This document shows, piece by piece, positions 1 to 64,000 of a stretch of DNA of 64,000 nucleotides (within the stretch, counting starts at the first letter, position 1; each line of letters opens with the position of its first letter). Origin of the DNA: a virus; IMG/VR virus record IMGVR_UViG_3300035187_002895, positions 5,480-69,479 of that record; one strand, given 5' to 3'. The notes beneath the pieces were generated by a model. It had not been told where the DNA came from. It saw nothing but the letters and a program-made list of their open reading frames with translations, and made no database searches. The position numbers and the translations under genes are program-made.

Positions 1-265
1 CTGTGAGTTGGTCCGTGGCTCCCATGGAAATGGTGTCCAAAAGGCCCTCCCCTACGCCATAGGCTCCCGCTCCCAAAGTCTTCCAGAAGCTGCCGGATTT
101 GGCTATTTCGTCAGGCTTGCTGTCGGGGGCGTGGATGCGTCTTACGATGCCTCCTTCCACTTCAATGTCAATACCGCCATCCCTGTGGCTACGGCCACGG
201 AACTGGTCAACTACTTTCCATTTGCCGCCCTGCATGATGCCGGAAATTGGGACAATAGGTTTCAT
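1..265 (-). CDS. Partial putative virion/cargo protein (runs off window start)
   Basis: Manual translation from ATG at 265: MKPIVPISGIMQGGKWKVVDQFRGRSHRDGGIDIEV..., open to position 1. GxSHxxGGI motif resembles crAss-like structural proteins. TATCTTTG promoter box just upstream (270-277, minus). Confidence 0.6.
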   Translation of the reverse strand, partial: MKPIVPISGIMQGGKWKVVDQFRGRSHRDGGIDIEVEGGIVRRIHAPDSKPDEIAKSGSFWKTLGAGAYGVGEGLLDTISMGATDQLT

Positions 266-282
266 AAGGCAAAGATAAGAAT

Positions 283-867
283 TTATTGGGCCAAAACAGA
301 TTTCAGTTGCGTGAAGGTTCCGTCAGGATTGGTTTGATAGGCCGATGTTACCAAGGGCCGTTTCTTCCATATCTTCCACCACTTGTCCCGTTTCCCCTTA
401 TACACCACCACCCGAACGGTGTCGGATATGCTTATGGTTCCATACAGGGTGTCGTTCTTTGTGTATAACTTCCCTTCGGGCAGGTAATACACTTTCTCCG
501 TCCTGTCGTATATGGTGGTGTCCCTGCCGGGGGCCAAAACGGGAACGGTGTAACGAAGCCCCGTCTGCATATAGGCCCTCAGCCCGTTTATACGGGTGTC
601 GAATCGGGCCTTTATGTCTTTCAGTTCTGTGGACAAATATTCCTGTGCCTGGTCCTGACTGAGCAATATCGTTTTGGTACGGGCTTCCATTTGTCCGAAT
701 CGGTTACGGGAAGTGTCCATGCTGTTACGGATGGCAACGGATAGGCCGCTAACATCCTCCGAAAGAATATCGTTCTGTTTCCGTAGGATACGGTTCTCTA
801 CAATCAGAAACACAAGAAGGGCTATTATGCCCCCCTTGATGATTAAGTCTGTGGAAATGGGTATCAA
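283..867 (-). CDS. Membrane-anchored protein, possible i-spanin/Rz-like lysis protein
   Basis: N-terminal TM (GGIIALLVFLIV) then coiled coil. Likely TTG start at 867 overlapping the upstream TGA (the ORF track extends to 921). Confidence 0.45.
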   Translation of the reverse strand: MIPISTDLIIKGGIIALLVFLIVENRILRKQNDILSEDVSGLSVAIRNSMDTSRNRFGQMEARTKTILLSQDQAQEYLSTELKDIKARFDTRINGLRAYMQTGLRYTVPVLAPGRDTTIYDRTEKVYYLPEGKLYTKNDTLYGTISISDTVRVVVYKGKRDKWWKIWKKRPLVTSAYQTNPDGTFTQLKSVLAQ

Positions 868-1271
868 AGTTCCGGTTCGTTTACATAGAACGGGGACAAC
901 ATTTCCTCCATTGCCTCCCAAGGATTGGCCTTCTTAAAGTCTTCGGGAAACGCATCATAATTGAGCGGAAGGAAATCGGGCAGTTTGGTTTCCTGTTCCA
1001 ACAGGGAACGGTAGGCTTTGCGGAAGGCTTTCTCTCCGTCTGCCGTCCATTTGTAGCCTCCCTTTTCGTCCCGTAGGATGATGTTGTTCTCCTTGGCGCA
1101 ATGGTCAAGCCGTAAGTCCTCTATGGCCTCGTCTATGGCTTCGTAACAAGGGCTCAATTTCTTTACCAGTTTCCCAAGTTGAACAACAGGGAGAAGGTCT
1201 TGTGCATTTTGCATCCCCTGAAGGATGTTCTGATGGAACGCTCTTAGCGTAAGCAATTTTTTGTTTTGCAT
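864..1271 (-). CDS. Hypothetical phage protein
   Basis: ORF 864..1361; likely start MQNKK at 1271, downstream of a TACCTTTG box at about 1290. Confidence 0.6.
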   Translation of the reverse strand: MQNKKLLTLRAFHQNILQGMQNAQDLLPVVQLGKLVKKLSPCYEAIDEAIEDLRLDHCAKENNIILRDEKGGYKWTADGEKAFRKAYRSLLEQETKLPDFLPLNYDAFPEDFKKANPWEAMEEMLSPFYVNEPEL

Positions 1272-1300
1272 AGGAATATATATTTTGGGCAAAGGTAATA

Positions 1301-1531
1301 TTATTTCCTTTGGAATTTCACAGCCTTTGAGGCTACGGATTTCTTTCCTACACAGCCCCAAGCCTTACGGGAAAGGGCATTGGCACAAGGGGGGTTGGCA
1401 CACTTCTTAATGCCGCTGGAACGGGCGCAGTAATTGTCCCCCTTTGGGGTTCCGGGGGAAATGGAATAGCCCTTGGCCCCGAAGGAACGGGTTTTGCCTC
1501 CTATGGTGGTTGTAAATTTCTTGTCGCTCAT
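1301..1531 (-). CDS. Small basic Cys-containing phage protein
   Basis: 76 aa with FGAKGY...YCARS...SRKAWGC, a pattern seen in small phage proteins; function unknown. Confidence 0.6.
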   Translation of the reverse strand: MSDKKFTTTIGGKTRSFGAKGYSISPGTPKGDNYCARSSGIKKCANPPCANALSRKAWGCVGKKSVASKAVKFQRK

Positions 1532-1607
1532 TGCTTTGTGAAATAATTATACAAAAATAAACTTTTTTCTACCTTTGTCTCATAAATTGGAAATTGAACA
1601 CAAACAG

Positions 1608-1642
1608 AAAAGCCCCTTCTTTTAGTTGGGGCCTTTTTTTTT
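1608..1642. terminator. Intrinsic terminator-like hairpin
   Basis: AAAAGCCCC-loop-GGGGCC-T10 in an intergenic gap. Confidence 0.55.
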
Positions 1643-1717
1643 CCTTCTCATTGCTTTCAACACCAAAACAAGAAATAAATTGGTGAGCGATATAATAAAC
1701 AAGAACAATTCAAGCCG

Positions 1718-1993
1718 TCAGTCTTCCTCGTCCTTGTCCTTGTCCTTTTCCTTCCGCTTCCGCTTCTTTTTCTTCTCCTCTTCCATACGGTCCAGTTCGT
1801 TCCATATCCTTATGGATGTCAGGATGGCCGCTGTTAAGCCCACAAAGATGCTTACCAATAGGTTTACTTCCGCAAGGATGGGGGCAAGGTAAACAAGAAA
1901 GGCAAGGTCAAACCCCACCAAAGGAATGTCAAGTAAAATCATCCTTTTAACAGGACAGGCCCAGTCCTTTATGTACTCAATCAAGTGTTGCAT
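1718..1993 (-). CDS. Putative holin-like membrane protein
   Basis: Likely start MQHLIEY at 1993; two hydrophobic segments and a highly charged C-tail (EEEKKKKRKRKEKDKDKDEED). Confidence 0.5.
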   Translation of the reverse strand: MQHLIEYIKDWACPVKRMILLDIPLVGFDLAFLVYLAPILAEVNLLVSIFVGLTAAILTSIRIWNELDRMEEEKKKKRKRKEKDKDKDEED

Positions 1994-2390
1994 ATTGAGC
2001 CCGTTTTGAAAGTAATGTTTCCACCGTGGCCGAAGCCCAATCGTCCAGGCCGAAAATGTATGCCACAACTTTCGGTCCGGTAAGTTTCTCCCCCCTCCAG
2101 GATTTCGCCCCAAGCATCTGCCTGATGGCCCTCTGGGAGTGGTCCACTCCACTCTCCATTCGGATGCGGAATATTTCCTCCCCTTTCACCTGTTGCCGGA
2201 ACTGAGCCGCTTCACAGGTGATTTTAAAGATGCCGTCCCTGTCAATGGATGCGACAACATTAATGGGGGAACGGGCAGGGCCGTCAATGGATAGGTAAAG
2301 GCCAGCATCATACTTGGGCCTGAAACCAAAGGCTTTGGCCCAAAAGCATTGTGGCTTCTGGAAGATGATGATGTCAAGAGAAGTTGGCAT
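1977..2390 (-). CDS. Hypothetical protein
   Basis: ORF 1977..2450, likely start MPTSLD at 2390; same strand and packing as neighbours. Confidence 0.55.
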   Translation of the reverse strand: MPTSLDIIIFQKPQCFWAKAFGFRPKYDAGLYLSIDGPARSPINVVASIDRDGIFKITCEAAQFRQQVKGEEIFRIRMESGVDHSQRAIRQMLGAKSWRGEKLTGPKVVAYIFGLDDWASATVETLLSKRAQYATLD

Positions 2391-2419
2391 GGCTGCTTTT
2401 GTTTCGGCAAAAATAGGAA

Positions 2420-2791
2420 TTAATTGAATCGGCCCTCCGAATCGGCCCAAAGAATCTTTTGGGTGACCAAATTGGCTATGATAACGCTCTGATGAAGCAT
2501 ACTCATGTAATACTCAAACTCCGTCATAACAGCATCAGGGCTGTTGCAAGGAACGGGAACCCCCTTGTCGTTCACACAATGGGAATTGTCCGCAATGAGC
2601 GACACAATTTTGGGGGGAATGATGTTTATGGGAGTATCATCCTTATCGAAGTAGTTCACCTGAACGGTGAGGTTGATGTTCTCTCCCATAAAGGGAACGG
2701 CATTGATAAGCAATCCGGCCATTGTGGCCGTCCTTTTGAACCCGTACACGGGGTCGTTGCTTATGGGTACTGTGATGTTGTAGTTGCTCAT
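2420..2791 (-). CDS. Hypothetical protein (possible tail-fibre accessory)
   Basis: 123-aa ORF directly downstream of the tail fibre gene. Confidence 0.6.
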   Translation of the reverse strand: MSNYNITVPISNDPVYGFKRTATMAGLLINAVPFMGENINLTVQVNYFDKDDTPINIIPPKIVSLIADNSHCVNDKGVPVPCNSPDAVMTEFEYYMSMLHQSVIIANLVTQKILWADSEGRFN

Positions 2792-2795
2792 GTTG

Positions 2796-5700
2796 TTATG
2801 CGCTTCCTTTCATTAAACCTTTATTTACCAATACAGTTCTTATTTCATTAAGGAGGGTAATAACCCCATCTGCTTGGGCTGCTGTAGAATAGCCCCATGG
2901 AGTTGTTTGTGTGGCTGCTGTTGTTGCAACCGCTGCCTGTGCAGCCGCTGCTCTTTGTGTGCTTGCAGTAGCTCCGTGAAATCCGAGTAATTGAGTGGTG
3001 CTTGTTCCAATTTGAGTCCCTGCGCCCGAAGTGGACAAGACAAGATTCACGCCCGTTGCAATAGTAAGTGCCGTGCTACTAATCGCTAATGCTGCGGTAG
3101 TGCTATTGGGATAGAAATTTATTGTTCCTCCTGAACTTATCCATGTTTGGGCACTTCCTACGCCAATACCATAATCTAATGAAGTAGTAGTATTGTTGGC
3201 GAAAAGAACAATTTTAGTACCTGCACTTCTAACAACAGACCCAACAGTAAATGCCGGATTTGCTGATACGCTTCCAAACTGCATATATTGAGCATTTGGA
3301 GACCCGCTGAAAAACAATGCTGGAATAGAATTATTTGTTGTTGAATCGGCAGTTAGATTTAACCCCCTTACAGTATTGCTATACTCAAATTGGGCCGCTG
3401 CAATAGGACTTGTAACACCCCCTCCGTTATTTGGATAGAACCTTATAAAATTAGGAGCCGAAAGCCATAAAATAGGGCCAGACCCTTCTGTTCCAATAGC
3501 AGCATCTATACTACTGGCACTAATATTTGGATAAAATGTTATTTTAGTTCCTGCACTTCTGGTTGTGAAAGATGGCACTGCAATATTGGATGTGTTGTTA
3601 AAATTCATCCAATTTATTGTACTACCTCCAATTGTCAATTGAGCATTTGTTGTGCTGCCCGTTGTGGGGGAAATGGAAACGGATGTGGCCGATGCCGGAC
3701 TGGAACTGAAGACGGCCTGTGCCGAAAAGGTTTTCGCCCCTGTGAAAGTTTGGGCGTTTTCAAGCAACGCTACAGTTCCTGTCAGGGCGGGTAGCGTCAC
3801 CGTTCCCGATGCCGTTGCGGATGCGTTCAGCGTGGTGGTTCCGCTTGAAGAACCCGCAAGAATAAGTGTTCCTGAGTTAAAGGTTTTTGCTCCTGTATTG
3901 GTTTGTGTAGAAGCCAAAATCATATTACCCGCCCCTGCCGCTGTCCATGACAAGTTCCCGCTGGCATCGCTGCTTAGTATCTGTCCTGCCGTAGGGGCCG
4001 TTGTGGGCCAATAGTAGTTGATGTTGGCCGCTGCACTTGTGGAAGCCTGTACCGTTGTTGTAAAGGCATTGGAACTATTACGGAATACAATCGTTCCTGT
4101 AACACTACTACTCACCCCAACATCCACTCCGCTATTGAATGTGGCCCGTCCCGCTGTGGAAAGGGTGGCTACGGATGGGTTGGCAAGAAGTTTTCCTGTG
4201 GTTCCACTAAATACGGCAAAGTTACCGTCCGTTGCAGAACCCGGCCCCACTACATCTCCCGTTCCCGAAACTGCCACCCATGACATTACGCCTCCCGTTG
4301 TGGCCGTCAGGAATTGATTGGCCCCTGTCGGATAGGCATTAGGAAGGGTGTATATCCCCGCTCCCGTCACCGTTGCTGGAGCCAGAAGGGAAACGGACCC
4401 CCCACCATTCACGCCAAGAACCAAGTCGGCTGAATTGCCGCCCCCTGCCGGAATTGTCAGGGTTTGGGTGCTGTCTATTAGGGCTACGGTTCCGCTTTGG
4501 TCAGGAAATGTGTAGATTTTGGTCGAAGTGGTGGCGGAAAACAAAAACTCGCTTTTAAAGGCATCTGTATCAAAAAAAACAGACATCTTTTTATCCCCGC
4601 CCTGTTCCCGAAAGAAAAGGGTGGCATAATTGTTTATACCCGTAGGGGCTGACCCTCCCGCTTTCCTGTAATGGGTGTGGCCATTCGTGGCATTATCCCC
4701 AAACTGAGGGCTGTAAAGGACAGGATTGGTGCTGAACACAAGGTTTGTGGTAGTAGTCCCTGTTGTTCCTGTGGCCCCTGAAAGATACTGAACCTGTGTC
4801 GTTGTGGTTGTGGAGGCTATCGGTAGGCCATTGGCATCACTCACCAAGGCCCTGTTTGCCGTTGGAGCCGTCAGGCCGCTTACGGCTGTTCCACTTGTGG
4901 CATAGTAGGCCAACTGATATTGCGTTCCGCTATTCACGGTTCCACTTCCAGTAGGAGAGGTCCACACCCCATCCGCCCGAAGGAAGTTTGCAGTTCCCCC
5001 GCCTGATGCCGGAACAACGCCCGAAAGGGAAGAGGAAAACTGATTTATCAATGCCGTCAGTTGGGTTTGCGTAAGGGCTATGGGTGTCGCTGAACTTCCT
5101 GTGTTGTTCCCTATTACGGTGTTGGCAGGAAGATTGGCCATCTTGGCAAGCGTAACGGCTGCGTTAGCTATCGTTACGGCTCCCGAAACGGCTATCGTTG
5201 CGTCCCCTGACATGGCCACCCACTTGTTCCCCGTTGTTGCTGCCGTGTCGGCCATTAGGAATGTGGCATTGGCCCCTATGGGCAATCGGGCAAGGGCCAC
5301 TCCTGTATGCGTCAACAGGTCGCCCTTGCTTGTCAGAATGGGAACATTTGGCGAAACAAGCCCTATTTCCCCTGTGCTGCTATTTATAGCAAAATCAGAG
5401 GCGTTGAAGTAAAGCTCCTGTACCTGACCGTTCGTTAAGGCATACCGCCCTAAAACGGTTTGGCTCTGAACATTCTGTATCTTGGGATAGGTGACGGCCC
5501 CGTTGGCTATTGTAAACTGAGCCTCATTGGTTCCGCTTACAATGGCGAAACTTGCCGTCAGGTCCCCCGCCACAACAGAGTTTACGGCTGCGCTGGCGGT
5601 GTTCCCCATAAAAATGGTGTTCACGGCCAAGGAATCTGTCAGGTAGCCGTCAAGGGCATCCTGTAGGCCGTCTATCTGCGTTATGGGGAAGTTGAACCCT

Positions 5701-6902
5701 ATGTCGGCCAATACCAAGGCCCGAAAGCCCGGTGTTGCTGCCGATCCTGTTGTCGGTCCCGCAAATACGGTGTTGGCCGTTTGGGTTTGTAGCGTAAACC
5801 CTACAATGGGGTTTATGGCCGTTCCCGAATTGACAGCGTTGAATATAGCCCCTGCCGGAACGGTCATGGTAACGCTGTTCACTTGCCCCCCTGATGCGGA
5901 TGCTACGGTGGTGACGGATGTGAGCCGTCCCTTGCTGTCCACGGTGACAATGGGAATTAGTAGGTTGCTTCCGTAGGTTCCCGCTGTCACTCCCGAATTG
6001 GGAAGGTCCGATGAGGTGATGGTTCTGAATGTGGGAACCGTTCCGTTTATCGTACTGCTTGAGGCAAGGAACCTGTTTGCGTTCTGTGTATTGAGGGAAA
6101 CATCCAAAACAGCCGCCCCCGTCTGAGGACTGGTTGTTGTGGTGAATACCGTTGTTGCGTTTGTTGTCAGCGAGACAGAGGCCACACCCGATGGGTTGGC
6201 TATAACATCGTTTATGTTGGCGTTCAGCTTCTGTAAGGCCGTCAGAATGGTGTCGGAAGAAGAAATGGCCGCAGGACTTACAGCCCCGTTCCATCCCGTC
6301 AATAGTTTCCCTATTACGGCTGCATTGCTCAATACAGGGTTGGGATAGGTTCCCGACAATTCACCCCCTGCTGCTATTCCTGATATGGTGGATATATAAG
6401 GGGTGTTGTCGTAACTTATTGTCGTTCCGCTTATCTTGACGAACCCGGTCCCCGATAGGGCGTTCTGCTTGGCGTTCAGGGCCGCTGTTATTCCTGCATT
6501 GGATGTATAGCTGCCCTGTAAGTTGGCCCAACTAATATCCCCAAGGACGGCAGCATTGTTCACTTTCGTCACTTGGGCCTGTGTCAAATGGTAGTATTCC
6601 CCTGCCGTTCCCCCTTGCAGCCCCGAAAGGTCATTGTGTATGCCCTGATAGGATAGGGTGTTGGCGTAGGTGGTTACGGAAGGGAAATAGGGCGGAAGAG
6701 GAACATCCAATAGGTTCCCTATGTTTATCAGGGCCGTAAGGGCATCAAGCCGAACGGATTCCGAAAGGGAGGTGTCATTGGCCGTTGTCTTGAGGCCGCT
6801 CATCATACTGGCCCTTTCCAGTTCCCCTTTGGAAACGGCCTGTGAAATGGCTAACGCTGCTTTGGCGTTGTATGTTGAAAGGTCATCAAGAAAGTTTGCC
6901 AT
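2796..6902 (-). CDS. Tail fibre / receptor-binding protein
   Basis: 1368 aa rich in G/S/T/A, with typical fibre motifs (GGELSGTYPNP, VTVDSKGRLTS, TNFLRADG-like, GAKTF repeats). Confidence 0.85.
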   Translation of the reverse strand: MANFLDDLSTYNAKAALAISQAVSKGELERASMMSGLKTTANDTSLSESVRLDALTALINIGNLLDVPLPPYFPSVTTYANTLSYQGIHNDLSGLQGGTAGEYYHLTQAQVTKVNNAAVLGDISWANLQGSYTSNAGITAALNAKQNALSGTGFVKISGTTISYDNTPYISTISGIAAGGELSGTYPNPVLSNAAVIGKLLTGWNGAVSPAAISSSDTILTALQKLNANINDVIANPSGVASVSLTTNATTVFTTTTSPQTGAAVLDVSLNTQNANRFLASSSTINGTVPTFRTITSSDLPNSGVTAGTYGSNLLIPIVTVDSKGRLTSVTTVASASGGQVNSVTMTVPAGAIFNAVNSGTAINPIVGFTLQTQTANTVFAGPTTGSAATPGFRALVLADIGFNFPITQIDGLQDALDGYLTDSLAVNTIFMGNTASAAVNSVVAGDLTASFAIVSGTNEAQFTIANGAVTYPKIQNVQSQTVLGRYALTNGQVQELYFNASDFAINSSTGEIGLVSPNVPILTSKGDLLTHTGVALARLPIGANATFLMADTAATTGNKWVAMSGDATIAVSGAVTIANAAVTLAKMANLPANTVIGNNTGSSATPIALTQTQLTALINQFSSSLSGVVPASGGGTANFLRADGVWTSPTGSGTVNSGTQYQLAYYATSGTAVSGLTAPTANRALVSDANGLPIASTTTTTQVQYLSGATGTTGTTTTNLVFSTNPVLYSPQFGDNATNGHTHYRKAGGSAPTGINNYATLFFREQGGDKKMSVFFDTDAFKSEFLFSATTSTKIYTFPDQSGTVALIDSTQTLTIPAGGGNSADLVLGVNGGGSVSLLAPATVTGAGIYTLPNAYPTGANQFLTATTGGVMSWVAVSGTGDVVGPGSATDGNFAVFSGTTGKLLANPSVATLSTAGRATFNSGVDVGVSSSVTGTIVFRNSSNAFTTTVQASTSAAANINYYWPTTAPTAGQILSSDASGNLSWTAAGAGNMILASTQTNTGAKTFNSGTLILAGSSSGTTTLNASATASGTVTLPALTGTVALLENAQTFTGAKTFSAQAVFSSSPASATSVSISPTTGSTTNAQLTIGGSTINWMNFNNTSNIAVPSFTTRSAGTKITFYPNISASSIDAAIGTEGSGPILWLSAPNFIRFYPNNGGGVTSPIAAAQFEYSNTVRGLNLTADSTTNNSIPALFFSGSPNAQYMQFGSVSANPAFTVGSVVRSAGTKIVLFANNTTTSLDYGIGVGSAQTWISSGGTINFYPNSTTAALAISSTALTIATGVNLVLSTSGAGTQIGTSTTQLLGFHGATASTQRAAAAQAAVATTAATQTTPWGYSTAAQADGVITLLNEIRTVLVNKGLMKGSA

Positions 6903-6903
6903 A

Positions 6904-7800
6904 TTAACAGTTACAGGATATTTCTTGTGCGGAACAAATTTCTTTAAGTTTTTCGTAAATTTCTGTGGCGGTGGTCCATTCCCCCGATTCCATAGCGTTC
7001 AGCATTCCTACATACATGGCATACACTTCAAGGTAGTCCTCGTTGCATTTGCCACACATAACGCTCTGTAAGAACTCGTAACGCATTCTGTTGAGGCAGT
7101 TCTGAACGAAGCTGTCCACCATTATGCCGGAACTTGCCAAAAACCATCCATTCTGAGTGGCAAGGGAAACATATTCCAGTCCGGGAGTGTAGGTTTCTGT
7201 TATCGGTGCGCCCACCAAAAAAAGCTCATACAGGCCCGTTATTACATTTCCGTCCTCATCCACAGGAAGAGATAAGGAATATTCATAAGGGGCTTCTGCC
7301 TGGTCTGGTTGCGTGTCAGGACCAAGAGTTAGGTTGGGGTTGGTTTTGTCGCTTTTTATTCGGTAAACCGTCCACAGATAGAGTGCGCTTCTTTTGGGCC
7401 TCAATGGGTCAAATACGCTGCTTTCAGGGTTGTATCCCGTTGGATTTGTGGTGGCATTGTATGTCCCCGTTCCATCCGTAACATCTATCTGAGTTTGGTC
7501 TGTATTGATTGTAAGCACCCCCCAACGCAACACAAGGTCTTTAGGAGATTGTGCATCAGGAGTAACAAAGAATGCCACCTGTTGGCTTGAAACCAAAAAG
7601 ACAGGGGAATTTGCTGCTGTGACAAAGAAAGCATCCTGACGGCTTCCTGTGAGGAATATGTTTGCCTCGCTTTTCGTAACGAAAAAGGCATCTGAACGCT
7701 GGCCTGTTTGAAATATGGAAGAGTTCCCTACTGTGTTAAAGAAGGAAACTTTCTTTCCGTTTGTTACGAAAAATGCTACTTTTTTTGTAACTGTAGGCAT
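6904..7800 (-). CDS. Putative tail structural protein
   Basis: 298 aa adjacent to the fibre; five N-terminal (A/S)FF(V/N)T repeats, DGTGTYNATTNPTGY motif, Cys-rich C-terminus. Confidence 0.6.
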   Translation of the reverse strand: MPTVTKKVAFFVTNGKKVSFFNTVGNSSIFQTGQRSDAFFVTKSEANIFLTGSRQDAFFVTAANSPVFLVSSQQVAFFVTPDAQSPKDLVLRWGVLTINTDQTQIDVTDGTGTYNATTNPTGYNPESSVFDPLRPKRSALYLWTVYRIKSDKTNPNLTLGPDTQPDQAEAPYEYSLSLPVDEDGNVITGLYELFLVGAPITETYTPGLEYVSLATQNGWFLASSGIMVDSFVQNCLNRMRYEFLQSVMCGKCNEDYLEVYAMYVGMLNAMESGEWTTATEIYEKLKEICSAQEISCNC

Positions 7801-7806
7801 TGTTTA

Positions 7807-8619
7807 TTAGGCTGTTCCGCCCGTTCCTGTATTTCCTGAACTTGTTGAACCTACACCAAAATATCCTCTTTGTACCAATGAGTTGTTTGACTGACTGGGT
7901 TCCACCAAAAATTCAGTAATGTTTTCCTCCGTAGTGATACGATAGGCAGTTGTGCTGCTTAAGGTTTGTCTTGGTGTTGCTCTCAGCCAAATGTAGTCTG
8001 GAATGTCTGCAAAAGTAGGCCAACGGCTTGTTGTTCCACTTGGGGTAAACACATTCTCAACCCTGATTGTAAAAGGAATGTTTGCAGCCGTAGCCGTTGA
8101 AACGGGTATTCCAACATCACTTACACGCTCCAGTTTGGTTGTGGATGTTTGATTGTCGGCATTTTCGCTGTTGGAGGCCCTCCAAGTTGTCAAATCGGGA
8201 ATGTATGCCTGATTGTTTGGCAATCCTGTTTTCTGTGTAGAAACCCGAATGAAAAATGGTTCCGTAATTGTCAGAATGGTTTTGGCCGCATACAATCCAT
8301 TTGCACCGGGTGGCGTAGCCAATGGCGTATCCGTAAGTTCAAGTGCCGTTGCATTTGTAATGCTATCAATTTGGCCCATCAAAACGAATACCCCTGCATT
8401 ATCGAGGTAGTACAGATATTCGCCCGGATTAAACAAAGTGAAATCTGTTGCAGTACCATTGACGGTGTTTCCAGCAAAGGAAGAAAAGGTTCCATCCGAA
8501 TACAAAGGAGCTACAATTTCTTCAGTGGGCGCATTTGTTGTTCCTCCGCTGTTTGAGGTTGCAAGCCCTTGGTTGTTTTGATTAATTCTGTAATAATTAA
8601 TCGTTGCGTTGTATGCCAT
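7807..8619 (-). CDS. Putative structural protein (paralog of 8634-9473)
   Basis: 270 aa, T/G/S-rich; shares GT.T.F...GEYL.Y...L.GQI..I...TA..LT with the next gene. Confidence 0.65.
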   Translation of the reverse strand: MAYNATINYYRINQNNQGLATSNSGGTTNAPTEEIVAPLYSDGTFSSFAGNTVNGTATDFTLFNPGEYLYYLDNAGVFVLMGQIDSITNATALELTDTPLATPPGANGLYAAKTILTITEPFFIRVSTQKTGLPNNQAYIPDLTTWRASNSENADNQTSTTKLERVSDVGIPVSTATAANIPFTIRVENVFTPSGTTSRWPTFADIPDYIWLRATPRQTLSSTTAYRITTEENITEFLVEPSQSNNSLVQRGYFGVGSTSSGNTGTGGTA

Positions 8620-8633
8620 TTTTTTTGTGTTGT

Positions 8634-9473
8634 TTATTCTGGAATGTATCCTGCTGCAATTAAATTTTCACGGGAGTAGTTTAACCCTGCCCTGATGCAA
8701 TTCAAATTGAAAAATTCTTTTGCCATCAATTTGTACAAGGTGTTTGGAGCAAATTCAGACCCGCTGATTCCTGACCTGTCAAGCAATGCGTAAGCAAAGT
8801 TTGGAATGTTTGCCGAGGATGGGAAATACAATCGGTCATTCCCTACTGTTACACTTGGCCAATTGAATATTGCCCTTATGGAATAGGAAAGATTTTGAAT
8901 TGGGGGCGTAGCCTGAACAGAAGGAAAGTTTACATCGCTGTAACGCTTTAGATTATTTGTATTGCTATCGTTTATGTCCCCGTACTTTCCGGGAGGGTTT
9001 ATAAGCCATTGTGCCCAATTAGGGAGAGCAAACTGAGTACCACTTCCATCCAAACGAATAACGGGAACCCTGATTAAAATATCATCCCGATTGGAGATTA
9101 TTACCTTGGTTTTCCCACAATTAGCCCCCGGTGCGGATATCGTTACAGGCGAACCGCTTGTTAATGTCATAGCCGTAATTGTAGATACGGTGGCTATTTG
9201 CCCCAACAATACAGGCTCGTTGGATATATTGTCGTAGTAGAACAAATATTCTCCAACAGAAAAATCCCGAAGAAAATTGGTGTTAGTCCCCGATATTGCC
9301 ACATTGCCCGAAGTTGCAGTTATTTTTCCTGTCGCAAGGGTTACGGGCGTTATGATGTCAGTAAGAGAATTGGCCGTCCCGCCCGTAGGAGTGTTGGCTA
9401 CATCAATGTTCTGAACAGTGGCTTTGGCAAATGTGATGCCCGTAAGAATTTGAGATATTTGGTCTATTGCCAT
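8634..9473 (-). CDS. Putative structural protein (paralog of 7807-8619)
   Basis: 279 aa, same shared motif block. Confidence 0.65.
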   Translation of the reverse strand: MAIDQISQILTGITFAKATVQNIDVANTPTGGTANSLTDIITPVTLATGKITATSGNVAISGTNTNFLRDFSVGEYLFYYDNISNEPVLLGQIATVSTITAMTLTSGSPVTISAPGANCGKTKVIISNRDDILIRVPVIRLDGSGTQFALPNWAQWLINPPGKYGDINDSNTNNLKRYSDVNFPSVQATPPIQNLSYSIRAIFNWPSVTVGNDRLYFPSSANIPNFAYALLDRSGISGSEFAPNTLYKLMAKEFFNLNCIRAGLNYSRENLIAAGYIPE

Positions 9474-9507
9474 TTTCGTAGGAATCTATTCGCAAAAATA
9501 CAGAATT

Positions 9508-9891
9508 TTAGTTACTACTGCCCCCTTTGAAAATTAATTCTTCCATTTGATGGATTTGTGCCCACCGATTCCATATATGGTCGGGTAACCGTTCCGTCAA
9601 ATCATCCCCCTCCACGCCCTCTATCGGGTGTATTTCAACAGGAAAAATATCCCGTGCAAGTTCCTCTATCTCCTTCCTGTCCATCCCGTCCTCAACAGGA
9701 ATGATTTCCATGTATATGTCCTCTATTCCCATCCGATACAACATTCGGGAAAAGGTTTCGTCAGCAAAAATAATCACAGGCCCGTTCTTCTCTTCCCATT
9801 CAAGGGCCGAAACTATTAACGAGGCCGTTTCCTTTTCGCCCATAGGAATCATATCCTTTGTTCCTATATGATAGCCCACTTTTACTTCCAT
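9508..9891 (-). CDS. Hypothetical protein
   Basis: 127-aa acidic ORF with a TACCTTTG box just upstream (about 9896-9903). Confidence 0.6.
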   Translation of the reverse strand: MEVKVGYHIGTKDMIPMGEKETASLIVSALEWEEKNGPVIIFADETFSRMLYRMGIEDIYMEIIPVEDGMDRKEIEELARDIFPVEIHPIEGVEGDDLTERLPDHIWNRWAQIHQMEELIFKGGSSN

Positions 9892-9905
9892 ATGGCAAAG
9901 GTATC

Positions 9906-9944
9906 AAAAAAAAGGAGGCAAAATGCCCCCTCCTTTTCTCTTTT
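9906..9944 (-). terminator. Intrinsic terminator (possibly bidirectional)
   Basis: A8-GGAGG...CCTCC-T-rich hairpin after gene 9962-10162. Confidence 0.6.
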
Positions 9945-9961
9945 ACAAAATGAAAGTTTAG

Positions 9962-10162
9962 TTATGAATAATTCTGATATGTGTAGGTGAGCAACTGATT
10001 GGCCGTCACCGTATCATTAACGGCCCCGCTCTGCCTGTATTGCACTTCCTGATAGAACGCCAATAAGGTTTGGGTTTTCAGGGAAGGTTTCACACAGCCC
10101 CCCTGAATGTCAAACTTCTGGGAGGCTATGTATTTGTCGTACAGGGTTTGCAGGGTGTCCAT
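9962..10162 (-). CDS. Hypothetical small protein
   Basis: 66 aa, TAATG coupling to the upstream gene. Confidence 0.55.
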   Translation of the reverse strand: MDTLQTLYDKYIASQKFDIQGGCVKPSLKTQTLLAFYQEVQYRQSGAVNDTVTANQLLTYTYQNYS

Positions 10163-11139
10163 TAGTCTTCGATTTTGGGCCCTCTACGGGCTTTGGAAGT
10201 TGTTGTCTTTGCCGCTTCAAATGTTTCCCGGAAGAACTCAATTACATGATTCTGAAATTCATCAGAATGTTGTGCGTACTTGTAAGCATTCACAGCAATC
10301 ACTTCGTTGTTGTCCATCGGAATCGGTTCGGCAAATTTACAAATTTCCCTGCCATCATAACGCATCAATTTGTCTTCCGTACAAATCAATTTCTTGTTGT
10401 TCAATCCGTCATGGACGATTGCGATTTTGTTCACCTCATCCAAACGCTTAAGGGCCTCAGAAACTTCCTTGTAGCTGCCGTCCTCTATTTTCTTAATCAG
10501 AATGGCACGGCTTCCCTTCGGCTTACCCACAAGGTCAGGACGGCCATAGAAAGGACGCTCATACTGAGAATGGGCCATAAGGATGTTCAAACTTGCTTCA
10601 CTCAGGTCCTTGAGTTTGTTAAGCAACGAAAGTTTCACCTCAAAGTTTTGGGTGATACCTGTGCTTTCGTTTTCGGTGTCCACAATTTCAAACTTCCAAC
10701 TCCTGCGTTCCAGTCCCGAAAGAGGATCGGTCCGCATCTGAGGGTGTAACTGAATGGCAAAGAAACGCTCCCTGTCGCCCACTCTGTCGCCCATAAAGGT
10801 AAGTTCCCCTTGTTCGCTGAAAATGGGCCGTCTGTAACGGGGATTCCCATCGCCATCATATCCCTCCAGAAACCCCACCTGATAAGGCTTACGGTTCCAT
10901 CGGATGGTCCAGGGGGACGGGATGCCGTGCTGTCCAATCTTCTTCACCATCCCTGACGATACGGGACGGTTCATGTCCTGAGAGGTTCCCCTTATTTCAA
11001 AAACATTGAAAAACAAACTTGGATTGAGCCTCACTTTCACGATGTCGCCCGGCTCAAGGCTAATCAGTTTGTCTTCCACTTCTTGGGGCCATGTATTGAT
11101 TTCATAGATGCCCTCCCGTGTTGATGATACTACGCTCAT
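10162..11139 (-). CDS. Hypothetical protein downstream of the capsid gene
   Basis: 325-aa ORF with basic C-tail (ARRGPK); position as in crAss-like head modules. Confidence 0.65.
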   Translation of the reverse strand: MSVVSSTREGIYEINTWPQEVEDKLISLEPGDIVKVRLNPSLFFNVFEIRGTSQDMNRPVSSGMVKKIGQHGIPSPWTIRWNRKPYQVGFLEGYDGDGNPRYRRPIFSEQGELTFMGDRVGDRERFFAIQLHPQMRTDPLSGLERRSWKFEIVDTENESTGITQNFEVKLSLLNKLKDLSEASLNILMAHSQYERPFYGRPDLVGKPKGSRAILIKKIEDGSYKEVSEALKRLDEVNKIAIVHDGLNNKKLICTEDKLMRYDGREICKFAEPIPMDNNEVIAVNAYKYAQHSDEFQNHVIEFFRETFEAAKTTTSKARRGPKIED

Positions 11140-11176
11140 AGTGCTGTTTTTTTGTTATACATTTTTGCAAAGAAAC

Positions 11177-11214
11177 AAAAAAAGGGCCAACTTTTCAGAA
11201 GGCCCTCTTTTTTT
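11177..11214 (-). terminator. Intrinsic terminator after the major capsid gene
   Basis: A7-GGGCC-loop-GGCCC-T-run. Confidence 0.7.
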
Positions 11215-11227
11215 CTCACCATTGTGA

Positions 11228-12685
11228 TTAAATGATGGTTCCGCCAAAATACAACTTGTTGGCAAGCATGGTTTGGGCAGCGAAGTTTTCGTTGTTCACG
11301 ATTTGATACTTCATTGCGCCAAAGTGTGCAGGGTCACGCTTGATGATTTGGTTCATCACGGGAGTACCACCTGTAGTTACAGGGGCCTTCAATTGAAGAA
11401 CACGGAACATCGGAGCGGTAACGGTGTAAGAAGTATTGGTCAGTTCACGGGGAACAGCTACTTCCTCCTTCGGAATGATACAGAAAGAGTTGGCCCAGTA
11501 TCCGTCATTCAGGCTTGTTCCGCCCAAATCAGGAGAGTACATGGCCTTGTGTGCCCACTCAGAAGCCTCGTTCAGGTTCACCTTGAACTTGCCAAGAGTG
11601 AACTGACCAAGGGATTTCTTCAAGCCTGGACGACCTGACCCGTCATTCATTTCACCGGAAATGAACTGAACAGCACCACCTGTCAATGGAGCCAAGGCGT
11701 TACGCTGAATGCTCTGAAGGAAGGCATAACCACCCCACAGGTCAAGTTCAGTACCAGCACCACGGTTTTGGAGACGGATTCCGATGTCCTCAAGGTCGCT
11801 CATTTGAACGCCACCTGCTACATAGTCATCGGTAAGACCGAAAGCCTGAGCAGCAGATACGAAGCCAACGGTGGTTTGCTTTCCTCCGTAAGTTTCTCCA
11901 CGGCCACGGGTGATGGCAGCAGACTTGCGAAGCATTGCAGTCATCATGGCATCGGCAAAGATACGAGGGGCAAGGATGGTTTGACCGCCTTCCAGTTGGA
12001 ACATGAAAGACTGGTTGTAAGTATCCTGACCAACAACGGCAGAACCTGTACTCATGTACTGGAATGAAACACCGAAACGAGACCATCCACGGACAGTACC
12101 GTTAGGGAAATCCCCATTAGGGTCGTTTACGGCATCCTGTGGCAGAAGGGTGTCGCCAGCAGTTACTGAACCAGAAGTAAGGGTTACATCAGAAGATGCA
12201 GCAACGGTGATACAGAAGTTGCCAGCACCAGGAGCCACCCCACCAAATGTAGTATTAATCGCTCCAACACCTGTCACATTAAGGATAAGTGAAGGAGAAT
12301 CGGCAACCTGAAAGTTTTGGCCAACGGTGGCGTAAACATAAGAGGCAGAGTTATAGACGATGCCCTGAACAACCAAAGTTGCAGTTGCACCGCTAATGTT
12401 GCCAATTGACACCACAGTAAGGGTGTTCAGAACCGATTCCTGTTCAGCGTGGAACTGTTGCGTGGTGTTGGTTTGAACGCCTACGAACGCTTTGTTGTCC
12501 ACAAGGTGAGCCATAAGGCCGTTCTCAATAAGCTGCCTGTCAGGGTAGCGGTCAAGAAGGGTGGGCCAGAAATCACGGACAAACGATACGCTATCTGCAA
12601 GTCCGGAAAGGGTAGCGGCATCCGCTACGGATGATGGAGAGGTGGCTGTTGCACCTGAAAAAATTGGGCCTGTTGGAAGTGCCAT
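11228..12685 (-). CDS. Major capsid protein (putative)
   Basis: 485 aa after portal and acidic scaffold, followed by a strong terminator; composition and order typical of an MCP. Assigned by synteny, not by a diagnostic motif. Confidence 0.75.
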   Translation of the reverse strand: MALPTGPIFSGATATSPSSVADAATLSGLADSVSFVRDFWPTLLDRYPDRQLIENGLMAHLVDNKAFVGVQTNTTQQFHAEQESVLNTLTVVSIGNISGATATLVVQGIVYNSASYVYATVGQNFQVADSPSLILNVTGVGAINTTFGGVAPGAGNFCITVAASSDVTLTSGSVTAGDTLLPQDAVNDPNGDFPNGTVRGWSRFGVSFQYMSTGSAVVGQDTYNQSFMFQLEGGQTILAPRIFADAMMTAMLRKSAAITRGRGETYGGKQTTVGFVSAAQAFGLTDDYVAGGVQMSDLEDIGIRLQNRGAGTELDLWGGYAFLQSIQRNALAPLTGGAVQFISGEMNDGSGRPGLKKSLGQFTLGKFKVNLNEASEWAHKAMYSPDLGGTSLNDGYWANSFCIIPKEEVAVPRELTNTSYTVTAPMFRVLQLKAPVTTGGTPVMNQIIKRDPAHFGAMKYQIVNNENFAAQTMLANKLYFGGTII

Positions 12686-12710
12686 TTTCTTTTTTGTCTA
12701 AAGGGTTTTG

Positions 12711-13772
12711 TTAAAAATTACTTTGTACCCCCACAATCCTCATTCCCCCAATGGTCGGACCTTTTGAGCCTACCACTTGCTTGGGGTCTATCGGGGCTGT
12801 GTTCGGGGGCGGTATCTGATTGTTCAGAGTGCGGTTCATTGCCTCAATCGCTTCCTTCGGAGCCGCTCTACGGGCCGCTTCCAGCATCGCCGGAATCTGA
12901 CTTTTGAGCATTTCCAATTCCGCCATGGCAGCAGCAGCCTTCATGTTAGGCCACACATTGCCCTCTTTATCGAGGCTTAATGGAACATCATTGCTGTACA
13001 CAATATCCTTTATCTTTTCCGGGTTCACTGCCGGGTACTGATACCCCGGAATTTCCAGAGGCAGTCCTTCGGCCTTTAGTGAACCAATCCCGTCTTCCAC
13101 AAGTTGATTGAATGTGTTTTGATACCCATCCATGTCGAACTCCTGACTTACAGGACTTTTTGCGGCTTCGATTTTCCCCTTAATCTCATCCTGTTGAGCG
13201 ATGCGTTGCTGGCGGATGCCCTCGGCTTGCCATGCTATTGCATCGTAGTCCTCCTCAGAGAGTCCAAGATTTTCGGGTATCTCAAAGTCAATATCCGGAT
13301 ATTGCTTTCTCAGATGTGCTTCAATGTGTCTGTCGGTGGTGGCCCAAGGATTTGCCTCCTTGAACGCTTCCTTTATCAGGTCCCCGACTGACTTTTTACT
13401 GAAATCCTCATTCAACATAGCAAGCGTTTCGGGCTTGTTTATGATGTCAAGAATTTCTTCAGGCATTCTGTACTCCACTTTGGGAGCACTTGCCTGTTGC
13501 AGCTTTGCCTCCATTTCGGCCAGTTGCGAACGAAGGGCTTCTATGTCCTCATTCGTTGCGGCTGGGGCCGTTTGGTCAGGCGTATTCTGCTCCGGTTGGG
13601 ATGGGTTCCCCTCCAAGTTCTGGGGGTAGTTCTCCTCCTCCGGCAAACTCACTTTCGTTACCTTGAACGGGTTGTCCGCCAGGGGGAACAAATTGCTCTG
13701 CTCCGATTCCGGATTCTGCTCCTGCTGGTATTGCAGGGTTTCCGCTTGTTGGTTGTTGATTACCTCCGCCAT
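12711..13772 (-). CDS. Putative capsid scaffolding protein
   Basis: 353 aa, very acidic, E/Q-rich and coiled-coil-like, between portal and MCP. Confidence 0.65.
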   Translation of the reverse strand: MAEVINNQQAETLQYQQEQNPESEQSNLFPLADNPFKVTKVSLPEEENYPQNLEGNPSQPEQNTPDQTAPAATNEDIEALRSQLAEMEAKLQQASAPKVEYRMPEEILDIINKPETLAMLNEDFSKKSVGDLIKEAFKEANPWATTDRHIEAHLRKQYPDIDFEIPENLGLSEEDYDAIAWQAEGIRQQRIAQQDEIKGKIEAAKSPVSQEFDMDGYQNTFNQLVEDGIGSLKAEGLPLEIPGYQYPAVNPEKIKDIVYSNDVPLSLDKEGNVWPNMKAAAAMAELEMLKSQIPAMLEAARRAAPKEAIEAMNRTLNNQIPPPNTAPIDPKQVVGSKGPTIGGMRIVGVQSNF

Positions 13773-15954
13773 ATATTTGTTCTATCTGTTGGTTTATTTT
13801 TTGCAAAATTACATCAGGATTTTGAATATTCGTTGGATTTGTGAAAGCTGCCTTGGCATATTCGCCTACAACAGTTCCCATAATCTTCAATAATTCCAAC
13901 TTTTCCTTTCCCTCCTGAGCCTGTCTGTTACTCGCCATTTGGCGGTCCGTGTTGGCTTGGTCTATCTGTTGCTGCATCATGGCCTTCTTCATTTCCGTCC
14001 GCTTCTGCTGAACGGCAAGGTAGCCCCATGCTTGCTTCATGTTGTCAATGATTTTCAGATAGGCATATTGGTCCATAGTTAGGATTCCTGCCGCCATGGC
14101 CTCCTGTGCTTTCGCATACAGGTCCTGCCATTCCATATCCGTAGGAAGGGGTTCCACAACAAGATTGGGAATCTTCCCATCGGGATTGCCGGAAGGAATC
14201 ATAAACTGACGGCTGTTCATCACCCCTGCCTCTCCCGTTTGCAGGATGTCGTACATCAGGTTTTCCCACAGGGAAGAATACAAACGGATTTTCGCATCCA
14301 TAAGGCCCGAAAGGACATTGTCGCTTCCCTGAAGGAGCATTTGGCTTACAGCCTTTCCCTGTTCGGGACTTACCCCGCCCCCTGTGTCAATTTTGGGAAC
14401 GCCCACGACATCATGCAGCAAATTGATTTGCTGAAGGAGAAGGCCCCAAAGAACATTCAGGTTGGCCCCTCCGTCATTCCCTATCATGGTAATGGCATCC
14501 TTTACAGACGCATTGTGAAAGCCACGATAGGCCGAAGAAGAAACCACCCCAAGGCCACGCTCAAGGAGCGTAGTCATAAGGTCCTCTGCCGTCACCGTAT
14601 CCCCTTCCTTGAGGGCAAGGTCGGCAAGGGCATCCTGGTCCACCCGTATCATCCACGGAAGGAACTCCTTCACATAAGTTTTGAACTTCTTGAAAGTATC
14701 TTCAATAGCATCAATGTGGGGTTTGGCCCTGTCAATAATGGAGATGGTTTCACCCCTCACCATACTGCTTTGATGCCATACAAAGGAGCCATACACCTTA
14801 GCGGCATTCACCTTAAAGGCATCCTCGTTATTGGTTACGATGGGCTGACGAACACCGGGCTTAACTCCATAGTCATAGACATATCCGCTTCCGCAAATAT
14901 ACTTCCCCCCGAAAAGGTTCTGAACCTTGGCTGTATATACATCACCATCCTTTCCGGGAGTTTTCTTGGTATATCCATTATACGCTCGTCCGTTCTTAAT
15001 GTTGGTGTAGAGAAGGTCTGTGGAGACATACTCAAAATCCATGATGAGAACATAATCCGTATAGGTGTTAGTGAAAGTAGTGAGGTAGTTGTTGTTGTTA
15101 TTGGTCCAGAAGTAGAGCCAGTTGTATAGGATGGAGAACTGTCCCCCTCTCAGGTTGTTTAATTGATTGTCCGTAAGAAACTCCTGAGCTTCGATACGAA
15201 CCTGCTCAAGAGGTACAGGACGGATTCTGTAACTCCAAACAATGTCACGCCCATCAGGATAAAAGGACATACTATGGCCACTATTAAGTGGATCAAGCCA
15301 TTCGATTTGCCGTTTGCCATTTACTCTATTGATATAATATCCCATTGTTCCCGTTATGGCATCGTCATAGTCTGCCATACGGGCAAGCACTTCTATATTG
15401 CTTTCCTTTCCCACCTTTTGAAGGGCAAGTTCAAGGAACATTTCTTCTGTGAACTGGGGCATACATTGTAGCATGATTTCCAGTTCTGTTGTGTCTATGG
15501 GAACTTCATCGGGGGTAAGCCCAAGGGGAGTGAGGAACTGATTCATATCAGCCCCCTGCTGTTTTAGCACCATTGCCACCTTCATTTTGGCTTCGATGTC
15601 CTTTCGTTCCTGCATGGAGAACGCATCAATCATGGACACGGAAGGCTTAAACTTTTGTCGGTTCAGTTTACCGACAATAGATTCAAGGATGGTGGAAGTG
15701 AGTTTCATGTTCCTCAGGTCGGCTCCCAGAAGGGTTTGGGAATCGTTGGCTCCAAGGTTGTCAATGGGCTGAACGGTACGGAGGTAGGATTGGTTACCTA
15801 CGGCATATTGGTAGTTTTCGGCCCATTTCCTTCGGGGGAAATTGGGGCTTTCTATCTGCATCAGATGCCACGATTCAAGCCCTTGTGCAAAACTTTTGCC
15901 AAAGGACTCGTCCTTCTTCTTCTCAAACGGGGCGGTGAGGTCTGGTGCGAACAT
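13576..15954 (-). CDS. Portal protein (putative)
   Basis: 792 aa; N-terminal ENYQYAVGNQ, C-terminal Q-rich coiled coil and low-complexity tail; size and position as in crAss-like/P22-like portals. Confidence 0.8.
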   Translation of the reverse strand: MFAPDLTAPFEKKKDESFGKSFAQGLESWHLMQIESPNFPRRKWAENYQYAVGNQSYLRTVQPIDNLGANDSQTLLGADLRNMKLTSTILESIVGKLNRQKFKPSVSMIDAFSMQERKDIEAKMKVAMVLKQQGADMNQFLTPLGLTPDEVPIDTTELEIMLQCMPQFTEEMFLELALQKVGKESNIEVLARMADYDDAITGTMGYYINRVNGKRQIEWLDPLNSGHSMSFYPDGRDIVWSYRIRPVPLEQVRIEAQEFLTDNQLNNLRGGQFSILYNWLYFWTNNNNNYLTTFTNTYTDYVLIMDFEYVSTDLLYTNIKNGRAYNGYTKKTPGKDGDVYTAKVQNLFGGKYICGSGYVYDYGVKPGVRQPIVTNNEDAFKVNAAKVYGSFVWHQSSMVRGETISIIDRAKPHIDAIEDTFKKFKTYVKEFLPWMIRVDQDALADLALKEGDTVTAEDLMTTLLERGLGVVSSSAYRGFHNASVKDAITMIGNDGGANLNVLWGLLLQQINLLHDVVGVPKIDTGGGVSPEQGKAVSQMLLQGSDNVLSGLMDAKIRLYSSLWENLMYDILQTGEAGVMNSRQFMIPSGNPDGKIPNLVVEPLPTDMEWQDLYAKAQEAMAAGILTMDQYAYLKIIDNMKQAWGYLAVQQKRTEMKKAMMQQQIDQANTDRQMASNRQAQEGKEKLELLKIMGTVVGEYAKAAFTNPTNIQNPDVILQKINQQIEQIYGGGNQQPTSGNPAIPAGAESGIGAEQFVPPGGQPVQGNESEFAGGGELPPELGGEPIPTGAEYA

Positions 15955-16848
15955 TTATTGGCCGAAGTTATAGTAGGGCTGTCTTATTGGACTTTGGATA
16001 AGCATATTGTTTGGCAATGCTTTTCTGTATTGCGGCATAACAGATGTGTTATACAAAGGGTTTCTTATCAAGAACTCCCTTTCAGTTTCGCCCGTGTAAG
16101 GAGCCGCCATCATTGATGGTTCTCTTTCAAGTCCCGTAGGAGTTGGTCTTAATCCCGATGGGGCGAAAGGTAGGTTACGGGGAACATTGTCCGTAGCAGA
16201 TGGCCTGTTGTATTGAGACTGATATTCCTGATTCTCTCCATATGTCATTGGCGTACCCTCCGATGGGATTGTCATATCGGGTTTCTGCCCTTTCGTAAAC
16301 TGCATCCCTTGTATTGGCATAAAGGCCATAGCCCCCTGAATGGGAGCCATTGCCGCCTGTGCGTTGTATTGCCTTCGGGCCGCATCCATAGCCGCCATGT
16401 CATCTTCCCATCTACGCATCCTGTTCTCCCGCCTTGCGTCAGCATTCATGGAAACGCCCATCAGTTCGCCCTGTGCCTGTCTTTGGGCCTGTGCGCCCCT
16501 CATGGCAAGGTTCCGCCTTGCGGCCTGTCCCTGTATGTTCAAACGGGCCAATAGGTTCATAAGGTTGCTTGGTGTCGCCACCCCTCGCTTCCCTGCCGCT
16601 ATTATGTCGCCCTGTTGTTGGGCCATGCCCTCCATTTCCTGAGCATAACCGGGAGCCAAAACAGAAGCGGCCCTTGCACGGGCATTGGCAATCTGTTCCT
16701 GCTCAATAGGCGTAAGGCCCGGTGCGCCTTCCTCAAGAAGCCGTTGCCGTTCCCTTCTAAGCCTTTGGGCCTCAATTAGGCCGGGAATGCTCCCCGCAAA
16801 TGCAAGCCCCGCTCCAATGGCAGGTTGTTGCCAGTTTTGTATTGCCAT
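15955..16848 (-). CDS. Putative internal virion (ejection/pilot) protein
   Basis: 297 aa; Gly/Ala hydrophobic N-terminus (IGAGLAFAGSIPGL) and A/Q-rich helices. Confidence 0.55.
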   Translation of the reverse strand: MAIQNWQQPAIGAGLAFAGSIPGLIEAQRLRRERQRLLEEGAPGLTPIEQEQIANARARAASVLAPGYAQEMEGMAQQQGDIIAAGKRGVATPSNLMNLLARLNIQGQAARRNLAMRGAQAQRQAQGELMGVSMNADARRENRMRRWEDDMAAMDAARRQYNAQAAMAPIQGAMAFMPIQGMQFTKGQKPDMTIPSEGTPMTYGENQEYQSQYNRPSATDNVPRNLPFAPSGLRPTPTGLEREPSMMAAPYTGETEREFLIRNPLYNTSVMPQYRKALPNNMLIQSPIRQPYYNFGQ

Positions 16849-16850
16849 TT

Positions 16851-19800
16851 TTACTGAACGATTGAATTGTTGCCTTTTACTTCCACAAAATTGAGCTTCA
16901 CAAAGGTGTTCGCATCAAATGCAAATTTAGAATAAATTATTCGGCTTTCCATTATTTTTCCTGCAAGCAAGCCGCCCGTTGTATTCGTGGCCCTTCGGAT
17001 GGCCGCTTCGTAGTCCCCTTTCCGCTCAATGAAATAGGACGGAGACAGGGCCGATTCAAGAGGAACGCCCCCGCTATCAGCAGGACAGGACAGTTCCACG
17101 CCCGTAGGCTTGGCCCCAAACACTTTGATTTGGTTCCATTGCTTTACGGAAGCAGGAGCCTCGTTGGTTACAATGGTAAGGGACGGATTCTTGAAGCCCC
17201 CGAAAAGGAAATTGTTGGCCACGCCCTGCGCTTCCACATCCGAAACATATATCCTTCCCTCAATGAAGTAATACTGCTTTGTAGGAAGGCCCGTTGCCCT
17301 TTCGGGGTATAACAGAATGTCTTCCTTGATGGCCTGAAAGTATTCCCGCTGCCCCTGAAAGGTTTTGTAACGCTCCGAAAAGACAGCCGTGTTCTTTTCC
17401 TTTCCCAACAAATGGATTTCGTCCGTCATTTGGTCGTACCATGTTATTAGTAACGAATTGTCGTTGTAGGTTCGCCTTAGAAAGTTCCCGAACGAATAGG
17501 TGAGGCCAAGCCTTTCAAGTCCGGCATTGGTGTAACGGATAAGGTCGTTCACCACATCGCTCCACCAGTAAACGGTTCCAAGGGGCGTTTTCGTTACGCT
17601 CATAGGACGGGAACTTCCATATTGCCCCAATAAGGGCCGCTGAGAGGCCAAGTAGGAATCTGTAGTGGTTACATTGTTGCTCCCGTCCACATTCGTTAAT
17701 TGGATGGCATCATAGTAAAAGGAACTCACCCCGTAGGTTCCTATGGCCAACAGTATCCCTGGTTCCCTTTGGGTGGCATTGGTGGTAACAAGGGCCGTAA
17801 TGGGACCGTTCTCAGCAGGGGCCAATCGGAAGTCAAGGGAGTTGAACTTGTTAAGGCCGTTCACTTGGGTTCCCTGTACGATGGGAAGGGAAAAGCAAAT
17901 GGAACTGTTAAGCCTTCGGTTGCGGACATCCTTGTAGTCGGTAACATTTTCCTGCCCTATGTCCTGATTCCATGTCTGAGCGTAAATGTCTCTGGGGGAC
18001 ATGGAAATGAAAGTTCCGTACCATGCGGTGCGGTTCATTGTGATGGGTTGGTCAGGGTCAATTGTAGGACTCTCTCCGAATTTTGGCAGAGTGTAAAGAT
18101 TTAATGGTCTTGAAGTAAACGGATAAACCTTGTTTACGCTACTCATGCTTGCGTCCCCTGTAATAATTCCTTTCACCGAATTATATTGCTTTATTTCCGT
18201 TTCAAATTCCTGTTTGGTATAGGTCTTTTGGGTGGTATAAACGGTTTGGTCGTCCTCGTTTATTTCCGTTGTAAGGGTGAAATTGTAGAAAAGGGAATAT
18301 ACATTCGTTGGGTTTTTGGCCTTGCTAAATGAATCTGTATTAGGCCCAAAAACAGCGACAGGAATGGAATAAGGTGTAAGATTAATTTCAGGTTCGGCAC
18401 TTGTTAAATTTGGATGTCTTAATATGGCAGCATCCGCTTTTATAAAAATGAATTGATTGTTTATGGTATAAACAGGAAACTTTAGGTAATTCAAATATCT
18501 TCCTGCATCGTTTTCATCGGGCTTCCCATACCAATAATCGTTATAGGCAAGTTGTGGGTCCAATATTTCAAAAGAGTATGGATTGTATATTGTAACATAC
18601 TGATTCCCAGTATTGTTGAAAGGTTCGCCATTGTTGAAAAAAATCACATACCCCTTAAAGGTGTATTTTTTGTTTTGTTTGTCTTCGTCTTTGCTCCATA
18701 TAGTGTTTAGGTCGGTGTTCCTTGGGTTTTCTGGTACTTGGTAATAATAAAACTTCCCTTGAACGGTTACAAAAAACCTTGCCTCTTGCTTTTCATTTTC
18801 ATACCAAAGAAAAACTTGTCCTATGCTTTGGTTCATAGATACAATATTCTTGGCCTTGCTTCTCACTATATTCACCCTGCTCACCCAATCGGGTAGCGTG
18901 TTGTTTTTTAAAGTTATTTTGTATGGGCAAACTGTATTGTTATTATCATCTTGGCCATACCCAACAACATTTATATATCCGCCATTATTGTGGTCAGGAC
19001 TGGATTCGTATAATACAACCGTGTTATTTGATGCTGTTCCATTTAGGTTAAATGTATTGCCATTCAAATTCACTACCTTTTGGTTTAATATCGCAGCCAC
19101 TACTTCTGTAGTGTTGGTTACGGGATAGGTGCGACCAAATTTGTCCACAAGTTCCACCCCGATTGTATATCTTCCCCAAGGAACAAAAGAGTTGTATTGT
19201 AGATTGCCTGCTTCTATGGCATTAAAAATCCTTCTGTCATTCTGTTCAAAAAATGCACCAAAGTCTGACCCTGCAATAGCCACCGATTCAATTGCTGCCT
19301 CAACCGTTATCCCTGTGTCGTACTCGTAGTCCAACACATAGTTCCCATGGTTTACCCTGTTCTGGGCCACTTCGTTGGTAACGCTCAGTAACGGAACCGA
19401 ATCGAATCGGGCATCCGTTATGTCCGAAGCCACCGTGTTCTTTATGGCCGTCAGCACATTGCTGAAGGTCCAACTCCGAACCACCCCCTCGTTCTTCTGA
19501 TACTGAAGTTCCCTCCATACCCCATCGTTCCCGTTCCGTATCACTATCACTATGGCCCGTATCATTGAAGAAACCCGCCCATAGGCGTTCCATTCACTTT
19601 CCGGAATCGTTATCGTAACATTCTCCGTGGCCCAATTCAGGGCCGTAAACGGACCCAAACGGCTTTCCTCAAAGTTGTCGTACACATAGTAATACGAATA
19701 CTGTAGGCCCGTTTCCGTCTGTGTTTTGTTCTGTATCGTTGCGCTCCTTTGGTCAAGGTTCAATACGGGACTAACCACCAAAGCCTCCCCAGGGGGACGC

Positions 19801-20300
19801 TTTATCTGCGTGTAGTGCCAGTCCTCAACAGGGGTGGGATACACATCGTCCCCGCCCCCCGTCTGCGTCCGAACACCCTTCTCAATGTTCACCATCCGGG
19901 GCGGATTCACATTGTCGGTAAAGTACAGCTTCCCGTCTATTACCGCTATCGAAACATTGTATTCGTCCTGTCCCTCAAAGTTCAACCAAGACCCCCTCAG
20001 TACCGGTTCCACTAAATCCGTAGCCCCATTGATGCGATACAGGCCGTGGTCCCCTCCACTATTGTAAAGGGCAAAGTAAACATTGCGGCTCTCCAAGTCG
20101 GAATAAACCCCCACCACCCGATTGGTCCCCGTAGGGGGAACGAAAGGCAGTTCCTCGTTGCCAAGGATGAGCGTTCCGCCCGAAAGGTTGGTGTCCTCTG
20201 TGCTGGCCCCAAAACGCAAATTGATAGCGTCACGGGCCTCGTTGGGCTTTATCACCCTGTCGTCCACATCGGGGTTCACCCGGTCAATCCTGTGTATCAT
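16851..20300 (-). CDS. Tail stabilisation / muzzle-like protein
   Basis: 1149 aa; N-terminus NPDVDDRVIKPNEARDAINLR and LYFTDNVNPPRMVNI, YSYYYVYDNFEESRLGPF resemble crAss muzzle / P22 gp10-type proteins. Confidence 0.75.
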   Translation of the reverse strand: MIHRIDRVNPDVDDRVIKPNEARDAINLRFGASTEDTNLSGGTLILGNEELPFVPPTGTNRVVGVYSDLESRNVYFALYNSGGDHGLYRINGATDLVEPVLRGSWLNFEGQDEYNVSIAVIDGKLYFTDNVNPPRMVNIEKGVRTQTGGGDDVYPTPVEDWHYTQIKRPPGEALVVSPVLNLDQRSATIQNKTQTETGLQYSYYYVYDNFEESRLGPFTALNWATENVTITIPESEWNAYGRVSSMIRAIVIVIRNGNDGVWRELQYQKNEGVVRSWTFSNVLTAIKNTVASDITDARFDSVPLLSVTNEVAQNRVNHGNYVLDYEYDTGITVEAAIESVAIAGSDFGAFFEQNDRRIFNAIEAGNLQYNSFVPWGRYTIGVELVDKFGRTYPVTNTTEVVAAILNQKVVNLNGNTFNLNGTASNNTVVLYESSPDHNNGGYINVVGYGQDDNNNTVCPYKITLKNNTLPDWVSRVNIVRSKAKNIVSMNQSIGQVFLWYENEKQEARFFVTVQGKFYYYQVPENPRNTDLNTIWSKDEDKQNKKYTFKGYVIFFNNGEPFNNTGNQYVTIYNPYSFEILDPQLAYNDYWYGKPDENDAGRYLNYLKFPVYTINNQFIFIKADAAILRHPNLTSAEPEINLTPYSIPVAVFGPNTDSFSKAKNPTNVYSLFYNFTLTTEINEDDQTVYTTQKTYTKQEFETEIKQYNSVKGIITGDASMSSVNKVYPFTSRPLNLYTLPKFGESPTIDPDQPITMNRTAWYGTFISMSPRDIYAQTWNQDIGQENVTDYKDVRNRRLNSSICFSLPIVQGTQVNGLNKFNSLDFRLAPAENGPITALVTTNATQREPGILLAIGTYGVSSFYYDAIQLTNVDGSNNVTTTDSYLASQRPLLGQYGSSRPMSVTKTPLGTVYWWSDVVNDLIRYTNAGLERLGLTYSFGNFLRRTYNDNSLLITWYDQMTDEIHLLGKEKNTAVFSERYKTFQGQREYFQAIKEDILLYPERATGLPTKQYYFIEGRIYVSDVEAQGVANNFLFGGFKNPSLTIVTNEAPASVKQWNQIKVFGAKPTGVELSCPADSGGVPLESALSPSYFIERKGDYEAAIRRATNTTGGLLAGKIMESRIIYSKFAFDANTFVKLNFVEVKGNNSIVQ

Positions 20301-20314
20301 TTCGCAAAGTTACT

Positions 20315-23300
20315 TTATTTTTCGCCCACCATCTTTTGGTATTCCCTAAACCAATATTGTTTTTGGGCCGCCAACTTCCAATCAATCTCTTTGTTTATGG
20401 AACTCATAATTTCAATAAGAGACTTCAACTCGTTATACTGAACATTGTAATCATTCCGTATCCTGTCAAGTAGGTCTGTTGTTAAATTGTTTACGGAGGC
20501 AGAAGATACATTTTTGCCCGTCTTGATTCTTTCAAAAAGCATAGGGGTATCTTCTTTCTTGATACCAAATCGTTGGGCAACATTGTCGGCCCTTGCCTCC
20601 CTGAAAATTTCAATGGCTTTATCTTTTTTGTCCGTTCCTACTGTAGCCTTTTCAAAAGCCTTTTTGGCCATTTCGGTATCCCCTTCCTTTGCATAACTCT
20701 TGAAGGCTTTTTCCCATGCCAACTTTTTTGCATCAGGGGTCATTATGTTTCGTATCTGCCTTTTTTGGGATTGCTCCTCCATTAGCTGATCCCGTGAAAC
20801 GCCCCATCCCAAGATGGCCAAAGCAGTAACGAAAGTTCCCCAAAAGCCCCCTTGCTCTTCATAGGATTCTTTGGTCGCTTTTACGGTGAGGTTTGATAGT
20901 GCATCTTTCGCCTCTTCCCGTAGGTCCACTTCTTGCCCCGTTCCGTACAAAGTACGAATATACCAAGGCTGTCCCTTCACCCTACGGCTTCCAAGGAAAG
21001 TGTAAATCAATCTTGTAGTAGGCAATAGTTTCCCTTCGGTCATTCGTCCTATAAGTCCCAAAGGAGAGGGAACATTGTCCTGTCCAAGGTGCTTTTCAAT
21101 TCCTGTTTCTGTGGATACATATCCCTTTTTGTTAAAGAATAGTTCAGAATAAATTCTGGCTTGCAAAACAATGTGTTGGGTTAGCCCACTAAATGGTTCT
21201 ATGGTTTGTGAACCCATTCGTATTTTCATCCAGTCTGACCTTCTTGGGTCGTCAATGTTCACTGAGGTAACCCCTTCTTTTTTCTTTTCCTCTTCATCCA
21301 ATTCGTCATTGTCCCATCCCCCTAAAAGTTTGGTTAAAAGGACCACCACCATTGTTGAAACCAAAGCTTTTGCATAGGTTTTGATTGCCACCTTTTGAAT
21401 TGGGGACAAAGCAAAATAAGAATCGGCTCCTACACCTCTTCGGCCCAAATGATAAAAAAGAATTGGCGTGGTAAGTTTCAAAAGAGAGGCCCAGTTCCTT
21501 GCTGAAAAGAATGTGAAACTCATTGCTGCCCTAAAGGTCTTATTTTTTTCCAATCCGCTCATAGAAGTGCGCCTTGAAAATGTATTTGTTATATCGGCAA
21601 TATTTTTAAAAACTTTTTTGTCGTTCTTATAAGTAAGCCCTTTCATTTCAGCAATGTTAGCCGCAGCATTAAACATGGCAAATTGCAGGGTATTCATATA
21701 TGCCGCCTGAGTTCTTTCCAAAGCACTAAAAGGATTTAGTTTTTGCCAGTATTTCAATAGGGTTTGCCCTTTGGGCCCCATCATTTTTACCAAAAACTTT
21801 CCTAATGAATCAAATGCCGTACTTGCAGAGGCAATGGCTGCCAAATCGTCTTTTAGGGCTATTGTATCATTTCTGTTATAGAAATCCAATCCCGATTCTC
21901 TTGCAAGTTGATAGCGTGGGTTATTTTTTATTTCGGCTTGAATCTTTGCATAATTTGATTCTGAAACCATAGCCTTTACGGCTTTACTAATGGCTTCTCC
22001 TGTTGCTTTAAAATCTTGAAAAGCCAACAAAAACCCTTGGATTCCGGTTACTCCCAAGTCAAACCCAACATTGAACCATCGAACCAATCCATAAATGTTC
22101 AGGAACTCATCAACAAAACTACCATTCACCCGTTTGTCTTCCTCCCTGACCATATCATTCCATTCTTCATCCAGTTTGAATTTCTCAAACTCAATGTCCT
22201 TTGCTTCTTGGTCAAAATCAACAGGGGGTCTCCTTTCCTTTTTGCTGAAGTCCTTGTTTGTAATCTTCTTCTTAAGTTCATCTATACGCTTTTTGGCCCG
22301 TTCTTTATAGGCTTTCAAGCGTTCAGGGTCGGACATTTGTTGCTTAGTATGGCCAAACAAGTCCTTGTGGATTTGGTTTATCTGGTTTAATACCAACTTA
22401 GCCCTGTCGGAAAGTTGTTTCTTTCTAACAGGATCCTTTTCCTTTTTTATTCCATTTTGTAAGTCCTCCAGTTCGCTTTGAAGTTTGCCTTCTGTTTTAA
22501 GGGTATTTATTGTATCCTGAATTTCAGAGCGGGTTTTGGGCTTTACTTTCTTGGCATATCCCGTTATGGCATCCCTTATGGCCCTTGTGGTAAGGGAAGG
22601 GTTATCCTCTTTAAGCGTTTCAAGAATGGCCTCGGCAATTGCGTCTATGTCCGTCATGCCCTCGCTTACATAGTAACGAATCAGGGAGTGAGGAACGAAA
22701 ACATTTCCCTCCACCACTTCTGCCATTCCTTCTTTGGTTTCAAGAATTTCGGCATGGTAATCAACAAATTGCCCTTCGGCCTTTGCTTGTTGAGCCTTAG
22801 AAAGCCCCTTGTACCATTGGGAATCTTTTATGATTTGTACGCCTTTCTTTATGGCTATTTCAACCGATCCGCCAGCTTCCAATACTTTGGCCACCCCTTC
22901 TACGGCTGCATCCCAAACCAAAGAGGGAGGGGTTGCAGCAGCAAACATTCCGGGCTTTTGCTTAACCAGTTTTAGTTTCCGTACCTGTTCGGCAAGTTTT
23001 TTCAGGACAGAAGAGGAAAGCTTTCTTTGCGTTTTGGATTCTTCGTCAATAGATTCTGCAATGTCGGAAACGGCCTGAGATTGTTCGTATTCTTTCTGTT
23101 TGGCTTCAAGGTCAAGAAGTTTCTTTTCAAGTTCCTTGTATTTGGCTTCGGCATCTCTAAGTTTTTGGTCCATTTCCTCCGACATAGGGGAATTGGGAAA
23201 AACGGCTTGCCATTGCTTTTTCCTTGCGACATAGGAATAAGGAACCATAGTGTCTGCCATTATTTGCCTCCAGACAACCAATCGGATACCTGCACCGGAT

Positions 23301-26300
23301 ATGAGCCTGTATGCCTTTTCCTGTAATTCGGCAAGCCTTTTTATATCAAAAGAGTTTTGGGCAGCATCTTCAGACTTTTCAATCCTGTTTTGCAGATATT
23401 CCCCAAGGGCTTTAAATATCCCCAAACGGAGGTCTTCCCCAAGATACAGGCCGTCTCCTTCAAAGGTCTTGGAAAGGTCTTGGAACACCTCGTATGCCCC
23501 GTCAAATCCCAGTTTCTCCAGTAACTGTTCTCCTTTCTTAAACGCTTCTTTAATGTTTACTACGGGACGGAAAAGGCCCAGTTCCTCAATAACCTTTGCC
23601 ACCTTTTGGGAAGTGGTGGCGGTATAGCTACGACCAAGGACGGCCTTAATCACCTCCCCTTCCCCGCCTTGGGGTTGTGGTGTGGTGGGCGGAACGGGCG
23701 GGGTGGGCGGAACGGGCGGGGCCTGTTTGTTTCCTGTTTCCGCTACGGCATCATTGTAGAACTTCTCCCATTTTTCTCTATCCTTATCAACATTTTCAAA
23801 TTTCGTTTTTCCAAGGTCCTTTATGAATTGTTCAAAAGAATAAACTCCTGTTGCGAGTTTGGTTTTAATGTATTTGGCAACAGCCCTGAACAGTTCAATG
23901 TCGGCAGCGGCTCCACTTTCCCAATTGGGAATGATTCCTATCCTTCGGTTTGCCGCTTTCCATTTGTCAAGGGCGGTCTTTAGTTCCTGTTCGGGGGAGA
24001 GTTTCGTTCCAAACAAGGGAAGTCCCTTCTCTACGCTCTCCCGCATTTCGGGAGTGATGTCTATGGAGTATTGAGTGGTGATTTTTGGTTGTACTAAATC
24101 TGCGCCAGAAAAACCTTTTAAAAAGCCATTAATGGCACTTTGCTCTGTATTGTCGGAGTATGCAGCAATTCCATTGCTATTAACAACAACATATTCTTTA
24201 GTCCATTCGCTTGCACCCTTGTATTCTGATTTCCTAATTACTTTATATCCTTGGCCTTTTGCATTTTCCCAATTCCTAACCGTTTCTTTTCCTGCATTAA
24301 TCTCCACCGTTCCCGGCTCTTGCCTAAACAGGCTCTTTGCTACATTACCTACTATGCCTAAACTGCCTTCTGCTGGCGAGCCGTAAAAGCCTTTCATGCC
24401 TTTGCCGCCTACTTTTAGGTTTTGCCCTTCAAGTCTTTTTATGCTTTCATATTTCGGGTTTCTTTTATACCAATTAAAGGCTTCATTATACGTATCAAAG
24501 TTTGACTTTAAAGTTTTATTGTTTATTATAACATCATACTTGTCGGTAAAGTTATCCTTCATTATCAAGGGAGAGATTTCAGCTAAATTCCCTTCGTTAT
24601 TTATAATTCTATTAGCAACATCCTTCCCAACATAGTCTTGCAGTTTACTTTCTTCTATTGTTTCCGAAAATGAATTTACACCTTGATTAAAGTGCAAGAA
24701 ATACCTACCATCGGATTTCTTCTCATAGTCAATGCTGCTTACCTGTTTACTCAAATCATACCTATCATTCTGTTGTTCACCTGTTGTCCATGCAATCTTA
24801 TCAGCACCTTGCTTAACCGCCTCCCGAAGGGCCACTTTTAAGCCAAGTTTAGTCCATGCGTTTGTGTTAGTTACGAAGGGGGCTGCTGGAGTTCTACTTG
24901 CACTATAAATAGGAGTGACGTCTTGTCCTTCAGAAACTAATTCATTAGCTTCCTCTTTTGTATTAAACCTCCCCTTTACCCTACCACCTTCCGTAACCTG
25001 ATAGCCAACTATTTTTTTATCAGAATCAAACCCTTCCTTCTTCCCTTTCTGCCCCCAGTCGCTCTGCACTTCCTCCAAGAACAGCACCTTGTTGCCATTG
25101 GCATCCGTGCGGGTGTTCATTCGGAGGTGAACGAGGATGTTTGGTTCGTCATAGTGAGAGGACTGGAAATCAGTAGCCATTGATTTCGTAGCGCTTTCAT
25201 TATACTTATCTGCCGCTTCAAAAGAACTCCACTTTTTACTTGTTAGTGTGCCGTCTGTTTTTCTTATGCTGAATGTGCCATCTTCGTTTTGCTCAACTGT
25301 TCCTTTACCAACTTTACTCGGCAACGTCACCAACACCTCCTTGTAGTTCTCCTTATCGCCTTCAAGTTGATATTGTTCAAACTTCGGAATACCGCCCTTT
25401 TTAGCATTGATACTATTTCTGTATTTATTGCCTATTTTTATTAACTTCTTATCTGTTATATTGTATTTTTCTACCCAATTTTCATTATTTACGATGGCTT
25501 CTTTTGCGTCAAAAACACTTGCCATTCCTAAATAATCGTAATCATCCATTAGGGTGTCAGTCAGGTAGTTTTCTTCGTCTGCACTTATCATTTTGGCTTC
25601 TGCCATATCTTTCACCACCACACTAATCTCCACACGATTGTCCTTCATCCAATCACGGAGTTCCTTCTTAGAAACTTGCTCGCTCGGCTTCTTGCTTTCC
25701 AAAAAGCCCCTCACGCCCGTCCATACATCCTCGTCCTCCTTGCTCTTCAAACGTTTCGCCCATGTGGCAGCAGGAAGTTTGTCCTCCTTGCTGTCAAGGA
25801 TTTTCTGCTCCAATTCGGAATACCATCCGTTTATCACCTCAGCAGTTTCCTTGCTGTCATCCCTCACCACTTCCACTTCACGGCCATTAGGCAGCGTAAC
25901 GGAATAAGTGTCGTTCATGTACTTCCCGAACGCTCCCTTGTTCCACTTTGCCCCTGCCATCTTCTCATCTATCCACTTTATTGTGTTGGCAATGGCCTTC
26001 CCAAGTTTCGTTCCTTTCTCTACTTGTGAAGCCATGAAGTCCAACGCTTCATTGTAAATGGTGACGGATATTCCAAAGTCAATGGCAGAGAGGGGTCCAT
26101 TCTGCTTCTTGTTTCGTATTCTGTTGGCTATGTCGGCATTTGTGTTGCCGGGCATTGCGGAAGGTTCCGTCCCCTTCGGCATGGCCACTTCCTTGCCCTC
26201 CTTTGCCCCACTCCACAAGTCGGGGTTCTCCATCAGGAACTGACGGACCTGGTCGTAGGACATTGTTTCTCCCGTGTCCTTCAAGGTGAACACACGGGAC

Positions 26301-26326
26301 TGCGGAACGCAAGGAAGTTTAGCCAT
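20315..26326 (-). CDS. Giant polyvalent (likely virion-delivered) protein
   Basis: 2003 aa; SSHYDEPNILVHLRM...LFLEEVQSDWGQ domain recurrent in phage large polyvalent proteins, long helical regions, hydrophobic C-terminal segments. Confidence 0.7.
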   Translation of the reverse strand: MAKLPCVPQSRVFTLKDTGETMSYDQVRQFLMENPDLWSGAKEGKEVAMPKGTEPSAMPGNTNADIANRIRNKKQNGPLSAIDFGISVTIYNEALDFMASQVEKGTKLGKAIANTIKWIDEKMAGAKWNKGAFGKYMNDTYSVTLPNGREVEVVRDDSKETAEVINGWYSELEQKILDSKEDKLPAATWAKRLKSKEDEDVWTGVRGFLESKKPSEQVSKKELRDWMKDNRVEISVVVKDMAEAKMISADEENYLTDTLMDDYDYLGMASVFDAKEAIVNNENWVEKYNITDKKLIKIGNKYRNSINAKKGGIPKFEQYQLEGDKENYKEVLVTLPSKVGKGTVEQNEDGTFSIRKTDGTLTSKKWSSFEAADKYNESATKSMATDFQSSHYDEPNILVHLRMNTRTDANGNKVLFLEEVQSDWGQKGKKEGFDSDKKIVGYQVTEGGRVKGRFNTKEEANELVSEGQDVTPIYSASRTPAAPFVTNTNAWTKLGLKVALREAVKQGADKIAWTTGEQQNDRYDLSKQVSSIDYEKKSDGRYFLHFNQGVNSFSETIEESKLQDYVGKDVANRIINNEGNLAEISPLIMKDNFTDKYDVIINNKTLKSNFDTYNEAFNWYKRNPKYESIKRLEGQNLKVGGKGMKGFYGSPAEGSLGIVGNVAKSLFRQEPGTVEINAGKETVRNWENAKGQGYKVIRKSEYKGASEWTKEYVVVNSNGIAAYSDNTEQSAINGFLKGFSGADLVQPKITTQYSIDITPEMRESVEKGLPLFGTKLSPEQELKTALDKWKAANRRIGIIPNWESGAAADIELFRAVAKYIKTKLATGVYSFEQFIKDLGKTKFENVDKDREKWEKFYNDAVAETGNKQAPPVPPTPPVPPTTPQPQGGEGEVIKAVLGRSYTATTSQKVAKVIEELGLFRPVVNIKEAFKKGEQLLEKLGFDGAYEVFQDLSKTFEGDGLYLGEDLRLGIFKALGEYLQNRIEKSEDAAQNSFDIKRLAELQEKAYRLISGAGIRLVVWRQIMADTMVPYSYVARKKQWQAVFPNSPMSEEMDQKLRDAEAKYKELEKKLLDLEAKQKEYEQSQAVSDIAESIDEESKTQRKLSSSVLKKLAEQVRKLKLVKQKPGMFAAATPPSLVWDAAVEGVAKVLEAGGSVEIAIKKGVQIIKDSQWYKGLSKAQQAKAEGQFVDYHAEILETKEGMAEVVEGNVFVPHSLIRYYVSEGMTDIDAIAEAILETLKEDNPSLTTRAIRDAITGYAKKVKPKTRSEIQDTINTLKTEGKLQSELEDLQNGIKKEKDPVRKKQLSDRAKLVLNQINQIHKDLFGHTKQQMSDPERLKAYKERAKKRIDELKKKITNKDFSKKERRPPVDFDQEAKDIEFEKFKLDEEWNDMVREEDKRVNGSFVDEFLNIYGLVRWFNVGFDLGVTGIQGFLLAFQDFKATGEAISKAVKAMVSESNYAKIQAEIKNNPRYQLARESGLDFYNRNDTIALKDDLAAIASASTAFDSLGKFLVKMMGPKGQTLLKYWQKLNPFSALERTQAAYMNTLQFAMFNAAANIAEMKGLTYKNDKKVFKNIADITNTFSRRTSMSGLEKNKTFRAAMSFTFFSARNWASLLKLTTPILFYHLGRRGVGADSYFALSPIQKVAIKTYAKALVSTMVVVLLTKLLGGWDNDELDEEEKKKEGVTSVNIDDPRRSDWMKIRMGSQTIEPFSGLTQHIVLQARIYSELFFNKKGYVSTETGIEKHLGQDNVPSPLGLIGRMTEGKLLPTTRLIYTFLGSRRVKGQPWYIRTLYGTGQEVDLREEAKDALSNLTVKATKESYEEQGGFWGTFVTALAILGWGVSRDQLMEEQSQKRQIRNIMTPDAKKLAWEKAFKSYAKEGDTEMAKKAFEKATVGTDKKDKAIEIFREARADNVAQRFGIKKEDTPMLFERIKTGKNVSSASVNNLTTDLLDRIRNDYNVQYNELKSLIEIMSSINKEIDWKLAAQKQYWFREYQKMVGEK

Positions 26327-26328
26327 TT

Positions 26329-26820
26329 CTATTTGTTACCTAATTCTTGGTCAAAGATAAGAAGCCCACCCGGACATTCCGAAACAAGGGCCAAACGGGC
26401 CAATAGGTCCCCGTATTCCCCCACAGCCTTCGTCTGTATCTTCACAAACTTGTGAACCCTCACCTGAACGGACGCATCCTTTGTGGCGAAATAGAAATCA
26501 GAATAGAAGTCCTTCAGGTCCTTTTCCAAATCGAAAGCCTCCTGAAGGATTCCCATCAGGTCAATCCCTTCCTTGAAGTCCACTTCGTCTATCTTGGGCA
26601 TATCGGCCTCGTCCATCATGTCGTTGAAGAAGTCCCGTAACTTGTAGTAGTGGGCCTGTTCGTCAGCCGATTCCTTCTCGAAGAACTTTTGCGCTCCGAA
26701 AAGGCCCTGTTTCTGGCAGCAGGAGGCGGCATACTTGTAAAAGTTGGAAGCGTAAAGTTCGTGTCCTACGGCTTCGTTCAGCAGCTTTCTGTCGCTGGCT
26801 TTTAATAGTGATTCTTTCAT
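26329..26820 (-). CDS. Ferritin-like protein
   Basis: ELYASNFY...GLFGAQKFFEKESADEQAH...LEK matches the non-heme ferritin ferroxidase pattern (E, Y, ExxH, E). Start MKESLL coupled to the upstream stop (TGATG). Confidence 0.8.
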   Translation of the reverse strand: MKESLLKASDRKLLNEAVGHELYASNFYKYAASCCQKQGLFGAQKFFEKESADEQAHYYKLRDFFNDMMDEADMPKIDEVDFKEGIDLMGILQEAFDLEKDLKDFYSDFYFATKDASVQVRVHKFVKIQTKAVGEYGDLLARLALVSECPGGLLIFDQELGNK

Positions 26821-29800
26821 CAGATACAATCTTGTTTTATTTTGTCGGACAGGTTGTCCATTATGTCTTCAAAGTTTTGGGTGATGTTCTGCATCCGTTC
26901 AAAGGCCCCGTTTCCGTACTTGTTGTCAAAGGACTTCGTTTTGATTTTTGATGGCTTCTTTATGCCGTCAAATTCTGTGGAGGCGTTCCCTTCTTGTTTG
27001 GAGGTGAAGGAGGGTTGGGTGGTTGGTGCTAAAGATTTTAGTTCTGAAATTTGTTTAGTCTCAAAAGGAATGTACAAATCTATTGGCTTGCCTATTCCAC
27101 CCAATGGGTCTATTACATTTTTTATAATAAGCCCATCCGCTTTTTTATTTGTAAAAGAAAGATTGGTAAATATATCTGGACTCCTCAAGCCTCTTACCGT
27201 TTGAAGTATTTGACTTGTTGTAAGTTTTACTTTTTGAGGAGTCATTTGGTTGGTTTCAACCTCTATATCGTCCCATTTTTTACCCTTTGCATCAATTATT
27301 ATTGGCTCGCTTATTTTAACATTCACGGATTTTAGATAGCCATCTTTTGAGCCATATTTTTTCATATAGCCTTCTGCTGTCCCCTTGTCTGTGGTAAAGA
27401 AATATCCAAGTCCTTCATCCGAGAACTTTTCAAATTTCTTATCTGTGCCGTGATATAAAACTAAGGGCTCGCCTTTTTCATTAACAACTTTATTCCCTCC
27501 CTTAGCTGTAAAGTCTCCCTCCCCCCCCTTCGTTTCGGGGCCTTTGGGGGCGGGTTTCGTTCCCTCCCCTTCGGGTTTCGTTTCGGGGGCGGCTGGAGCG
27601 GGGGGGGTTACCTCTGCTTTTCCAAGGGGCGTTTGGGCTGTTCCTTTTTCGGACTTGCGACCTCCAATGCCCTCTTGAACTTCTCCCTTTGTGCCGGAGT
27701 CAGAAAGGCGTAGATTCTGTCTAACTTGTTCATAGTTCTTTATTTTTGTTTTTAAATTGTCTTCAATAATAACTCCTTTTGTTTGTTCCCCCCTAAAAAT
27801 ATCTGTTGTCCCAACACTATTGTTGTAGTTTTTTAGAAAGTCCTTAAACCCACCTTCAAGAGTTAGTGCTATCATTAACGCTTCTGGACTTGGCGGTTTT
27901 ACTCCTGAAAACCCAAGACTTAATTGGGATGCCATATCCACAGGAGACATTTTTGCTGATTTTGCTTTTGATAGATAATCTATCCCCTCTATAATATCGG
28001 GTATCAAACTATCATTTCCAAGTGCAGAGTTCCTTATAAGCGGGATAATAGATTTTAGAATGATATTTTTTACATTCCCCATTCCGGGATTGTCCAAAGT
28101 TCGTATTGTGTTTTCGTCCAGTGCCGCTCCCAATACCAATGTTTCCAGAAATGATACGCCTTCTTTTGTGGCCGTATTGTCTTCATTGAAATATCTTGGA
28201 AACTCATTTGAACCCAATATTCCCTCCTCTTGCAGAAGGGCTTTTATTTTGGTTATTTTTTTAGGGTCTGACGATACTTCACTTGGTTTTTCGGCCTCCT
28301 CATATATTTGGGCAAGTATGTTCTTAAATCTATCAGAGGCTCTTTTGCTTATTTCAACCGCTCTTTCTATTGGCCCCTTTTCCTTTTTTTCCTGTTTGTT
28401 AAAGAGAGCAAATGTTTCGGTGGTGTACGGAAGGGGTGTTTCCAGTTCAAATACCAACATAGGATTAGTAATGCCATCCAAAGCATTTTCAGGCAACCCA
28501 TACCGCTTTAATTTTCGTTTCAGTCCATCAAGATATTCCTTATCAGTCCCAAGTTTTGAAGCCAACTTTCGGCTCATGGTTCTATTGTTGCCATCCAAAA
28601 CGATACCATCTGTGGTTACCACAGGTGTTTGGTCTATTGCTCTTTCGTCAAGTGTTGTGGCTATTGACTGAACTTGTGCTTGGGCCTGAGTGTCTGTTTT
28701 GTAGTCTCTGTCGTTTGCTGTTTTCCCGTTTGGGTTTGTTGGGAATCCGGGAGTTTGAGAAAATGTTTCTTCATTATGGGAAGCAAGAACATCATTTGAA
28801 GATACAATTTTGTATGTTCCTTTTATTTTAGTTCCATCCCCAAGTGTCCGTGTGTCGGTGTCCCCTTCTGATTTTTTGTTTTTAGAATAGGCTGGGCTTC
28901 CGATTTTTTCTTTTGGTTTGTTAAATACAACAAGTTCTCCTTCTTGTATATCGGATGCTGGGAAATAAATAGAATCGTACCCTTCTTTCCGAAGAGCATC
29001 GGTTGTCATCTTGGATAACTTTGCAATCCCGCTATCAGAAAGGTCATCAACAGATAATTCTCCGTCTGGTATATCAAAGTTTTCAAAATCATTTTGGTCA
29101 AACTCGTTCCTGTTTTCATTCAGGATACCGTTTCGCAAACCAACCAATCCAAAGTCATCGGTAACAACATAGGGATTGCTAACCTTTACCTTTACGGAAA
29201 CGGCTGGTTTTTCTTCTGTTGCATACCTATTTGGTTCTGTGGCGTAATAAGTGCCTTCTGCTTGAGACTGGCCCATTCCAAGTCCTTCCACCCTTGTTAT
29301 ATCAAGGGAATCCAAGTGTTTGACAACTTGTTCTTTCGGGGTTTCGTTTGTTATGGTTCCCGCCCCTCCCGTTTCCCCCACAGGCTCCACCTCCGTAGCG
29401 GGGGCGGCAGGGGGCGTTTGTTCTTTAGATAGTAGGGATTCAATTTCTTTATCAGATAACCCTAATGCAACTAAATCTTTTTTTGCTGAATCCATTTCAG
29501 ATTGAGCATTTTTAATTGCATTGTTTTTCCTTTTTTGATTAATAGCATCTATACTTACATTATTGCCTTCTAATTCACCGCCAACAAAAACTTTTTTACC
29601 CCCTGCTGATTTATAATTTTTTGCTTCCCATTCTTCTTTTACCGCTTTAGCCTTGTTGTACTGGTCAACAAGTTTTAGTTTAGCTTCTTTGTATGTTTTT
29701 GCCCATCTTTTATCAAAAGAAGATTTTTGGTATTCATCTTCTCTTATATCATCTATTACTTTTTGTTTTTGTTCAGGTGTTTCTGCGGCTTGCTCTGCAA

Positions 29801-32222
29801 ATAATTTATCGAAATCAAACCCTTCCGCCAAATTTTCGGTAGGCTTTTGATTTTTTGCAATGTCAATAAGAGTAGATTTTGTAGGCAGTTTTTTTATAAT
29901 TCTACCATCAAAAGTTTTTTGTTCTTCATAGAAGATATTACCATCTTTATCTGTAAGTGTAATGTCTGGTGAACCCGCACCTCTACCAACGTCTGTAATT
30001 GTATATTCAACACCTTCAATAACTACTTTTTTACCGATTGGGTTTTTAAGTTTTTCTTTTATACTTTCTTCTGTATCGTTAACTTTAGCCGCACTCTCTA
30101 CATCACTTAATGGAGGGGTTTCTGATACGGCAGGGGGCGTTACGGGTTTCGTTTCGGTTTCGGCCACAGGTTCCTCAACGGGGGCTTCCTCGGAGGGAAC
30201 GGTTTCGACTACCGCCTCTTCCTCAGCAGGAGCCACAGGACCCTCTTCCGCCACCACTTCCCCCTCCGCAGGAGCGGCCTCTATTGCGGCAATCTGTTCG
30301 TTCAGGTCCGCAAGGGCTTGGTCCGGCATTTCATATTCCACTATGGTTCGGTAGTTCTCGTCCTCAAGGTCCTCAAGGGTGATTTCCCCCGCCTGTATCC
30401 TTCTGATGTCGTCTTCCACTCCCGCCCTCCGCTCAGGGGAAAGGCTCTGTCCCTCTGACATAAAGTAATCTTCCAGTTCCTGTTCCGTAACAGGAGCGTA
30501 CTCCGTTTCAGGGGCCGTTTCAGGGGCCACAGGTGGAACGGGTGGAACGGGAGCCACAGGTGGTGGAACAGGGGCCGTTACAGGAGCCACAGGGGCCGCA
30601 ACGGGAGGAACCGCCCCGCTGGGGGGAGGGGGAGGTGTAGCCCCCGTTGGGGGAACTGCTTTGCCCCTTCTTTTCATTCCTATTGTCGCTATTGCGCCCA
30701 ATAACATACCCACTACCGACCCTGCATTTGCACTTTCAGGAATCCCTTCCGTCCAGTTTACTAAGTTTTTCTCAAGTTCTACTAACTGATTGTTTGTCAA
30801 ATTGCTGAACAACTGCTGAACAGCTTCTTGCCCCCCTTCATCAACCCCTTGGGAAAGGGCTATTACAGCCTTAATGGCAATCGTAGGATTGGTTACCCTT
30901 CCTATCCGTTCCGCCAAATTGGTCAATGGTAGGTTCTCCAATGGGGCCATAGCCAAAGCATTTGCAAGGGCTTGTTTAAAAGCCGTCTTGTCGGTTTCCC
31001 CTTTTGCCAACATATTCTCATATTCACTATTGAATACCTGAGAGAAGGCTACCATTGTAGGCTTGTTGAAAAGTTTTCCCAAAGAGGCTTTCCATATTCC
31101 AGGGTTTTTAGCAATTGATTGACTGGCCCCTCCCGGCCCTGCCGCAATCATAGACAATATTTGCCCAACCCCACTTCCTACATTGGCAGCAAGACCAGTT
31201 CTTTCCTTTTCCCCTATCCAAGTACGGGCAATTTCGCTATCATCAACCCATTTGTCGTATTTGTCGGCAAGTTTATATAACAGGTCATCTTCTACTTTTG
31301 TATTTATGCCCATTAAGTTCATGGCCCCAGCCCCTAATTCAGAAATAGTTTTGGCTATTGCAGAAGGGGTTTTAAAAATCGTTCGGTTAAACCCTGATGC
31401 AAAATCGCCCATTGCATCCATGGCTTTCTGACCAATTCCTTTAGACTCTTCCTTTTTCTTCTTTTCCAGTTCCGCCCCACTACCGCCCATAATAGCAGCC
31501 TGTTGGTCTTCGGGGGATAGGTTCTGAAACGATTCTTCGGCCTCTTTGAAAGGGAATATTAAGCCTTGTGGAGCCGCAGACCTTTGGCTTCTGGCCATAT
31601 CCGCAATTTCCTTATTTGCATATTCCCCAGCCTCCCTTTGCTTTTCTGTGTCATAAACAGATTCCGTTCCAAGTTGGGTTTTGGCCGTAACCAATGGATT
31701 GGCTTGGTCCATTTTCTCCCTTTCAGCAAGCACTCCCTTTGCCGCATTGTAATCAATGAAAACGGGAGACTTAGATGTTTGCTGTAGTTCCGCTTCGTTT
31801 TTGAATTGAACAAATGGCCTAAATTCAGGAGCCTGTTCCTGCGGAACCTCCACCTGTTCCCTCGTCAGGTCCGTCAAGGTCTGTGTGCCGGAAATGGGAA
31901 CCACTCCCAACCCGCCCTTTCGGGCCAACTCACGGGTTTGCTCCAAGGGCGTTAAGGGTTTCACCTCCTTTGCAGGAACCTTCTCAGGAACGGAAGGGGT
32001 CGTGATTTCAGGGGCGTACCGAAATAAAAAGTCATCGTTGTCCTTGGCCCATCCCCTCTTTACGGAAAGTTCTGATACCTTGTTTAGCAACTCAGGGTCG
32101 CCCAATAGCCGTTTCGTAAACCCTTGATAGGAGTATTTGCGTGTGGATTCTTTTGTAACGGGGTCCTTAAGCATTGCCCGATACAAGTTCTTCCTTTCTT
32201 CTCCGTCTATAATTTCAGCCAT
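26820..32222 (-). CDS. Giant polyvalent protein with DdrB-like ParB and ART-like domains
   Basis: 1800 aa; SHN...NDRDY...TPVVTTDGIVLDGNNRTM (ParB/DdrB-like); GEPLVLYHGT...GYFFT (ART-PolyVal-like); second degenerate ART-like block (GTYYAT...SNPYV...GYDSI...ELVVF); Pro/Glu-rich linkers. Confidence 0.7.
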   Translation of the reverse strand: MAEIIDGEERKNLYRAMLKDPVTKESTRKYSYQGFTKRLLGDPELLNKVSELSVKRGWAKDNDDFLFRYAPEITTPSVPEKVPAKEVKPLTPLEQTRELARKGGLGVVPISGTQTLTDLTREQVEVPQEQAPEFRPFVQFKNEAELQQTSKSPVFIDYNAAKGVLAEREKMDQANPLVTAKTQLGTESVYDTEKQREAGEYANKEIADMARSQRSAAPQGLIFPFKEAEESFQNLSPEDQQAAIMGGSGAELEKKKKEESKGIGQKAMDAMGDFASGFNRTIFKTPSAIAKTISELGAGAMNLMGINTKVEDDLLYKLADKYDKWVDDSEIARTWIGEKERTGLAANVGSGVGQILSMIAAGPGGASQSIAKNPGIWKASLGKLFNKPTMVAFSQVFNSEYENMLAKGETDKTAFKQALANALAMAPLENLPLTNLAERIGRVTNPTIAIKAVIALSQGVDEGGQEAVQQLFSNLTNNQLVELEKNLVNWTEGIPESANAGSVVGMLLGAIATIGMKRRGKAVPPTGATPPPPPSGAVPPVAAPVAPVTAPVPPPVAPVPPVPPVAPETAPETEYAPVTEQELEDYFMSEGQSLSPERRAGVEDDIRRIQAGEITLEDLEDENYRTIVEYEMPDQALADLNEQIAAIEAAPAEGEVVAEEGPVAPAEEEAVVETVPSEEAPVEEPVAETETKPVTPPAVSETPPLSDVESAAKVNDTEESIKEKLKNPIGKKVVIEGVEYTITDVGRGAGSPDITLTDKDGNIFYEEQKTFDGRIIKKLPTKSTLIDIAKNQKPTENLAEGFDFDKLFAEQAAETPEQKQKVIDDIREDEYQKSSFDKRWAKTYKEAKLKLVDQYNKAKAVKEEWEAKNYKSAGGKKVFVGGELEGNNVSIDAINQKRKNNAIKNAQSEMDSAKKDLVALGLSDKEIESLLSKEQTPPAAPATEVEPVGETGGAGTITNETPKEQVVKHLDSLDITRVEGLGMGQSQAEGTYYATEPNRYATEEKPAVSVKVKVSNPYVVTDDFGLVGLRNGILNENRNEFDQNDFENFDIPDGELSVDDLSDSGIAKLSKMTTDALRKEGYDSIYFPASDIQEGELVVFNKPKEKIGSPAYSKNKKSEGDTDTRTLGDGTKIKGTYKIVSSNDVLASHNEETFSQTPGFPTNPNGKTANDRDYKTDTQAQAQVQSIATTLDERAIDQTPVVTTDGIVLDGNNRTMSRKLASKLGTDKEYLDGLKRKLKRYGLPENALDGITNPMLVFELETPLPYTTETFALFNKQEKKEKGPIERAVEISKRASDRFKNILAQIYEEAEKPSEVSSDPKKITKIKALLQEEGILGSNEFPRYFNEDNTATKEGVSFLETLVLGAALDENTIRTLDNPGMGNVKNIILKSIIPLIRNSALGNDSLIPDIIEGIDYLSKAKSAKMSPVDMASQLSLGFSGVKPPSPEALMIALTLEGGFKDFLKNYNNSVGTTDIFRGEQTKGVIIEDNLKTKIKNYEQVRQNLRLSDSGTKGEVQEGIGGRKSEKGTAQTPLGKAEVTPPAPAAPETKPEGEGTKPAPKGPETKGGEGDFTAKGGNKVVNEKGEPLVLYHGTDKKFEKFSDEGLGYFFTTDKGTAEGYMKKYGSKDGYLKSVNVKISEPIIIDAKGKKWDDIEVETNQMTPQKVKLTTSQILQTVRGLRSPDIFTNLSFTNKKADGLIIKNVIDPLGGIGKPIDLYIPFETKQISELKSLAPTTQPSFTSKQEGNASTEFDGIKKPSKIKTKSFDNKYGNGAFERMQNITQNFEDIMDNLSDKIKQDCI

Positions 32223-32231
32223 TGTGTTCTT

Positions 32232-33842
32232 TTAAAATACCATAGGTTCTTCTTGGTCCCCCATCTTCTGTCCAGGAATGTCAAAAGTATCTACCTTCCT
32301 TTTTTCCATATTGATATGGGTCTTTATTACTCCACCATTCTTTTCAGGAATAAAAAGTCTCACAGTAGGAGCCGTTCTGAAAATAGGTTCATCCTTATTT
32401 TCACCTACTGGTGTTGCTATAGTGGCCGTAACATCATATCCAATTTGCTTGTTTACAAGATTGCCTTTCCCTTTTCGTATCAATCCAATGGCTGTTGTAT
32501 TGTCCAAAGGGGTTCCTTTCTTCACCGTATAAAGCGGCTGTGGTTTTCCTCCTACTGCGTTTGCAGGTTTGCCCCCAAAGAAATTAATGTCTTCTTTAGC
32601 AAAGTACATTTCACTTTTAATCGGGTCTGAATACTTAAACCCGGATTTTAAGGTGTAAGTACCATCGGGCCGTTGTGATACTATTTTTTGAGTATCAGGG
32701 TCTTTTGGTGATTGCAACAGGTAAACAGCAACGCCAGCGGGGTGATTGTATTGCTTAGAATATGTAAATACTCTATCTGTGGGCGAACCAATAGTGGCTT
32801 GTTGTTTATCCTCTGCTCCTTGTTGATTTGTTACAGGGAACTCAATACTCCTTATTCCAATTGGTTGCTCAATGTCTATTGGAGTTTTTCCTCCTCCTTT
32901 CCCTCCTTTCCGTCCCTGTTCCAAGGACCGAACATATTGCGTTTGGCCCTTGTAATTGGCAAACACTTGGTCATAAAAGGCTTGCTTGGCCTCCTTGTTC
33001 TGTTCCTCCACCGTCAAGGCCGCAAAAGCGGGGTCCTTTTGATTGGCCGTTACCATTTGCATAACAGCTCTGTCCCGTATCTTTCTCGCTATCGGTTCCC
33101 CCTCAAATATCTGGTCGGCCCTGTTTATGTCCACAGGTCCCGCCATAAAAGCGTCCCCTGTCGCCACCGTTCCCTTCACCCTTTTGGGAATGAAAACATC
33201 GTAATACTCAGATTTTGTTTTCTGGCGGTCACGGGTTTCTATTTCTTCAGACTTGGGCTTCGATTTGCCTATCATCGTTTGCCCAAGACGGCCAAGGTTT
33301 ACATTGTTTATGTCCCCCAAGGCTTGGTCCAATATCTGTTCTGAATCGGATTCCTGAAAGAACTGTGAGTTCCTTATCGGGGAACTTTGGTAACGGGTGG
33401 CCAAATGGCTTCCAATAAGGCCGGGGTTTACGGATACGCCATAGGTTTCGGCCTGTTTCTTCATGTCGTCTATTTCCTTGCTCCTTTGGGTGGCAAAATT
33501 GTTCCGGGTTTCGTTCTCCGTTTTGGTTATGGCCCCCATCTGATACAGGTCAGCATTTGGAACATTCGGGTTCCCAGCCATTTGGGTCATGTCCGAAAGG
33601 TCTTTGTTTTGCATATCCCGAAGGATGTCGCTGTAATAGTTTCCTGCTATTCCGGGAAGGGCCGATATGGAAGCCTTGTTTCGCTCCTGTTGCTTCTTGT
33701 ATTCAAGGTCGGCCAACTTTGCAGCCCTCTGTGCCTCCAAAGCCGCATAGCGGTCCTGCCGCCTTTTGAAGTCAGTCATGTAGGGCAATATCTCGTTCCG
33801 TAGAACGGGGATGCCAATGGTTCCTGCTGTTTCTTGTGCCAT
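32232..33842 (-). CDS. Putative internal virion protein
   Basis: 536 aa, Q/K-rich, directly upstream of the giant proteins. Confidence 0.55.
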   Translation of the reverse strand: MAQETAGTIGIPVLRNEILPYMTDFKRRQDRYAALEAQRAAKLADLEYKKQQERNKASISALPGIAGNYYSDILRDMQNKDLSDMTQMAGNPNVPNADLYQMGAITKTENETRNNFATQRSKEIDDMKKQAETYGVSVNPGLIGSHLATRYQSSPIRNSQFFQESDSEQILDQALGDINNVNLGRLGQTMIGKSKPKSEEIETRDRQKTKSEYYDVFIPKRVKGTVATGDAFMAGPVDINRADQIFEGEPIARKIRDRAVMQMVTANQKDPAFAALTVEEQNKEAKQAFYDQVFANYKGQTQYVRSLEQGRKGGKGGGKTPIDIEQPIGIRSIEFPVTNQQGAEDKQQATIGSPTDRVFTYSKQYNHPAGVAVYLLQSPKDPDTQKIVSQRPDGTYTLKSGFKYSDPIKSEMYFAKEDINFFGGKPANAVGGKPQPLYTVKKGTPLDNTTAIGLIRKGKGNLVNKQIGYDVTATIATPVGENKDEPIFRTAPTVRLFIPEKNGGVIKTHINMEKRKVDTFDIPGQKMGDQEEPMVF

Positions 33843-33845
33843 GTT

Positions 33846-34583
33846 TTACCCGTGTCTGTATCCTCTGATGCGTTCAAATATTTTCACAATCGTTGGAATC
33901 TTCATTCTGTATATCGATTCCAAAGCAAACTTATATTCCTTTTCGTATTCGATTTTACTCACTTGCCACCTTGAATCCCCCTTGTAAAAGTAGTACCAAT
34001 AGTTCATCCAATGTTTCAAAGCCATGATGAACCAGGGGTGGATACAGGTTTCGTCTGAGGGCGTTACACAATTTGTATAATACCGCAAATATATGTTCTT
34101 GAACCGAAATGTGGGACTGGTTATCATTATTCGTTTCTCAGGGTCTATCTGAATGTCCCCGTAATCGCCCCCGTTGCCGTAGGCATCTATCCCTCCTGAT
34201 GTGGCCCATCCCATTCCGTATCCGTAAAGCCCTCCCCAATACCAAATGTTGTTAAATGTGCTTTGTATAAGGGGCGGGATTTCAGGTTGGTACTTATGGG
34301 AAGTGAGGCGGTTGTTTATGGCCAGTCCCTTTACATAGTGGCCTATCTGCGTTCCTACGCTTACATAGTCGTAGTAGTCGTTGGGAAGCCTTACAATGTT
34401 GTATCCTGTGCTTTCAAGTTGGATGCAGATTTCCTTGTCCCTGTCGGGAATGGTGGTTTTCACATCCTTTTGCATTTGTCGAACATAGTCCAGGGCCCAT
34501 GACAAAAAGTTATACTCCATGTTGGCAGGTGCGCCAAGCTCCTCCATTTTTGTTCCCACTATGCTCTGTACGGTGTCTAACAT
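33846..34583 (-). CDS. Putative tail ring/tubular protein
   Basis: 245 aa with VRLPNDYYDYVSVG, typical of crAss ring / tail tubular A-like proteins. Confidence 0.6.
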   Translation of the reverse strand: MLDTVQSIVGTKMEELGAPANMEYNFLSWALDYVRQMQKDVKTTIPDRDKEICIQLESTGYNIVRLPNDYYDYVSVGTQIGHYVKGLAINNRLTSHKYQPEIPPLIQSTFNNIWYWGGLYGYGMGWATSGGIDAYGNGGDYGDIQIDPEKRIMITSPTFRFKNIYLRYYTNCVTPSDETCIHPWFIMALKHWMNYWYYFYKGDSRWQVSKIEYEKEYKFALESIYRMKIPTIVKIFERIRGYRHG

Positions 34584-34585
34584 TG

Positions 34586-35215
34586 TTATTGCTGATTAGG
34601 GTTTGCGTCCGATACCATATCCGCCCTGCGGCCATAACGCTGCATCATGTAGGGCATCACCTTATTGATAACAAGCAACGCCTGAGCCTCGTTCAGGGTG
34701 GCATCGTTGGCTACGGCTTGCGTTACTACTATTGTCTTGATTTTTATGGGGTTGTTACAGGCCGGAAGAATGTAAACAAACTTGTTGGCAAGGCTGTAAA
34801 AGTAGTTTCCCGCAAACTTAATTGTGGTTCCCCCTCTGATGTTTTCGTAGTTCTCAAGGCTTATGAAAGCAATTTGCTTCCGTCCCTTGTAGTCAAAGTC
34901 CCCAACAGCCACCCTCACAACGCCCCTGTTTTTCGGTAGGGGAATGTAATTGGAAGCCAAGGAAGCATACACATACCCCATATTGTCGGTATGTGGTGCA
35001 GGAAAGATTAAGGGAAGGGGATAGTTCACAAGCCATTGGCCGTTTACGGTGGATTGGTTCTCGGCCTTGTAGTTCTCAAAGTATTCCTGACGGCCCACTT
35101 CGGCAGCAGCCTCCCTTACCAATGCCTCCACTTCACGGACATCTATCCCTTCCGTTGTCGGCCTCCCTGCCGTAAACATCAGAACTATCTGATTGGCTAA
35201 ATAATTAATGTCCAT
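34586..35215 (-). CDS. Putative tail ring protein
   Basis: 209 aa in a run of three similarly sized structural genes. Confidence 0.55.
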   Translation of the reverse strand: MDINYLANQIVLMFTAGRPTTEGIDVREVEALVREAAAEVGRQEYFENYKAENQSTVNGQWLVNYPLPLIFPAPHTDNMGYVYASLASNYIPLPKNRGVVRVAVGDFDYKGRKQIAFISLENYENIRGGTTIKFAGNYFYSLANKFVYILPACNNPIKIKTIVVTQAVANDATLNEAQALLVINKVMPYMMQRYGRRADMVSDANPNQQ

Positions 35216-35216
35216 G

Positions 35217-35918
35217 TTACAATATTTTGTCGTTCATGGCATTTCCGGATTGCACCAGAACACCATTTGAAAGATTGAATCCAAGGGCCGATATGGTTCC
35301 GTAAACAAGGTTGTCAAGTTTGTCCTCCGTCCAGTCTATGTCCTCAACAGGACCAGACCCGTCACCATTCAGTATCGTAGGGTAAACAGTCCCATTGTCC
35401 TCAAATGTAAACGAAACAGGAGAAGGCAAGGTGAGAACCCGTGCGTTTGCCCTCACCCCAACAGGAGCCACTTCAAATTGAAGCAGTCCCGCCATTCTCC
35501 CCAAGGGACGCTTCTGAATGGGAGGAACCACAGGGTTCTCCTTTAGCATCAAAAACTGATTGTCAGGGACAATGTTCACAGGGTAGTACGGGCCGTTCTG
35601 TTCATAGTTCACCTCCAAGGAAAGGACAAGGTCCACATTTCTGCTTCCCCCGTCAATGGTGTAAATGTTCCCCACAGGAGTGATGGAAAAGACACGGTAT
35701 AGTTCCGAAATGGCATCCGCTGAAGCGGTGGTTACTTCGGGGTAAACGGACGAAGAAGGACGGCCCGGTGCGTATTGAGCAAGGTTCCCCCTCAGGCGTT
35801 TGTAGAGGTCAAGGGAGGTGATATTGATGGCGTTCTGTATCTCCTCCGCTGTCTTGTAGTAACCCCCTGCGTTCAGGTAGGTTAGGACAGTTGTGATAAG
35901 GCGTTCAATGGTGTTCAT
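35217..35918 (-). CDS. Putative tail ring protein
   Basis: 233 aa; LNAGGYYKTAEEIQNAIN N-terminus similar to crAss-like ring proteins. Confidence 0.55.
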   Translation of the reverse strand: MNTIERLITTVLTYLNAGGYYKTAEEIQNAINITSLDLYKRLRGNLAQYAPGRPSSSVYPEVTTASADAISELYRVFSITPVGNIYTIDGGSRNVDLVLSLEVNYEQNGPYYPVNIVPDNQFLMLKENPVVPPIQKRPLGRMAGLLQFEVAPVGVRANARVLTLPSPVSFTFEDNGTVYPTILNGDGSGPVEDIDWTEDKLDNLVYGTISALGFNLSNGVLVQSGNAMNDKIL

Positions 35919-35997
35919 TGTGGCCGCAAGTTACGAATATTGAAAGAATTATTTGTTCCAATTTTTTTTGTAGCGCATTTCCATAGGGGAATTGTTT

Positions 35998-36005
35998 TAC
36001 ATTTG
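35998..36005 (+). promoter_or_regulatory. Bacteroidota-type -7 promoter box
   Basis: TACATTTG (TAnnTTTG) 4 nt before the ATG of the plus-strand island. Confidence 0.5.
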
Positions 36006-36009
36006 CCGA

Positions 36010-36726
36010 ATGGAAAATAACAAAATTGTACTCCATGGAATACATTGTTTACTTGGAGATTCAGACATAACCACTCATATTCAAAATCACGGAACCTTAA
36101 AATGGGATGAACCGTTTTCTTTAATAACCCAAATATTGGGTAAGGGCAATGGACGGGTTATGGCCGACATAGGGGCGTATATAGGAGATAGTGTAAAATG
36201 GTTTATTGATGACGGATGGGATTGCCATGCTTTTGAGCCTCAAAAAGATGCTTATGAATGTTTGGTCTTAAATGTTGGCAATGATTGTAAAACCTACAAT
36301 ATTCCAATAGGGTCTTCTCAATTGGTCAGTATGTATGCCCAAACCGAAGGAAATCTTGGAGCAAGAAGCTTAGATTTGGGAGGCGAAATTTCTGCGGTGG
36401 AATTGGATTCAATAATGGACAAAGTGGATTTCATAAAAATAGATGCCGAAGGTTTTGAGCCATTTATTTTGGAAGGTAGTAAAATCCTTTTGTCAAAAAA
36501 ACCAATAGTTGCAATTGAAATAAATCATGTAGGGCTTGCTAAATATGGATTTGTGGAAAATGATATTTTCAAGTATTTTGATAATTACATAGCCATAGAA
36601 ACATATTTTTATGCAGACTACCAATATGATGTTTTGTTGATTCCTATTGAGAAATATGAAGAATACAAAAAGATCCTTCTTGCAGCCCCTTTTTGCAATC
36701 TTAAATTACGCCATATTACTTTATGA
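36010..36726 (+). CDS. FkbM-family SAM-dependent methyltransferase
   Basis: ADIGAYIG, HAFEP and VDFIKIDAEGFE motifs; likely start MENNK at 36010. Confidence 0.85.
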   Translation: MENNKIVLHGIHCLLGDSDITTHIQNHGTLKWDEPFSLITQILGKGNGRVMADIGAYIGDSVKWFIDDGWDCHAFEPQKDAYECLVLNVGNDCKTYNIPIGSSQLVSMYAQTEGNLGARSLDLGGEISAVELDSIMDKVDFIKIDAEGFEPFILEGSKILLSKKPIVAIEINHVGLAKYGFVENDIFKYFDNYIAIETYFYADYQYDVLLIPIEKYEEYKKILLAAPFCNLKLRHITL

Positions 36727-37028
36727 AAATTCACATAATACTTGGACGATTCGGGGACATTTACATGGTGTGCAAGCAGCTAAAGCAGCCGTCCACCATT
36801 GCCTGCCTTGAAGAGTTTTCTCAAATAGTAGAAGAATTGTTTCCCCAACACACTTGTATTAAACTTACCAATCTGCCAATAAATAACCCATTTATGGCAC
36901 AACAAATCCTTTCGCTGTCCCATCCCTTTCACGATATTGTAGTATGCCAGCAAGACGGTACTCCCTTGGAAAACATGAAGGAATTTAGAACATTTCAAAC
37001 CTACCAAGAACACTATGCTTCCATTTAA
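36723..37028 (+). CDS. Glycosyltransferase-like N-terminal fragment / hypothetical
   Basis: LGRFGDIYM resembles the GT9-type N-terminal motif; only 101 aa. Confidence 0.45.
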   Translation: MKIHIILGRFGDIYMVCKQLKQPSTIACLEEFSQIVEELFPQHTCIKLTNLPINNPFMAQQILSLSHPFHDIVVCQQDGTPLENMKEFRTFQTYQEHYASI

Positions 37029-38058
37029 AAAGGCAATTATAAATCTGGATGGCCATAGCAGTAAAATATTGGACATTCAAGAAATAAAAATCAACATAGT
37101 GGCTGTGCTTAAAATGCTTGGATTGCCATACGAAATATACAAGCCGCACAAAAAAGGATTTCGGGTTTTACAAGAAGAAATGAACAGGCCCGATACGCTA
37201 TACATTCTCAATGATAGTCTTCAATACCACCTTTGCGAAAAGCCGTGCATATTGATTACCAGAAGCATTCCTTGGGTTCAATCTGCCCCCAAGCCCAACA
37301 CAATCGGGGTGATTACTCAGGAAATGATGCTTACCAATCGTTCTTTTCTCATGGCTTTAATTTATAGAAATCAGCCAGTAAGGGGTTTCTATAACAAATA
37401 TGCAGCAAGAACCTATTTGGTTGCCAATGATTATTTCAGTTCCAATATGGATGTCATGCACCGCAACTCAATGGCTATGATTACTTGGAATCATGTGTCT
37501 AAAAAAGACATTCATTTTTCGTCAAGTTTTCATGTTAGCGATGGGCTGCCGTTTGTAAATGATATTTTGAAAGAAGGGTTGTCGTTATTGTCCCATCCTG
37601 ACGACCTTTTGATTATTACCAATCGGGATATTTGCCTTGTCAATGAATCCACCGCAATCATACGGGCTTATATGGATAGCTTAAATCTTTCTTGTTGTTA
37701 TGCAAAAAGGGTTGATTTGCCTGAAATTCCATTCCCTCTTTCCTTTTCTCAAATTCAATCCCATCCACAAGCACCCGGTATTGATTTGTTTGTTTTCCGA
37801 AAGGAGGCTTTGTGCATTCCAGAATTGATAGAAACAAAGCTTTATCTTGGAAGAGTTGGCTGGGATAGTTTTTGGGCCGACCGTGTCCAATACGAATTGC
37901 CATTTAAAATATGCTATCACCAAATGCATAGTTCAGATTGGACAACTGAAAAGGGCGAAAAAGAAAACGCTCATAATATTTGTATTATCAGCCAAGCCTT
38001 GGTGGATTTTCAGGTTTCTTGTAATGAAAAAGGGCCGTACTATACCAAAAACATATAA
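37015..38058 (+). CDS. Putative glycosyltransferase-like protein
   Basis: LPFVNDIL...IITNRDICL...GIDLFVF...LGRVGWD...YHQMH pattern of GT-A-like nucleotide-sugar enzymes. Confidence 0.5.
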   Translation: MLPFKKAIINLDGHSSKILDIQEIKINIVAVLKMLGLPYEIYKPHKKGFRVLQEEMNRPDTLYILNDSLQYHLCEKPCILITRSIPWVQSAPKPNTIGVITQEMMLTNRSFLMALIYRNQPVRGFYNKYAARTYLVANDYFSSNMDVMHRNSMAMITWNHVSKKDIHFSSSFHVSDGLPFVNDILKEGLSLLSHPDDLLIITNRDICLVNESTAIIRAYMDSLNLSCCYAKRVDLPEIPFPLSFSQIQSHPQAPGIDLFVFRKEALCIPELIETKLYLGRVGWDSFWADRVQYELPFKICYHQMHSSDWTTEKGEKENAHNICIISQALVDFQVSCNEKGPYYTKNI

Positions 38059-38060
38059 AC

Positions 38061-38101
38061 CAAAAAAGCCACTCCCTTTTGAGAAGTGGCATTGTTTTTT
38101 T
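38061..38101. terminator. Bidirectional terminator between convergent genes
   Basis: A6-GCCACT...AGTGGC-T-rich. Confidence 0.65.
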
Positions 38102-38112
38102 GTCCTTTTATT

Positions 38113-38355
38113 TTAGGATACGGTAGAGGCTCCGGCTGCGGTACGGATATTTGCTATTGAATGCTTTACCAAAGCAACACCGACTGTACCATTTAGATTT
38201 TCGTAATCAAATTTAGACCAAGTGGCAACCCCGGATTGTGAACCCAAAGTTGGCCAATTGATGTTGTCTGTGTTGTATGTAACCAAAACAGAACCACCAG
38301 TAACAGGAGCACCAGAAATAGGGCTTACTGTAGAAAACATATTAAGGAGAGGCAT
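38113..38355 (-). CDS. Small hypothetical (possibly structural) protein
   Basis: ORF 38113..38388, likely start MPLLNM at 38355. Confidence 0.5.
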   Translation of the reverse strand: MPLLNMFSTVSPISGAPVTGGSVLVTYNTDNINWPTLGSQSGVATWSKFDYENLNGTVGVALVKHSIANIRTAAGASTVS

Positions 38356-38424
38356 TTTAGAAATGTTTAATGTTTTTGTGAAGCCCAAAATTACGAAAAA
38401 TCAAAATATCTCTTAAGTTTTTTT

Positions 38425-40650
38425 TCAGGCCCTCACCTTTCGCAAAAAAGTTCCCCTCGGAAACAAGTTCGTCCCTGCCTTCACCGTTGTGTTTGCGTAC
38501 AAAAACGGGTTGCTGTATTCGTTCGTGTTGAACTCGTAGAAATGGGCCATTATTGTGGCCATGGTGCTATCACTTTTCGTCCTGTTGGTTATGTCAAACA
38601 TCATGTTGTCATTGATGCTCTGAATGAAAGGATACCGTATCGGTTCCTCAACAATGTTGTAGGTGTGTTCCCCCAGGAAGATGCTGTCCCCCCGAAGGAA
38701 GTCATTGAAGTATGTGGCCCCTTTCCGAACCACATCGTTCCCCTGTCCTTCTATTCCGGTATAGATTCCCACCGTTTCCCATTGAACCTGTGTCGGGCTT
38801 GCTTCGTTCAGGATTTCGGCTTCCCGTAACAGGAACCCTCCATAGCCCCTTGCGCTGAAAAAGTTCTCCACGCTTATTGAGGCGTTATTTTCGATTACAA
38901 TAGGCATGGAGTAGTACACAGCTGCCATAAGCAATTGTTCCATGTCCATGTTCGGATCGGCAGACCGATGCGTAAAGGAAAGGAACACGGCAGGGGTGGG
39001 GAAATAATTCGGCAAATTGTTTCCTGTTGTGGCCCTCACTTTTCTGTTTTCGTCCTCGTATGCCTTGTTGTAGTAGAGTTTGCCCGTTATGGCCATTTTG
39101 GAGCCTTTCCCTTTGGTGCTGGCTTTTAGGTAGGGGTCCACTCCCAAACAACCAAGTTTGCCGTTTACAGGGCATTTTACGCCCCTCTTTATTTGCATCC
39201 TGTTTATGTAGGCAGCAGGAGGTTCCCATGTCCTTTGGACGGTCCCCTTGTTGTCCTCTTTCCATCCCACTACGGTTTTCTCCTTTGGGTCCATCCAATA
39301 GAAGTAGCCCGTCCTCACCATGTCCTGAACGGACTTTATGTCTGCCGTCCTCTTGAGGGACTGGAGAATGGATATGTCGAAAGGGCAATGTTCGTTCAGG
39401 CTATTGAATGCGTCCGAAGGGGTGAAGGGGTTCTGTCGCATTTCCTCTGCGTACAGGTCGTCAAGCCCCGCTTCAAGGAGTTGTTGCCTGTCCCTGCTGA
39501 GTTTGTCCCTGCTCCCTATCCTTTCGTCATGGCCGTGTTTCTGCATCCATTCCCATTGTTCGTCATCGGGGTATTCCACAATGTCGTTCCCGTAGGCATC
39601 CGTCCAACCGGGAAGGCCCATGTAGGCAGGAAGGAACAGGGCTATCAGTTTGTTGGTAGTGGTGGGGTACTTCCCGTTCTGTCGGGTGTCAAGGTTGGCC
39701 TGTTCGTAAAACCTGCGGAACTCCTCGCCTCCCTGGTCGCCCTCTTCCGTTGTGGTGGGAAAGAAAGCAAAGCCCCTTTTGCGGCCATTCACCATCAAGG
39801 CCCTCACCTGTTTGGCCCACCATTTGGTGATTTGAACCTGCACCCATTTACCGCCCTCATCGGCAAAGAGGCCGTTCAGACGCTTTCCATCCCATCCCCG
39901 TTTGGTTAGGGCACGGAGCCTTATGGAGCCTCCAAGGGCCTTGGAAATGCTCGTTGTTTTCTTCGTTTTGGATTGCCGTTCGGGCGGTTCCACAAGAAGG
40001 AGTTCGTTCTTGAGCATCCTGTGGGTGGGAATAAGCCACAAAGGAAGGGACATAACAGGCTTGGAAATGAGTTCGTCAAAGTTCTCATCAGCAAGTTTCT
40101 GGTCGGAAGAAGAAAGCCCTATGTTCTGCTTTTCGGCCCGTATGGCAAGCCAGAACATTATCAGGTGGCCCCAAGTGGAAAGCCCCTCCTGACGGCCTTT
40201 CAGGTAGATAACGCCCAGTTCCTTGTGGTGCTGGAAAACATTCCAACAGAAATGAAGGATTTTCCGTTGGCGGTCCCTGTATTCAAGAAAGCCGTCAGAA
40301 GTTTCAAGGGCGGGTTTCCAATAGTTCAGGCCGAGGTACATCCAAGGGTTTATCCAAGTGAGAACGCCCCTGATATACATCCATTGGCCCGTATGGAAGA
40401 TTTTCTTCACCTCCTCCTTAATGAACTGTTGCTGAAGGGGCGTGTAACGGATGGAGCCGTCATCGGCCCGTTGGCCCTGTTCTATGTTCATGTAGTCAGG
40501 GATGGGCGTTCTTGTGAACTTGGCCTTGGGGTTTCCGTATCCGGGAACGGATGTAAGGTCTTCGGGAATGGGCGGGGAAATGCACTCCAGATTCCATATC
40601 GTTTCTACGATACGGTTTTTAACAAGTTTCTGGTTTTCCTTTAGTAACAT
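38425..40650 (-). CDS. terL: Terminase large subunit
   Basis: LKGRQEGLST (ATPase Walker A variant), LFADEGGKW (Walker B), GVDPY nuclease motif; 741 aa, crAss-like type. Confidence 0.9.
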   Translation of the reverse strand: MLLKENQKLVKNRIVETIWNLECISPPIPEDLTSVPGYGNPKAKFTRTPIPDYMNIEQGQRADDGSIRYTPLQQQFIKEEVKKIFHTGQWMYIRGVLTWINPWMYLGLNYWKPALETSDGFLEYRDRQRKILHFCWNVFQHHKELGVIYLKGRQEGLSTWGHLIMFWLAIRAEKQNIGLSSSDQKLADENFDELISKPVMSLPLWLIPTHRMLKNELLLVEPPERQSKTKKTTSISKALGGSIRLRALTKRGWDGKRLNGLFADEGGKWVQVQITKWWAKQVRALMVNGRKRGFAFFPTTTEEGDQGGEEFRRFYEQANLDTRQNGKYPTTTNKLIALFLPAYMGLPGWTDAYGNDIVEYPDDEQWEWMQKHGHDERIGSRDKLSRDRQQLLEAGLDDLYAEEMRQNPFTPSDAFNSLNEHCPFDISILQSLKRTADIKSVQDMVRTGYFYWMDPKEKTVVGWKEDNKGTVQRTWEPPAAYINRMQIKRGVKCPVNGKLGCLGVDPYLKASTKGKGSKMAITGKLYYNKAYEDENRKVRATTGNNLPNYFPTPAVFLSFTHRSADPNMDMEQLLMAAVYYSMPIVIENNASISVENFFSARGYGGFLLREAEILNEASPTQVQWETVGIYTGIEGQGNDVVRKGATYFNDFLRGDSIFLGEHTYNIVEEPIRYPFIQSINDNMMFDITNRTKSDSTMATIMAHFYEFNTNEYSNPFLYANTTVKAGTNLFPRGTFLRKVRA

Positions 40651-40687
40651 TCTCCGTTTTTTTAAGGGTGTGTGTTTTGGGTAAATA

Positions 40688-40715
40688 GGCGCAATTATGC
40701 GACTATAAAGTAGTT
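40688..40715 (+). other. attI-like recombination site 1
   Basis: GGCGCAATTATGCGACTATAAAGTAG^TT, identical to 43666-43693; ends in the GTT core that begins the first cassette. Confidence 0.75.
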
Positions 40716-41487
40716 AGCCGCAATACAGAGAAACCCTGCCAACCGAAGTGGCGAAGTGTTCTGCATCTTTTTCAATTCCTATGAAATTGCGGTTTAACAT
40801 TTCACAGGCTAATCCTGATTTATTACTACCCATCGTAAAATCTAATACCGTTTGACCTTCCAATGAATAAGTGTTTACTATGTACTTACATAATTCAATA
40901 GGTTTTTCAGTTTTATGAAATGTCTTTCCTTCACTTTCGGCAGTCTTAAAATACTGAACGCTTCGTGGGTATCTTAGCCCATCACTTTTTACTTCAACTT
41001 GTTCAAAACTACCATACACATCATTTTCAGTTTGTTGTTTCCTTACACCTTTATTGTAGGCAGTTCCTTCTGTCATTTGTGGGTAATAAACAGGCGTTCC
41101 TTTGCAGAAAACAACAATATCTTCGTGTGCTACCATTGGTCGTTTCTTAGCGTTTAAGAAGCCTGTTGCCTTTGATTTTTCCCAAACCCAAGTATATTTA
41201 AACATCTTCGGGTTGCTCATTATTAGATTGCTTGTAAATGGTTGCTGTGAATGAAATACTATTGGTGCATTTTGTTTAGATAATCTATTTACTTGTTGCC
41301 ACATTTTTTCAAAGTCTATCACATTATCCCAACTGCATTGTGTAGTGCCAAATGGTAAATCACAATAAATTAAGTCAATACTATTGGATGTTAAAAGCGG
41401 TAAAACTTCAAGGCAATCACCCTGATAGAATGTACTGCGGCTAACATCGGTTTTGCAATAGTGGGGCTTTTGTGCTATATCAATCAT
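40714..41487 (-). CDS. DNA methyltransferase, N6A/N4C family (cassette-borne)
   Basis: GDCLE, DLPFG (DPPY variant), HKTEKP, VLDFTMGS, FIGIE. Starts inside the attC-like site; its stop TAA is the TTA of the core. Confidence 0.9.
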   Translation of the reverse strand: MIDIAQKPHYCKTDVSRSTFYQGDCLEVLPLLTSNSIDLIYCDLPFGTTQCSWDNVIDFEKMWQQVNRLSKQNAPIVFHSQQPFTSNLIMSNPKMFKYTWVWEKSKATGFLNAKKRPMVAHEDIVVFCKGTPVYYPQMTEGTAYNKGVRKQQTENDVYGSFEQVEVKSDGLRYPRSVQYFKTAESEGKTFHKTEKPIELCKYIVNTYSLEGQTVLDFTMGSNKSGLACEMLNRNFIGIEKDAEHFATSVGRVSLYCG

Positions 41488-41569
41488 TTGTAATTCTATT
41501 AAATATTAGTTGTGGGTTGAACATTTGTGCCTTGAAACCCCACCATCGCAAAGCCGTATTCCGTTAGCC
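41436..41569 (+). repeat. attC-like site 1
   Basis: TGCGGCTAAC-ATCGGTTTTGCAATAGTGGGG...CCCCACCATCGCAAAGCCG-TATTCC-GTTAGCC imperfect palindrome. Confidence 0.85.
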
Positions 41570-41570
41570 A

Positions 41571-41786
41571 CTATTGCTTCAATCTCCAAACTTGGTGTAG
41601 TGTATTATCACCTATCATTTCTGCTAAGTGTTTCTCGCAACAATGAGTGTAGTCTTCATAAGTTTTACCCTCTCCAATGTCTTGCACCTGAAATACGGCT
41701 TTGTCGTTACAATTAAGCTCGCAACAGTGCAATGACGGCTGGCTTTGTTCGTTCAATTGTGGTGTTTCAAATAACCTTTCCTGCAT
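41571..41786 (-). CDS. Small Cys/His protein (cassette remnant)
   Basis: 71 aa, CCELNC...HCCEKH possible Zn finger. Confidence 0.55.
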   Translation of the reverse strand: MQERLFETPQLNEQSQPSLHCCELNCNDKAVFQVQDIGEGKTYEDYTHCCEKHLAEMIGDNTLHQVWRLKQ

Positions 41787-41789
41787 ATT

Positions 41790-42215
41790 TCAATCCTTTC
41801 CTTTCCGTTTCTTTTTCAGGGCAAGCTTCAGGTCCTCCACGGCCTTCCGTAGAATCAATGTGCAATTTATAACTTTTTCCGAACTCTGTATCTTCGGGAG
41901 CCGTTTCTGTACCTTCACCAATGCCCTCGTAAGGGCCTGTGCCTCCGTCTTCATCTGGAACGCCTCATAGTCCCGTTCCAATGTGCTATTGGCCGCATAA
42001 GCGGGTAGGCCCCCCTTCCACAATGAACGGCCCGGATAGAAAAAGTTGGTTGGATGGACATACTCCTTCTTGACGGGTCCGAATTGGTGCATTACGGCAG
42101 ACAGGTCGTCATTGACGGCCACCACCTGCCACTTTGCCGTTACATACCGGCCTCTTACAAATATAAAATCGCCAGTCTTTATCATGTGCTTTCTCCGTGT
42201 TGGTTGTCGCTTCAT
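41790..42215 (-). CDS. Hypothetical protein
   Basis: 141-aa ORF with backbone-like composition. Confidence 0.55.
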   Translation of the reverse strand: MKRQPTRRKHMIKTGDFIFVRGRYVTAKWQVVAVNDDLSAVMHQFGPVKKEYVHPTNFFYPGRSLWKGGLPAYAANSTLERDYEAFQMKTEAQALTRALVKVQKRLPKIQSSEKVINCTLILRKAVEDLKLALKKKRKGKD

Positions 42216-42462
42216 GGATGTATTTAACTCGTTTTAAAATGTATTCCTTTTTCGTTTCCGCAAACAGGACAAACTCCCCCTTGTACACCCTCCTCAGATA
42301 CTGCCTGATTTCCATGTAGGTTTGGGTGCGGAAGTAATACTTGCTTACAGGAATGATGTGTCCCAAAGGAAGGGACTGTAGCCTGTCGGCAAATATTTTA
42401 CTCAGCAGTTTCGGGGGTTTCCTTCCCCTTGTTGCCCTTTCTTTCAACAGCCGGACTTTCAT
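42109..42462 (-). CDS. Hypothetical basic protein (possible DNA-binding)
   Basis: 117 aa with RGRKP motif; overlaps neighbours. Confidence 0.45.
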   Translation of the reverse strand: MKVRLLKERATRGRKPPKLLSKIFADRLQSLPLGHIIPVSKYYFRTQTYMEIRQYLRRVYKGEFVLFAETKKEYILKRVKYIHEATTNTEKAHDKDWRFYICKRPVCNGKVAGGGRQ

Positions 42463-42964
42463 GTTTTATTTCCCGTAATGCAGCTTCCAAAGCCCCTTCA
42501 CCAAAATCACTTTCCAGTTTTCCGGTATTGAAGTCGGCCTCGGCCTTTTCATTTTTCTTAAACAAATCTTCTGCCATTCTTTTGATTTCGTCCATGACAG
42601 GCTTTAACTTTAGGCTATTCTCAATCTTAACCTTGTAAGAGGAGTTTTCGTTTGGCCTTCCGTCAGGTTCAGGAGTGCGGATGGATTCGCAGACATTGTG
42701 GTACATTCTCACCATGGACCAATAGGCTTCGGCCTTTATGTTGAGGGCAAAGTGTTCCCTGCTCCCAATCAAAAGGACCTCATCAGGAAGGGAAAACCCC
42801 ACCCTACGGGTTGTTTCGGCCACCCTTCCCTCCCATGTGAGGCTCAGGGGAATCGTGTCGCTGTACACCAACTCCACCCACTCTTTTTGCCTTTCGGTAA
42901 GTTTTATTGTGGGCAGAGAGGATGTACTTAATTCCTCTGAAGGTTGTTTCTTTGACTTCGCCAT
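42398..42964 (-). CDS. Hypothetical protein (candidate terminase small subunit)
   Basis: 188-aa helical protein upstream of terL; candidate by position only. Confidence 0.45.
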   Translation of the reverse strand: MAKSKKQPSEELSTSSLPTIKLTERQKEWVELVYSDTIPLSLTWEGRVAETTRRVGFSLPDEVLLIGSREHFALNIKAEAYWSMVRMYHNVCESIRTPEPDGRPNENSSYKVKIENSLKLKPVMDEIKRMAEDLFKKNEKAEADFNTGKLESDFGEGALEAALREIKHESPAVERKGNKGKETPETAE

Positions 42965-43229
42965 TTTGAATTTGTTCTAAAAGTTGTTCGATTAGGTCCA
43001 CCAGGGGAGGAACCATTCCGATTATGTAGCTGTCCTGTTCGCTATGGATTCCGGTGGCTACAAGAAAGTTGCCCCCTCTAACATAGATTTCATAGCATTT
43101 AAGGTGGTTGTTAAAAACTCTTCTCCAGCAATCCTTGGATGGCGGAAGACAATCCACTCTTTCCGGCCTTTTTTTGGGGCTATCCTTGGTTTGGCCCGTG
43201 TCCTGCTGATCCGTTGGGTTAGTTTCCAT
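42804..43229 (-). CDS. Hypothetical protein
   Basis: 141-aa ORF with A-rich start context. Confidence 0.45.
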   Translation of the reverse strand: METNPTDQQDTGQTKDSPKKRPERVDCLPPSKDCWRRVFNNHLKCYEIYVRGGNFLVATGIHSEQDSYIIGMVPPLVDLIEQLLEQIQNGEVKETTFRGIKYILSAHNKTYRKAKRVGGVGVQRHDSPEPHMGGKGGRNNP

Positions 43230-43351
43230 GATTTTTTAAGGTCTGTTTTTCGTGCCTTTGGGAAGCGTTGGATTCCTGTTTGCATAAATTCCCCGAAGGA
43301 ATAAAACCGAAGCCGTCCTGTGTCCCGTGTCCATTTTTCTGTACCGTCCAT
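43058..43351 (-). CDS. Hypothetical protein
   Basis: 97 aa, TAATG coupling to the upstream gene. Confidence 0.4.
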   Translation of the reverse strand: MDGTEKWTRDTGRLRFYSFGEFMQTGIQRFPKARKTDLKKSWKLTQRISRTRAKPRIAPKKGRKEWIVFRHPRIAGEEFLTTTLNAMKSMLEGATFL

Positions 43352-43629
43352 TATTCATTCAGGAGCGTTTCATACATTTCCAGAAGTGTTTCTGCCTTTA
43401 GAAATTCTGAACTATAGGCAAGGGAGAACCAATTGGGGCAATCTGGAAGGGTTTGGTCCCAATTCCATTTGGTTTTGAGTTGTTCAAAGATTTCCCTTGC
43501 TTTCGGAGGTTCTTCAAAGTCTAATGCGGTAAACAGACGGGAAAGGTCTGATTGCATTTCTTTTTCCTTTCTCACCCAGTAAAGGGACTTCACCTGAAAG
43601 TAGAATGGTATTAATTTGGTTATGTTCAT
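43351..43629 (-). CDS. Hypothetical protein
   Basis: 92-aa ORF beginning just beyond attI-like site 2. Confidence 0.55.
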   Translation of the reverse strand: MNITKLIPFYFQVKSLYWVRKEKEMQSDLSRLFTALDFEEPPKAREIFEQLKTKWNWDQTLPDCPNWFSLAYSSEFLKAETLLEMYETLLNE

Positions 43630-43665
43630 TTCGATTTTGTTTTTGTTTCGCTTTTTGGTCGTGTT

Positions 43666-43693
43666 GGCGCAATTATGCGACTATAAAGTAGTT
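43666..43693 (+). other. attI-like recombination site 2
   Basis: GGCGCAATTATGCGACTATAAAGTAG^TT, 28/28 identical to site 1. Confidence 0.75.
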
Positions 43694-43710
43694 ATAAAAC
43701 ATTAAAACGA

Positions 43711-43859
43711 TTTTATAACAAAGTATATAAGTAATGTTTGGGTTGGTTTACCAATCTAATAACCTTCCAGTAATTAACCACCTCATTCATTAGTAGGGTG
43801 CAAGGTGTTCTCTAAACACGAACCACCCAAACACATACTTATATACTCAATCGTTAGCG
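43711..43859 (+). repeat. attC-like site 2
   Basis: TTTTATAAC-AAAGTATATAAGTAATGTTTGGGT...ACCCAAACACATACTTATATACT-CAATC-GTTAGCG. Confidence 0.85.
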
Positions 43860-44312
43860 GTAATTTAAGACAGAGAACGTGCCAACCTTTGCCTTCTCCC
43901 CGAAAATGATAATACACATCGGCAACCAAAGTCCACGTTCTTCATCATTAAAATTTACCTCGCCATTGATAAAACGAATTTCTGCTTTTACACAAACTTC
44001 CGCCCACCATTTTGTATTGCTTCTTACAGGTATTAAACAAACTTTCGTTCCTCCAAACCTTTCAGCATCATTACACGCTTTTTTTACCCACTTATTCAAA
44101 TCTCTGCTAAATGGTGGGTTCATCCAACAATTACCTTCCCAATTCATAGCAAGTGAATTATCTTCCTTTGTCCAATATTCGGGCAGTTTGTAGTTTAATG
44201 CACTTGCACAAACATCTCTTGTTAAGCCAAATTCGTTTATCAATGGCTGTACTATTTTAAGCGGAGTACTATACTCAACGCTATTACTTTCTCCTACTAC
44301 TTGTGTTCCCAT
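43854..44312 (-). CDS. Phage N6-adenine methyltransferase (Dam-like, PF05869-type), cassette-borne
   Basis: YSTP...DVCAS...WMNPPFS...LIPVRSNTKWW...IRFINGEVNF; stop codon lies in the GTTA core. Confidence 0.85.
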   Translation of the reverse strand: MGTQVVGESNSVEYSTPLKIVQPLINEFGLTRDVCASALNYKLPEYWTKEDNSLAMNWEGNCWMNPPFSRDLNKWVKKACNDAERFGGTKVCLIPVRSNTKWWAEVCVKAEIRFINGEVNFNDEERGLWLPMCIIIFGEKAKVGTFSVLNYR

Positions 44313-44342
44313 ATTTTAAATTTTAATTTCTGAATAATAAAC

Positions 44343-44479
44343 TACCGCTAACACGGGTTTTGCGTCAGCAGGGGTTTCGTTTTTTAATTCAGCTTTTTTT
44401 CATTCTATTAAACTTTAGTTGTTAATTAATCATTTGTGCTTCTAAGCCCTGCCGAACGCAAAGCCCGAAACCGTTACCT
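44343..44479 (+). repeat. attC-like site 3
   Basis: TACCGCTAAC-ACGGGTTTTGCGTCAGCAGGG...CCCTGCCGAACGCAAAGCCCG-AAACC-GTTACCT. Confidence 0.85.
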
Positions 44480-44485
44480 GCAAGG

Positions 44486-44698
44486 CTACGATTGACGTTC
44501 CAAATCAGGCGAAGGCTCACACTTTGTATCGGGCATTTGATTAAAAACTTGTTTAATTGTGCTTACATCATATCCATCGAGTTCCAATGCTAATTCAAGT
44601 GCATTTCTAACTGCATACGGATAATAGCAAGTTTTTAAATCAATGGTTACAATTGGTGTTTGCCTTTCGTCTTGGTTTCTTTCTACAATAATTTTCAT
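44486..44698 (-). CDS. Hypothetical protein (cassette-borne)
   Basis: 70-aa ORF filling the cassette. Confidence 0.6.
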   Translation of the reverse strand: MKIIVERNQDERQTPIVTIDLKTCYYPYAVRNALELALELDGYDVSTIKQVFNQMPDTKCEPSPDLERQS

Positions 44699-44736
44699 TT
44701 CGTTTTTAAATTAAATTCCTACTGATAAACCGCCCA

Positions 44737-44825
44737 GCAGGTAACAGCGGTTTGGCAAAAGCTGCCATTGAAATTTTTGCAAAAATTGAGCATCCGTTAT
44801 GCAGCCTTCGCCAAGCCGAGAACCA
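44737..44825 (+). repeat. attC-like site 4 (right core lost)
   Basis: GCAGGTAAC-AGCGGTTTGGCAAAAGCTGC...GCAGCCTTCGCCAAGCCG-AGAACC, then ATC where GTT is expected. Confidence 0.8.
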
Positions 44826-45098
44826 TCATCCCTTCCATATCACAAGGTGTTTAGGGCCGTTTTCAGAGGCCAAATGAAAATCATACCGGAAACGACCCTT
44901 CACCCCGTTCAGCTTCCGCCATCGGGCAAAAGTGGACCTCACCGTGTCGTATTGGTCCCTTCCCACTCCCAACAGAACCACATAGGTTACATTCGGATGC
45001 AGAAAGTTCGTGTAGTCGTATGTCAAAGGACGGCCCCGCCCGTCTGACTTGGGAAACAATGGGGCCTCCGTTTTCTTCTTCTTCTTCTTCGTTTTCAT
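44826..45098 (-). CDS. Hypothetical basic protein (possible DNA-binding)
   Basis: 90 aa, poly-Lys and GRGRP motif. Confidence 0.55.
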   Translation of the reverse strand: MKTKKKKKKTEAPLFPKSDGRGRPLTYDYTNFLHPNVTYVVLLGVGRDQYDTVRSTFARWRKLNGVKGRFRYDFHLASENGPKHLVIWKG

Positions 45099-45733
45099 TT
45101 CCGTCTTCGTTTCACATATCCCATCCGTTCCGCATCAGGGCCGTGAGCCAGCACCATCCTTCTGCGAACCAAAAAGCCTCCGTCCCATCCCACACGAACA
45201 TTGGATTCGTCCCCCCAAAAGAGAACGGTGTTTTCGGGGAAGTGTTCGTTCTGTCCCGATACCACTCCCCTATCGGTGTAGAACTCCCGTATCTTTTCCA
45301 CGGGCTTTTGGAGGGTGTCGTAACTTATCAATTCCACATTGGGAAGAATCAGGCCCGATTTGGACCGGGCCGTTTGTATGGGCTTGCAATAAATGTACTC
45401 CCCCACCATTCGGTCCCCAACGCTTATGATGCTCTGAGGAAGCACAAGAAGGTGTCCGTTTATCTTCGGGGTGTTTCCCTTGTAAGTGGAATGGGCCTCC
45501 GAAAACCAAAACCGAACCTTTTCCCCCACAATGGGGGTGTTCAGTTCGTCCTTGAGCGGGGCCTTTACCACCGTTCCCTCCTCGCATAACCCGTTCGTTT
45601 CGTTGTATATATTGGAAGGGGCATGGAGCAAAAGGGTTCCGTGCTGTATGGTTTCCTCGTAAATGCCACGGATGGCAACAAGGTATTCCCTGATGGGTTG
45701 GAGGTTGGGGGTATATTCCGTTACGAAAGCCAT
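45095..45733 (-). CDS. Tandem GroES-like domain protein
   Basis: Two GroES-like halves (LQPIREYLV...EGTVVKAP...VGEKV; EYIYCKPI...KSGLILP...RGVV). Confidence 0.6.
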   Translation of the reverse strand: MAFVTEYTPNLQPIREYLVAIRGIYEETIQHGTLLLHAPSNIYNETNGLCEEGTVVKAPLKDELNTPIVGEKVRFWFSEAHSTYKGNTPKINGHLLVLPQSIISVGDRMVGEYIYCKPIQTARSKSGLILPNVELISYDTLQKPVEKIREFYTDRGVVSGQNEHFPENTVLFWGDESNVRVGWDGGFLVRRRMVLAHGPDAERMGYVKRRRK

Positions 45734-46023
45734 TACAACAGGATGCAGTGAATGTCGTGTTCCCGAAGGATGAGGTATTCCACCTTGTCAAATTCCACCC
45801 TTGTTCCGGCCCCTTTTGTGTAAAGGACCTTTTGGCTGTGTTTGATTATTTCGCATTTGTTTCCTACACAAATCACTTCTCCTTGGGGAGGGGATTCCTT
45901 TGCGGTATCGGGAATGATAAGGGTTCCTTTTTCGTCATAGAAATCAGCGGGTTTGTCAGGAAGCACAAGTACCCTTGTGTCCACCATCACTACATTGGGA
46001 TGTTTCATTTTTTGTTTTTGCAT
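45733..46023 (-). CDS. groES: Co-chaperonin GroES
   Basis: RVLVLP...GTLIIPDTAKESPPQGEVICVG...KVLYTKGAGTRV...EYLILREHDI. Confidence 0.9.
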   Translation of the reverse strand: MQKQKMKHPNVVMVDTRVLVLPDKPADFYDEKGTLIIPDTAKESPPQGEVICVGNKCEIIKHSQKVLYTKGAGTRVEFDKVEYLILREHDIHCILL

Positions 46024-46030
46024 TAGCGCA

Positions 46031-46060
46031 CAAATGTAAAGGGATTATTTCACAATCAAA
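46031..46060 (-). promoter_or_regulatory. Bacteroidota-type promoter for groES
   Basis: Minus strand TTTG-N18-TACATTTG. Confidence 0.55.
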
Positions 46061-46109
46061 ACAAAAAAAATTCAGGCTTTATTTTCCGGTTTCGCTTTGC
46101 TGGCAAATA

Positions 46110-46137
46110 GGCGCAATTGTTCGCATACAGCGTAGTT
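46110..46137 (+). other. attI-like recombination site 3 (variant)
   Basis: GGCGCAATT-GTTCGCATACAGC-GTAG^TT: same first 9 bp, same length and same GTAGTT end as sites 1 and 2. Confidence 0.7.
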
Positions 46138-46142
46138 ATGTG

Positions 46143-46370
46143 TCATTTTAGACGAGCATACCATTTCAATCTATCATCATTACCAATTTCAACCAATTCA
46201 AATTTAACCGTTCTGTTTTCTAAGATAGCCCAAGGATGAAAATTAAAACTCAAAGGGTCTATTGGTAATTCACCATTTCTATTACCAGTTAAATTTGAAT
46301 TATCGCACTTTACAACCCAATAAGGTTCAATGTTGAAATTGGTTGATTTAATTAAAGTTCCTGTTTCCAT
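46143..46370 (-). CDS. Hypothetical protein (cassette-borne)
   Basis: ORF 46143..46469; likely start METG at 46370, since the longer form reads through the attC-like site. Confidence 0.55.
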   Translation of the reverse strand: METGTLIKSTNFNIEPYWVVKCDNSNLTGNRNGELPIDPLSFNFHPWAILENRTVKFELVEIGNDDRLKWYARLK

Positions 46371-46389
46371 ATTTATTTGAATTAAAAAC

Positions 46390-46486
46390 GACACATAACA
46401 AAGTGTATAAGAAAGTTTGCTATAAAGTTTAGTGCTAATTTGAAAGTTTCTACAAGCAAACCTTCTCATACACCCAGTCGTTATAG
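46390..46486 (+). repeat. attC-like site 5
   Basis: GACACATAAC-AAAGTGTATAAGAAAGTTTGCT...AGCAAACCTTCTCATACAC-CCAGTC-GTTATAG. Confidence 0.85.
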
Positions 46487-46492
46487 GTAAGG

Positions 46493-46735
46493 CTAAAGAC
46501 CGAGTAACTCCGACAATTCATTTTGCTTTTTAGTTAGCCATTCCTTTGCTAATCTTTTACCATCTTCTAAATCGTAGCCTTCTCCGATATATTCGTTTCC
46601 AATAGTTACAGAATAGCTATCACTTTCTTTCCATCCTTTCCATTCAATTAGGCATTGACCTAATGGTGTTTCAGAAATAACGTGAGTATAATGGCTCACT
46701 CCTTGTTTTGGGTCTTTTGGTTCTGTCCAATTCAT
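46493..46735 (-). CDS. Hypothetical protein (cassette-borne)
   Basis: 80-aa ORF filling the cassette. Confidence 0.65.
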   Translation of the reverse strand: MNWTEPKDPKQGVSHYTHVISETPLGQCLIEWKGWKESDSYSVTIGNEYIGEGYDLEDGKRLAKEWLTKKQNELSELLGL

Positions 46736-46759
46736 TTTATTAAAATTTGTGAGAAGCCC

Positions 46760-46894
46760 TACCTATAACAGCACATAGGCAATATGGTGGGGTTCTCGGT
46801 TAATATTAAGTTTCGTTTTCAATTCATGTTTTGTGCTTACAGAGAGGTTAGTGTTCCAAAATCCGCCACATCGCCTATCTGCATCACGTTAGTA
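46760..46894 (+). repeat. attC-like site 6
   Basis: TACCTATAAC-AGCACATAGGCAATATGGTGG...CCGCCACATCGCCTATCTGC-ATCAC-GTTAGTA. Confidence 0.85.
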
Positions 46895-46900
46895 GCCATT

Positions 46901-47383
46901 TTAGGACAGACGTACATACCGCCCTTTAATGCTACAATTTTTTAGTATTTCAGCGTTTTCTTCACCATAAGCAATCAATACGCTTGGTGCTCCAGCCGTT
47001 CCACCTTTTTCGCCTGTAACGTGGTAAAAAGACAATCTACCTTTAATGAATAGTATTGCAGTTGCTTTATCCCATACACATTTAAAAAACATTTTCGTTT
47101 CAGTCCTTGCAAAAGTCAAGGCTATACAATTTCCGTGCATTACTGCCTTTTCTAAAAAAAGTTCTGTGTATTTTCCGTAAGGTGGATTACACCAAACTCT
47201 ACCATACCAATTTTGCATCAGTCCGTTATCATTAATATTAAAATGATTTTTAGCTGTGTCCCAAGGTCTTTCAATCGGGCTACACGGATCTAAATCAAAT
47301 TCGCCTAATGCTTTTACTAATTCGGGTGGGGTAAGCCACTCGTCTTTTCCTGTACTTGTATTACCTTCAAATGTTACATTCAT
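46901..47383 (-). CDS. Phage N6-adenine methyltransferase (Dam-like, PF05869-type), cassette-borne
   Basis: DEWLTPP...FDLDPCS...VWCNPPYG...ARTET...LFIKGRLSF. Confidence 0.9.
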   Translation of the reverse strand: MNVTFEGNTSTGKDEWLTPPELVKALGEFDLDPCSPIERPWDTAKNHFNINDNGLMQNWYGRVWCNPPYGKYTELFLEKAVMHGNCIALTFARTETKMFFKCVWDKATAILFIKGRLSFYHVTGEKGGTAGAPSVLIAYGEENAEILKNCSIKGRYVRLS

Positions 47384-47411
47384 ATTTTTTAAATTAATTC
47401 GTAAAAAAAAC

Positions 47412-47511
47412 GGCTACTAACACGCAATTGGCAAAATAAAAGCCATCAAGTGTAGTGCTAAACTTCAACGGTAGTGCAAGGCTTTTACTTCGCCAATCGC
47501 CACCGTTACCA
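47412..47511 (+). repeat. attC-like site 7
   Basis: GGCTACTAAC-ACGCAATTGGCAAAATAAAAGCC...GGCTTTTACTTCGCCAATCGC-CACC-GTTACCA. Confidence 0.85.
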
Positions 47512-47517
47512 CCAATG

Positions 47518-47931
47518 CTATAAGACACGGTAGTAGTTCTTTTCAAATATTCTGACAACCATATCACGTTCCCATTTTGACAACTTTGACTGTTTGTTTT
47601 GAATAAGTCCATATTCTTTGACAATATCAGTTCTATCAGGCAATTTGCGTTCATATCGACTTTCTCCATACCCATACAAATCATTCATATAAGGCATATA
47701 AATCATTGAAGCCATTGCCATAATTCCACCAAGTTTTGATGAAACGTGTTTATGTTTCCTTTGCTCTGTTTTTATCGGAGCATATTTTACACCGTTTAAA
47801 TCAAAACTTTCATCGTATGAATGTGAATTTGGTTCATCAACTATAATCACATCAACACCTTTGTTTTTTAATGCTTCGGCAACTGCTTTCCCAGAGCCAT
47901 CAATTCCAATTATTCCTATTTTATTTTCCAT
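47518..47931 (-). CDS. Hypothetical protein with Rossmann-like N-terminus (cassette-borne)
   Basis: 137 aa starting KIGIIGIDGSGKAVAEAL..GVDVIIVD. Confidence 0.6.
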   Translation of the reverse strand: MENKIGIIGIDGSGKAVAEALKNKGVDVIIVDEPNSHSYDESFDLNGVKYAPIKTEQRKHKHVSSKLGGIMAMASMIYMPYMNDLYGYGESRYERKLPDRTDIVKEYGLIQNKQSKLSKWERDMVVRIFEKNYYRVL

Positions 47932-47962
47932 TTGTTTGTTAAATTAAATTCATTAAAAGCAC

Positions 47963-48052
47963 TGGTGGTAACAGCACATAAGCAAAAGCCCAAAATCCAA
48001 CCGCACAATGCCACCGCTATTTGTGCCTTCGCTTATCTGCAAAACGTTACCG
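47963..48052 (+). repeat. attC-like site 8
   Basis: TGGTGGTAAC-AGCACATAAGCAAAAGCCCAAA...TTTGTGCCTTCGCTTATCTGC-AAAAC-GTTACCG. Confidence 0.85.
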
Positions 48053-48072
48053 CACCACCTTACCGCACCACC
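48047..48072 (+). repeat. 13-bp direct tandem duplication at the right junction of array 3
   Basis: TTACCGCACCACC twice, starting exactly at the G^TT position. Confidence 0.8.
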
Positions 48073-48080
48073 CCTCCTGC

Positions 48081-48488
48081 TCACTGCACCACCTCATTTC
48101 CCCGCCTGAGTTCCCTTTGGTTTCCGGTTTCGGTTTTGTGGCATCCCTTACACAACACTTCCAACAGGGAAGGGTCCTCCACGAAAAGCCGTTCACAAAA
48201 TCCCGGAAGGTCTTCGTATCTCCGAAGGCTCCCAACAGGAACGATGTGGTTCACTTCTACATTCCTCCTGTCGTAAAACCTTTGGCAGCGGGAACACAAG
48301 TAGGCCACCCGCTTACTGCGGCCCACATACGAAACGGATGAGGCCCGTTTCAGGGCTACATTGAAGGGCTTCCACCAACGGGATAGGTTCCGTAACGCTG
48401 ACCGTATCTTGCCCATATGGGCCGATTGCGTTTCCGTTCCGCTGTTGCGGGTCCGCTCAACTCTGGGGGCTTTTACCGTTCGTTTCAC
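48081..48488 (-). CDS. HNH-family endonuclease-like protein
   Basis: CSRC...EVNHIVPVG...LEVLCKGCH. Confidence 0.75.
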   Translation of the reverse strand: MKRTVKAPRVERTRNSGTETQSAHMGKIRSALRNLSRWWKPFNVALKRASSVSYVGRSKRVAYLCSRCQRFYDRRNVEVNHIVPVGSLRRYEDLPGFCERLFVEDPSLLEVLCKGCHKTETGNQRELRRGNEVVQ

Positions 48489-49024
48489 TCTCTTTCAAAA
48501 ATCAAATTGTTGTCAAGGCAATGGAACACCTGAAGGAAGTACCGCCTGTCCCTGGGGTGTACTTCCCCCGTGTAACTCTTGTATGTCCTCCCGTTTGTCA
48601 TCCGTATCTTGTGCATCGGGTAGGTTCGCAACAGGTCCGATTCCCGTTCCGTAAAGGTGAAGTAGGCTTCCCCCGAACAATTGAAAGGCTTCCATGATTT
48701 CTTCACCAGTTTGGCCCCGTTCTCAAACAGGACGATGATTTCATCGTTTTCGTTACAGGCCCCAAGGCCCACCATCAAAACGGATACCACAACGCTCAGG
48801 TCGTCCCGGATAATGGGGCTGACAATAAAGCCGAGTTTGCTCGTTTCGTTGGCCACCACAAAGTCCCGTGTGGTGAACAGGTAGGACTTACCCGACATTT
48901 GGTCGGTTTCCCTGTAAATGAAAACGCTGTCGGACTTTTTGAAAGCGTAAACCGTGTCAGGGGACTGTCCCGAAGCACAGGAAAGGGACAGGGCAAAGGA
49001 AAGGGCCGTTATGAAGTGTTTCAT
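48485..49024 (-). CDS. Exported protein with signal peptide
   Basis: MKHFITALSFALSLSCASGQ signal-like N-terminus; host-like periplasmic protein. Confidence 0.6.
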   Translation of the reverse strand: MKHFITALSFALSLSCASGQSPDTVYAFKKSDSVFIYRETDQMSGKSYLFTTRDFVVANETSKLGFIVSPIIRDDLSVVVSVLMVGLGACNENDEIIVLFENGAKLVKKSWKPFNCSGEAYFTFTERESDLLRTYPMHKIRMTNGRTYKSYTGEVHPRDRRYFLQVFHCLDNNLIFERE

Positions 49025-49413
49025 TTCTCGTAAACGATTTCGTTAGGGTCCGGAACATACACGCCAAGTTCCGTAATGGCAAAGGTGCGAATTTGTTCGA
49101 TATAATCGGTCATTTCTTTTGTCGTCAGGGACGAAGTGGAACGGACAAAGTATTGCTCCGTTCCGTCTGGCATCAGTTTGGCATACTTGAGGAACATCTT
49201 CCCCATCAATTGGTGCGTTTCTTCCCTTGTAAAGCCCGTTTCCTCAGAAACATAGGCTATCACAACGGACCAGTAGTAGCGCAATTGCGCCGCTGACCGT
49301 TGGGCCCTGTGCTTCTTGATGGATATGGCTTGCAGCCCTTTCAGGTGCTTGAGGACCCCAAACAGCTTCTGTTTGTCCTCGTTGCTGTCAAAGTTAATCA
49401 GGATGTCTATCAT
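49021..49413 (-). CDS. NinB-like recombination protein
   Basis: RSAAQLRYYW...G...EETH...STSSLTTKEMTDYIEQI...LGVYVPDP. Confidence 0.7.
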   Translation of the reverse strand: MIDILINFDSNEDKQKLFGVLKHLKGLQAISIKKHRAQRSAAQLRYYWSVVIAYVSEETGFTREETHQLMGKMFLKYAKLMPDGTEQYFVRSTSSLTTKEMTDYIEQIRTFAITELGVYVPDPNEIVYEK

Positions 49414-49425
49414 TTCCGGTCGGGG

Positions 49426-50850
49426 TTAGAAAGGTTCAAATGCACTAAGTCCATTGGATGTTATTGGTTTTGGGAACTGAGTAAATGTCGGGGCCTGTGA
49501 ACTGTGGTAATCCGAAAATCGCATAACCTTGTTTTCAAATTTTAGCGCAAATTCACCCACCGAACCATGCCTGTTTTTTGCAAGACTACCAACCGCAAGT
49601 CCATCAACTGGACATTCTTGATTATCAACCAAAAAATTACCAGATAGGCCGTAGTATTCAGGCCGCATCAGAAATAAAACTTGGTCAGCATCAGATTCGA
49701 TGTTTCCAGATTCCCGAAGGTCAGATAGTTGCGGGATTTTATCTGACCGCTTTTCCACTTCCCGATTTAGGGAAGAAAGGCAAACCACCGTAATGCCCAA
49801 CTCTTTGGCAATGGCTTTTAAAGTGGACGAAACTTCTCCCATTTCTTGGTCTCTGTTAAGGTTTTTAAAGTTGAGATTGCTCCCAGAAATCTTTTGTAGG
49901 TAATCCACAAAAAGAACCTGAATGCCAAACTTTCGCTTCCAAATGTGGGCTTTGGTACGGATGGATTGCACTCTGATTGTACTCGGATCTGAAATGTAAA
50001 TTGGCAGCTTTGCGGCTATGGCTTCAAAGTGGGCAAGCCGTTCAAGGTCGTTTTCATTAAGCGTGTTGCTATTGCGTAACTTGATTGCCTCAACATTCGA
50101 AATGTTTGAAAGAATCCTTTGCGTGATTTGTTCTCCGGACATTTCCAAAGAAATGACACCAACTGGTATGCCAGCCATTGACAAAGTTTTCATTGTCGTG
50201 GTCATCCAACTTGTTTTTCCGCTTCCAGGTCTTCCGCCTATAACCCAAAAATCAGTTGGTACGAATCCACCTGTAAGTGAATCCAAAACTTTTGACCCAG
50301 TCGTAATACCACCGCCACCGTTTTTGATTTTTCTTGCTCGGTTTTCCCTTTCAATTTCAATTCGCTCCTGCATGGTCAGGTCGTTTGATTTAAAATTGTT
50401 GGTCATTACATCGGAAACTCCTTTTTGGACAAATTCGGCAACTTCGAAAATATCCTCTTTTTCGTTAAGGCTTTTGGATAGTCCCTCAGTAACGACTTGG
50501 TTTATTTTAGTCCGTATGTATTGTTCAAGAATAATCCGAGAATGAATTTCTACATAAGCCGCCGAAGAAACCTTCATAGCTAAAAACCCAAGTTGCGATG
50601 CACCACCAACTTGTTCGTATGTGCCATCTTTTTTTAGAGTTTTGGCAAGCGTAATGGTATCAATCTGAACCCTATCGGCCAACATCTTTTGCAAGGTTTG
50701 GAAAAGGATTTGATTTGCCGGATTTGTAAAGCATTCGTAAGATGGCAAAATATCCAATGCTTTTATCAATGCTTGGTTGTCAAGAATCATTGCCCCTAAA
50801 ACTGCATATTCAGTTTCGAAGCTTTCGTCAAAGGTCGGTTTTGTTGTCAT
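49426..50850 (-). CDS. dnaB: Replicative DNA helicase
   Basis: EYAVLGAMI, GGRPGSGKT, SLEMS, FVDYLQ, LSDLRESGNIESDAD, AKNRHG; likely start MTTKP at 50850 (ATGA overlap). Confidence 0.95.
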   Translation of the reverse strand: MTTKPTFDESFETEYAVLGAMILDNQALIKALDILPSYECFTNPANQILFQTLQKMLADRVQIDTITLAKTLKKDGTYEQVGGASQLGFLAMKVSSAAYVEIHSRIILEQYIRTKINQVVTEGLSKSLNEKEDIFEVAEFVQKGVSDVMTNNFKSNDLTMQERIEIERENRARKIKNGGGGITTGSKVLDSLTGGFVPTDFWVIGGRPGSGKTSWMTTTMKTLSMAGIPVGVISLEMSGEQITQRILSNISNVEAIKLRNSNTLNENDLERLAHFEAIAAKLPIYISDPSTIRVQSIRTKAHIWKRKFGIQVLFVDYLQKISGSNLNFKNLNRDQEMGEVSSTLKAIAKELGITVVCLSSLNREVEKRSDKIPQLSDLRESGNIESDADQVLFLMRPEYYGLSGNFLVDNQECPVDGLAVGSLAKNRHGSVGEFALKFENKVMRFSDYHSSQAPTFTQFPKPITSNGLSAFEPF

Positions 50851-51566
50851 GGTCTGGAGCGGGGATTTTTTATTGGTTCTGTTTGATAATTTGAAAAACT
50901 TGGTATGGATGGATTCATCTGCTCTTTTGATAGCCAATTCCTCAAAGTTAGATTTACACTGACATAATCAAGTTTGGCCTTGTTTTCCATTGCAAGTAGT
51001 TTGGCATGGATTAAATCAATGTTAAACTCAGAGGCTATTTTTTGGGCTTCGTCAAAGGTCAGTTGCTTTTTGAGTTTTGAAACACGAGGGCAGTTTTCTC
51101 TGACCCATTGCTGAATAGGATGAATTGGTTCTTGAAATTTGATTTCATGTTTAATTGTTTCTTGTTCTAATGTTATATGTTTATTTATAGTGTCCATGCT
51201 TTGCCGCATGCTTTTACCTTGCTTTACCTCATGCTTTACCATTGCTTTATCCAATGCATTACCGTTTTTTGGCATGCCACTTTTTAGCGTTATGATGTTA
51301 GCGGTGTATTGATTCTTTGATTTTTGGACCATTTCAATAAACTCCCATTTGACCAAATCGTCAAGATGTTTGGTAAAGGTTTGAACCTTTTTAATTCCGA
51401 TTGCCTCCATAGCGTAATGGGTTGGAAGGCTAAACTTTTCCTTCCACCCCAAACGGTTGCAATGGTCGATTGCAAAAAAATAAATTGCCGTATGTGTAGG
51501 ACTAATCAAGTCGGTATTTTCAAACGACCAATCAAACCACTTGCGACTTAATTCGTAGCCGTTCAT
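50847..51566 (-). CDS. Putative replication initiator (wHTH)
   Basis: 239 aa directly upstream of dnaB; N-terminal wHTH-like region and C-terminal LRNWL motif as in phage O/DnaD-like initiators. Confidence 0.65.
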   Translation of the reverse strand: MNGYELSRKWFDWSFENTDLISPTHTAIYFFAIDHCNRLGWKEKFSLPTHYAMEAIGIKKVQTFTKHLDDLVKWEFIEMVQKSKNQYTANIITLKSGMPKNGNALDKAMVKHEVKQGKSMRQSMDTINKHITLEQETIKHEIKFQEPIHPIQQWVRENCPRVSKLKKQLTFDEAQKIASEFNIDLIHAKLLAMENKAKLDYVSVNLTLRNWLSKEQMNPSIPSFSNYQTEPIKNPRSRP

Positions 51567-51748
51567 ACCAAACGCAACAATATTTCCTTGAATTTTTCTA
51601 TTGCCTCTAAAGGGGTCATTTTACTAACCTCCTCTCTTTTTTCTTCTACAAGAAATCTGTAGACGACAATAATTTCATGAACCGTTAGGCCACCATCTTC
51701 GGGCCTTGTTAGCAGCCTGTTAAGGTCTTTCTGTATTTGGGATTCCAT
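51563..51748 (-). CDS. Hypothetical protein
   Basis: Likely start MESQ at 51748; ATGA coupling to the initiator. Confidence 0.45.
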   Translation of the reverse strand: MESQIQKDLNRLLTRPEDGGLTVHEIIVVYRFLVEEKREEVSKMTPLEAIEKFKEILLRLV

Positions 51749-51943
51749 AAAAACAAGCATCCCTGTCCGGTTGAAACCACAAGGTCTGGATTTGCCCAAC
51801 AGTTAAAGGCCCCTTGCGATAACGACCAGACAGGGATGTCTGAGTTTTTAATGTTTTTTTCCAATCTGTTAATTGTCGGGTTTTCCAGTCCCGTTGCCTT
51901 TCGGCTCTGCAAAGGTACAAACACTTATTTCACATTCGCAAAA

Positions 51944-52489
51944 TTATTTTTCCCAATATGTTTTCTCCCCCCTCCTGTAATGTTTCATGTTCTCCTTTGC
52001 CTTCTCATTGACAAAGTGCTTCTCCTTGTACGTCACATAGTTGTTGGGGAACAGAACAAACTGCCCCGTTTCAAGGGCAATAAGGTTTAACGGCTTGTGT
52101 TCCGCAGGATAGCGGGAATAGCCGTCCTTCCAATCAATGATGATGCCGGTGTGCCTTCCTTTGGGGTTTCCGGGATCAATCATTGGCCTTGCCTCTAAGC
52201 CCTCCAGGAACGGCAAATAAACGGCCTCTATGTCCTCTCCCATTCCGCACCAGGGCATCAGAGCGTTCCCGTCATAACGGAAATCCTCCGTCGTGGAAAG
52301 GGCCTGTAACGGCAATCCGCTCCAATGGGCCCCACTCTCAAGGAACACATGGCAGGAAAGGACCTGATACTCCCGGCAGAACACCCCGTGCCATATTCCC
52401 TTCGTAACGCCCTCTGGCATATCAGGGCCAAGGAACGAATTGTGAACATTCACATAGAAATGGAACGGAAGAGGGGCGTGGCGGGGCAT
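51944..52489 (-). CDS. Hypothetical phage protein
   Basis: 181 aa with LESGAHWSGLPLQAL, EHKPLNLIAL.TGQF...PNN; upstream TAGTTTTG box. Confidence 0.65.
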   Translation of the reverse strand: MPRHAPLPFHFYVNVHNSFLGPDMPEGVTKGIWHGVFCREYQVLSCHVFLESGAHWSGLPLQALSTTEDFRYDGNALMPWCGMGEDIEAVYLPFLEGLEARPMIDPGNPKGRHTGIIIDWKDGYSRYPAEHKPLNLIALETGQFVLFPNNYVTYKEKHFVNEKAKENMKHYRRGEKTYWEK

Positions 52490-52529
52490 GGAGCAAAACT
52501 ACACAATTCCCCCCAAACGGAACGGAAAC

Positions 52530-52562
52530 AAAAAAACCCTCCGAATTTCAGAGGGCCTTTCC
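52530..52562 (-). terminator. Intrinsic terminator
   Basis: A7-CCCTC...GAGGG hairpin. Confidence 0.5.
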
Positions 52563-52655
52563 TATATGTTTAATAAGACTAACTTTATCGTTCCCGTCCC
52601 CGTCCCCGTTTCGTCAGGAAGGCCCCAAAGAGGCCCGTAGGCGGGGCGTTTTGCT

Positions 52656-53018
52656 TTATGTGGGCTTTCCTTTCCCCAAAGGGGCTTCCCCCGAATCGTG
52701 CCGTTTCTTGCACTCCATAACCACTTCGTAAAGGCTCTCCATCGTGTGGCATATCCTCATGCCGTCAATTTCGGCCTGTAGGCTCCCCGTGCCGAACTCG
52801 TTCTCCCAACAATACCACCCAATCCATCCCATGCCGTCAGAACCGAAATGGGCCTCCATAAGGGCGTGTATGGCCGAATGTAAAGGACCCTCAATCCTTT
52901 CCAACCTCATTCCCAACTTGAACCACTCATCGCTAATGTTGCTGGCATCCTTGAGGGAAAGGATCATTCCCTTAAACTCGTCAAACTGCATCTGTTTTGG
53001 ATTTGTAGGTTTCTTCAT
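52656..53018 (-). CDS. Hypothetical protein
   Basis: Likely start MKKPT at 53018; WIGWYCWENEFG motif. Confidence 0.55.
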   Translation of the reverse strand: MKKPTNPKQMQFDEFKGMILSLKDASNISDEWFKLGMRLERIEGPLHSAIHALMEAHFGSDGMGWIGWYCWENEFGTGSLQAEIDGMRICHTMESLYEVVMECKKRHDSGEAPLGKGKPT

Positions 53019-53217
53019 AGTAATCTGTTCCGTGCAAATATTTTCCATCATCGGCAAAAGGGTTTTCGCCTTTATCAAAAACCTCCGCTATCTGCTCCTT
53101 CTCCATTGCCCTGCCCCGTTCCTTAATGGCCTTCCACTTTTCAAATGTTTCTATTGTAATTAAAGCTTCAATCTCTTTAATCATCCACTCTACTGCCGTT
53201 ATCTGTTTATTTTCCAT
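52981..53217 (-). CDS. TAVEW-family small protein
   Basis: KQITAVEWM...AMEKEQI...DYYEETY. Confidence 0.65.
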   Translation of the reverse strand: MENKQITAVEWMIKEIEALITIETFEKWKAIKERGRAMEKEQIAEVFDKGENPFADDGKYLHGTDYYEETYKSKTDAV

Positions 53218-53470
53218 AGGTTTCGGTGTAGTATTCCTGTCCGGTTTTAATGCCGTACAAATTGGTTCCATTTACATCTGTTATGGTGGTTTTTCGGCCA
53301 TGTGCAGCAATTATTTGGTCCTTCTCCATTGCTTTGGCCTTCTCAAATTTTTCATACCAATTTTGGCTCTTATCTTTTTTATTCCATAAATTTTTGAACA
53401 ACCATTCAGAAGCCATTGGCTCATTCCATAATTGTTCAAATAGCCATTCTACCGCAGTTTGCTCTTTCAT
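53207..53470 (-). CDS. TAVEW-family small protein
   Basis: EQTAVEWL...AKAMEKDQI...EYYTETY; internal EWLF..LWN duplication. Confidence 0.65.
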   Translation of the reverse strand: MKEQTAVEWLFEQLWNEPMASEWLFKNLWNKKDKSQNWYEKFEKAKAMEKDQIIAAHGRKTTITDVNGTNLYGIKTGQEYYTETYGK

Positions 53471-53691
53471 AGTTTTTCTATTTCTTGTTTTACCTCTAAT
53501 AAATAATCAAATATCCCTAACCATTCTTCAAATCTTCTTGGTTGTTGATTTTCCCATAGATCTAATAACTCATCACAAACATAGGTAGCTATTGTTTTAG
53601 CTATGAGTTTATTCTTATCATGAGATAACTCAGTACACCATCTACTATATGCATCATTATATAATTGTAATGCTTTTTCTTGTGCTTTCAT
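53467..53691 (-). CDS. Hypothetical small protein
   Basis: MKAQEKA...EVKQEIEKL. Confidence 0.6.
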   Translation of the reverse strand: MKAQEKALQLYNDAYSRWCTELSHDKNKLIAKTIATYVCDELLDLWENQQPRRFEEWLGIFDYLLEVKQEIEKL

Positions 53692-53701
53692 AGATTTTAA
53701 T

Positions 53702-54007
53702 TTAACAAACTGAACATCCAATTTTACCAGGTCTTTCCATTCTTAAAACGCCTTGCCTACAATTCGGGCAAATGTTTTTTCCTTCATTGAATGTAACCTC
53801 GTAGAAGTAATCTATGCCCTTAAAATCGTCATCATCATTTGACAAATACCCAAAATGAATGGCCTTCTCCATTTGCTCCTTCTCCATTTCCTTAGCCTTT
53901 TCAATCAATTCGTACATAACGCCATGAACGCCCACCGTTTCCTCAAGTTTGACAAACTCGGCCTCAAGCCACTCAACTGCCGTCTGCTGTTTCCGTTCCG
54001 TTTCCAT
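53702..54007 (-). CDS. TAVEW-family small protein with Zn-ribbon tail
   Basis: KQQTAVEWL...AKEMEKEQM...YFYEVTF, followed by CPNC...CSVC. Confidence 0.65.
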   Translation of the reverse strand: METERKQQTAVEWLEAEFVKLEETVGVHGVMYELIEKAKEMEKEQMEKAIHFGYLSNDDDDFKGIDYFYEVTFNEGKNICPNCRQGVLRMERPGKIGCSVC

Positions 54008-54014
54008 ATGTCTG

Positions 54015-54209
54015 TTATTCGTTTGTGTCGTCCATGTCGTCCCCTCTCGAAACAGGAAGGAAATGTTCACATTCCCCATCCCCGTCAGGCTCACAAGCCA
54101 TCACCTCATCCGTTACCTCCCGTATGTCACTCCTGAAAAGGAAATAACGAAGGCACATTTCCCCTAAAGGGCATTTCCTGTTGGAACAAAGAGCAAATCC
54201 AGAAGCCAT
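54015..54209 (-). CDS. Small Cys-rich protein
   Basis: LCSNRKCPLGEMCLRY...CEHF; upstream TACATTTG box. Confidence 0.55.
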   Translation of the reverse strand: MASGFALCSNRKCPLGEMCLRYFLFRSDIREVTDEVMACEPDGDGECEHFLPVSRGDDMDDTNE

Positions 54210-54247
54210 TTCAAAAGCAAATGTAAAACAATTATTTTGTTCACAAA

Positions 54248-54931
54248 TTATATTTCCGGTTTTGTTCCGTTTTTAAAATCAATTGTCAATTGTGAGGCAA
54301 AATCCTTAAAACGCTTCTCCTGAGCAAGGAAATAGTCCCTGTCCAATTCCACTCCCAGAAAGCTCAAATCGGCCTTATAGGCGGCAATTCTGGAAGAACC
54401 GCTCCCAAGGTGGGTATCAAGAATCTTGTCGCTCGGTTTGGCGTAGTTCTTAAATATCCAATCGTATAATTCAGTAGGTTTTTGCGTTGGGTGTATTCTA
54501 AATTCATCGTTTGTATCTGAAATAAAACCCATAGTTCTCAATGTAAACATTTTTACAACTTTAGTAAAAGAAGTCCAACACAATTCTGCATCAGCAAAAA
54601 CACTTTTATTATCTGTATTGTTTATTTTATTCCAAACTATCCAACATTTGCTAACTGGTATTTTATCTGTAAAATAATTTCCGCCCCATATTAATTGATT
54701 TTTAGAAACCCTAAAAAGTTCATCAAAATATTCTTGTTGCGGTGTTTCCCTATCCCATTTTACATCTTTTAATTCTGGTCTATTATTATTTACGCCCCAA
54801 CCATTTTTACCTCTTGCATAAGAAATCCCATAAGGCGGGTCCACAACGGCCAAATCGAAATACTTATCAGGAAAGCGAGCCATTACCTCCATGCAATCCT
54901 GGTTATACGCCACCGATTCCACCTGTTTCAT
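54248..54931 (-). CDS. DNA methyltransferase, N6A/N4C family
   Basis: NQDCME, VDPPYG, IHPTQKP, ILDTHLGSGS, GVELD. Confidence 0.92.
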   Translation of the reverse strand: MKQVESVAYNQDCMEVMARFPDKYFDLAVVDPPYGISYARGKNGWGVNNNRPELKDVKWDRETPQQEYFDELFRVSKNQLIWGGNYFTDKIPVSKCWIVWNKINNTDNKSVFADAELCWTSFTKVVKMFTLRTMGFISDTNDEFRIHPTQKPTELYDWIFKNYAKPSDKILDTHLGSGSSRIAAYKADLSFLGVELDRDYFLAQEKRFKDFASQLTIDFKNGTKPEI

Positions 54932-55443
54932 TTTGTTTCCGTTTTATCAATTATGTTCACTCTTTTTTCGTTTGGGAAATATTCCCCATCCTCTGTTACC
55001 TTACGAAACTCCAGAACCACCCTTCTGCCCTCGTCCGTTTCTATAAAATCGTTTCTGTCCTTATTGTTTCCTTTCCAAAATATCAAAGGACTAAGGACAT
55101 AATCGTTTCGTTCTCCCGTTATTAACCCCAAATTCTTAAGGGAAGCCAAATGTTTGGGGATGTTGTTAAGGCTTACCCCTGTCACCTGTGTAATATGTTT
55201 CCTTCGTTCGGGGGACAATATCACAATCCCCGTTCCAAACTCAGCATATTGCGTAAGCTGCCATAAAACCTTCACATCCATAAGGCTTTTTATTCGGAAC
55301 AAAGGAGCCATGTACTTGTAATATGTCATGTAAAACTCGTCCCCCTTAAAAGGAATGCTATAATACTGCGTTTCCGTCTGAAACTGTTTCTTCCCGTGCT
55401 CGTCCTCAAGAGACACTATCCTCAAATTCTTTTTCGTTGCCAT
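54928..55443 (-). CDS. RepL-like winged-helix protein
   Basis: HTH-like segment (ITQVTGVSLNNIPKHLASLKNLGLI) followed by YVLSPLIFWKG. Confidence 0.6.
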   Translation of the reverse strand: MATKKNLRIVSLEDEHGKKQFQTETQYYSIPFKGDEFYMTYYKYMAPLFRIKSLMDVKVLWQLTQYAEFGTGIVILSPERRKHITQVTGVSLNNIPKHLASLKNLGLITGERNDYVLSPLIFWKGNNKDRNDFIETDEGRRVVLEFRKVTEDGEYFPNEKRVNIIDKTETK

Positions 55444-55871
55444 GTCGTAAAATAATGCGACAAATGTACTAATCTTTTCTGAAAAGTACTAACGAAAATA
55501 AGACAAACTCCTATTCTGAAATGACGGCATACTCTCACACTATTTAAAAGTACTCTCAGAATAGTACTTTTTTCATTGCGAGTTCCTGTAAATCACTTTG
55601 TTATAAACACCTTCCTATCTATTCTTATATAATGAATTTATCCGTGTCACTTACCATTTCCTCCCCTGTCCCTCCCATTCCCGTCCCCGTCTCTACACAT
55701 CCTGCCTACTCCTCTCCCCTCCCGTTCCCTTCCCATTCCCCATCCCCCCCCCTTCCCTTTCCCGCCCCCTTCCCTCCCCTTTCCTCCCCGTCCCCCCTAA
55801 AAAAAAAGAAACGAACACAGGGCCAACAAGGAACGAACTCAGGACGGAAAGGAACTGAAAAGTTTCGGCAC

Positions 55872-55977
55872 TTAACATATCGGACGGGAGAAAGGAAAAG
55901 GAACTTTCACTGTGAGTTAACATATCCGACGAGTTAACAAATCGGACTGAAAGGGTCCACCACTTAACGAATCGGAC
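55872..55977 (+). repeat. Four 14-bp direct repeats (iteron-like)
   Basis: TTAACATATCGGAC 55872, TTAACATATCCGAC 55917, TTAACAAATCGGAC 55934, TTAACGAATCGGAC 55964. Confidence 0.8.
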
Positions 55978-56069
55978 GGGGCCGCCCCCTGTCCCCCCTC
56001 CTTCCGTCCCTGCCCGAAACCAATCCCCCTTAACCCCGTCCCCCTGACCTGGTGCGGACTGGTGGGCCC

Positions 56070-56400
56070 TTCGGGAACCTGAACCAGACCAAACCGATAC
56101 CGGAAACGGAAACCCTGCCAACCCGAAACAGGATCCATACAGGAAAGGAACCAATCCGAAACCGTTATACGGAATATACAGGACGGAACCGGAAGCCTGT
56201 ATATATATAAGGAAAGGGACCAAGACCAGACCAGACCGAAACCAGGAAAGGATCAGGACCAGACAAGGACCAGGGCAGGGAAAGGAACCAGAACCCGAAC
56301 AGGACCAGGAACAGACCGGACCGAAACGGGAAAGGAACCAGACCTGACCGAACCGAAACAGGGACCGAAACGGGAAAGGCCCGAATGTCAACACGGGACG
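56070..56400 (+). repeat. Low-complexity purine-biased short repeats
   Basis: Dozens of GAACC/AGACC/GGACC/CCGAAAC units; very few T on the plus strand. Confidence 0.75.
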
Positions 56401-56606
56401 GGGAATGGGCCCTCCTTCCGCTTCCTTTCCTTTCCTTGCCTTTCCTTGTTTCGGATTTGTTACGCATACACGCACGCACGAAGGAACATTTAACCTTTCG
56501 GATTTCCTTACATGAAGCGAAACGGGTAAATGTGTGGTTTACAGGGGATTAGGGAACAATTCCTTACATATTGTTTCACATTGTGTCGGGTTTTTTCCGT
56601 TTATAG

Positions 56607-56637
56607 TTTGGATTTGTTTGTCGGGGCCGTACTTTTG
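56607..56637 (+). promoter_or_regulatory. Bacteroidota sigma70-type promoter of the early operon
   Basis: TTTG-N19-TACTTTTG, consensus boxes and spacing. Confidence 0.75.
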
Positions 56638-56666
56638 TCTTGTTCAATTTTTATAACACAAACAAA

Positions 56667-56939
56667 ATGAAAAACGAAACGGCGTTGGTTGTCAAAGAAT
56701 TAGTTATGACAACATACAAAAGTAATTTATCCAAATTTTCAGAGTCCGAAAGCATTGAGTTAACGGAAATTAACAGCGGCATAAGAGAGTTCATCATAGA
56801 CCTTTCAAAAGATGGTAAGGTGTGGAGGGGTGAGGTAAATGGAGTTATGATTACAGATGGAGACTTTTGGGCCCTTCCGAAATTGGCAATGTTAGAGGAG
56901 TGTTGGTTGTATATTGGCAGACAATTACAACTAATATAA
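56667..56939 (+). CDS. Early hypothetical protein
   Basis: Start MKNET after an A-rich leader. Confidence 0.6.
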   Translation: MKNETALVVKELVMTTYKSNLSKFSESESIELTEINSGIREFIIDLSKDGKVWRGEVNGVMITDGDFWALPKLAMLEECWLYIGRQLQLI

Positions 56940-56946
56940 CCCACCA

Positions 56947-56995
56947 GGCCGGAAATATGCACTTTGGGAGCCGTCATAGGTTCCTCCGGCCACAA
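56947..56995 (+). ncRNA. tRNA-like element 1 (degenerate)
   Basis: GGCCGGA/TCCGGCC 7-bp stem with a stacked GGAGCC/GGTTCC hairpin, ends ACAA; T-loop non-canonical. Confidence 0.4.
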
Positions 56996-57032
56996 TGCCA
57001 ATTTTGGCAGATTATCAAAACAAACCAAAAAA

Positions 57033-57482
57033 ATGAAAACTGTAGAAAAACTTTTAAGATTCGCCTACCAAAGGCCCGGACTTAATCCACGGGATTACAT
57101 TTCTGATTACAGAGATATTCAGGGCAGAAGGGCCTATTTCCGTGAAAGTAGGGAAATAACAAACGATTTGCAGGACTTTAAAACCCTCTTTTCTTTTGCT
57201 ACTCAAAGAATTGAGAATCTGGAAGAAAAGTTAATAACCTACCTTTCCAAAAATTCAGGTCGTTTAACACTTGAAAACGGAAACCTGCAATATATAACAG
57301 GTCAATATTTCCCAACGGAGTACAGACCAGCCGCAAGTAGGGTTATTGCTTCGCTTCTTTGGGACGATTACAGGGAGGAAAAGAATCAAGATGGAACGCA
57401 AGTCTATGCGGACGGAATAGCTATCAGGAAGGCAATTTGCCGCAACTTCAATAGAAGGATTTGCAAATATTATTTCAACTAA
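57033..57482 (+). CDS. Early hypothetical protein
   Basis: Start MKTVEK; QRPGL and YITGQYFPTEYRPAA segments. Confidence 0.7.
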   Translation: MKTVEKLLRFAYQRPGLNPRDYISDYRDIQGRRAYFRESREITNDLQDFKTLFSFATQRIENLEEKLITYLSKNSGRLTLENGNLQYITGQYFPTEYRPAASRVIASLLWDDYREEKNQDGTQVYADGIAIRKAICRNFNRRICKYYFN

Positions 57483-57489
57483 AACTCAG

Positions 57490-57535
57490 GGCCGGAAAAG
57501 GAAAGAGGCGGGTTCGAGTCCCCCTCCGGCCCCCA
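57490..57535 (+). ncRNA. tRNA-like element 2 (acceptor stem plus T-arm only)
   Basis: GGCCGGA/TCCGGCC stem, GCGGG-TTCGAGT-CCCCC T-arm (one mismatch), then C and CCA; an 11-nt purine linker replaces the D and anticodon arms. Confidence 0.6.
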
Positions 57536-57575
57536 ACAAAACACGGGAACGGGTGTAGGCCGAACGGGAACGCTT

Positions 57576-57764
57576 ATGTTACAATTTTCAGAAGTTATGC
57601 AGGAAGTGAAAGCCCTTTATGAAGGTTGGCTTTCAGATGAAACATTGAAAGATGTTCAAAGCCCTGAAGAAATGCAAATGGAAATGTTGCAATGTATTCA
57701 GGGAGTAATAGGTTCAGACTTTGTAATTCTCACAAAGGAGCAGCATCAGAAATTAGTTTGGTAA
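57576..57764 (+). CDS. Early hypothetical protein
   Basis: 62-aa ORF in the operon. Confidence 0.5.
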   Translation: MLQFSEVMQEVKALYEGWLSDETLKDVQSPEEMQMEMLQCIQGVIGSDFVILTKEQHQKLVW

Positions 57765-57781
57765 TTAAACAGCAAAGCAAA

Positions 57782-57943
57782 ATGAAAACCTTCAAATTCA
57801 AACTTTACATTCGGACGAAACAAGGGCAGGAATTTGTCGTTGCCTGTTCGGAAATCATGGCGCAAAATGTAGATGCAGCCCTGAAACAGTTCAACAAACA
57901 AGCCTTACCCTTCCATCACTTCGCAACAATAGAAACGCTATGA
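57782..57943 (+). CDS. Early hypothetical protein
   Basis: Start MKTFKF; ATGA coupling to the next gene. Confidence 0.55.
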   Translation: MKTFKFKLYIRTKQGQEFVVACSEIMAQNVDAALKQFNKQALPFHHFATIETL

Positions 57944-58194
57944 AAACAAAGCAAATAGTTGATTCTTGCCTGAATGATATTGAGCTGGACATTATAAGGA
58001 ACAATGCCCGGCTAAATGTAGCGGTTCAGGACCAAACATTTCGGCTTGCCATTGCAAACGCAAAGCAATCAGAGAGTCTTCTATCAATGTGGGGCGAACC
58101 ACAACTAAAGAAATACGGCTACAATGTCGCCAAAATAAGGCAGTCAATTGAAAATATAAAGCAGGTTTGTAAAGAGTTCAATATTCGATATTAA
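57940..58194 (+). CDS. Early hypothetical protein
   Basis: 84-aa ORF. Confidence 0.6.
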   Translation: MKTKQIVDSCLNDIELDIIRNNARLNVAVQDQTFRLAIANAKQSESLLSMWGEPQLKKYGYNVAKIRQSIENIKQVCKEFNIRY

Positions 58195-58203
58195 CCCCCC
58201 CTT

Positions 58204-58268
58204 TCCCATACCCCCGCTGGGGGGGGATGCCTTCGGGCGGTCCGGTTCGATTCCGGATATGGGAGCCA
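58204..58268 (+). ncRNA. tRNA-like element 3 (no anticodon)
   Basis: TCCCATA/TATGGGA stem, TCCGG-TTCGATT-CCGGA T-arm, then G and CCA; the inner arms are a C5/G hairpin and GCC-TTCG-GGC. Confidence 0.7.
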
Positions 58269-58309
58269 ATCTTTGCCGGGAACGGGGCCTAAGCCGAACG
58301 GAAAGCAAA

Positions 58310-58459
58310 ATGAAAATTCAGGAACTTATCAGCAAAAAGGGGTATCAATTAAGAATGAACCTGACCAATGGCAGAATAGGGAGTTATTCAGCCGTAAAAA
58401 ATGGCCGTGTATATGCAACCGAAAAGACACAGACACAACTTTTAAAAAGACTGAAATGA
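58310..58459 (+). CDS. Early hypothetical protein
   Basis: Start MKIQEL; ATGA coupling. Confidence 0.5.
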   Translation: MKIQELISKKGYQLRMNLTNGRIGSYSAVKNGRVYATEKTQTQLLKRLK

Positions 58460-58719
58460 ACACATTTGAAAATTTCCTTTTCATTCACGACTCAAACGGA
58501 GTGCCATATGGAGGCATTCCCATGAGCCGCCCGGAAGCCGCCCTGAAACTGGCCATAATTGAGGCCATACGGGACAACCTGGCCCCCCTTACGATTAGGG
58601 TGGACCTGTACTACCTTATGAACTTTGGAATCGTCAAAGCCTACCAACTTTCTGGCGAGGAACTTTTCTTTTCCGCTTCGATTGAATCCTTTCCTTCACT
58701 CCTGACGGCACAGAAATGA
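58456..58719 (+). CDS. Early hypothetical protein
   Basis: Start MNTFEN; ATGA coupling at both ends. Confidence 0.55.
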   Translation: MNTFENFLFIHDSNGVPYGGIPMSRPEAALKLAIIEAIRDNLAPLTIRVDLYYLMNFGIVKAYQLSGEELFFSASIESFPSLLTAQK

Positions 58720-58982
58720 ACATTACTTTAATCGAATCGGGCTGCCCCTGGACCTTCACCGTCAACGGTCGGGAGGTGGTTGTAACGGGGCTAAACATAC
58801 AGCACCGGCCCTTTCAACTTGAAGTGTATGACATGACCGAAAACGGCCCCAAGTGCCATTACCGACAGGCCCTTATGCCCTATCTGGCAGACCTGGAACT
58901 TGAGGTGGGTTCGTTCCTGTCCATGGACGAAAAAGAGGCCCTCATTGATTTTTTTACAGAGAATTTAGAACACGAAATATGA
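58716..58982 (+). CDS. Early hypothetical protein
   Basis: 88 aa, ATGA coupled. Confidence 0.6.
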   Translation: MNITLIESGCPWTFTVNGREVVVTGLNIQHRPFQLEVYDMTENGPKCHYRQALMPYLADLELEVGSFLSMDEKEALIDFFTENLEHEI

Positions 58983-59227
58983 AAGCACGAATTTTAGTAA
59001 CGGGGAACAACCCCCAAACCATTGCCGCCACCATTAAAGGAGACGGCCCTCACAGGGTGACGAACACGGGAAGCGTTCTCATTCCGTTCAACAAGTTTAA
59101 AGCCGCCCAAAGGGAACTATTGCGGCTCCATGATGATTTAAGCCTTGAGGGGACTTTCCATGTATGGACCCCGAAATGTGACGAACTGATTGCCGAAAGT
59201 TTTCACCTATCCATTCTCAAGCCATGA
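58979..59227 (+). CDS. Early hypothetical protein
   Basis: 82 aa, ATGA coupled. Confidence 0.6.
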   Translation: MKARILVTGNNPQTIAATIKGDGPHRVTNTGSVLIPFNKFKAAQRELLRLHDDLSLEGTFHVWTPKCDELIAESFHLSILKP

Positions 59228-59484
59228 CCCACACGATTAAGTGGAACTGCCCCGAATGGGACGGCCCTGAAACTTTAGACGAGGCCGACACGCTCAAAGA
59301 GGCTCTTAGGCTTTACGCTCTGGCCCGAAAGGGTGTTCTGTTAGGCGAGAAGCAGAACGCCCGTCTGGTGGCCTGTAAACGGCCTGAAACGGTGGTTGTG
59401 TGGATAGAGAGGGAAGGGAAGGCAATTCAGGAGGGGAACTTGCAGAAAGGATTGATTAGATTCTACCAACATGGACAGAAATAA
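59224..59484 (+). CDS. Early hypothetical protein
   Basis: 86 aa, ATGA coupled. Confidence 0.6.
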   Translation: MTHTIKWNCPEWDGPETLDEADTLKEALRLYALARKGVLLGEKQNARLVACKRPETVVVWIEREGKAIQEGNLQKGLIRFYQHGQK

Positions 59485-59683
59485 AATTCCCCTTAACACC
59501 CTCACCACCGTGGCGGGGGCCTGGCAAATCATTTACCCGGCCTATTGTCAGGACTTCCTTTGGAGCTGCGCCACATTCCGTGAGTTCCAGAATTTGGTTT
59601 CGGAAAGGTTTATTCTGGATGATGCCCAGTGGGCCCACATCCATGCACTGTGGGGACAGTTCCACCCCAAACTTACGGCCTGA
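59471..59683 (+). CDS. Early hypothetical protein
   Basis: 70-aa ORF in the operon. Confidence 0.5.
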   Translation: MDRNKIPLNTLTTVAGAWQIIYPAYCQDFLWSCATFREFQNLVSERFILDDAQWAHIHALWGQFHPKLTA

Positions 59684-59692
59684 AATAGCCGT

Positions 59693-59739
59693 TCCCGTTT
59701 TGGAAATTTACAGGGGATCGACACCCCTGACGGGAACAA
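59693..59739 (+). ncRNA. tRNA-like element 4 (acceptor stem plus T-arm only)
   Basis: TCCCGTT/GACGGGA stem, AGGGG-ATCGACA-CCCCT T-arm, ends ACAA; 12-nt linker. Confidence 0.5.
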
Positions 59740-59777
59740 TGTCAGCACGGTGCTGGCAGGATTTAAAACACACACAA

Positions 59778-60026
59778 ATGGAAAAAGAAAAAGAGGTGGG
59801 CCCGATGGAGGCCCAATTCCCGCTTCTGTATATGTACAGAACGGAAGTCATGCTATCCGATTGGGAAATCTTTCTCCTGATTGAAGGGCTTACTACAATT
59901 ATTGAAAAACGGGAGAAGGAATTGAGAGATGGGCTTTTTGGGCCAGATAGGATGGCCCATTTTGACGAAATGAAGGCCCACAGGGAACAACTATTGGCCA
60001 AACTAAAAACCATTAAAGTGCTATGA
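59778..60026 (+). CDS. Early hypothetical protein
   Basis: Start MEKEKE after an A/C-rich leader. Confidence 0.55.
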   Translation: MEKEKEVGPMEAQFPLLYMYRTEVMLSDWEIFLLIEGLTTIIEKREKELRDGLFGPDRMAHFDEMKAHREQLLAKLKTIKVL

Positions 60027-60370
60027 GTATGGAAATTAAAACAGAAGGTTCCCCCGCTGAATATGTCGGGGCCCTTATTCTTGTGGCCAAGGCTGGCCGC
60101 ATTCGGGTGAACTGCCATATCAGTTCCGATTTCGTTCCGCTCCAGTTTTGGCCCGAATTGGTGGCCAAGTTTGGGGGAACGCTCTGGATGAGCCGTATAT
60201 TCAGGAATGTATTCTGTGAACTCCCCGAAGGCTTCACCCTCTCCCATAATTTCAGCAAGGAAATTGAGGCCCAGATACAGACTGAATTGCTCCCCGAATT
60301 GGTGGAACTACAGCCCGAAAGTAAAATTGAAATCAAAGATCAAACATTCGTTGTATGCAGCACACAGTAA
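60023..60370 (+). CDS. Hypothetical protein
   Basis: 115 aa, ATGA coupled. Confidence 0.6.
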   Translation: MSMEIKTEGSPAEYVGALILVAKAGRIRVNCHISSDFVPLQFWPELVAKFGGTLWMSRIFRNVFCELPEGFTLSHNFSKEIEAQIQTELLPELVELQPESKIEIKDQTFVVCSTQ

Positions 60371-60627
60371 AAGTAGAGATTAGCTATTCGCACGAGGTGA
60401 CGGTGATTGCCGACACCCTTCAGGAGGCTCAGGAAAAGGCCATAGCCATAGGCATGGAAATGGTTCCTGTTAATTCCTTCAATGTTGAAGTGAGGCCCAG
60501 AACGCCCCTCAAAACTTTTCGTTCCGTTTCCGACATGGTGAGGTATTGTGACCACAAGGGCATGATTCCCGTTTCCACTAACATAAAAGCAGACGGGGCC
60601 GTTTCCGTCATCCTGATGAAGAAATGA
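60355..60627 (+). CDS. Hypothetical protein
   Basis: 90 aa, VIADTLQEAQEKA motif common in small phage proteins. Confidence 0.6.
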   Translation: MQHTVKVEISYSHEVTVIADTLQEAQEKAIAIGMEMVPVNSFNVEVRPRTPLKTFRSVSDMVRYCDHKGMIPVSTNIKADGAVSVILMKK

Positions 60628-60697
60628 AAAGGAAAGAAATTATTCCCCGCCTTGCCGGGATGGTGTTATTATTTAACTTGTTATACCAATTTTTCAA

Positions 60698-60961
60698 ATG
60701 AAAAAAGAACAACTACAGGAGGTGTTGGATGACCTCCCCAAAAAGCTGCACGATATGTACGCTTTCGAAATCATCCCCGAAGGGCCCAATTGCCCCGCTT
60801 TCCTGCGGATGGGCCGCTCCATTAACGGCATAATGTCGGAAGTGGAAATCACACCCCTTCTTGAGGTGGTGCATTTGGAAGACTCCCTGTCCTTCCGGAA
60901 CTCCTACCAGTTCGTTTACCTTTCCACCCATACCTACTCAATCTGTGAATACCGCCGTTGA
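60698..60961 (+). CDS. Hypothetical protein
   Basis: 87-aa ORF. Confidence 0.55.
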   Translation: MKKEQLQEVLDDLPKKLHDMYAFEIIPEGPNCPAFLRMGRSINGIMSEVEITPLLEVVHLEDSLSFRNSYQFVYLSTHTYSICEYRR

Positions 60962-61178
60962 CATATTCATAATTATGTTCGGGACCCTTGCCTGTTGGTC
61001 CTTTGCCTGGAAGGCTTACATTGCCCACCATTCAGAAAGATGGAGGGATAAGGTGGTGTATATTGTGTTGGCATTCCTGATGCTGCTGGTTGTATTTGCG
61101 GAAATTACGATTGTGAGGCCGCAAAATTTTAAACCGTCCAAAATGGAACACTTCCCAAAATCGCATAAAAATGTGTAA
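60861..61178 (+). CDS. Small membrane protein (start uncertain)
   Basis: Two hydrophobic segments in the C-terminal 70 aa. Confidence 0.45.
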   Translation: MRWCIWKTPCPSGTPTSSFTFPPIPTQSVNTAVDIFIIMFGTLACWSFAWKAYIAHHSERWRDKVVYIVLAFLMLLVVFAEITIVRPQNFKPSKMEHFPKSHKNV

Positions 61179-61221
61179 AAAGCGGTTTTTGGAATTATTT
61201 CACAATATTATGCAACTTTTT

Positions 61222-61253
61222 GTTGCACAATATTTTGCGGGGTGTTATGTTTG
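61222..61253 (+). promoter_or_regulatory. Bacteroidota-type promoter
   Basis: GTTG-N20-TATGTTTG upstream of the SSB-like gene; CACAATATT repeated at 61201 and 61226. Confidence 0.55.
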
Positions 61254-61313
61254 CCCCGCTCTAAAGCAAAAAGTTTAAAACAATTTCTAACAAATTTTCT
61301 AACAAACAAAAAA

Positions 61314-62054
61314 ATGGCAATTATTGTCTCGTCCAAGGGCAGCACGACGGCCCGTGAACCAATTCCAGCAGGGGCCCATGCTGCCCGCTGCTACAGCATC
61401 ATTGACCTCGGAACTTCCGAGCAGCTTATTTCCGGCAACCAGAGGGTTGTCCGTAAAATCCGCATAACATTTGAACTGCCCACCGAAAGGAGGGTGTTCG
61501 GTGAGGAAAAGGGGGAACAGCCCTGCGTAACGAGTAAGGAGTTCACCCTGTCCCTTGCCGATAAGTCCAACCTTCGGGCCTTCCTGAGGTCATGGAGGGG
61601 CAAGGACTTTACAGAGCAAGAGGCCGCAGCCTTTGATGTGGCCAAATTGATAGGGGCTCCCTGTCTGCTTAACATTATTCATGTGGCCGGGAAGACAAAC
61701 CCGTCCAAAATGTATGACGAAATCAGCAGCGTGTCCCCGCTCCCGAAAGGGATGGTTTGCCCTCCGCAGGAGAACCCGTCCTTTGAGTTTTCGGTTTCGG
61801 AATGGAACCAGAAAGCGTTTGAGGAAATGCCCCAGTTCCTTCGGGAAAAGATTATGGCAAGTTTTGAGTTCCGGGAGTTAATGGCTCAGGGCATTGCCCG
61901 TCCCGTTACGGCAGGACATAACGCTGCCTTTCCTGCCGCTGCCCCTGTGGCTCCGGCTCCCGCTCCTGCTGCCCGTGTTGTGGCTCCCACGCCTCCCCCT
62001 GCCCCTGCTCCTTTTATTGACGAGGATGATGATTCAGATCCTCTTCCATTCTAA
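61314..62054 (+). CDS. ssDNA-binding-like phage replication/recombination protein
   Basis: IPAGAHAARCYSIIDLGT...LRSWRG...LIGAPCLL, Pro/Ala linker, acidic DDDSDPLPF tail. Confidence 0.7.
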   Translation: MAIIVSSKGSTTAREPIPAGAHAARCYSIIDLGTSEQLISGNQRVVRKIRITFELPTERRVFGEEKGEQPCVTSKEFTLSLADKSNLRAFLRSWRGKDFTEQEAAAFDVAKLIGAPCLLNIIHVAGKTNPSKMYDEISSVSPLPKGMVCPPQENPSFEFSVSEWNQKAFEEMPQFLREKIMASFEFRELMAQGIARPVTAGHNAAFPAAAPVAPAPAPAARVVAPTPPPAPAPFIDEDDDSDPLPF

Positions 62055-62081
62055 TTTTCTAAACAATTTCTTTTTACAAAA

Positions 62082-62582
62082 ATGAATTTGTTTCAAATTA
62101 CACAGGAATTTCTCGAACTGGCCTCCCTCATTGAGGAGGCCGGGGGCGAGGTGAACGATGCCATCCTTGAGGAACTGGCCATCAGTCGGGGCAACTTCGC
62201 CCACAAGGCGGAAGGATACACGAAATTGATTCTCAAATGGGAATCCGAATCGGAGGCCGCATCAGCGGAAATCAAACGGATACAGGCCCTGAAAAAGACG
62301 AAGGACAACGCCATAGCCCGTCTGAGGGACACGCTCCTACAGGCCCTTATGGTGTTCGGGTCTGAGGACAGCAAGGGAATCAAGCGTTACGAAACGGCCC
62401 TGTTGAAGCTTTCCACAAGGCGTTCCGCTGCCGTGGAAATTACGGACGAAACGGCCCTGCCGGAAGAGGCTTTCGTGATTAAACGGGAAGTGTCCAAGAC
62501 GGCCATCAAACGGCTTCTGGAAGACGGAATGGAGATTGATGGGGCCGCTATTAAGGAGAATGTATCTTTGCAGATAAGATGA
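62082..62582 (+). CDS. Siphovirus Gp157-like protein
   Basis: MNLFQIT...AEIKRIQALKK...STRRSAAVEI...SKTAIK...G.EIDGA...SLQIR. Confidence 0.8.
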   Translation: MNLFQITQEFLELASLIEEAGGEVNDAILEELAISRGNFAHKAEGYTKLILKWESESEAASAEIKRIQALKKTKDNAIARLRDTLLQALMVFGSEDSKGIKRYETALLKLSTRRSAAVEITDETALPEEAFVIKREVSKTAIKRLLEDGMEIDGAAIKENVSLQIR

Positions 62583-64000
62583 GATACGGCTCAGTTTGTT
62601 CAGGAATAGAGGCGGCTTCCGTAGCATGGGAGCCGCTTTCCTGGCAAGCCCAATGGTTTGCCGAAATTGAACACTTCCCTTCCGCAGTTCTTGCCCACCG
62701 ATTCCCAACGGTTCCGAATTTGGGGGACATGACTAAAATTCACGAAACAAAACAATTTCAAAATGCAAATATTGATTTGCTTGTTGGAGGCACACCTTGT
62801 TTTGCGTTAGGAACTCCAATTGTTACAAGCAGGGGCATAATTCCTATAGAAGATGTTGTGGTTGGTGATATGGTTCTAACTCACAAATTAAGATGGAAGC
62901 CGGTTCTTGCAATTGGTAGCAAAGAAGCAGAAACCGTAATGCTTGGTGGACATGGGAATGGTGGTATAGAAACCACTCCAGAGCATCCATTTTATAGCAA
63001 GATTAAGAATCAAATTTGGAACAATTCAAAACGGATGTACGAAAGGAATTTGTCTCAAGATGCAGAATGGATTGAAGCCAAAGATATGGTGGGTAGGTTT
63101 TGGGGAATCCCAACAAGTGGAGAATTATTGCCGATTCCTCCAATCACATTAAGCGGGAACGAAACACATCTTCCAATAATGAATCAAAGTTTCTATTGGG
63201 TAGTTGGTGCGTGGCTTGGTGATGGATGGACAAGGATTTCGGAAAGGCGTAGCTATGTCTTGATTTGTGCAGACAAAAACAATCACAAATCCATAGCACA
63301 GCATTTAGATGGATGCAATCTAAAATACTCCATTTCTGAAGAAAGAACCACAATAAAGTATCAAATAGCCTCTTCTGCATTGGCTAAATGGCTTGTTGCA
63401 AATTTCAACAAGGGAGCAAAGAATAAAACCCTTGCTTCCTGGGTGCTGTTTGGGCTAAGTGAAGAAAGTAAGAAATCGCTTTTTGATGGATATTGCTTTG
63501 CTGATGGCTACAAGATTTATAATAACAAACAAGATCAAAATGGTTTTGGAGCAACTACAATAAGCCAATGTCTTGCCACAGGAATAAGACTTTTGGCGGC
63601 ATCACTTGGCTATTCGGTTGGAGAAAATTATTGCAAACCCAAGAGAAGAGTTACCACAATTGAGGGGCGCAGAGTTAATGAACAACCATTCTATCAGATA
63701 AGGTTTCACTCCCATAGCCGTTCTGCTGTTCAAGAAAATGGGATACTTTGGCAAAAAACAAAAACATACAAACAAACCAATGCAATTAGAACTGTTTCCA
63801 ATATCGAAGTTGCCGACGACAACAGTTATGTCGCTGGAGGGATTATCGTCCACAACTGCCAATCCTTCTCCGTCGCCGGACTTCGAAAGGGACTGGATGA
63901 CCCTCGTGGTCAACTCATGTACACCTTTGTTGAACTTGCTGCTCGAAAGAGGCCCAAGTGGGTGGTTTGGGAGAACGTCCCCGGAGTCCTATCCTCTAAC
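62579..64000 (+). CDS. dcm: C5-cytosine DNA methyltransferase with intein (partial, runs off window)
   Basis: Manual translation: MRYGSVCSGIEAA...DLLVGGTP[intein]CQSFSVAG...WENVPG. Absent from the ORF track because there is no stop in the window. Confidence 0.92.
   Translation, partial: MRYGSVCSGIEAASVAWEPLSWQAQWFAEIEHFPSAVLAHRFPTVPNLGDMTKIHETKQFQNANIDLLVGGTPCFALGTPIVTSRGIIPIEDVVVGDMVLTHKLRWKPVLAIGSKEAETVMLGGHGNGGIETTPEHPFYSKIKNQIWNNSKRMYERNLSQDAEWIEAKDMVGRFWGIPTSGELLPIPPITLSGNETHLPIMNQSFYWVVGAWLGDGWTRISERRSYVLICADKNNHKSIAQHLDGCNLKYSISEERTTIKYQIASSALAKWLVANFNKGAKNKTLASWVLFGLSEESKKSLFDGYCFADGYKIYNNKQDQNGFGATTISQCLATGIRLLAASLGYSVGENYCKPKRRVTTIEGRRVNEQPFYQIRFHSHSRSAVQENGILWQKTKTYKQTNAIRTVSNIEVADDNSYVAGGIIVHNCQSFSVAGLRKGLDDPRGQLMYTFVELAARKRPKWVVWENVPGVLSSN
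62798..63856 (+). mobile_element. Intein with LAGLIDADG homing endonuclease (353 aa)
   Basis: Begins CFALGTPIVT, block B TPEHPFY, VGAWLGDG and FDGYCFADG motifs, ends GGIIVHN followed by Cys; in frame. Confidence 0.92.

Follow-up and report, generated by a model that had tools for sequence, protein, structure and literature searches.

Positions 40688 to 48072 of a 64,000-nucleotide stretch (hereafter the window) of a freshwater phage record (G000; 69.5 kb, 69,479 bp, 72% complete) raise the question of how a phage comes to hold several islands of small genes alternating with hairpins, and which enzyme would move them. The islands, together with a fourth just outside the window, are quite probably the recombinase-less platforms of a phage integron-like cassette system, which would mean that four insertion sites of the phage hold small accessory genes in the form of swappable single-gene cassettes.

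Organisation of the islands

The record contains a conserved site, with GTAG|TTA as its end, in four copies, in keeping with the several platforms per phage proposed in the preliminary description. Three lie in the window, each heading one to four cassettes: GGCGCAATTATGCGACTATAAAGTAGTTA occurs exactly at 40688-40716 and 43666-43694 (0 matches in window shuffles), and a repeat-family search gave a diverged copy at 46110-46138. The fourth, on the record's minus strand (G000:C1:3636-3664), falls outside the window. Hairpins were located with R1, a covariance model built in this analysis for attC-like hairpins. The features of the window are:

40675..40716, plus strand: platform 1, attI-like; exact repeat, repeat family D2; G of the crossover GTT at 40713
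40713..41569, plus strand: cassette 1; N6_N4 DNA methyltransferase ORF 40714-41487 (minus; PF01555, E 4.7e-23) and hairpin 41439-41569 (R1 101.4 bits)
41563..41789, plus strand: island 1 terminal unit; AT-rich, 71-aa ORF 41571-41786 (minus)
43653..43694, plus strand: platform 2, attI-like; exact repeat; G of the crossover GTT at 43691
43691..43859, plus strand: mini-cassette 2a, without ORF; hairpin 43713-43859 (R1 51.9 bits)
43853..44479, plus strand: cassette 2b; Dam-type methyltransferase ORF 43854-44312 (minus; PF05869, E 6.9e-22) and hairpin 44346-44479 (R1 110.9 bits)
44473..44831, plus strand: cassette 2c; 70-aa ORF 44486-44698 (minus) and hairpin 44739-44831 (R1 40.8 bits, E 1.3e-5; not in the training set of the model)
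46097..46138, plus strand: platform 3, diverged attI-like copy from the repeat search; G of the crossover GTT at 46135
46135..46486, plus strand: cassette 3a; small minus-strand ORF (listed 46143-46469, start uncertain) and hairpin 46393-46486
46480..46894, plus strand: cassette 3b; 80-aa ORF 46493-46735 (minus; phrog_33319, function unknown) and hairpin 46763-46894
46888..47511, plus strand: cassette 3c; Dam-type methyltransferase ORF 46901-47383 (minus; PF05869, E 3.7e-13) and hairpin 47415-47511
47505..48052, plus strand: cassette 3d; 137-aa ORF 47518-47931 (minus; weak Rossmann-type matches) and hairpin 47966-48052

Further crossover GTTs have their G at 41563, 43853, 44473, 46480, 46888, 47505 and 48046. 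Platform 1 lies at a distance of 38 nt from the start codon of the gene for the large terminase subunit (38425-40650, minus strand; phrog_6681, E 3.4e-48), and platform 3 is upstream, in the sense of the genes, of a GroES-like gene (45733-46023; PF00166, E 1.5e-15). The GTT at 48046 closes the array of island 3, and beyond it lie short direct repeats (D3) and a backbone HNH gene.

Island 1 departs from the alternation of cassette and palindrome that had been described, consisting of one hairpin and then the 71-aa ORF unit, for which neither a hairpin nor a core of its own was found; this ORF has no Pfam or PHROG match, and the unit abuts the stop codon of backbone ORF 41790-42215. The description of every palindrome as ending in a GTT core fails for the last hairpin of island 2 (end ~44831), whose right core lacks the GTT, a point counted against the proposed system; this core also shares bases with the stop codon of backbone ORF 44826-45098. 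Cassette 1 has the cores GTTAGCCGCA and TGCGGCTAAC, and its ORF as called enters the hairpin, with the TTA of the core as its stop codon. In mini-cassette 2a, nothing but the loop CATTAAAACGA, which recurs in other phages, stands between the cores GTTATAAAA and TTTTATAAC, and the hairpin comes next.

DNA methyltransferases make up three of the eight ORFs of the window (seven cassette ORFs and the 71-aa ORF). Relatives of cassette 3c (87-91% protein identity) occur in long arrays of low-GC phages, and the 149 ORFs of 23 other arrays include 16 N6_N4, three C5, one EcoRI-type and one Dam methyltransferase. Since the cargo is mainly orphan DNA methyltransferases, it would probably shield phage DNA from host restriction enzymes.

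Hairpin structure and core complementarity

A scan of all 64 kb for TAAC...GTTA arm pairing found such sites only between 41442 and 48049. The three islands had been described as arrays of site, cassette and palindrome, and a covariance model had been suggested as a check; R1 bears the description out, as all eight of its sites in the window (the hairpins listed above) are within the islands headed by the three site copies, none occurs in the remainder of the window and a ninth is in the island just outside it (L004). Over 20 sites, 86.0% of cells are paired, compared with 61.4% in shuffles (none of 500 is as high) and 31-42% with slid partners. Changes on both sides are seen in 16 of 21 pairs, and pairing is kept through compensatory changes at a mean column identity of 50%. 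The loops have one to three copies of a TTTGTGCTA-like motif in common.

Strand exchange at G|TT during insertion would leave each cassette starting with its own 10-nt right-core half. As claimed in the preliminary description, the first 9-10 nt are the reverse complement of the cassette's own downstream core, in all nine cassettes of the record. Across all arrays collected, 23 of the 29 pairs of adjacent sites show complementarity of at least 9 nt, and two of the six exceptions span backbone between islands; complementarity of at least 9 nt between the two cores of one hairpin was found in only 1 of 44. The cores conform to RYYYAAC/GTTRRRY-type boxes. By consensus cores, covariation and the link to phage P12002L discussed below, the hairpins resemble canonical attC sites.

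A reading of the hairpins as regulatory elements (terminators, processing sites or promoters), with genes shuffled by homologous recombination in the manner of PeSL cassettes, is very improbable. The hairpins are intergenic, would be transcribed and share the loop motif, and parts of one study document PeSL shuffling and mini-circles in T4-type phages (PMC2839356). Their sequences nevertheless differ while pairing is kept, no Rfam family matches them, and they show a tight, oriented linkage to a tyrosine recombinase gene (below). The 10-nt cores, moreover, flank the gene and not the hairpin, a pattern that homologous exchange does not yield.

Cassette turnover among related phages

The integron-type footprint at G|TT predicts turnover, which related sequences display. 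The same site occurs in 10 other viral stretches with eight different first cassettes, divergence beginning right after GTT(A), and in total at least 12 different cassettes occupy the first position after it, the break being exactly at G|TT. Both flanks are homologous between L009 and L012 (88% and 86.5%), and everything between the GTT of the site and that of the last hairpin differs. Near-identical genomes in other lake metagenomes show exact losses, of cassette 1 (40713-41562; joint 40712>41563, run X5) and of cassettes 3a-3c (joint 46134>47505, run X3), each on a single contig with a depth of 2.3-2.8, a short side of 24-25 nt and 90% likeness. Loose ends in metagenomes join the site to cassettes known from L008 and L010, and cassettes recur in platforms other than their own: the island-3 position of L027 holds an N6_N4 methyltransferase cassette with its hairpin. 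The comparison of related phages that had been proposed thus yielded different cassettes and exact losses at G|TT; an empty platform, with the site directly followed by backbone, was found at none of 14 sites, and this was counted against the proposal.

Two breaks are at the left core and not at G|TT, and were likewise counted against it. The Dam cassette of island 2 (2b) occurs in the island-3 platform of L007 (94.4% identity over 521 nt) with another, truncated hairpin, and one metagenome contig joins 44348 to 47969. The unrelated cores and hairpins carried by homologous Dam genes (~80% nucleotide identity) were weighed in the same way.

In eight terminase relatives (~75% nucleotide identity), the stretch 40651-41789 is absent, and the upstream gene has a stop that overlaps with the start codon of terminase. 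By such comparison of sequences, the islands are insertions. Neither site nor hairpins are present in these eight, and R1 has no match in nine hit-less loci fetched with the terminase (seven such relatives and two more distant). The absence of the site from array-less relatives, and the spread of platforms, for which the proposal does not account, were both counted against it.

The ~50-nt site is conserved between phages with only about three other proteins in common, which suggests selection on the site. Its conservation bears on a different and unlikely history, in which the arrays are fossils: cassettes were assembled elsewhere, in recombinase-bearing phages or bacteria, whole islands including the site entered by homologous or illegitimate recombination between co-infecting phages, and no site-specific recombination occurs in the lineage today. 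Such a history fits the presence or absence of whole islands, site included, among relatives, the decayed ends (no GTT at 44826, the truncated hairpin of L007) and the lack of a recombinase in G000, G002 and the records of terminase relatives. Homologous exchange would be supported by the ERF annealing protein of G002 and by Gp157-like genes common to G000, G001, G002 and G006. Against the fossil reading stand the conservation of the site, the variety of first cassettes that break exactly at G|TT, and the exact single- and three-cassette losses within near-identical genomes.

A recombinase linked to the hairpins in other phages

The preliminary description had no integrase in view, and none emerged from the whole record: PF00589 has 0 matches in its 69,479 bp (14 of 14 control genomes match), and a recombinase profile has 0 at E<=1 (positive control 3 of 3). 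Nor was a recombinase found in the complete 39-kb phage G002, which has two copies of the site (25 of 26 Pfam families seen), in a phage of 642 kb that has three hairpins of this kind, or in the records of terminase relatives.

The earlier idea of a tyrosine recombinase from elsewhere agrees with the presence of a short enzyme of this kind beside the hairpin family in many other phages. In the 21 loci retrieved by means of the methyltransferase cassette, R1 detected 94 sites, spread over 17 loci and always on the opposite strand from the gene, and in G014 a distance of 53 nt separates the start of a 282-aa recombinase from the first cassette. Relatives of this recombinase occur in 135 viral stretches, 80 of which were kept. 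R1 gave 169 sites in 63 of these 80 loci, every one on the other strand from the recombinase and 168 upstream of it (hand count), placing the hairpin family directly upstream of a short (~277 aa) IntI/Xer-like recombinase; 13 of the 17 loci with no R1 match have less than 600 nt upstream of the gene. The site adjoining these recombinases reads approximately ACATATA(A/G)TAG|TTA, like the ...GTAG|TTA here. The platform site's long left portion (GGCGCAATT...) turned up beside none of the recombinases, which was counted against the proposal. The enzyme lacks the IntI-specific segment (20 residues compared with 63 in V. cholerae IntI4) and scores as near to the integron-integrase model as to XerC or XerD.

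It is improbable that a canonical host IntI acts on the sites, in which case the arrays would be ordinary CALINs and would, on the proposal of Qi et al., carry cassettes to and fro between integrons of the host and phages. The core boxes are compatible with such action, and parts of their paper report that P12002L_attC2, which may not be an R1-matched site, was recombined by IntI1 in E. coli (PMC9892861). The hairpin family, however, has its own recombinase, without the IntI-specific segment, adjoining arrays in 63 of 80 loci. Parts of the IntegronFinder 2.0 paper describe complete integrons as rare in Bacteroidetes, and the nearest cultured relatives of the phage's terminase all infect Flavobacteriia. 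Among 185,579 species-representative genomes, the platform site has only five matches, in unrelated taxa, which is near the chance level (~4 calculated).

In the favoured cassette system, circular single-gene cassettes with an attC-like folded site would be inserted one by one at the attI-like platform by a tyrosine recombinase exchanging strands at G|TT. This enzyme would most likely be a member of the short IntI/Xer-like family, and such insertion may continue today. Because no recombinase is encoded in the available 72% of the genome, it would have to act in trans, supplied by a co-infecting phage, a prophage or the host; this is an assumption, and the lack of a recombinase in the record, G002 and the 642-kb phage was counted against the proposal. 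The cassette genes are on the strand opposite to that in bacterial integrons, so the phage's own minus-strand operons would read through them, and a new cassette would land in a promoter-distal position immediately upstream of a backbone gene, for instance that for terminase or GroES.

Comparison with known systems

Classical integrons (class 1 and the Vibrio cholerae chromosomal integron) likewise have single-gene cassettes, each with an imperfect palindrome, and a crossover at G|TT in which the first bases of the cassette complete its own right core. In the other phages compared here, insertion is also at one site beside the recombinase gene, which is beyond the site and points away from the array, like intI. 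The present genome differs in having four platforms and no recombinase, in the opposite strand of the cassette ORFs relative to site polarity, in a paired core of 10 nt and in the internal loop separating the core from the inner stem, which has 2 nt instead of 6 nt; the enzyme linked to the hairpins in other phages is also shorter, as described above.

Xer-dependent modules, such as the dif modules of Acinetobacter plasmids and the integration of CTX phage with its folded single-strand substrates, share an Xer-sized tyrosine recombinase, inverted core sequences flanking genes and possibly a folded single strand. The flanking 10-mers here are cassette-specific and not copies of a conserved 28-nt dif-like site, and the recombinase scores equally near the integron-integrase model and XerC/XerD.

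In parts of Arbiol et al. 2010 (PMC2839356) and Comeau et al. 2014 (PMC4122927), PeSLs are described as conserved sequences that combine a promoter with a terminator and undergo recombination by homology. These parts describe small accessory genes in plastic regions of virulent T4-type phages, with repeated stem-loop boundaries, exchange between relatives and circular forms. The elements here differ in that they vary in sequence, keep their structure by covariation, cross over at a fixed point and are linked with a tyrosine recombinase.

Whether the system is undescribed had been left open, and phage attC clusters without integrase (CALINs) are already in print (Qi, Rajabal, Ghaly, Tetu and Gillings 2023, Front Microbiol; PMC9892861). 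Parts of that paper describe integrase-less attC-type arrays in virulent phages, with methyltransferase cassettes including N6_N4 and a proposed anti-restriction benefit; five phage attC sites were recombined by IntI1 in E. coli, and the sites were interpreted as targets of bacterial IntI. One of its phages, Polaribacter phage P12002L, with two predicted sites there, carries distant members of the present hairpin family: its minus-strand methyltransferase genes are flanked by matching GTTA.../...TAAC cores, and with its filters switched off R1 matches the intergenic sites of this phage, three at E<0.01. Relative to the main text parts of that paper, in which they do not appear, the present results add a conserved insertion site common to several loci and unrelated phages, the comparison of relatives differing in their cassettes and a dedicated short recombinase.

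Phage record and likely host

The 69,479-bp record, of which the window covers bases 5480-69479, is a linear IMG/VR virus with a completeness of 72% (CheckV), derived from a tailed phage in which the cassette islands are flanked by the terminase large subunit gene, a GroES-like gene and an HNH gene; a DnaB-type helicase, additional methyltransferases and very long ORFs are encoded elsewhere. The closest cultured relatives of the terminase belong to phages of Flavobacterium, Cellulophaga, Tenacibaculum and Maribacter (86 of 87 matching records; best identity 26%), and these relationships make a host within the Bacteroidota likely. The region is partly present in 24 runs from 22 studies among the matches listed, almost all of which are lake-water metagenomes.

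Window 38425-40650, minus strand: terminase large subunit

This phage and G002, an otherwise unrelated 39-kb phage, have in common two small proteins with 81-83% identity. They lie outside any recognised hairpin array and may therefore be additional mobile genes.

Window 53702-54094 and 1301-1531: small proteins common to both phages
G002 4666-4875 and 883-1284: their counterparts

Hairpins and cassette boundaries

A crude scan for paired TAAC...GTTA arms located sites only between 41442 and 48049. Twenty sites were aligned, 8 of them belonging to this record and the other 12 to related contigs. Mean column identity is 50%, and the sole invariant columns, only 11 in number, are those of AAC-A in the left core and C-GTT-A in the right core. 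The sites fold into one outer 4-bp helix and two inner helices, and 86.0% of cells are paired over the 20 sites, against 61.4% after shuffling (observed value reached in 0 of 500) and 31-42% when the partners are slid; changes on both sides of the pair, which preserve pairing, occur in 16 of 21 pairs. The paired fraction over 42 matches is 93.6%, in an alignment that was itself fitted to the model. A covariance model of these attC-like hairpins built in this analysis (R1) has an asymmetric junction between core and inner stem, with 2 unpaired nucleotides on the left and 6 on the right. It places 8 sites in the window, every one inside the islands and one of them (44739-44831) outside its training set, and 0 in the remaining 56 kb, bearing out the palindromes of the preliminary description; the hairpins have 0 matches in Rfam at E<=1.

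The sites have outer cores of the RYYYAAC and GTTRRRY type and inner paired boxes, as integron attC sites do, and, like them, conserve structure over sequence, while the start of each cassette completes the right core of its own site at the crossover point, written here as G^TT. The preliminary description had also noted that the first 9-10 nt of each complete cassette are the reverse complement of the core of its own downstream hairpin, and this is true of all nine cassettes in the record. Across all arrays collected, 23 of 29 adjacent pairs are complementary over at least 9 nt; when the two cores belong to one hairpin, the median match is 4 nt, and at least 9 nt is reached in 1 of 44. Core complementarity ends at 10 nt. 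A phage-borne, integron-like arrangement at G^TT is confirmed as an observation, and its first interpretation is supported.

All eight window ORFs, comprising seven cassette ORFs and a 71-aa ORF in the terminal unit of island 1, are on the minus strand, and the sites read on the plus strand. Other arrays show the same opposition between the strand of the site and that of the query gene, for 94 of 94 sites in one set and 169 of 169 in another. The TTA of the core supplies the stop codon of two cassette ORFs, and the methyltransferase ORF of cassette 1, as called, begins within its own hairpin. The ORFs are not co-oriented from attI to attC behind a promoter at the integrase end; because they are reversed, transcription of the phage operon would cross the cassettes towards the insertion site and then enter the next backbone gene. 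With three sites in island 2, four in island 3 and no recombinase in the record, these two islands are CALINs (clusters of at least two attC sites with no integrase close by) provided that the sites count as attC; a single site is present in island 1, and likewise in the island outside the window. In island 2, the GTT is missing from the last hairpin.

A conserved loop, CATTAAAACGA, recurs on a small hairpin with a variable stem.

Window 43691-43720: CATTAAAACGA-loop hairpin, the ORF-less first "cassette" of island 2
L060 (cultured Cellulophaga phage phi39:1), about 905-975: CATTAAAACGA-loop hairpins in tandem upstream of the small terminase gene
L061 (Polaribacter phage P12002L), 30005-30059 and 30906-30958: CATTAAAACGA as the loop of short sites
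L157 and L167 (two other phages), just after the attI-like site: CATTAAAACGA-loop hairpin as the first unit after a recombinase-linked site

A TTTGTGCTA-like motif is common to the variable loops of hairpins that are otherwise dissimilar, in one to three copies spaced by about 21-22 nt. It might serve as a promoter element or bind an accessory protein.

Window 41465-41540, 44396-44449 and 46808-46838: TTTGTGCTA-like motif
Other contigs, loops of most long hairpins: TTTGTGCTA-like motif

Four short ACCGCACCACC-like direct repeats mark the exact right end of island 3 (window 48036-48103), and the array of L007, a locus on another viral contig, is joined to a later copy of this repeat.

The platform site

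The attI-like site heading the islands is exact over 29 nt at 40688 and 43666 (0 occurrences in shuffles), with a diverged copy at 46110 and a fourth on the opposite strand, 1.8 kb ahead of the window start, which heads a single cassette, its cores being GTTGGGCGTA and TACGCCCAAC. Each array has the conserved 28-nt site only once, and in no case does it stand on both sides of a gene.

The site pattern is also present in 10 stretches on 9 other viral contigs and in three stretches of metagenome contigs, two of them in a contig corresponding to G002. Species-representative genomes contain five matches (Paenibacillus, Collinsella, Fictibacillus and a Myxococcales MAG), which are treated as chance since about four are expected by calculation for a pattern with 19 fixed bases, both strands of 596 Gb being counted. 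No empty platform is seen among the 14 sites. The site was also considered as a promoter of the next backbone gene, an explanation that misfits the fourth platform and the loci L009, L010 and L012, in which a convergent gene and its terminator precede the site.

Islands as insertions

The backbone order is preserved, without islands 1 and 2, in eight relatives whose terminase genes are about 75% identical at the nucleotide level. In these phages the start codon of the terminase overlaps the stop codon of the upstream gene, indicating that in the present phage the site itself is part of the insertion. The position of island 3 is occupied in seven of the eight by a shorter, unrelated stretch and in L027 by its own array, comprising a diverged N6_N4 methyltransferase cassette with its own hairpin. 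R1 finds 0 sites in nine terminase-fetched loci (these seven and two more distant relatives; about 190 kb).

Cassette turnover at the sites

Alignment of related phages, proposed in the preliminary description as a check on cassette exchange, reveals differing cassettes at the same site with homology breaking at GTT. Divergence begins directly past GTT(A) in all 10 further site stretches, each of which has the core of its first cassette located downstream; these stretches carry 8 different first cassettes, none of which is any of the four in this record. The loci L009 and L012, with 88% identity in the left flank and 86.5% over 2.4 kb in the right flank, each contain two differing cassettes between the GTT of the site and the GTT of the last hairpin. 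A minus-strand reading, with the classical order of gene then attC and crossover at the left cores, was rejected because these two loci, whose last hairpins differ, lose homology at the site GTT and regain it 1 nt ahead of the GTT in the last hairpin. In L007, an upstream flank identical to that of island 3 over 118 nt (100%) leads into another first cassette and then into the Dam cassette of island 2 (94.4%).

Contigs from four other lake metagenomes were mapped onto the region, with uncovered stretches and contig ends at repeats excluded as evidence. One contig from run X5 joins 40712 to 41563, the exact loss of cassette 1 from G^TT to G^TT, and one from run X3 joins 46134 to 47505, the exact loss of cassettes 3a-3c; loose contig ends join the site to cassettes known from L010 and L008. 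The exact-loss joints favour cassette movement with moderate support, since they are single low-depth contigs with a short side of 24-25 nt. Two further joints (43696 to 46395 and 40725 to 47969) appear to reflect mapping between similar hairpins.

Two breaks at a left core do not fit crossover at G^TT: the Dam cassette of L007 has the same cores with a different, truncated hairpin, homology ending at the left core, and a contig from run X5 joins the left core of the Dam cassette to the hairpin of cassette 3d. In four phage lineages, homologous Dam genes that are about 80% identical in nucleotide sequence have cores that are unrelated yet internally matched. At Dam relatives with at most 76% identity, and at L035 with 97%, R1 finds 0 sites.

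A short tyrosine recombinase beside the same hairpins in other phages

The preliminary description saw no integrase in the window and proposed a tyrosine recombinase from the host or from elsewhere in the genome. The remainder of the record proved equally devoid of one: PF00589 has 0 matches in all 69,479 bp, and no integrase gene adjoins an attI-like site. A 17-member profile of the short recombinase described below has 0 matches at E<=1 in this record and in 10 terminase-relative records, and recovers 3 of 3 control records. The record being 72% complete, a recombinase gene could lie in the missing part, where it would adjoin none of the four platforms. G002, a complete phage with terminal repeats, carries the same site twice, and apart from this its overlap with the present phage is limited to about three proteins; it has 0 matches to PF00589 and 0 site-specific recombinases among the 25 Pfam families listed (of 26; 44 ORFs of at least 90 aa), and encodes an ERF annealing protein. 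Among the other array-bearing records tested, PF00589 matches only in G007, where a 416-aa integrase of another (SAM_5) type lies about 14 kb from the array.

Of 21 loci fetched with the cassette 1 methyltransferase, 17 contain R1 sites, 94 in total and every one on the opposite strand to that gene. One of these records, G014, encodes a 282-aa tyrosine recombinase with its start codon 53 nt from the first cassette; the gene has the orientation of the cassette genes and faces outwards from the array. The recombinase scores under the cut-offs of all curated models and is roughly as near to the two integron-integrase models as to XerD and XerC; its alignment to the integron-integrase model TIGR02249 is in two stretches (cut-off 265), and it aligns to V. 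cholerae IntI4 (2a3v) in two pieces, with residues 178-197 (20) against IntI4 180-242 (63), so that the IntI-specific segment is absent.

Bit scores of the G014 recombinase against curated models
Archaeal XerA/integron-integrase model: 192.6
TIGR02249: 186.6
XerD: 167.9
XerC: 160.8

Of the candidates scored, 1,892 proteins fall into this short-recombinase family at E<=1e-20, the best 120 being 260-305 aa long. The profile identified 135 viral stretches. Among the 80 that were kept, 63 loci have R1 sites, 169 altogether; none of these is on the strand of the recombinase, and 168 lie upstream of it; 13 of the 17 recombinase loci without sites extend less than 600 nt upstream of the gene. From the start of the recombinase to the first cassette, the intervening sequence ends in approximately ACATATA(A/G)TAG^TTA in most loci. 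This end resembles the crossover-proximal part of the platforms (CTATAAAGTAG^TTA and CATACAGCGTAG^TTA) and not their left part. One G014 cassette (locus L076, contig 7155-8390) holds two ORFs on the other strand, the orientation of classical integrons, so the reversal of cassette genes is not absolute.

Cassette cargo

Three of the eight window ORFs encode DNA methyltransferases (one N6_N4 and two Dam-type). The 149 distinct ORFs of at least 60 aa in 23 other arrays include 16 N6_N4_Mtase, 3 C5 methylase, 1 EcoRI methylase and 1 Dam, and most of the 149 are without a Pfam match. The obvious reading of this cargo is that it would protect from restriction. The 71-aa ORF of island 1 has 0 relatives in viral contigs, and the 70-aa cassette protein has near-identical copies on contigs of 262 kb and 128 kb. 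When the ORFs of six array-bearing records were compared all against all, only the Dam cassette and a Gp157-like protein were common to all.

Several further occurrences accompany these arrays. L072, in a 642-kb uncultured phage (LR756502.1), has three hairpins of the same family at 20050-20840, including one that matches the cassette 2c hairpin at 84.5% identity, and PF00589 has 0 matches across the 642 kb. Phages of low GC content (31-32%) carry arrays of 5-8 hairpins of the family (L062 and L063 in G008, L064 in G006, L067 in G007), headed by differing, non-homologous left ends and not by the 28-nt site. Outside the islands, a C5 cytosine DNA methyltransferase ORF split by an intein (Hint_2 and Intein_splicing matches) occupies window 62579-64000 and extends past the window end, and AT-rich stretches at 54248-54931 and 35992-36726, which have no hairpin of the family nearby, hold other methyltransferase genes, of the N6_N4 and FkbM types.

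Proposed mechanism and significance

The islands are probably orphan platforms, at several loci, of a phage integron-like system in which a short-family enzyme acts in trans at G^TT. A short-family tyrosine recombinase would exchange strands at this point, one partner being the platform site and the other the site, folded or paired, on a circular cassette, and the phage would retain platforms and cassettes and not the enzyme, which could be supplied by a co-infecting phage, a prophage or the host. A wider reading is put forward more tentatively: unrelated, virulent phages of freshwater Bacteroidota may keep several site copies without a recombinase and draw on a shared pool of anti-restriction and other accessory cassettes, served in trans by a distinct integron lineage with a short recombinase without the IntI-specific domain and with cassettes reversed for operon expression, the exchange network then being a property of the community and not of one genome.

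The cassette logic of integrons is found here in phages with four oddities, namely reversed genes, several platforms per genome, a site common to unrelated phages, and an enzyme associated with the system elsewhere that lacks the IntI domain. If the platforms are active, virulent phages without a recombinase could exchange anti-restriction methyltransferases gene by gene, which bears on the speed at which phages escape host defences and on the spread of accessory genes between lineages. The 28-nt site, the hairpins of about 90-135 nt and a 277-aa enzyme also constitute a simple assay system for an Xer-sized recombinase that would act on folded sites without the IntI domain.

Comparison with known systems

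Phage CALINs are already published. Qi et al. 2023 (PMC9892861) report a screen of 10,705 phage genomes that yielded 17 CALINs and five methyltransferase cassettes, for which protection from restriction is suggested, and recombination by IntI1 in E. coli of five of six tested phage attC sites. The Polaribacter phage P12002L from that study has the same layout by eye; with its filters off, R1 weakly matches the intergenic sites of this phage at 39119, 38876 and 30005 (all E<0.01), and with default filters gives 0 matches on P12002L and phi39:1. Part of the hairpin family is therefore already in print, read there as targets of bacterial IntI. A literature search returned only this paper and general integron papers, and no description of the short-recombinase phage system, of multiple recombinase-less platforms in one phage or of the shared site. 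IntegronFinder 2.0 reports that complete integrons are rare in Bacteroidetes.

The nearest phage-specific analogue is the PeSL cassette of T4-type phages, which acts by homology (PMC2839356). PeSL cassettes are defined by one conserved promoter-plus-terminator repeat, whereas the present sites have a mean column identity of 50% and a crossover fixed at the cores. Xer/dif modules carry a conserved dif-like site of about 28 nt on both sides, whereas here the inverted 10-mers flanking a gene differ for each cassette.

The usual view of integrons is that of a bacterial device for which a special integrase is the defining part, with the IntI-specific domain taken as the mark of such integrases. With respect to site polarity, the recombinase gene of other phages occupies the position that intI has in a classical integron, but the cassette ORFs here are reversed. 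Classical integron integrases exchange strands at G^TT, and the same is proposed for the short family.

Follow-up and report, generated by a model that had tools for sequence, protein, structure and literature searches.

A conserved 50-bp element at the head of methylase cassette arrays in otherwise unrelated viral genomes: a candidate attI-like docking site

Results

Three arrays of low-GC cassettes lie in the window (the whole 64-kb stretch of lake-water phage DNA analyzed here), each headed by one copy of a short conserved element, hereafter called the platform (Table 1). The cassettes (GC content, 32 to 40%; backbone, 44 to 55%) follow one layout, namely TTAxxx, a minus-strand open reading frame (ORF), xxxTAAC, a hairpin, and G, and all seven cargo ORFs are on the minus strand, pointing to the platform. 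Hairpins of the form xxxTAAC...GTTAxxx were found only to the right of the three platform motifs (seven by script, plus one at 44739-44835 without a closing GTT), and the same scan detected none outside the arrays in the window. An A follows AAC in 8/8 hairpins, a C precedes GTT in 7/7, and 3 to 4 more unpaired bases adjoin the GTT arm on the unit-bearing strand in 7/7; fold z-scores were mixed (−5.3 to +0.6).

Table 1. Platform copies, cassettes, and neighboring features in the window.
Feature	Position	Strand	Description
Terminase large subunit gene	38425..40650	−	phrog_6681 match
Platform copy 1	40688..40715	+	28-mer, type v1; 37 nt upstream of the terminase gene ATG; array 1 left junction, GTT 40713-40715
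Array 1 cassette 1	40714..41563	+	850 nt; GTTAGCC...GGCTAAC (41439-41445), hairpin, G
Array 1 cassette 1 cargo	40714..41487	−	N6_N4 DNA methylase; stop codon within junction TTA
Platform copy 2	43645..43693	+	28-mer 43666-43693 plus conserved upstream GTTTCGCTTT... part; array 2 left junction, GTT 43691-43693
Array 2 cassette 1	43692..43853	+	162 nt, ORF-less; TTATAA..., TTATAAC (43713-43719), hairpin (z = −5.3), G
Array 2 cassette 2	43854..44473	+	620 nt; GTTAGCG...CGCTAAC (44346-44352), hairpin, G
Array 2 cassette 2 cargo	43854..44312	−	Dam-family methylase
Array 2 last cassette	44474..44830	+	GTTACCT..., AGGTAAC (44739-44745), hairpin ending without GTT; array tail, adjoining backbone ORF 44826..45098
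Array 2 last cassette cargo	44486..44698	−	70-aa ORF
TAnnTTTG match	46031..46038	−	TACATTTG, between platform copy 3 and the cpn10-like gene
Platform copy 3	46088..46137	+	Variant 28-mer 46110-46137 plus upstream GTTTCGCTTTGCTGGCAAATA; array 3 left junction, GTT 46135-46137
Array 3	46136..48046	+	Four cassettes, cargo all on minus strand
Array 3 cassette 1	46136-46480		345 nt
Array 3 cassette 2	46481-46888		408 nt
Array 3 cassette 3	46889-47505		617 nt
Array 3 cassette 3 cargo	46901..47383	−	Dam-family methylase
Array 3 cassette 4	47506-48046		541 nt
Array 3 cassette 4 cargo	47518..47931	−	137-aa ORF
Array 3 tail	48046-48052		GTTACCG, ahead of HNH gene (48081..48488)

An earlier note on this DNA had described a 28-bp motif confined to the array heads, and its account of the window was borne out. 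The exact 28-mer GGCGCAATTATGCGACTATAAAGTAGTT is present in copies 1 and 2, and a search allowing up to 3 mismatches found no copy in the window beyond these two (0 expected from 100 shuffles). The pattern GGCGCAATT-N13-GTAGTT recovers the variant GGCGCAATTGTTCGCATACAGCGTAGTT of copy 3 as well, giving three matches in the window against 0.11 expected, a count reached by 0/100 shuffles. As claimed, AAATA precedes sites 1 and 3 and GTTTCGCTTT precedes sites 2 and 3; all three arrays begin at the motif, and there is no motif elsewhere in the window. The conserved element is longer than the 28-mer, running for ~50 bp from GTTTCGCTTT to GTAGTT (alignment A2), with the layout GTTTCGCTTT...GGCAAATA followed by GGCGCAATT-N13-GTAGTT. 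The copy-3 variant (type v3), which also heads arrays in L024 and L025, differs from v1 at 7 positions; since the 13-nt middle tolerates these changes, recognized bases, if any, are few. Copies 2 and 3 fold no better than shuffles (z = −0.3 to −0.7), a 4-bp CGCA/TGCG mini-hairpin in type v1 is gone in type v3, and an Rfam search of the platform gave no match.

Alignment A2 takes in 14 sites, spread over 10 contigs of viral or metagenome origin and 7 unrelated upstream contexts, leaving out L040 (a copy of L031) and L083 and L085 (copies of G001). Similarity begins ~22 nt before the 28-mer and always ends at GTAGTT followed by A or G, and behind the 14 sites stand 12 different first cassettes. 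At 13/14 sites (hairpin score of at least 20), the GTTxxxx 7-mer and the inner box of the first hairpin are exact reverse complements, compared with 1/279 random GTTnnnn; at the 14th, the complementary 7-mer is present and the hairpin is weak. The GTT of the motif is thus a real cassette junction, as the earlier note had proposed. The same complementarity between inner box and first bases also holds along the arrays, beyond the head junction.

The IMG/VR scan returned 53 loci, comprising 10 true homologues (9 contigs) and 43 unrelated sequences, and L038 holds one further, degenerate platform copy. All three loci from a metagenome scan were array heads, and with the left half of the platform as sole query, 8/8 matches were known heads. 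Among 185,579 GTDB species representatives (bacterial and archaeal), none of the 19 matches was related at the stringency used, so the platform is not an obvious copy of a host attI; INPHARED isolates gave no platform match. Across these phage and bacterial collections, true homologues of the motif head arrays, and none was found away from them.

L025 is 98.7 to 99.3% identical to the window on either side of array 3; the identity passes through the motif to 46142 and then ends, with different cassettes beyond. The array 3 slot of L025 holds the Dam cassette of the window's array 2 (94% identity), and the array 3 tail is imprecise between the two. G001 (39.2 kb, terminal repeats, 100% complete) carries two platform copies, one of them identical at 28/28 positions, yet beyond these it shares hardly any DNA, and just 3 proteins, with the window. 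No stretch other than the platform stays 90 to 100% identical between otherwise unrelated backbones. With 7 upstream contexts and two backbones that otherwise show hardly any similarity, the data support a tie between the element and the arrays rather than any neighboring gene. The junction itself is more secure than the pairing of backbone with array; metagenome assemblies may be chimeric across a 50-bp repeat, and breaks in Logan contigs fall exactly on the motifs. A head-plus-tail query for an empty platform gave 5 matches, all unrelated, and the array tail sequence occurs only in 3 known loci.

A sister system is present in cultured Baltic Flavobacterium phage isolates, which carry a different head, 100% identical in 46 INPHARED records and ending ...ATATTGTAGTT; like the platform, it ends in GTAGTT. 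In 44 records (the 46 minus the query phage's own GenBank and RefSeq records), the match stops 1 to 3 nt past GTT. A 784-nt methylase cassette with exact ends (GTTATAA...hairpin...C/GTTA) is found in six isolates at array position 1, 1, 2, 2, 2, or 4, with differing left and right neighbors, and the hairpin traveling with the gene is upstream of its start codon. These constant ends and varying positions define the mobile unit and show that cassettes are gained or lost directly at the head. Following this cassette, filifjonk9-1 carries ~1.5 kb more sequence than mumin6-1; morran9-1, compared with lillamy9-1, carries a 780-nt insertion internal to the array. Cassette differences among sister arrays are internal as often as at the head, which is therefore not the sole active junction. 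In the part of Nilsson et al. 2020 (PMC7077304) drawn on here, the methylase content of these phages tracks plating efficiency on a second host.

The tyrosine recombinase profile PF00589 (positive control, 14/14 known genomes matched) found no match in the 69.5-kb contig of the window (72% complete), in five related records (complete G001 and four fragments), or in five complete Flavobacterium phage isolate genomes.

Discussion

We consider an attI-like site the best reading of the element and, on balance, a probable one. The ~50-bp element would be a double-stranded docking site that forms no hairpin, comparable to integron attI. A site-specific recombinase acting in trans, most likely a tyrosine recombinase of the host, would join the element, at or within the platform GTT, to the folded hairpin of a circular cassette. 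The mobile unit is TTAxxx, cargo, xxxTAAC, hairpin, and G, such that upon insertion the cassette-specific TTAxxx meets the platform's constant ...GTAG. The cargo (mainly orphan DNA methylases) is read towards the platform, co-directional with the phage's own operons. This reading builds on the observed junction structure, mobility unit, and tie between platform and array. Recognition of the platform by a protein and a crossover within GTT are predicted from the sequence, and insertion at the platform, rather than mere excision or replacement, is presumed on the same grounds. A single phage bears three platform copies, and the same element recurs in unrelated phages; the two copies in G001, whose backbone otherwise shows hardly any similarity, were counted in favor of platform selection or mobility. 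Of the earlier note's "primary double-stranded integration site," the true GTT junction and the array-bound element stand; against it, no recombinase gene and no empty site were found. The label "attI" needs a qualifier, in that the cargo genes point to the site, opposite to their direction in integrons, and classical integrons are reported to be almost absent from the host phylum in the portion of bioRxiv 10.1101/2022.02.28.482270 used here.

The platform might instead be a fossil array end, a terminus or former attI carried along with whole arrays and unused for insertion in phages. Illegitimate or homologous recombination would have brought arrays into phages and passed them from one phage to another, and their present variation would reflect hairpin-by-hairpin exchange plus homologous recombination between co-infecting phages. 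The lack of a recombinase gene in all genomes searched, the internal differences of sister arrays, the imprecise array 3 tail between the window and L025, and the fruitless search for an empty site all fit this view, but it predicts one ancestral cassette or decay where 12 different first cassettes abut one head with the 7-mer rule intact. Nor does it sit well with a platform that alone stays 90 to 100% identical between otherwise unrelated backbones or with head-adjacent gain and loss among isolates whose heads are 100% identical, and we judge it unlikely. In a further reading, the motif GTT would be an accident, one of many GTT triplets usable by a recombinase at low frequency, with unrelated conservation around it. 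Heads of other lineages have only GTAGTT in common with the platform (AAAGTAGT in L088), and that of an Emticicia plasmid array ends GAGAGTT, as such an accident would allow; random secondary sites would have unlike flanks, however, and three copies in one phage and 14 sites in total have the same 50-bp context with a constant array side, which makes an accident very improbable.

A promoter, operator, terminator, or RNA-processing signal of the array or an adjacent gene, with cassettes merely ending where the platform begins, would explain why all three window copies lie 36 to 100 nt upstream of minus-strand genes (terminase, a 92-aa ORF, and a cpn10-like gene) and why type v1 has a mini-hairpin. 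Both G001 copies, however, come after the 3' ends of converging plus-strand genes, so the element is not simply a promoter, and one of them stands directly behind a separate terminator (hairpin and T-run). No sigma-70-like match overlaps a motif (0/10), and TAnnTTTG, the Bacteroidota −7 promoter box consensus, was not seen by eye in the platform. Copy 3 has one 70 nt further on, by the cpn10-like gene, whose operon may thus have its own promoter apart from the platform. The mini-hairpin is lost in v3, copies 2 and 3 do not fold beyond shuffled controls, and the sole constant neighbor is the array and not a gene; we judge a regulatory role quite unlikely.

Integrons are defined by an integrase plus attI, and phage arrays without an integrase have hitherto been treated as stray fragments (CALINs). 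A multicopy conserved head common to unrelated phages suggests that phage arrays are working capture platforms served by a recombinase in trans. Such capture would operate in a phylum with nearly no classical integrons, and with methylases as cargo the site may bear on the pace of phage host range evolution. It is conceivable, at somewhat less than even chances, that lytic Bacteroidota phages own portable, enzyme-less 50-bp docking sites that spread between unrelated phages, multiply within a genome, and recruit a recombinase not encoded by the phage to capture mirror-oriented, mostly anti-restriction methylase cassettes at operon ends. If so, cassette capture at portable docking sites would be a general phage-side route to retune host range with borrowed machinery. 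As a DNA target the element is short and testable, and, together with phage-host pairs of cultured Flavobacterium that bear the sister head, it offers a way to look for the recombinase.

In T4-type phages, PeSL (promoter plus stem-loop) elements are short conserved noncoding sequences that bound swappable accessory genes and are regarded both as promoters and as patches of homology at which recombination can occur. The platform junction differs from these: its complementary boxes are specific to each cassette and its breakpoints fall exactly at GTT, a hallmark of site-specific exchange. Like integron attI, the platform would act as a double-stranded site; it is nonpalindromic and lies at one array end only, with its conserved part 5' of the GTT where cassette-specific sequence starts. 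As in integron cassettes, the inner box of an imperfect hairpin complements the cassette's own first bases, and the 8 hairpins, like attC, are bounded by an inverse core ...AAC and a core GTT.... In contrast to integrons, where IntI lies beside attI, no gene for IntI, a tyrosine recombinase marked by an IntI-specific insertion, was found beside the platform or elsewhere in the phage records searched with PF00589; the platform has three copies in one phage genome, and cargo reads towards the platform and not away, an orientation facing attI that the portion of Nivina et al. 2016 (PMC5027507) used here gives as never observed in integrons. The attC layout in the same portion also differs, since here extra unpaired bases adjoin the GTT arm.

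CALINs, clusters of attC sites without an integrase, are described in virulent phages in the sections of Qi et al. 2023 (PMC9892861) drawn on here, with the Bacteroidota phage Polaribacter P12002L among the examples. The same sections note that array boundaries carry GTTRRRY motifs and that in a Shewanella prophage a CALIN begins with an attI. They too are phage-borne arrays with methyltransferase cargo; those sections describe the typical gene orientation as usual and no conserved head common to several arrays and unrelated phages. In P12002L, the region examined by hairpin scan had no comparable hairpin chain. Type v1 aligned with the printed 28-nt Shewanella-type attI (PMC9892861) better than 4993/5000 shuffles, and this likeness is a weak lead because it fails for v3 (2241/5000) and v4 (452/5000).

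The rAID-1 element of gut Bacteroidales is likewise a low-GC gene-capture array, with repetitive intergenic sequences "reminiscent of integrons" in the part of Ross et al. 2019 (bioRxiv 10.1101/471110) used here. A distinct motif immediately 3' of its recombinase gene holds the position of a head site. rAID-1 has a 5' XerD-like recombinase and genes that read away (same part of that source), whereas in the phage records searched, no XerD-like recombinase gene was found at the 5' array end and genes read towards the head. As in such Bacteroidota Xer-type arrays, the cargo here is low in GC, and the repetitive structured intergenic sites have counterparts on Bacteroidota replicons. The Emticicia plasmid array follows the same 7-mer rule, and an Empedobacter plasmid carries an lnu(H) cassette to which the window hairpin at 44346-44479 can be aligned with 74.7% identity over 157 nt (E value, 2e-17). 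The frame ends GTTAGCGGTAATTT and AAACTACCGCTAAC are identical in that cassette and in cassette 2 of the window's array 2, with the lnu(H) cargo on the opposite strand relative to the window. Flavobacterium phage hattifnatt9-1 has a hairpin with 87% identity to another of the window's hairpins (46763-46894).

Results

The window belongs to a 69.5-kb IMG/VR virus contig (completeness, 72%), and its terminase is a distant relative of the terminases of Flavobacterium and Cellulophaga phages (26% identity). The earlier note had observed two exact copies of a 28-mer, GGCGCAATTATGCGACTATAAAGTAGTT, and a variant that keeps both the 9-nt start and the GTAGTT end; this observation was confirmed and is extended here. 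A search of the 64-kb window found no further copies, and the 9-nt start by itself was not enriched (22 matches at ≤1 mismatch versus 17.4 expected). To the right of each copy of this element, hereafter the platform, lies a block of 32 to 40% GC (backbone, 44 to 55% GC), in which imperfect hairpins (xxxTAAC, stem, loop, stem, GTTAxxx) mark off the units. Seven array hairpins were found by script, plus one without a closing GTT, and the same scan of the 64 kb found none outside the arrays. Cargo open reading frames (ORFs) lie on the minus strand throughout and comprise an N6_N4 methylase, two Dam-family methylases, and several small unknowns. For the array-1 methylase, the annotated start codon falls within the loop of its own cassette hairpin and the Pfam match does not begin until residue 37; either translation truly starts deeper in the ORF, or part of the hairpin is coding.

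Features of the window and of compared records, with their coordinates
Feature	Record	Position	Remark
Platform copy 1	window	40688	exact 28-mer (type v1)
Platform copy 2	window	43666	exact 28-mer
Platform copy 3	window	46110	variant 28-mer (type v3)
Array-1 methylase ORF	window	40714..41487	minus strand
Hairpin of the array-1 methylase cassette	window	41439-41569	
First cassette of array 2	window	43692-43853	ORF-less; ~10 nt separate two complementary boxes; best-folding hairpin in window (z = -5.3)
Small-gene family with conserved start	window	53090-53915	minus strand; 3 times
C-5 cytosine DNA methylase gene	window	62579-64000	runs past window end
Head of the 137-aa cassette phage	L088	~7480-7535	reverse complement
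Small-gene row and recombinase	L087 (Cellulophaga phage phi13:2)	11.5-18 kb	plus-strand small genes
lnu(H) locus	L093 (Empedobacter brevis plasmid NZ_CP043636)	5950-7150	

The pattern GGCGCAATT-N13-GTAGTT was found at 53 loci among 2.9 million viral contigs, 10 of them (on 9 contigs) real homologues and 43 unrelated sequence; a relaxed search within those 53 loci added one degenerate copy in viral record L038. The metagenome collection held three loci, all array heads (two are the source contig of G001, a complete relative genome), and all eight matches to the left half of the element as sole query were known heads. In 185,579 species-representative genomes, the pattern matched 19 times, each time in unrelated sequence. 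The cultured-phage collection gave no platform match.

In an alignment of 14 platform sites, the conserved element spans about 50 bp and consists of GTTTCGCTTTnCnGGCAAATA followed by the 28-mer; the sequences to its left fall into seven unrelated groups, and similarity stops at GTAGTT[A/G]. One relative record (L025), which matches the window at 98.7 to 99.3% identity on either side of array 3, has the motif in common with it through 46142 and carries other cassettes from there on, including the window's array-2 Dam cassette (94% identity). G001, a 39.2-kb genome with terminal repeats, carries two platform copies, one of them 28/28 identical, and otherwise has in common with the window only three proteins and one 296-nt stretch (69% identity); the platform thus stands out as much more strongly conserved than its surroundings. 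The head in L088, another phage with the 137-aa cargo ORF of the window, ends in ...TTTCATAAAGTAGTCTGTT (i.e., ...CATAAAGTAGTCTGTT) directly before ATGTG; it has AAAGTAGT in common with the platform and lacks the GGCGCAATT half. This ORF had 93 homologues in the protein collection, yet only two, then five, IMG/VR loci, L088 among them. Searching IMG/VR for an empty platform, with GTAGTT directly followed by the common tail GTTACCCCTCCCC, returned five matches, all unrelated; the tail by itself was present only in L033, L038, and L043. ARAGORN called no gene at a tRNA-like string in L038.

In every array, each GTT is followed by a 7-mer whose reverse complement recurs immediately inside the following hairpin. 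The same rule applies in integrons, where a cassette's opening bases are complementary to the inner box of the recombination site that it carries. This was scored at 14 platforms (three from the window, the other 11 from relatives), leaving out L040 (a copy of L031) and L083 and L085 (copies of G001). At 13 sites, the exactly complementary 7-mer preceded a hairpin with a score of 20 or more, and the remaining site had the 7-mer and a weak hairpin; among control trials with random GTTnnnn words, 1 of 279 passed. Since the cassette rule holds after the motif, the bases following ...GTAG belong to the cassette and the GTT of the motif is a recombination junction, in agreement with the earlier note.

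Portions of the window cassettes match Baltic Flavobacterium phage isolates, whose arrays hold about 10 to 13 cassettes and obey the 7-mer rule. Their head differs in sequence from the platform but likewise ends in GTAGTT, and 46 INPHARED records carry it with 100% identity; in 44 of these (all except the GenBank and RefSeq records of the query phage itself), the match stops 1 to 3 nt past the GTT. A 784-nt methylase unit with exact ends, from its GTTATAA start to the C before the next GTTA, occupies array position 1, 1, 2, 2, 2, or 4 in six isolates (five of which were aligned), and both neighbors differ. The mobile unit is therefore TTAxxx, cargo, xxxTAAC, hairpin, G, and cassette gain or loss takes place immediately beside the head; the 784-nt unit shows that the hairpin moving with a gene is the one upstream of that gene's start codon. 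Arrays differ internally too (about 1.5 kb extra after the 784-nt unit in filifjonk9-1 versus mumin6-1, and a 780-nt internal insertion in morran9-1 versus lillamy9-1), which makes the head one of several active junctions. Methylase content was linked to plating efficiency by Nilsson et al. 2020 (PMC7077304); neither "cassettes" nor "hairpins" is mentioned in the accessible portion of that article.

A 50-bp repeat can give rise to chimeric metagenome assemblies, and the Logan contigs from public runs break at the motifs, as repeats lead one to expect; which backbone belongs with which array is therefore less certain than the structure of the junction, which is present in cultured, individually sequenced phages too. 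A contig from run X3 joining 46134 to 47505 (the platform directly to the GTT of the fourth cassette) was not counted (depth, 2.3; short side, 25 nt; 90% likeness), and the joints 40723>44698, 40725>47969, and 46113>47955, with sides of 21 to 26 nt, were deemed unreliable.

Interpretation of the platform

The best explanation, which we hold to be reasonably probable, is that the platform is an attI-like docking site; we infer recognition by a protein, an exact crossover point, and preferential insertion there. A promoter became the main rival to examine, because all three window copies sit 36 to 100 nt upstream of minus-strand backbone genes. Both copies in G001, however, lie past the stop codons of plus-strand genes and face the 3' ends of cassette genes, and in the context common to L033, L038a, and L043 the platform comes after a hairpin and T-run terminator. 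None of 10 sigma-70-like sites overlapped a motif, which likewise speaks against a promoter. Copies 2 and 3 fold no better than shuffles, a small CGCA/TGCG hairpin of type v1 is gone in v3, and Rfam gave no matches at E values up to 1 (40000-48500). TACATTTG, 70 nt beyond copy 3, fits the Bacteroidota -7 box and, as read from the sequence, could serve the cpn10-like gene. A regulatory element is quite unlikely.

No neighbor of the platform is constant except an array, which lies on the same side in every case; twelve different first cassettes follow the platform. As for the other rivals, it is doubtful that the platform is a fossil array end and very improbable that its GTT is a chance secondary site.

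Recombinase, cargo, and related systems

No tyrosine recombinase was found in the window's contig, the complete G001, or five complete isolate genomes, so any recombinase must come from elsewhere. Classical integrons are reported to be all but missing from Bacteroidetes (Néron et al. 2022, bioRxiv 10.1101/2022.02.28.482270), and Bacteroidales are reported to carry XerD-associated rAID-1 arrays (Ross et al. 2019, bioRxiv 10.1101/471110). In Cellulophaga phage phi13:2, about 14 small genes run up to a 428-aa tyrosine recombinase, with xxxTAAC at each stop and a conserved half-element of ~25 nt; the intergenic elements are half-sites, not full hairpins. This recombinase gave weak XerD-type matches only (29.5 bits versus a cut-off of 329.6), with no integron-integrase model among its NCBIfam matches, and these genes may form a cassette row that has decayed or is of another kind, served by a recombinase of its own. 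On an Emticicia plasmid, the sole PF00589 gene is paired with an IS91 transposase and lies 33 kb away from the array; it was dismissed as irrelevant.

In integrons, cargo reads away from attI, and according to Nivina et al. 2016 (PMC5027507) the opposite orientation has never been seen there, whereas all cargo in the phage arrays reads towards the platform. The window Dam cassette and the lnu(H) cassette of an Empedobacter plasmid agree at both their left and right ends and have hairpins with 75% identity; lnu(H) is on the strand of the frame and the window Dam gene on the opposite strand. The cassette frame itself is not flipped in the phage. Cargo of the Emticicia plasmid array is on the frame strand as well; with the same frames and opposite cargo strands, the phages thus seem to hold a mirror-image cargo pool. 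Tail-side genes adjoining the arrays run in the same direction as the cargo in the phages examined. On the Empedobacter plasmid, lnu(H) sits in a frame with phage-family hairpins and is preceded by arr, perhaps also in a cassette frame; this Bacteroidota cassette system therefore also carries antibiotic resistance genes on plasmids.

Phage CALINs have already been described (Qi et al. 2023, PMC9892861); a conserved head element of the platform kind was found neither in our literature search nor in the accessible text of that paper. Polaribacter phage P12002L, with a published CALIN, showed neither a comparable chain of hairpins nor such a head across the 8 kb examined. A Shewanella-type 28-nt attI (PMC9892861) aligned well with v1 (score reached by 7 of 5000 shuffles) and not with the types v3 (2241 of 5000) or v4 (452 of 5000), so this likeness was kept as a weak lead only.

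Elsewhere in the window, the C-5 cytosine DNA methylase gene is intein-interrupted, with Hint_2 and Intein_splicing matches between two methylase stretches. The small-gene family, whose conserved start appears as the plus-strand repeat ATTTGCTCCTTCTCCATTGC, has four members in L012 and a single one in both L040 and L051 (compared records); these repeats look like paralogous small genes, not cassette sites.

What the first reader, a model, noticed from the sequence alone, without database searches (positions are those of the whole stretch)
40714..47931. All cassette ORFs are inverted, and some use the recombination site as coding signal
Seen: core complementarity fixes cassette polarity on the plus strand, but all eight cassette ORFs are on the minus strand, matching the surrounding phage transcription. 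Two MTase genes use the TTA of the G^TTA core as their TAA stop (40714, 43854). The 257-aa MTase starts inside its own palindrome (41487) and translates through one arm (KPHYCKTDVSRS). Established: canonical cassettes are mostly read from attI toward attC under a Pc promoter. Inference: these cassettes are expressed by read-through of phage operons toward the attI-like site, so newest cassettes would be promoter-distal. This hints at a phage-adapted cassette pool rather than captured host cassettes.
Basis: partly seen in the sequence, partly recalled or inferred. Interest (0 to 1): 0.7.

Follow-up and report, generated by a model that had tools for sequence, protein, structure and literature searches.

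The report
Mirror-image integron cassettes in a phage
This lake phage carries three short integron-style arrays of swappable gene cassettes, mostly DNA methylases, and their genes all point the opposite way from the genes in matching arrays of Flavobacterium-type bacteria, so phages seem to keep their own mirror-image stock of mobile genes.

Summary
The window has 8 cassettes in 3 arrays. Seven carry an ORF and one has none. Each array starts at a conserved attI-like site ending in G|TTA, and each cassette ends in a 100-150 nt attC-like palindrome. A covariance model built from related sites finds exactly these 8 sites, all on the minus strand. Each cassette's first ~15 nt pair with the far arm of its own palindrome, not with the neighbouring one. 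That places the crossover at G|TTA on the plus strand. All cassette ORFs lie on the minus strand. Two methylases use the core's TTA as their TAA stop, and one starts inside its palindrome.

The sites belong to a family found in 125 of 151 Flavobacteriaceae genomes searched. There they form long arrays beside a XerA-like recombinase. In host arrays the ORF lies on the top strand in 121 of 146 cassettes and on the bottom strand in 9. In viral contigs it is bottom in 97 of 123 and top in 1. Ten related phages lack all three arrays.

Read-through expression was not tested. Phage attC clusters with methylases are already published (Qi 2023). The systematic inversion was not found in print.

The parts
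38425..40650 (-). Backbone gene: terminase large subunit. It lies immediately downstream, in the sense of transcription, of array 1.
   Evidence: phrog_6681, E 3e-48. It is 78-84% identical in 8 related phages, where no array precedes it.
40675..40716 (+). attI-like site 1 (repeat D2), ending in GTAG|TTA. It marks the start of array 1.
   Evidence: A 29-nt exact repeat occurs at 40688-40716 and 43666-43694, with 0 expected by chance. The D2 family was reported. Array-start sites in other phages share its features. It resembles sites beside recombinase genes.
40714..41563 (+). Cassette 1. It holds the N6/N4 DNA methyltransferase ORF 40714-41487 (minus strand, 257 aa) and attC-like site 41431-41577.
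   Evidence: PF01555, 4.7e-23. R1 scores 106 bits. Tail and arm pair at 10/10 positions. The stop codon is the core TTA, and the start codon lies inside the site.
43653..43694 (+). attI-like site 2 (D2). It marks the start of array 2.
43692..43853 (+). Cassette 2, without an ORF. It consists of attC-like site 43704-43867 only.
   Evidence: R1 scores 35.7 bits, E 4e-6. The inverted repeat has 27-nt arms. Tail and arm pair at only 6/10 positions.
43854..44473 (+). Cassette 3. It holds the Dam-type methyltransferase ORF 43854-44312 (minus strand, 152 aa) and attC-like site 44338-44487.
   Evidence: PF05869, 6.9e-22. R1 scores 114.7 bits. Tail and arm pair at 10/10. The stop codon is the core TTA.
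44474..44825 (+). Cassette 4. It holds ORF 44486-44698 (minus strand, 70 aa) and attC-like site 44731-44841. The outer core of this site is degenerate: TGATG stands in place of TAACG on the minus strand. This is the end of array 2.
   Evidence: R1 scores 35.5 bits, and the alignment shows the degenerate core. Tail and arm pair at 8/10. The site is 84.5% identical to a site in megaphage LR756502.
45733..46023 (-). Backbone gene: GroES-like co-chaperonin. It lies just downstream of array 3.
   Evidence: PF00166, 1.5e-15. It is conserved in related phages next to the HNH gene, without an array between them.
46097..46138 (+). attI-like site 3 (D2). It marks the start of array 3.
46136..46480 (+). 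Cassette 5. The ORF ends at 46143 and starts at 46469 or 46370 (minus strand, 108 or 75 aa). The attC-like site is 46385-46494.
   Evidence: R1 scores 73.5 bits. Tail and arm pair at 10/10. No family hit was found.
46481..46888 (+). Cassette 6. It holds ORF 46493-46735 (minus strand, 80 aa) and attC-like site 46755-46902.
   Evidence: R1 scores 117.7 bits. phrog_33319 matches. The site plus tail is 87% identical to hattifnatt9-1, which carries an unrelated ORF in the same frame.
46889..47505 (+). Cassette 7. It holds the Dam-type methyltransferase ORF 46901-47383 (minus strand, 160 aa) and attC-like site 47407-47519.
   Evidence: PF05869, 3.7e-13. R1 scores 68.7 bits. Tail and arm pair at 10/10.
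47506..48046 (+). Cassette 8. It holds ORF 47518-47931 (minus strand, 137 aa, with a weak Rossmann-like hit) and attC-like site 47958-48061. This is the end of array 3.
   Evidence: R1 scores 41.4 bits. Tail and arm pair at 10/10. KARI_N matches at 20.9 bits, which is borderline.

Best explanation
The region holds three integron-like cassette arrays of the kind found in Flavobacteriaceae chromosomes. They are inserted at three intergenic points of a conserved phage backbone.

Structure. Each array starts at an attI-like site. Each cassette is bounded by G|TTA and carries its own attC-like palindrome. The minus ('bottom') strand of that palindrome folds better than the plus strand.

Mobility (inferred). 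Cassettes move as circles. In a circle the cassette's first ~15 nt would re-pair with the far arm of its palindrome. The recombinase would be a XerA-like tyrosine recombinase supplied in trans by the host or by another phage. None is encoded in the 69-kb record.

What sets the phage apart. Phage cassettes are built as a mirror image of host cassettes. The ORF is on the folding strand, the palindrome lies upstream of it, and the stop codon sits in or beside the crossover core.

Expression (inferred, not shown). The ORFs are transcribed with the surrounding minus-strand genes, running toward the attI-like site and into the next backbone gene.

Likely use. Three of the seven cassette ORFs are orphan DNA methylases. 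The likely use is protection against host restriction enzymes.
For: Site family.
- The 84 aligned sites have 21 consensus pairs, 15 of them with compensatory changes. TAACG...TGTTA is invariant.
- The model finds all 8 window sites on one strand.
- The bottom strand is the more stable one in 106 of 117 sites and in 7 of the 8 window sites.

Cassette logic.
- Cognate tail and arm pair at a mean of 9.25 of 10 positions, against 3.4 for non-cognate pairs.
- Across 220 loci, 340 of 364 tail/arm pairs carry the same A.C (G.T on the bottom strand) at position 11.

Breakpoints at G|TTA. Metagenome contigs from three runs end within 2 nt of five predicted boundaries. One contig joins attI-like site 1 directly to cassette 8, but its shorter side is only 27 nt, so this is weak.

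Accessory nature. Ten related phages keep the backbone order and lack all attI-like sites and cassettes.

Host link.
- R1 hits occur in 125 of 151 Flavobacteriaceae genomes.
- A 345-aa recombinase sits next to a >28-kb array in G031. It scores 232 bits against NF040815, whose cut-off is 220.
- Homologues occur in 105 of 151 genomes.

Orientation. CM-defined cassettes: host 121 top, 9 bottom, 16 unclear; viral 1 top, 97 bottom, 25 unclear. The tail/arm method gives host 25 sense, 4 anti, 2 unclear and viral 215 anti, 1 sense, 35 unclear. In three cultured phages, all 25 R1 sites lie on the strand of the GenBank-annotated CDS.

Coding use of the site. In 56 of 245 inverted ORFs the stop is the core TAA. 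In 93 of 245 the stop lies at tail positions 14-16.

Experiment in print. One attC of Polaribacter phage P12002L was recombined by IntI1 as bottom strand only (Qi 2023, PMC9892861; sections and passages read).
Against: - No tyrosine, serine or Y1 recombinase is found in the 69-kb record, which is 72% complete.
- None is found in 3 viral records that are at least 90% complete, nor in 3 complete cultured phages.
- The host recombinase lacks the insert that defines integron integrases. Its link to the arrays rests on adjacency only.
- No recombination and no transcription was observed here.
- Cassette 2 pairs at only 6 of 10 positions, and the last site of array 2 has a degenerate core.
- The viral loci were gathered with one 17-nt seed taken from one site subtype. 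The host loci were picked for strong hits. ORF strands were called by a longest-ORF rule, which left 41 of 269 interiors unclear.
Confidence: 0.8

Rival explanations
1. There is one shared pool, filtered by selection. Phages draw cassettes from host arrays, and only the inverted minority survives in phages because it is co-oriented with phage transcription. On this view there is no separate phage-made pool.
For: Host arrays do hold inverted cassettes: 9 of 146. In G031, four of the first six cassettes next to the recombinase gene are inverted. One methylase-like host protein has 7 viral cassette homologues.
Against: None of the 9 inverted host cassette proteins has a viral homologue, and only 1 of 121 top-strand ones does. 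Viral interiors are less than half the host size. The stereotyped stop positions, 149 of 245 at two fixed offsets, suggest that the cassettes were formed in this orientation.
Confidence: 0.2
2. The palindromes are only transcription or RNA-processing signals, such as terminators or stem-loops between early genes.
For: The sites lie between small early-type genes. They fold best on the transcribed strand, through G.T (G.U) pairs. No recombinase is present in the record.
Against: The cassette-specific 10-nt tags flank the ORF rather than the hairpin. Similarity breaks exactly at G|TTA. The same family forms arrays beside a tyrosine recombinase in hosts and in 3 viral loci. A related phage site was recombined by IntI1 (PMC9892861).
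Confidence: 0.07
3. The polarity is misread. The crossover is on the TAAC side, so phage cassettes are canonical (site first, then ORF) and host cassettes are the inverted ones.
For: Tail/arm pairing alone cannot say which neighbouring palindrome travels with an ORF. This is my own reasoning.
Against: Arrays start with a non-palindromic attI-like site followed directly by tail and ORF. Window and hattifnatt share tail, leader and the palindrome to the right, but not the one to the left. In hosts the site beside the recombinase gene is followed by G|TTA and a tail. The host-phage contrast holds under either convention.
Confidence: 0.04

Closest known systems
Clusters of attC sites without an integrase (CALINs) in virulent phages (Qi et al. 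2023, PMC9892861; outline, section 3.4 and passages read)
   Same: These are attC-type sites between small genes of virulent phages, with orphan DNA methylases as cargo and no integrase nearby. One of their cases, Polaribacter phage P12002L, gives 4 weak R1 hits on the methylase strand. Its methylase resembles the window's.
   Different: They report 17 CALINs in 10,705 phage genomes, each with as few as two sites. For P12002L they note only 'divergent directions'. The main text never mentions Flavobacterium (0 occurrences), attI-like sites in virulent phages, or a systematic ORF inversion. Their supplementary tables could not be seen and may list more.
Sedentary chromosomal integrons, such as the Vibrio arrays with near-identical ~125-nt attC repeats (recalled)
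   Same: Both have long arrays and species-typical attC sites of about 124 nt. Both have cassette boundaries at G|TT, and the first bases of a cassette are complementary to its own inner core.
   Different: Here the complementary tag is 15 nt with two fixed G.T pairs. The neighbouring recombinase lacks the integron-integrase insert. In phages the ORFs are on the folding strand.
Integrons with the integrase in 'reverse orientation', typical of Spirochaetota (mentioned in Ghaly 2022, passage read)
   Same: In the Flavobacteriaceae host arrays the recombinase gene lies upstream of the cassette ORFs and points the same way. This was seen in 8 genomes by coordinates.
   Different: In the 3 viral loci that have the gene, it lies after the attI-like site on the bottom strand. 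The order there is cassettes, site, recombinase, all in one direction.
Xer-type recombination of folded single strands, as in filamentous phages that integrate at dif (recalled)
   Same: A Xer-family enzyme is the likely catalyst. The best solved relative is XerA 5hxy, aligned end to end. A folded single strand is the likely substrate.
   Different: Here there are arrays of exchangeable cassettes, not integration of a whole phage.

Membership tests
Integron (complete) | An integron integrase gene beside the array, carrying the IntI-specific extra domain | tested here: not met
   No PF00589 match in the 69-kb record. The recombinase beside host arrays aligns to IntI4 (2a3v) with about 47 residues of the chain unmatched, where 6 query residues stand. 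It aligns end to end with XerA. Its TIGR02249 score is 215 bits, below the cut-off of 265.
Integron (complete) | An attI site at the head of the array | tested here: inconclusive
   A conserved non-palindromic site ending in AG|TTA heads each of the 3 arrays. It resembles sites beside recombinase genes in hosts and phages. Its function was not tested.
attC recombination site | Imperfect palindrome with outer cores ...AAC and GTT..., an inner stem, and unpaired bases on one strand | tested here: met
   TAACG...TGTTA is invariant in 84 sites. The inner stem covaries, with compensatory changes in 15 of 21 pairs. A 3-4 nt bulge follows TAACG on the minus strand in the folds. Rfam has no matching family.
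attC recombination site | Crossover at G|TT of the 3' core, so that a cassette begins with TT... complementary to its own 5' core | tested here: met
   Cognate pairing is seen. Homology breakpoints fall at G|TTA. The exact phosphate cannot be placed within the shared GTTA.
attC recombination site | Recombined by an integron integrase, with the bottom strand preferred | not testable with these tools
   Shown only for one site of Polaribacter phage P12002L with IntI1 (PMC9892861).
CALIN (cluster of attC sites lacking an integrase) | Two or more attC sites close together with no integrase nearby | tested here: met
   There are 8 sites in 6.6 kb and no tyrosine recombinase in the record. The record is 72% complete.
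Canonical gene cassette | ORF on the top strand, read from attI toward its attC | tested here: not met
   All 7 cassette ORFs are on the bottom strand. Among viral contigs, 97 of 123 are bottom and 1 is top.

The most novel reading that the evidence does not exclude
Flavobacteriia and their phages share an integron analogue run by XerA-like recombinases that lack the IntI domain. Within this system phages maintain a separate, mirror-image cassette pool. In that pool each unit is a palindrome, a leader, an ORF and a stop codon set in the crossover core. Each unit is tagged by a cassette-specific 15-bp helix that closes only in the excised circle. Phages would use these arrays, placed at several attI-like sites within their operons, as a rapidly exchangeable kit of methylases and other early genes against host defences.
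Probability: 0.45. Interest if true: 0.85.

Novelty: new variant of a known kind. Interest (0 to 1): 0.78.

Why it matters
Integrons are known as bacterial gene-capture devices, and recent work shows that host arrays store anti-phage defences. Here the same kind of device appears on the phage side in many uncultured phage contigs and in cultured Flavobacterium phages. It carries counter-defence genes, and its cassettes are built the other way round.

This opens three questions to test:
- how cassettes are made, since one site type carries unrelated ORFs in a fixed frame;
- what sets strand choice in folded-DNA recombination;
- whether phages and hosts trade cassettes.

Cultured phage-host pairs exist for these tests. 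The result also suggests that standard integron finders miss a large site family in Bacteroidota.

Tried and rejected
- Rfam, at gathering and at E-value thresholds, and tRNA scans found nothing.
- Serine recombinase and Y1 transposase families: no match in the record.
- Counting GTTA..TAAC pairs over the whole record gave 11, against a shuffle mean of 3.5 and a maximum of 11. I dropped this as a test.
- RNA evidence: no RNA holder is listed among the 24 runs.
- Laid contigs: runs X5 and X6 give little or no depth over 46.2-47.3 kb. Several joints skip exactly an ORF interior (43874 to 44334, and 44488 to 44732). All have short sides of 21-29 nt at 90% likeness, so they may come from other organisms or repeats. 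I do not use them as evidence.
- A promoter inside the sites for the sense strand: the Bacteroidetes consensus, recalled from memory, occurs on the bottom strand in 3 of 117 sites as a -7 box and in 0 as a full promoter. It occurs in none of the 8 window sites. This is a weak negative.
- Idea of RNA-level closure of each ORF by the 15-bp helix with a G.U pair: not excluded. The DNA breakpoints and the recombinase-linked host arrays explain the helix without it.
- The 'genome contigs' hits of the seed pattern (42 anti, 3 sense) were first read as host arrays. Most are short contigs from metagenome bins, so I replaced them with model hits in large host contigs.
- Loci L117 and L139 were dropped as duplicates of L101 and L136. 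Loci with a single hit give no interior.
- Papers: searches found no report of inverted phage cassettes or of Flavobacteriaceae arrays.

Full report
**What is there.** The window is part of a 69,479-b virus record that is 72% complete. From 38 to 56 kb all genes lie on the minus strand. They include a terminase large subunit, an HNH endonuclease, a NinB-like protein, DnaB and GroES. Three DNA methyltransferases are confirmed: 40714-41487 (PF01555), 43854-44312 and 46901-47383 (both PF05869). GC content falls to 35-41% in five of the eight 1-kb bins between 40 and 48 kb, the ones that hold most of the cassettes, against 45-53% for the bins on either side.

**The sites.** A repeat of about 40 nt ending in GTAG|TTA occurs at 40675-40716, 43653-43694 and 46097-46138. 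A fourth copy lies outside the window. To the right of each repeat, on the plus strand, come units bounded by G|TTA. Each unit ends in a 100-150 nt imperfect palindrome that begins with TAAC.

I collected similar palindromes from related loci and aligned 84 of them. The consensus fold has 21 pairs, 15 with compensatory changes, and TAACG...TGTTA is invariant. I built model R1 from this alignment. With filters off, R1 finds exactly eight sites in the 64-kb window, all on the minus strand. Five of them were not in the training set. The next best hit has E=0.25.

All eight fold at least as well as minus-strand DNA, for example -17.8 against -8.8 kcal/mol. A 3-4 nt bulge follows TAACG.

**Polarity.** The ten variable bases after each G|TTA pair with the arm next to the TAAC of the same unit. 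That pairing runs across the ORF. The counts are 10, 6, 10, 8, 10, 10, 10 and 10 of 10. Non-cognate combinations average 3.4 (n=72). Each arm pairs with the right end of its own palindrome at only 2-5 positions. This is the signature of an integron cassette, which is opened at the 3' core of its site when it inserts.

Position 11 of the tag is always A opposite C on the plus strand, which is a G.T wobble on the minus strand. Across 220 loci, 340 of 364 such pairs obey this rule.

Which palindrome travels with an ORF was settled by comparison:
- Flavobacterium phages hattifnatt9-1 and mymlan6-1 share the same 90 nt up to GTAG|TTA, and hattifnatt then has three extra cassettes.
- Window cassette 46481-46888 and a hattifnatt cassette share the 15-nt tail, the leader and the right-hand palindrome (87% identity). 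They differ to the left of G|TTA, to the right of the next G|TTA, and in the ORF itself, where blastp finds no similarity.

So the plus strand is the 'top' strand in integron terms.

There are eight cassettes in three arrays of 1, 3 and 4. Seven carry an ORF, always on the minus strand, and cassette 43692-43853 has none. The TTA of the core is the TAA stop of two methylases. The 257-aa methylase starts at 41487, 56 nt inside site 41431-41577, and reads through the arm. No other in-frame start precedes its conserved domain.

This use of the site for coding is general. Among 245 distinct inverted cassette ORFs from other loci, 56 stop at the core TAA and 93 stop at tail positions 14-16.

**The arrays are accessory.** Ten related phages, with terminase 51-84% identical, were fetched. 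In the relatives tabulated, the gene order is NinB, HNH, GroES, o212, o90, o97, o141b, o188, o117, o141, terminase. They have no D2 site. One R1 hit was found in all ten loci together. The three arrays therefore sit at three intergenic points of a conserved backbone.

Contigs of other lake metagenomes end within 2 nt of five predicted boundaries. One contig joins D2 site 1 to cassette 8, but its shorter side is 27 nt, so this is only a hint.

**What family this is.** R1 matches 125 of 151 Flavobacteriaceae genomes searched, often 20 or more times each. In G031 a 345-aa tyrosine recombinase gene is followed by at least 30 sites over 29 kb. The protein passes NF040815 ('XerA / integron integrase') at 232 bits against a cut-off of 220. 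It misses TIGR02249 at 215 against 265. Against IntI4 (2a3v) it lacks the roughly 47-residue insert that defines integron integrases, and it aligns end to end with XerA. Homologues occur in 105 of 151 genomes.

By coordinates, in eight genomes the gene lies upstream of the array on the top strand. The site between gene and array ends in AG|TTA or CG|TTA after an A/T-rich TATA-type stretch. This resembles the window's D2 and many array starts in viral contigs.

Three viral loci carry a homologue of about 270 aa. There it follows the attI-like site on the bottom strand. Of 32 viral records with arrays, 5 have such a gene. None of the 3 records that are at least 90% complete has one, and none of the 3 cultured phages does.

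**The key comparison.** I defined cassette interiors as the DNA between consecutive same-strand R1 hits, 90-4000 nt apart. I then asked on which strand the longest ORF lies.
- Host arrays (19 loci, 14 genomes): 121 top strand, 9 bottom, 16 unclear, n=146.
- Viral contigs (29 groups of hits): 1 top, 97 bottom, 25 unclear, n=123.
- Fisher p=2e-52.
- Window: 4 bottom and 3 unclear. Two of the unclear ones are backbone stretches between arrays. The third is methylase B, where a 104-aa antisense ORF blurs the rule.

An independent tail/arm method gives host 25 sense, 4 anti and 2 unclear. It gives viral 215 anti, 1 sense and 35 unclear. In hattifnatt, mymlan and P12002L, all 10, 11 and 4 R1 sites lie on the strand of the deposited CDS annotation.

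Viral interiors are shorter, with a median of 306 nt against 724 nt. The two sets of cassette proteins hardly overlap: 1 of 121 host top-strand proteins has viral homologues, and 0 of 9 host bottom-strand ones do.

**How it most likely works.**
- Shown: the site family, the boundaries, the strand bias, and the accessory nature of the arrays.
- Inferred: cassettes excise as circles and insert at the attI-like G|TTA, through a XerA-like recombinase made by the host or by a co-infecting phage. The cassette-specific tag, kept complementary in hundreds of cassettes, closes only in the circle. This argues that the circular form is under selection.
- Inferred: the ORFs are read with the long minus-strand gene cluster toward the attI-like site. 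No sense-strand promoter motif (recalled consensus) is present in the sites. No RNA data exist.

**Comparison with what is known.** Qi et al. 2023 reported attC clusters without an integrase in virulent phages. One was in Polaribacter phage P12002L, with two methylases. They showed IntI1-dependent recombination of one of its sites as bottom strand. The IntegronFinder 2.0 paper states that in Bacteroidetes only integrase-only elements and one Salinibacter integron were found (passage). Reviews list Bacteroidota among phyla with integrons (passages).

Six literature searches found nothing on a systematic inversion in phages, on attI-like sites in virulent phages, or on these Flavobacteriaceae arrays. 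Supplements were closed.

I file the finding as a new variant of a known kind.

**Limits.** The viral loci were gathered with one seed pattern from one site subtype. The host loci were chosen for strong hits. ORF strand was called by a length rule. The role of the recombinase rests on adjacency. Nothing here shows recombination or transcription directly.

Noticed in passing
Host genomes G031-G183, e.g. L233/L234 (G031:C23:1-36000) and L235, L249, L236 (G171:C1:90000-150000): Flavobacteriaceae chromosomes hold very long arrays of this site family beside a XerA-like recombinase that lacks the IntI insert. In G171 the sites run over about 60 kb. R1 hits occur in 125 of 151 genomes and the recombinase in 105 of 151. 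The IntegronFinder 2.0 paper reports almost no integrons in Bacteroidetes, so this family may be largely unannotated.
   Followed up: partly
Outside the window: G000:C1:3300-3670 (L003 1163-1533): A fourth D2 copy lies on the other strand, with core GTTG instead of GTTA. A weak R1 site (28.6 bits) follows it, and a short ORF points toward it. This looks like a fourth one-cassette array.
   Followed up: partly
window 48047-48072: A 13-nt unit is repeated in tandem directly after the G|TTA core of the last site of array 3, at the junction with the backbone. Its meaning is unknown.
   Followed up: no
window 41571-41786, 43351-43629, 48485-49024: Three small ORFs next to the arrays (71, 92 and 179 aa) are also missing from the tabulated relatives of this phage. 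They have no site of their own. They may be decayed cassettes, or genes that arrived with the arrays.
   Followed up: partly
window 46481-46888 versus L004 2767-3162: The same tail, leader and palindrome (87% identity) enclose unrelated ORFs of 80 and 76 aa in two unrelated phages. One site type is therefore attached to different genes within a fixed frame. This bears on how cassettes are made.
   Followed up: partly
L013, L017, L053, L056 (contigs of metagenome bins labelled Nitrosotalea, Woesearchaeota, Methanolobus, Saccharibacteria): These contigs carry phage-type inverted cassettes of this Flavobacteriia-type family. L013 has 7. They may be phage contigs placed in the wrong bins, which matters for any claim of integrons in such lineages.
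   Followed up: no
L006 (uncultured phage LR756502, 642 kb) 2671-3851: A megaphage record holds four R1 sites. One cassette frame is 84.5% identical to window cassette 4.
   Followed up: partly
L233 1310-4330: In host G031, four of the six cassettes nearest the recombinase gene are inverted, and the rest of the array is canonical. These could be recent imports from phages. No viral homologue was found for them.
   Followed up: partly
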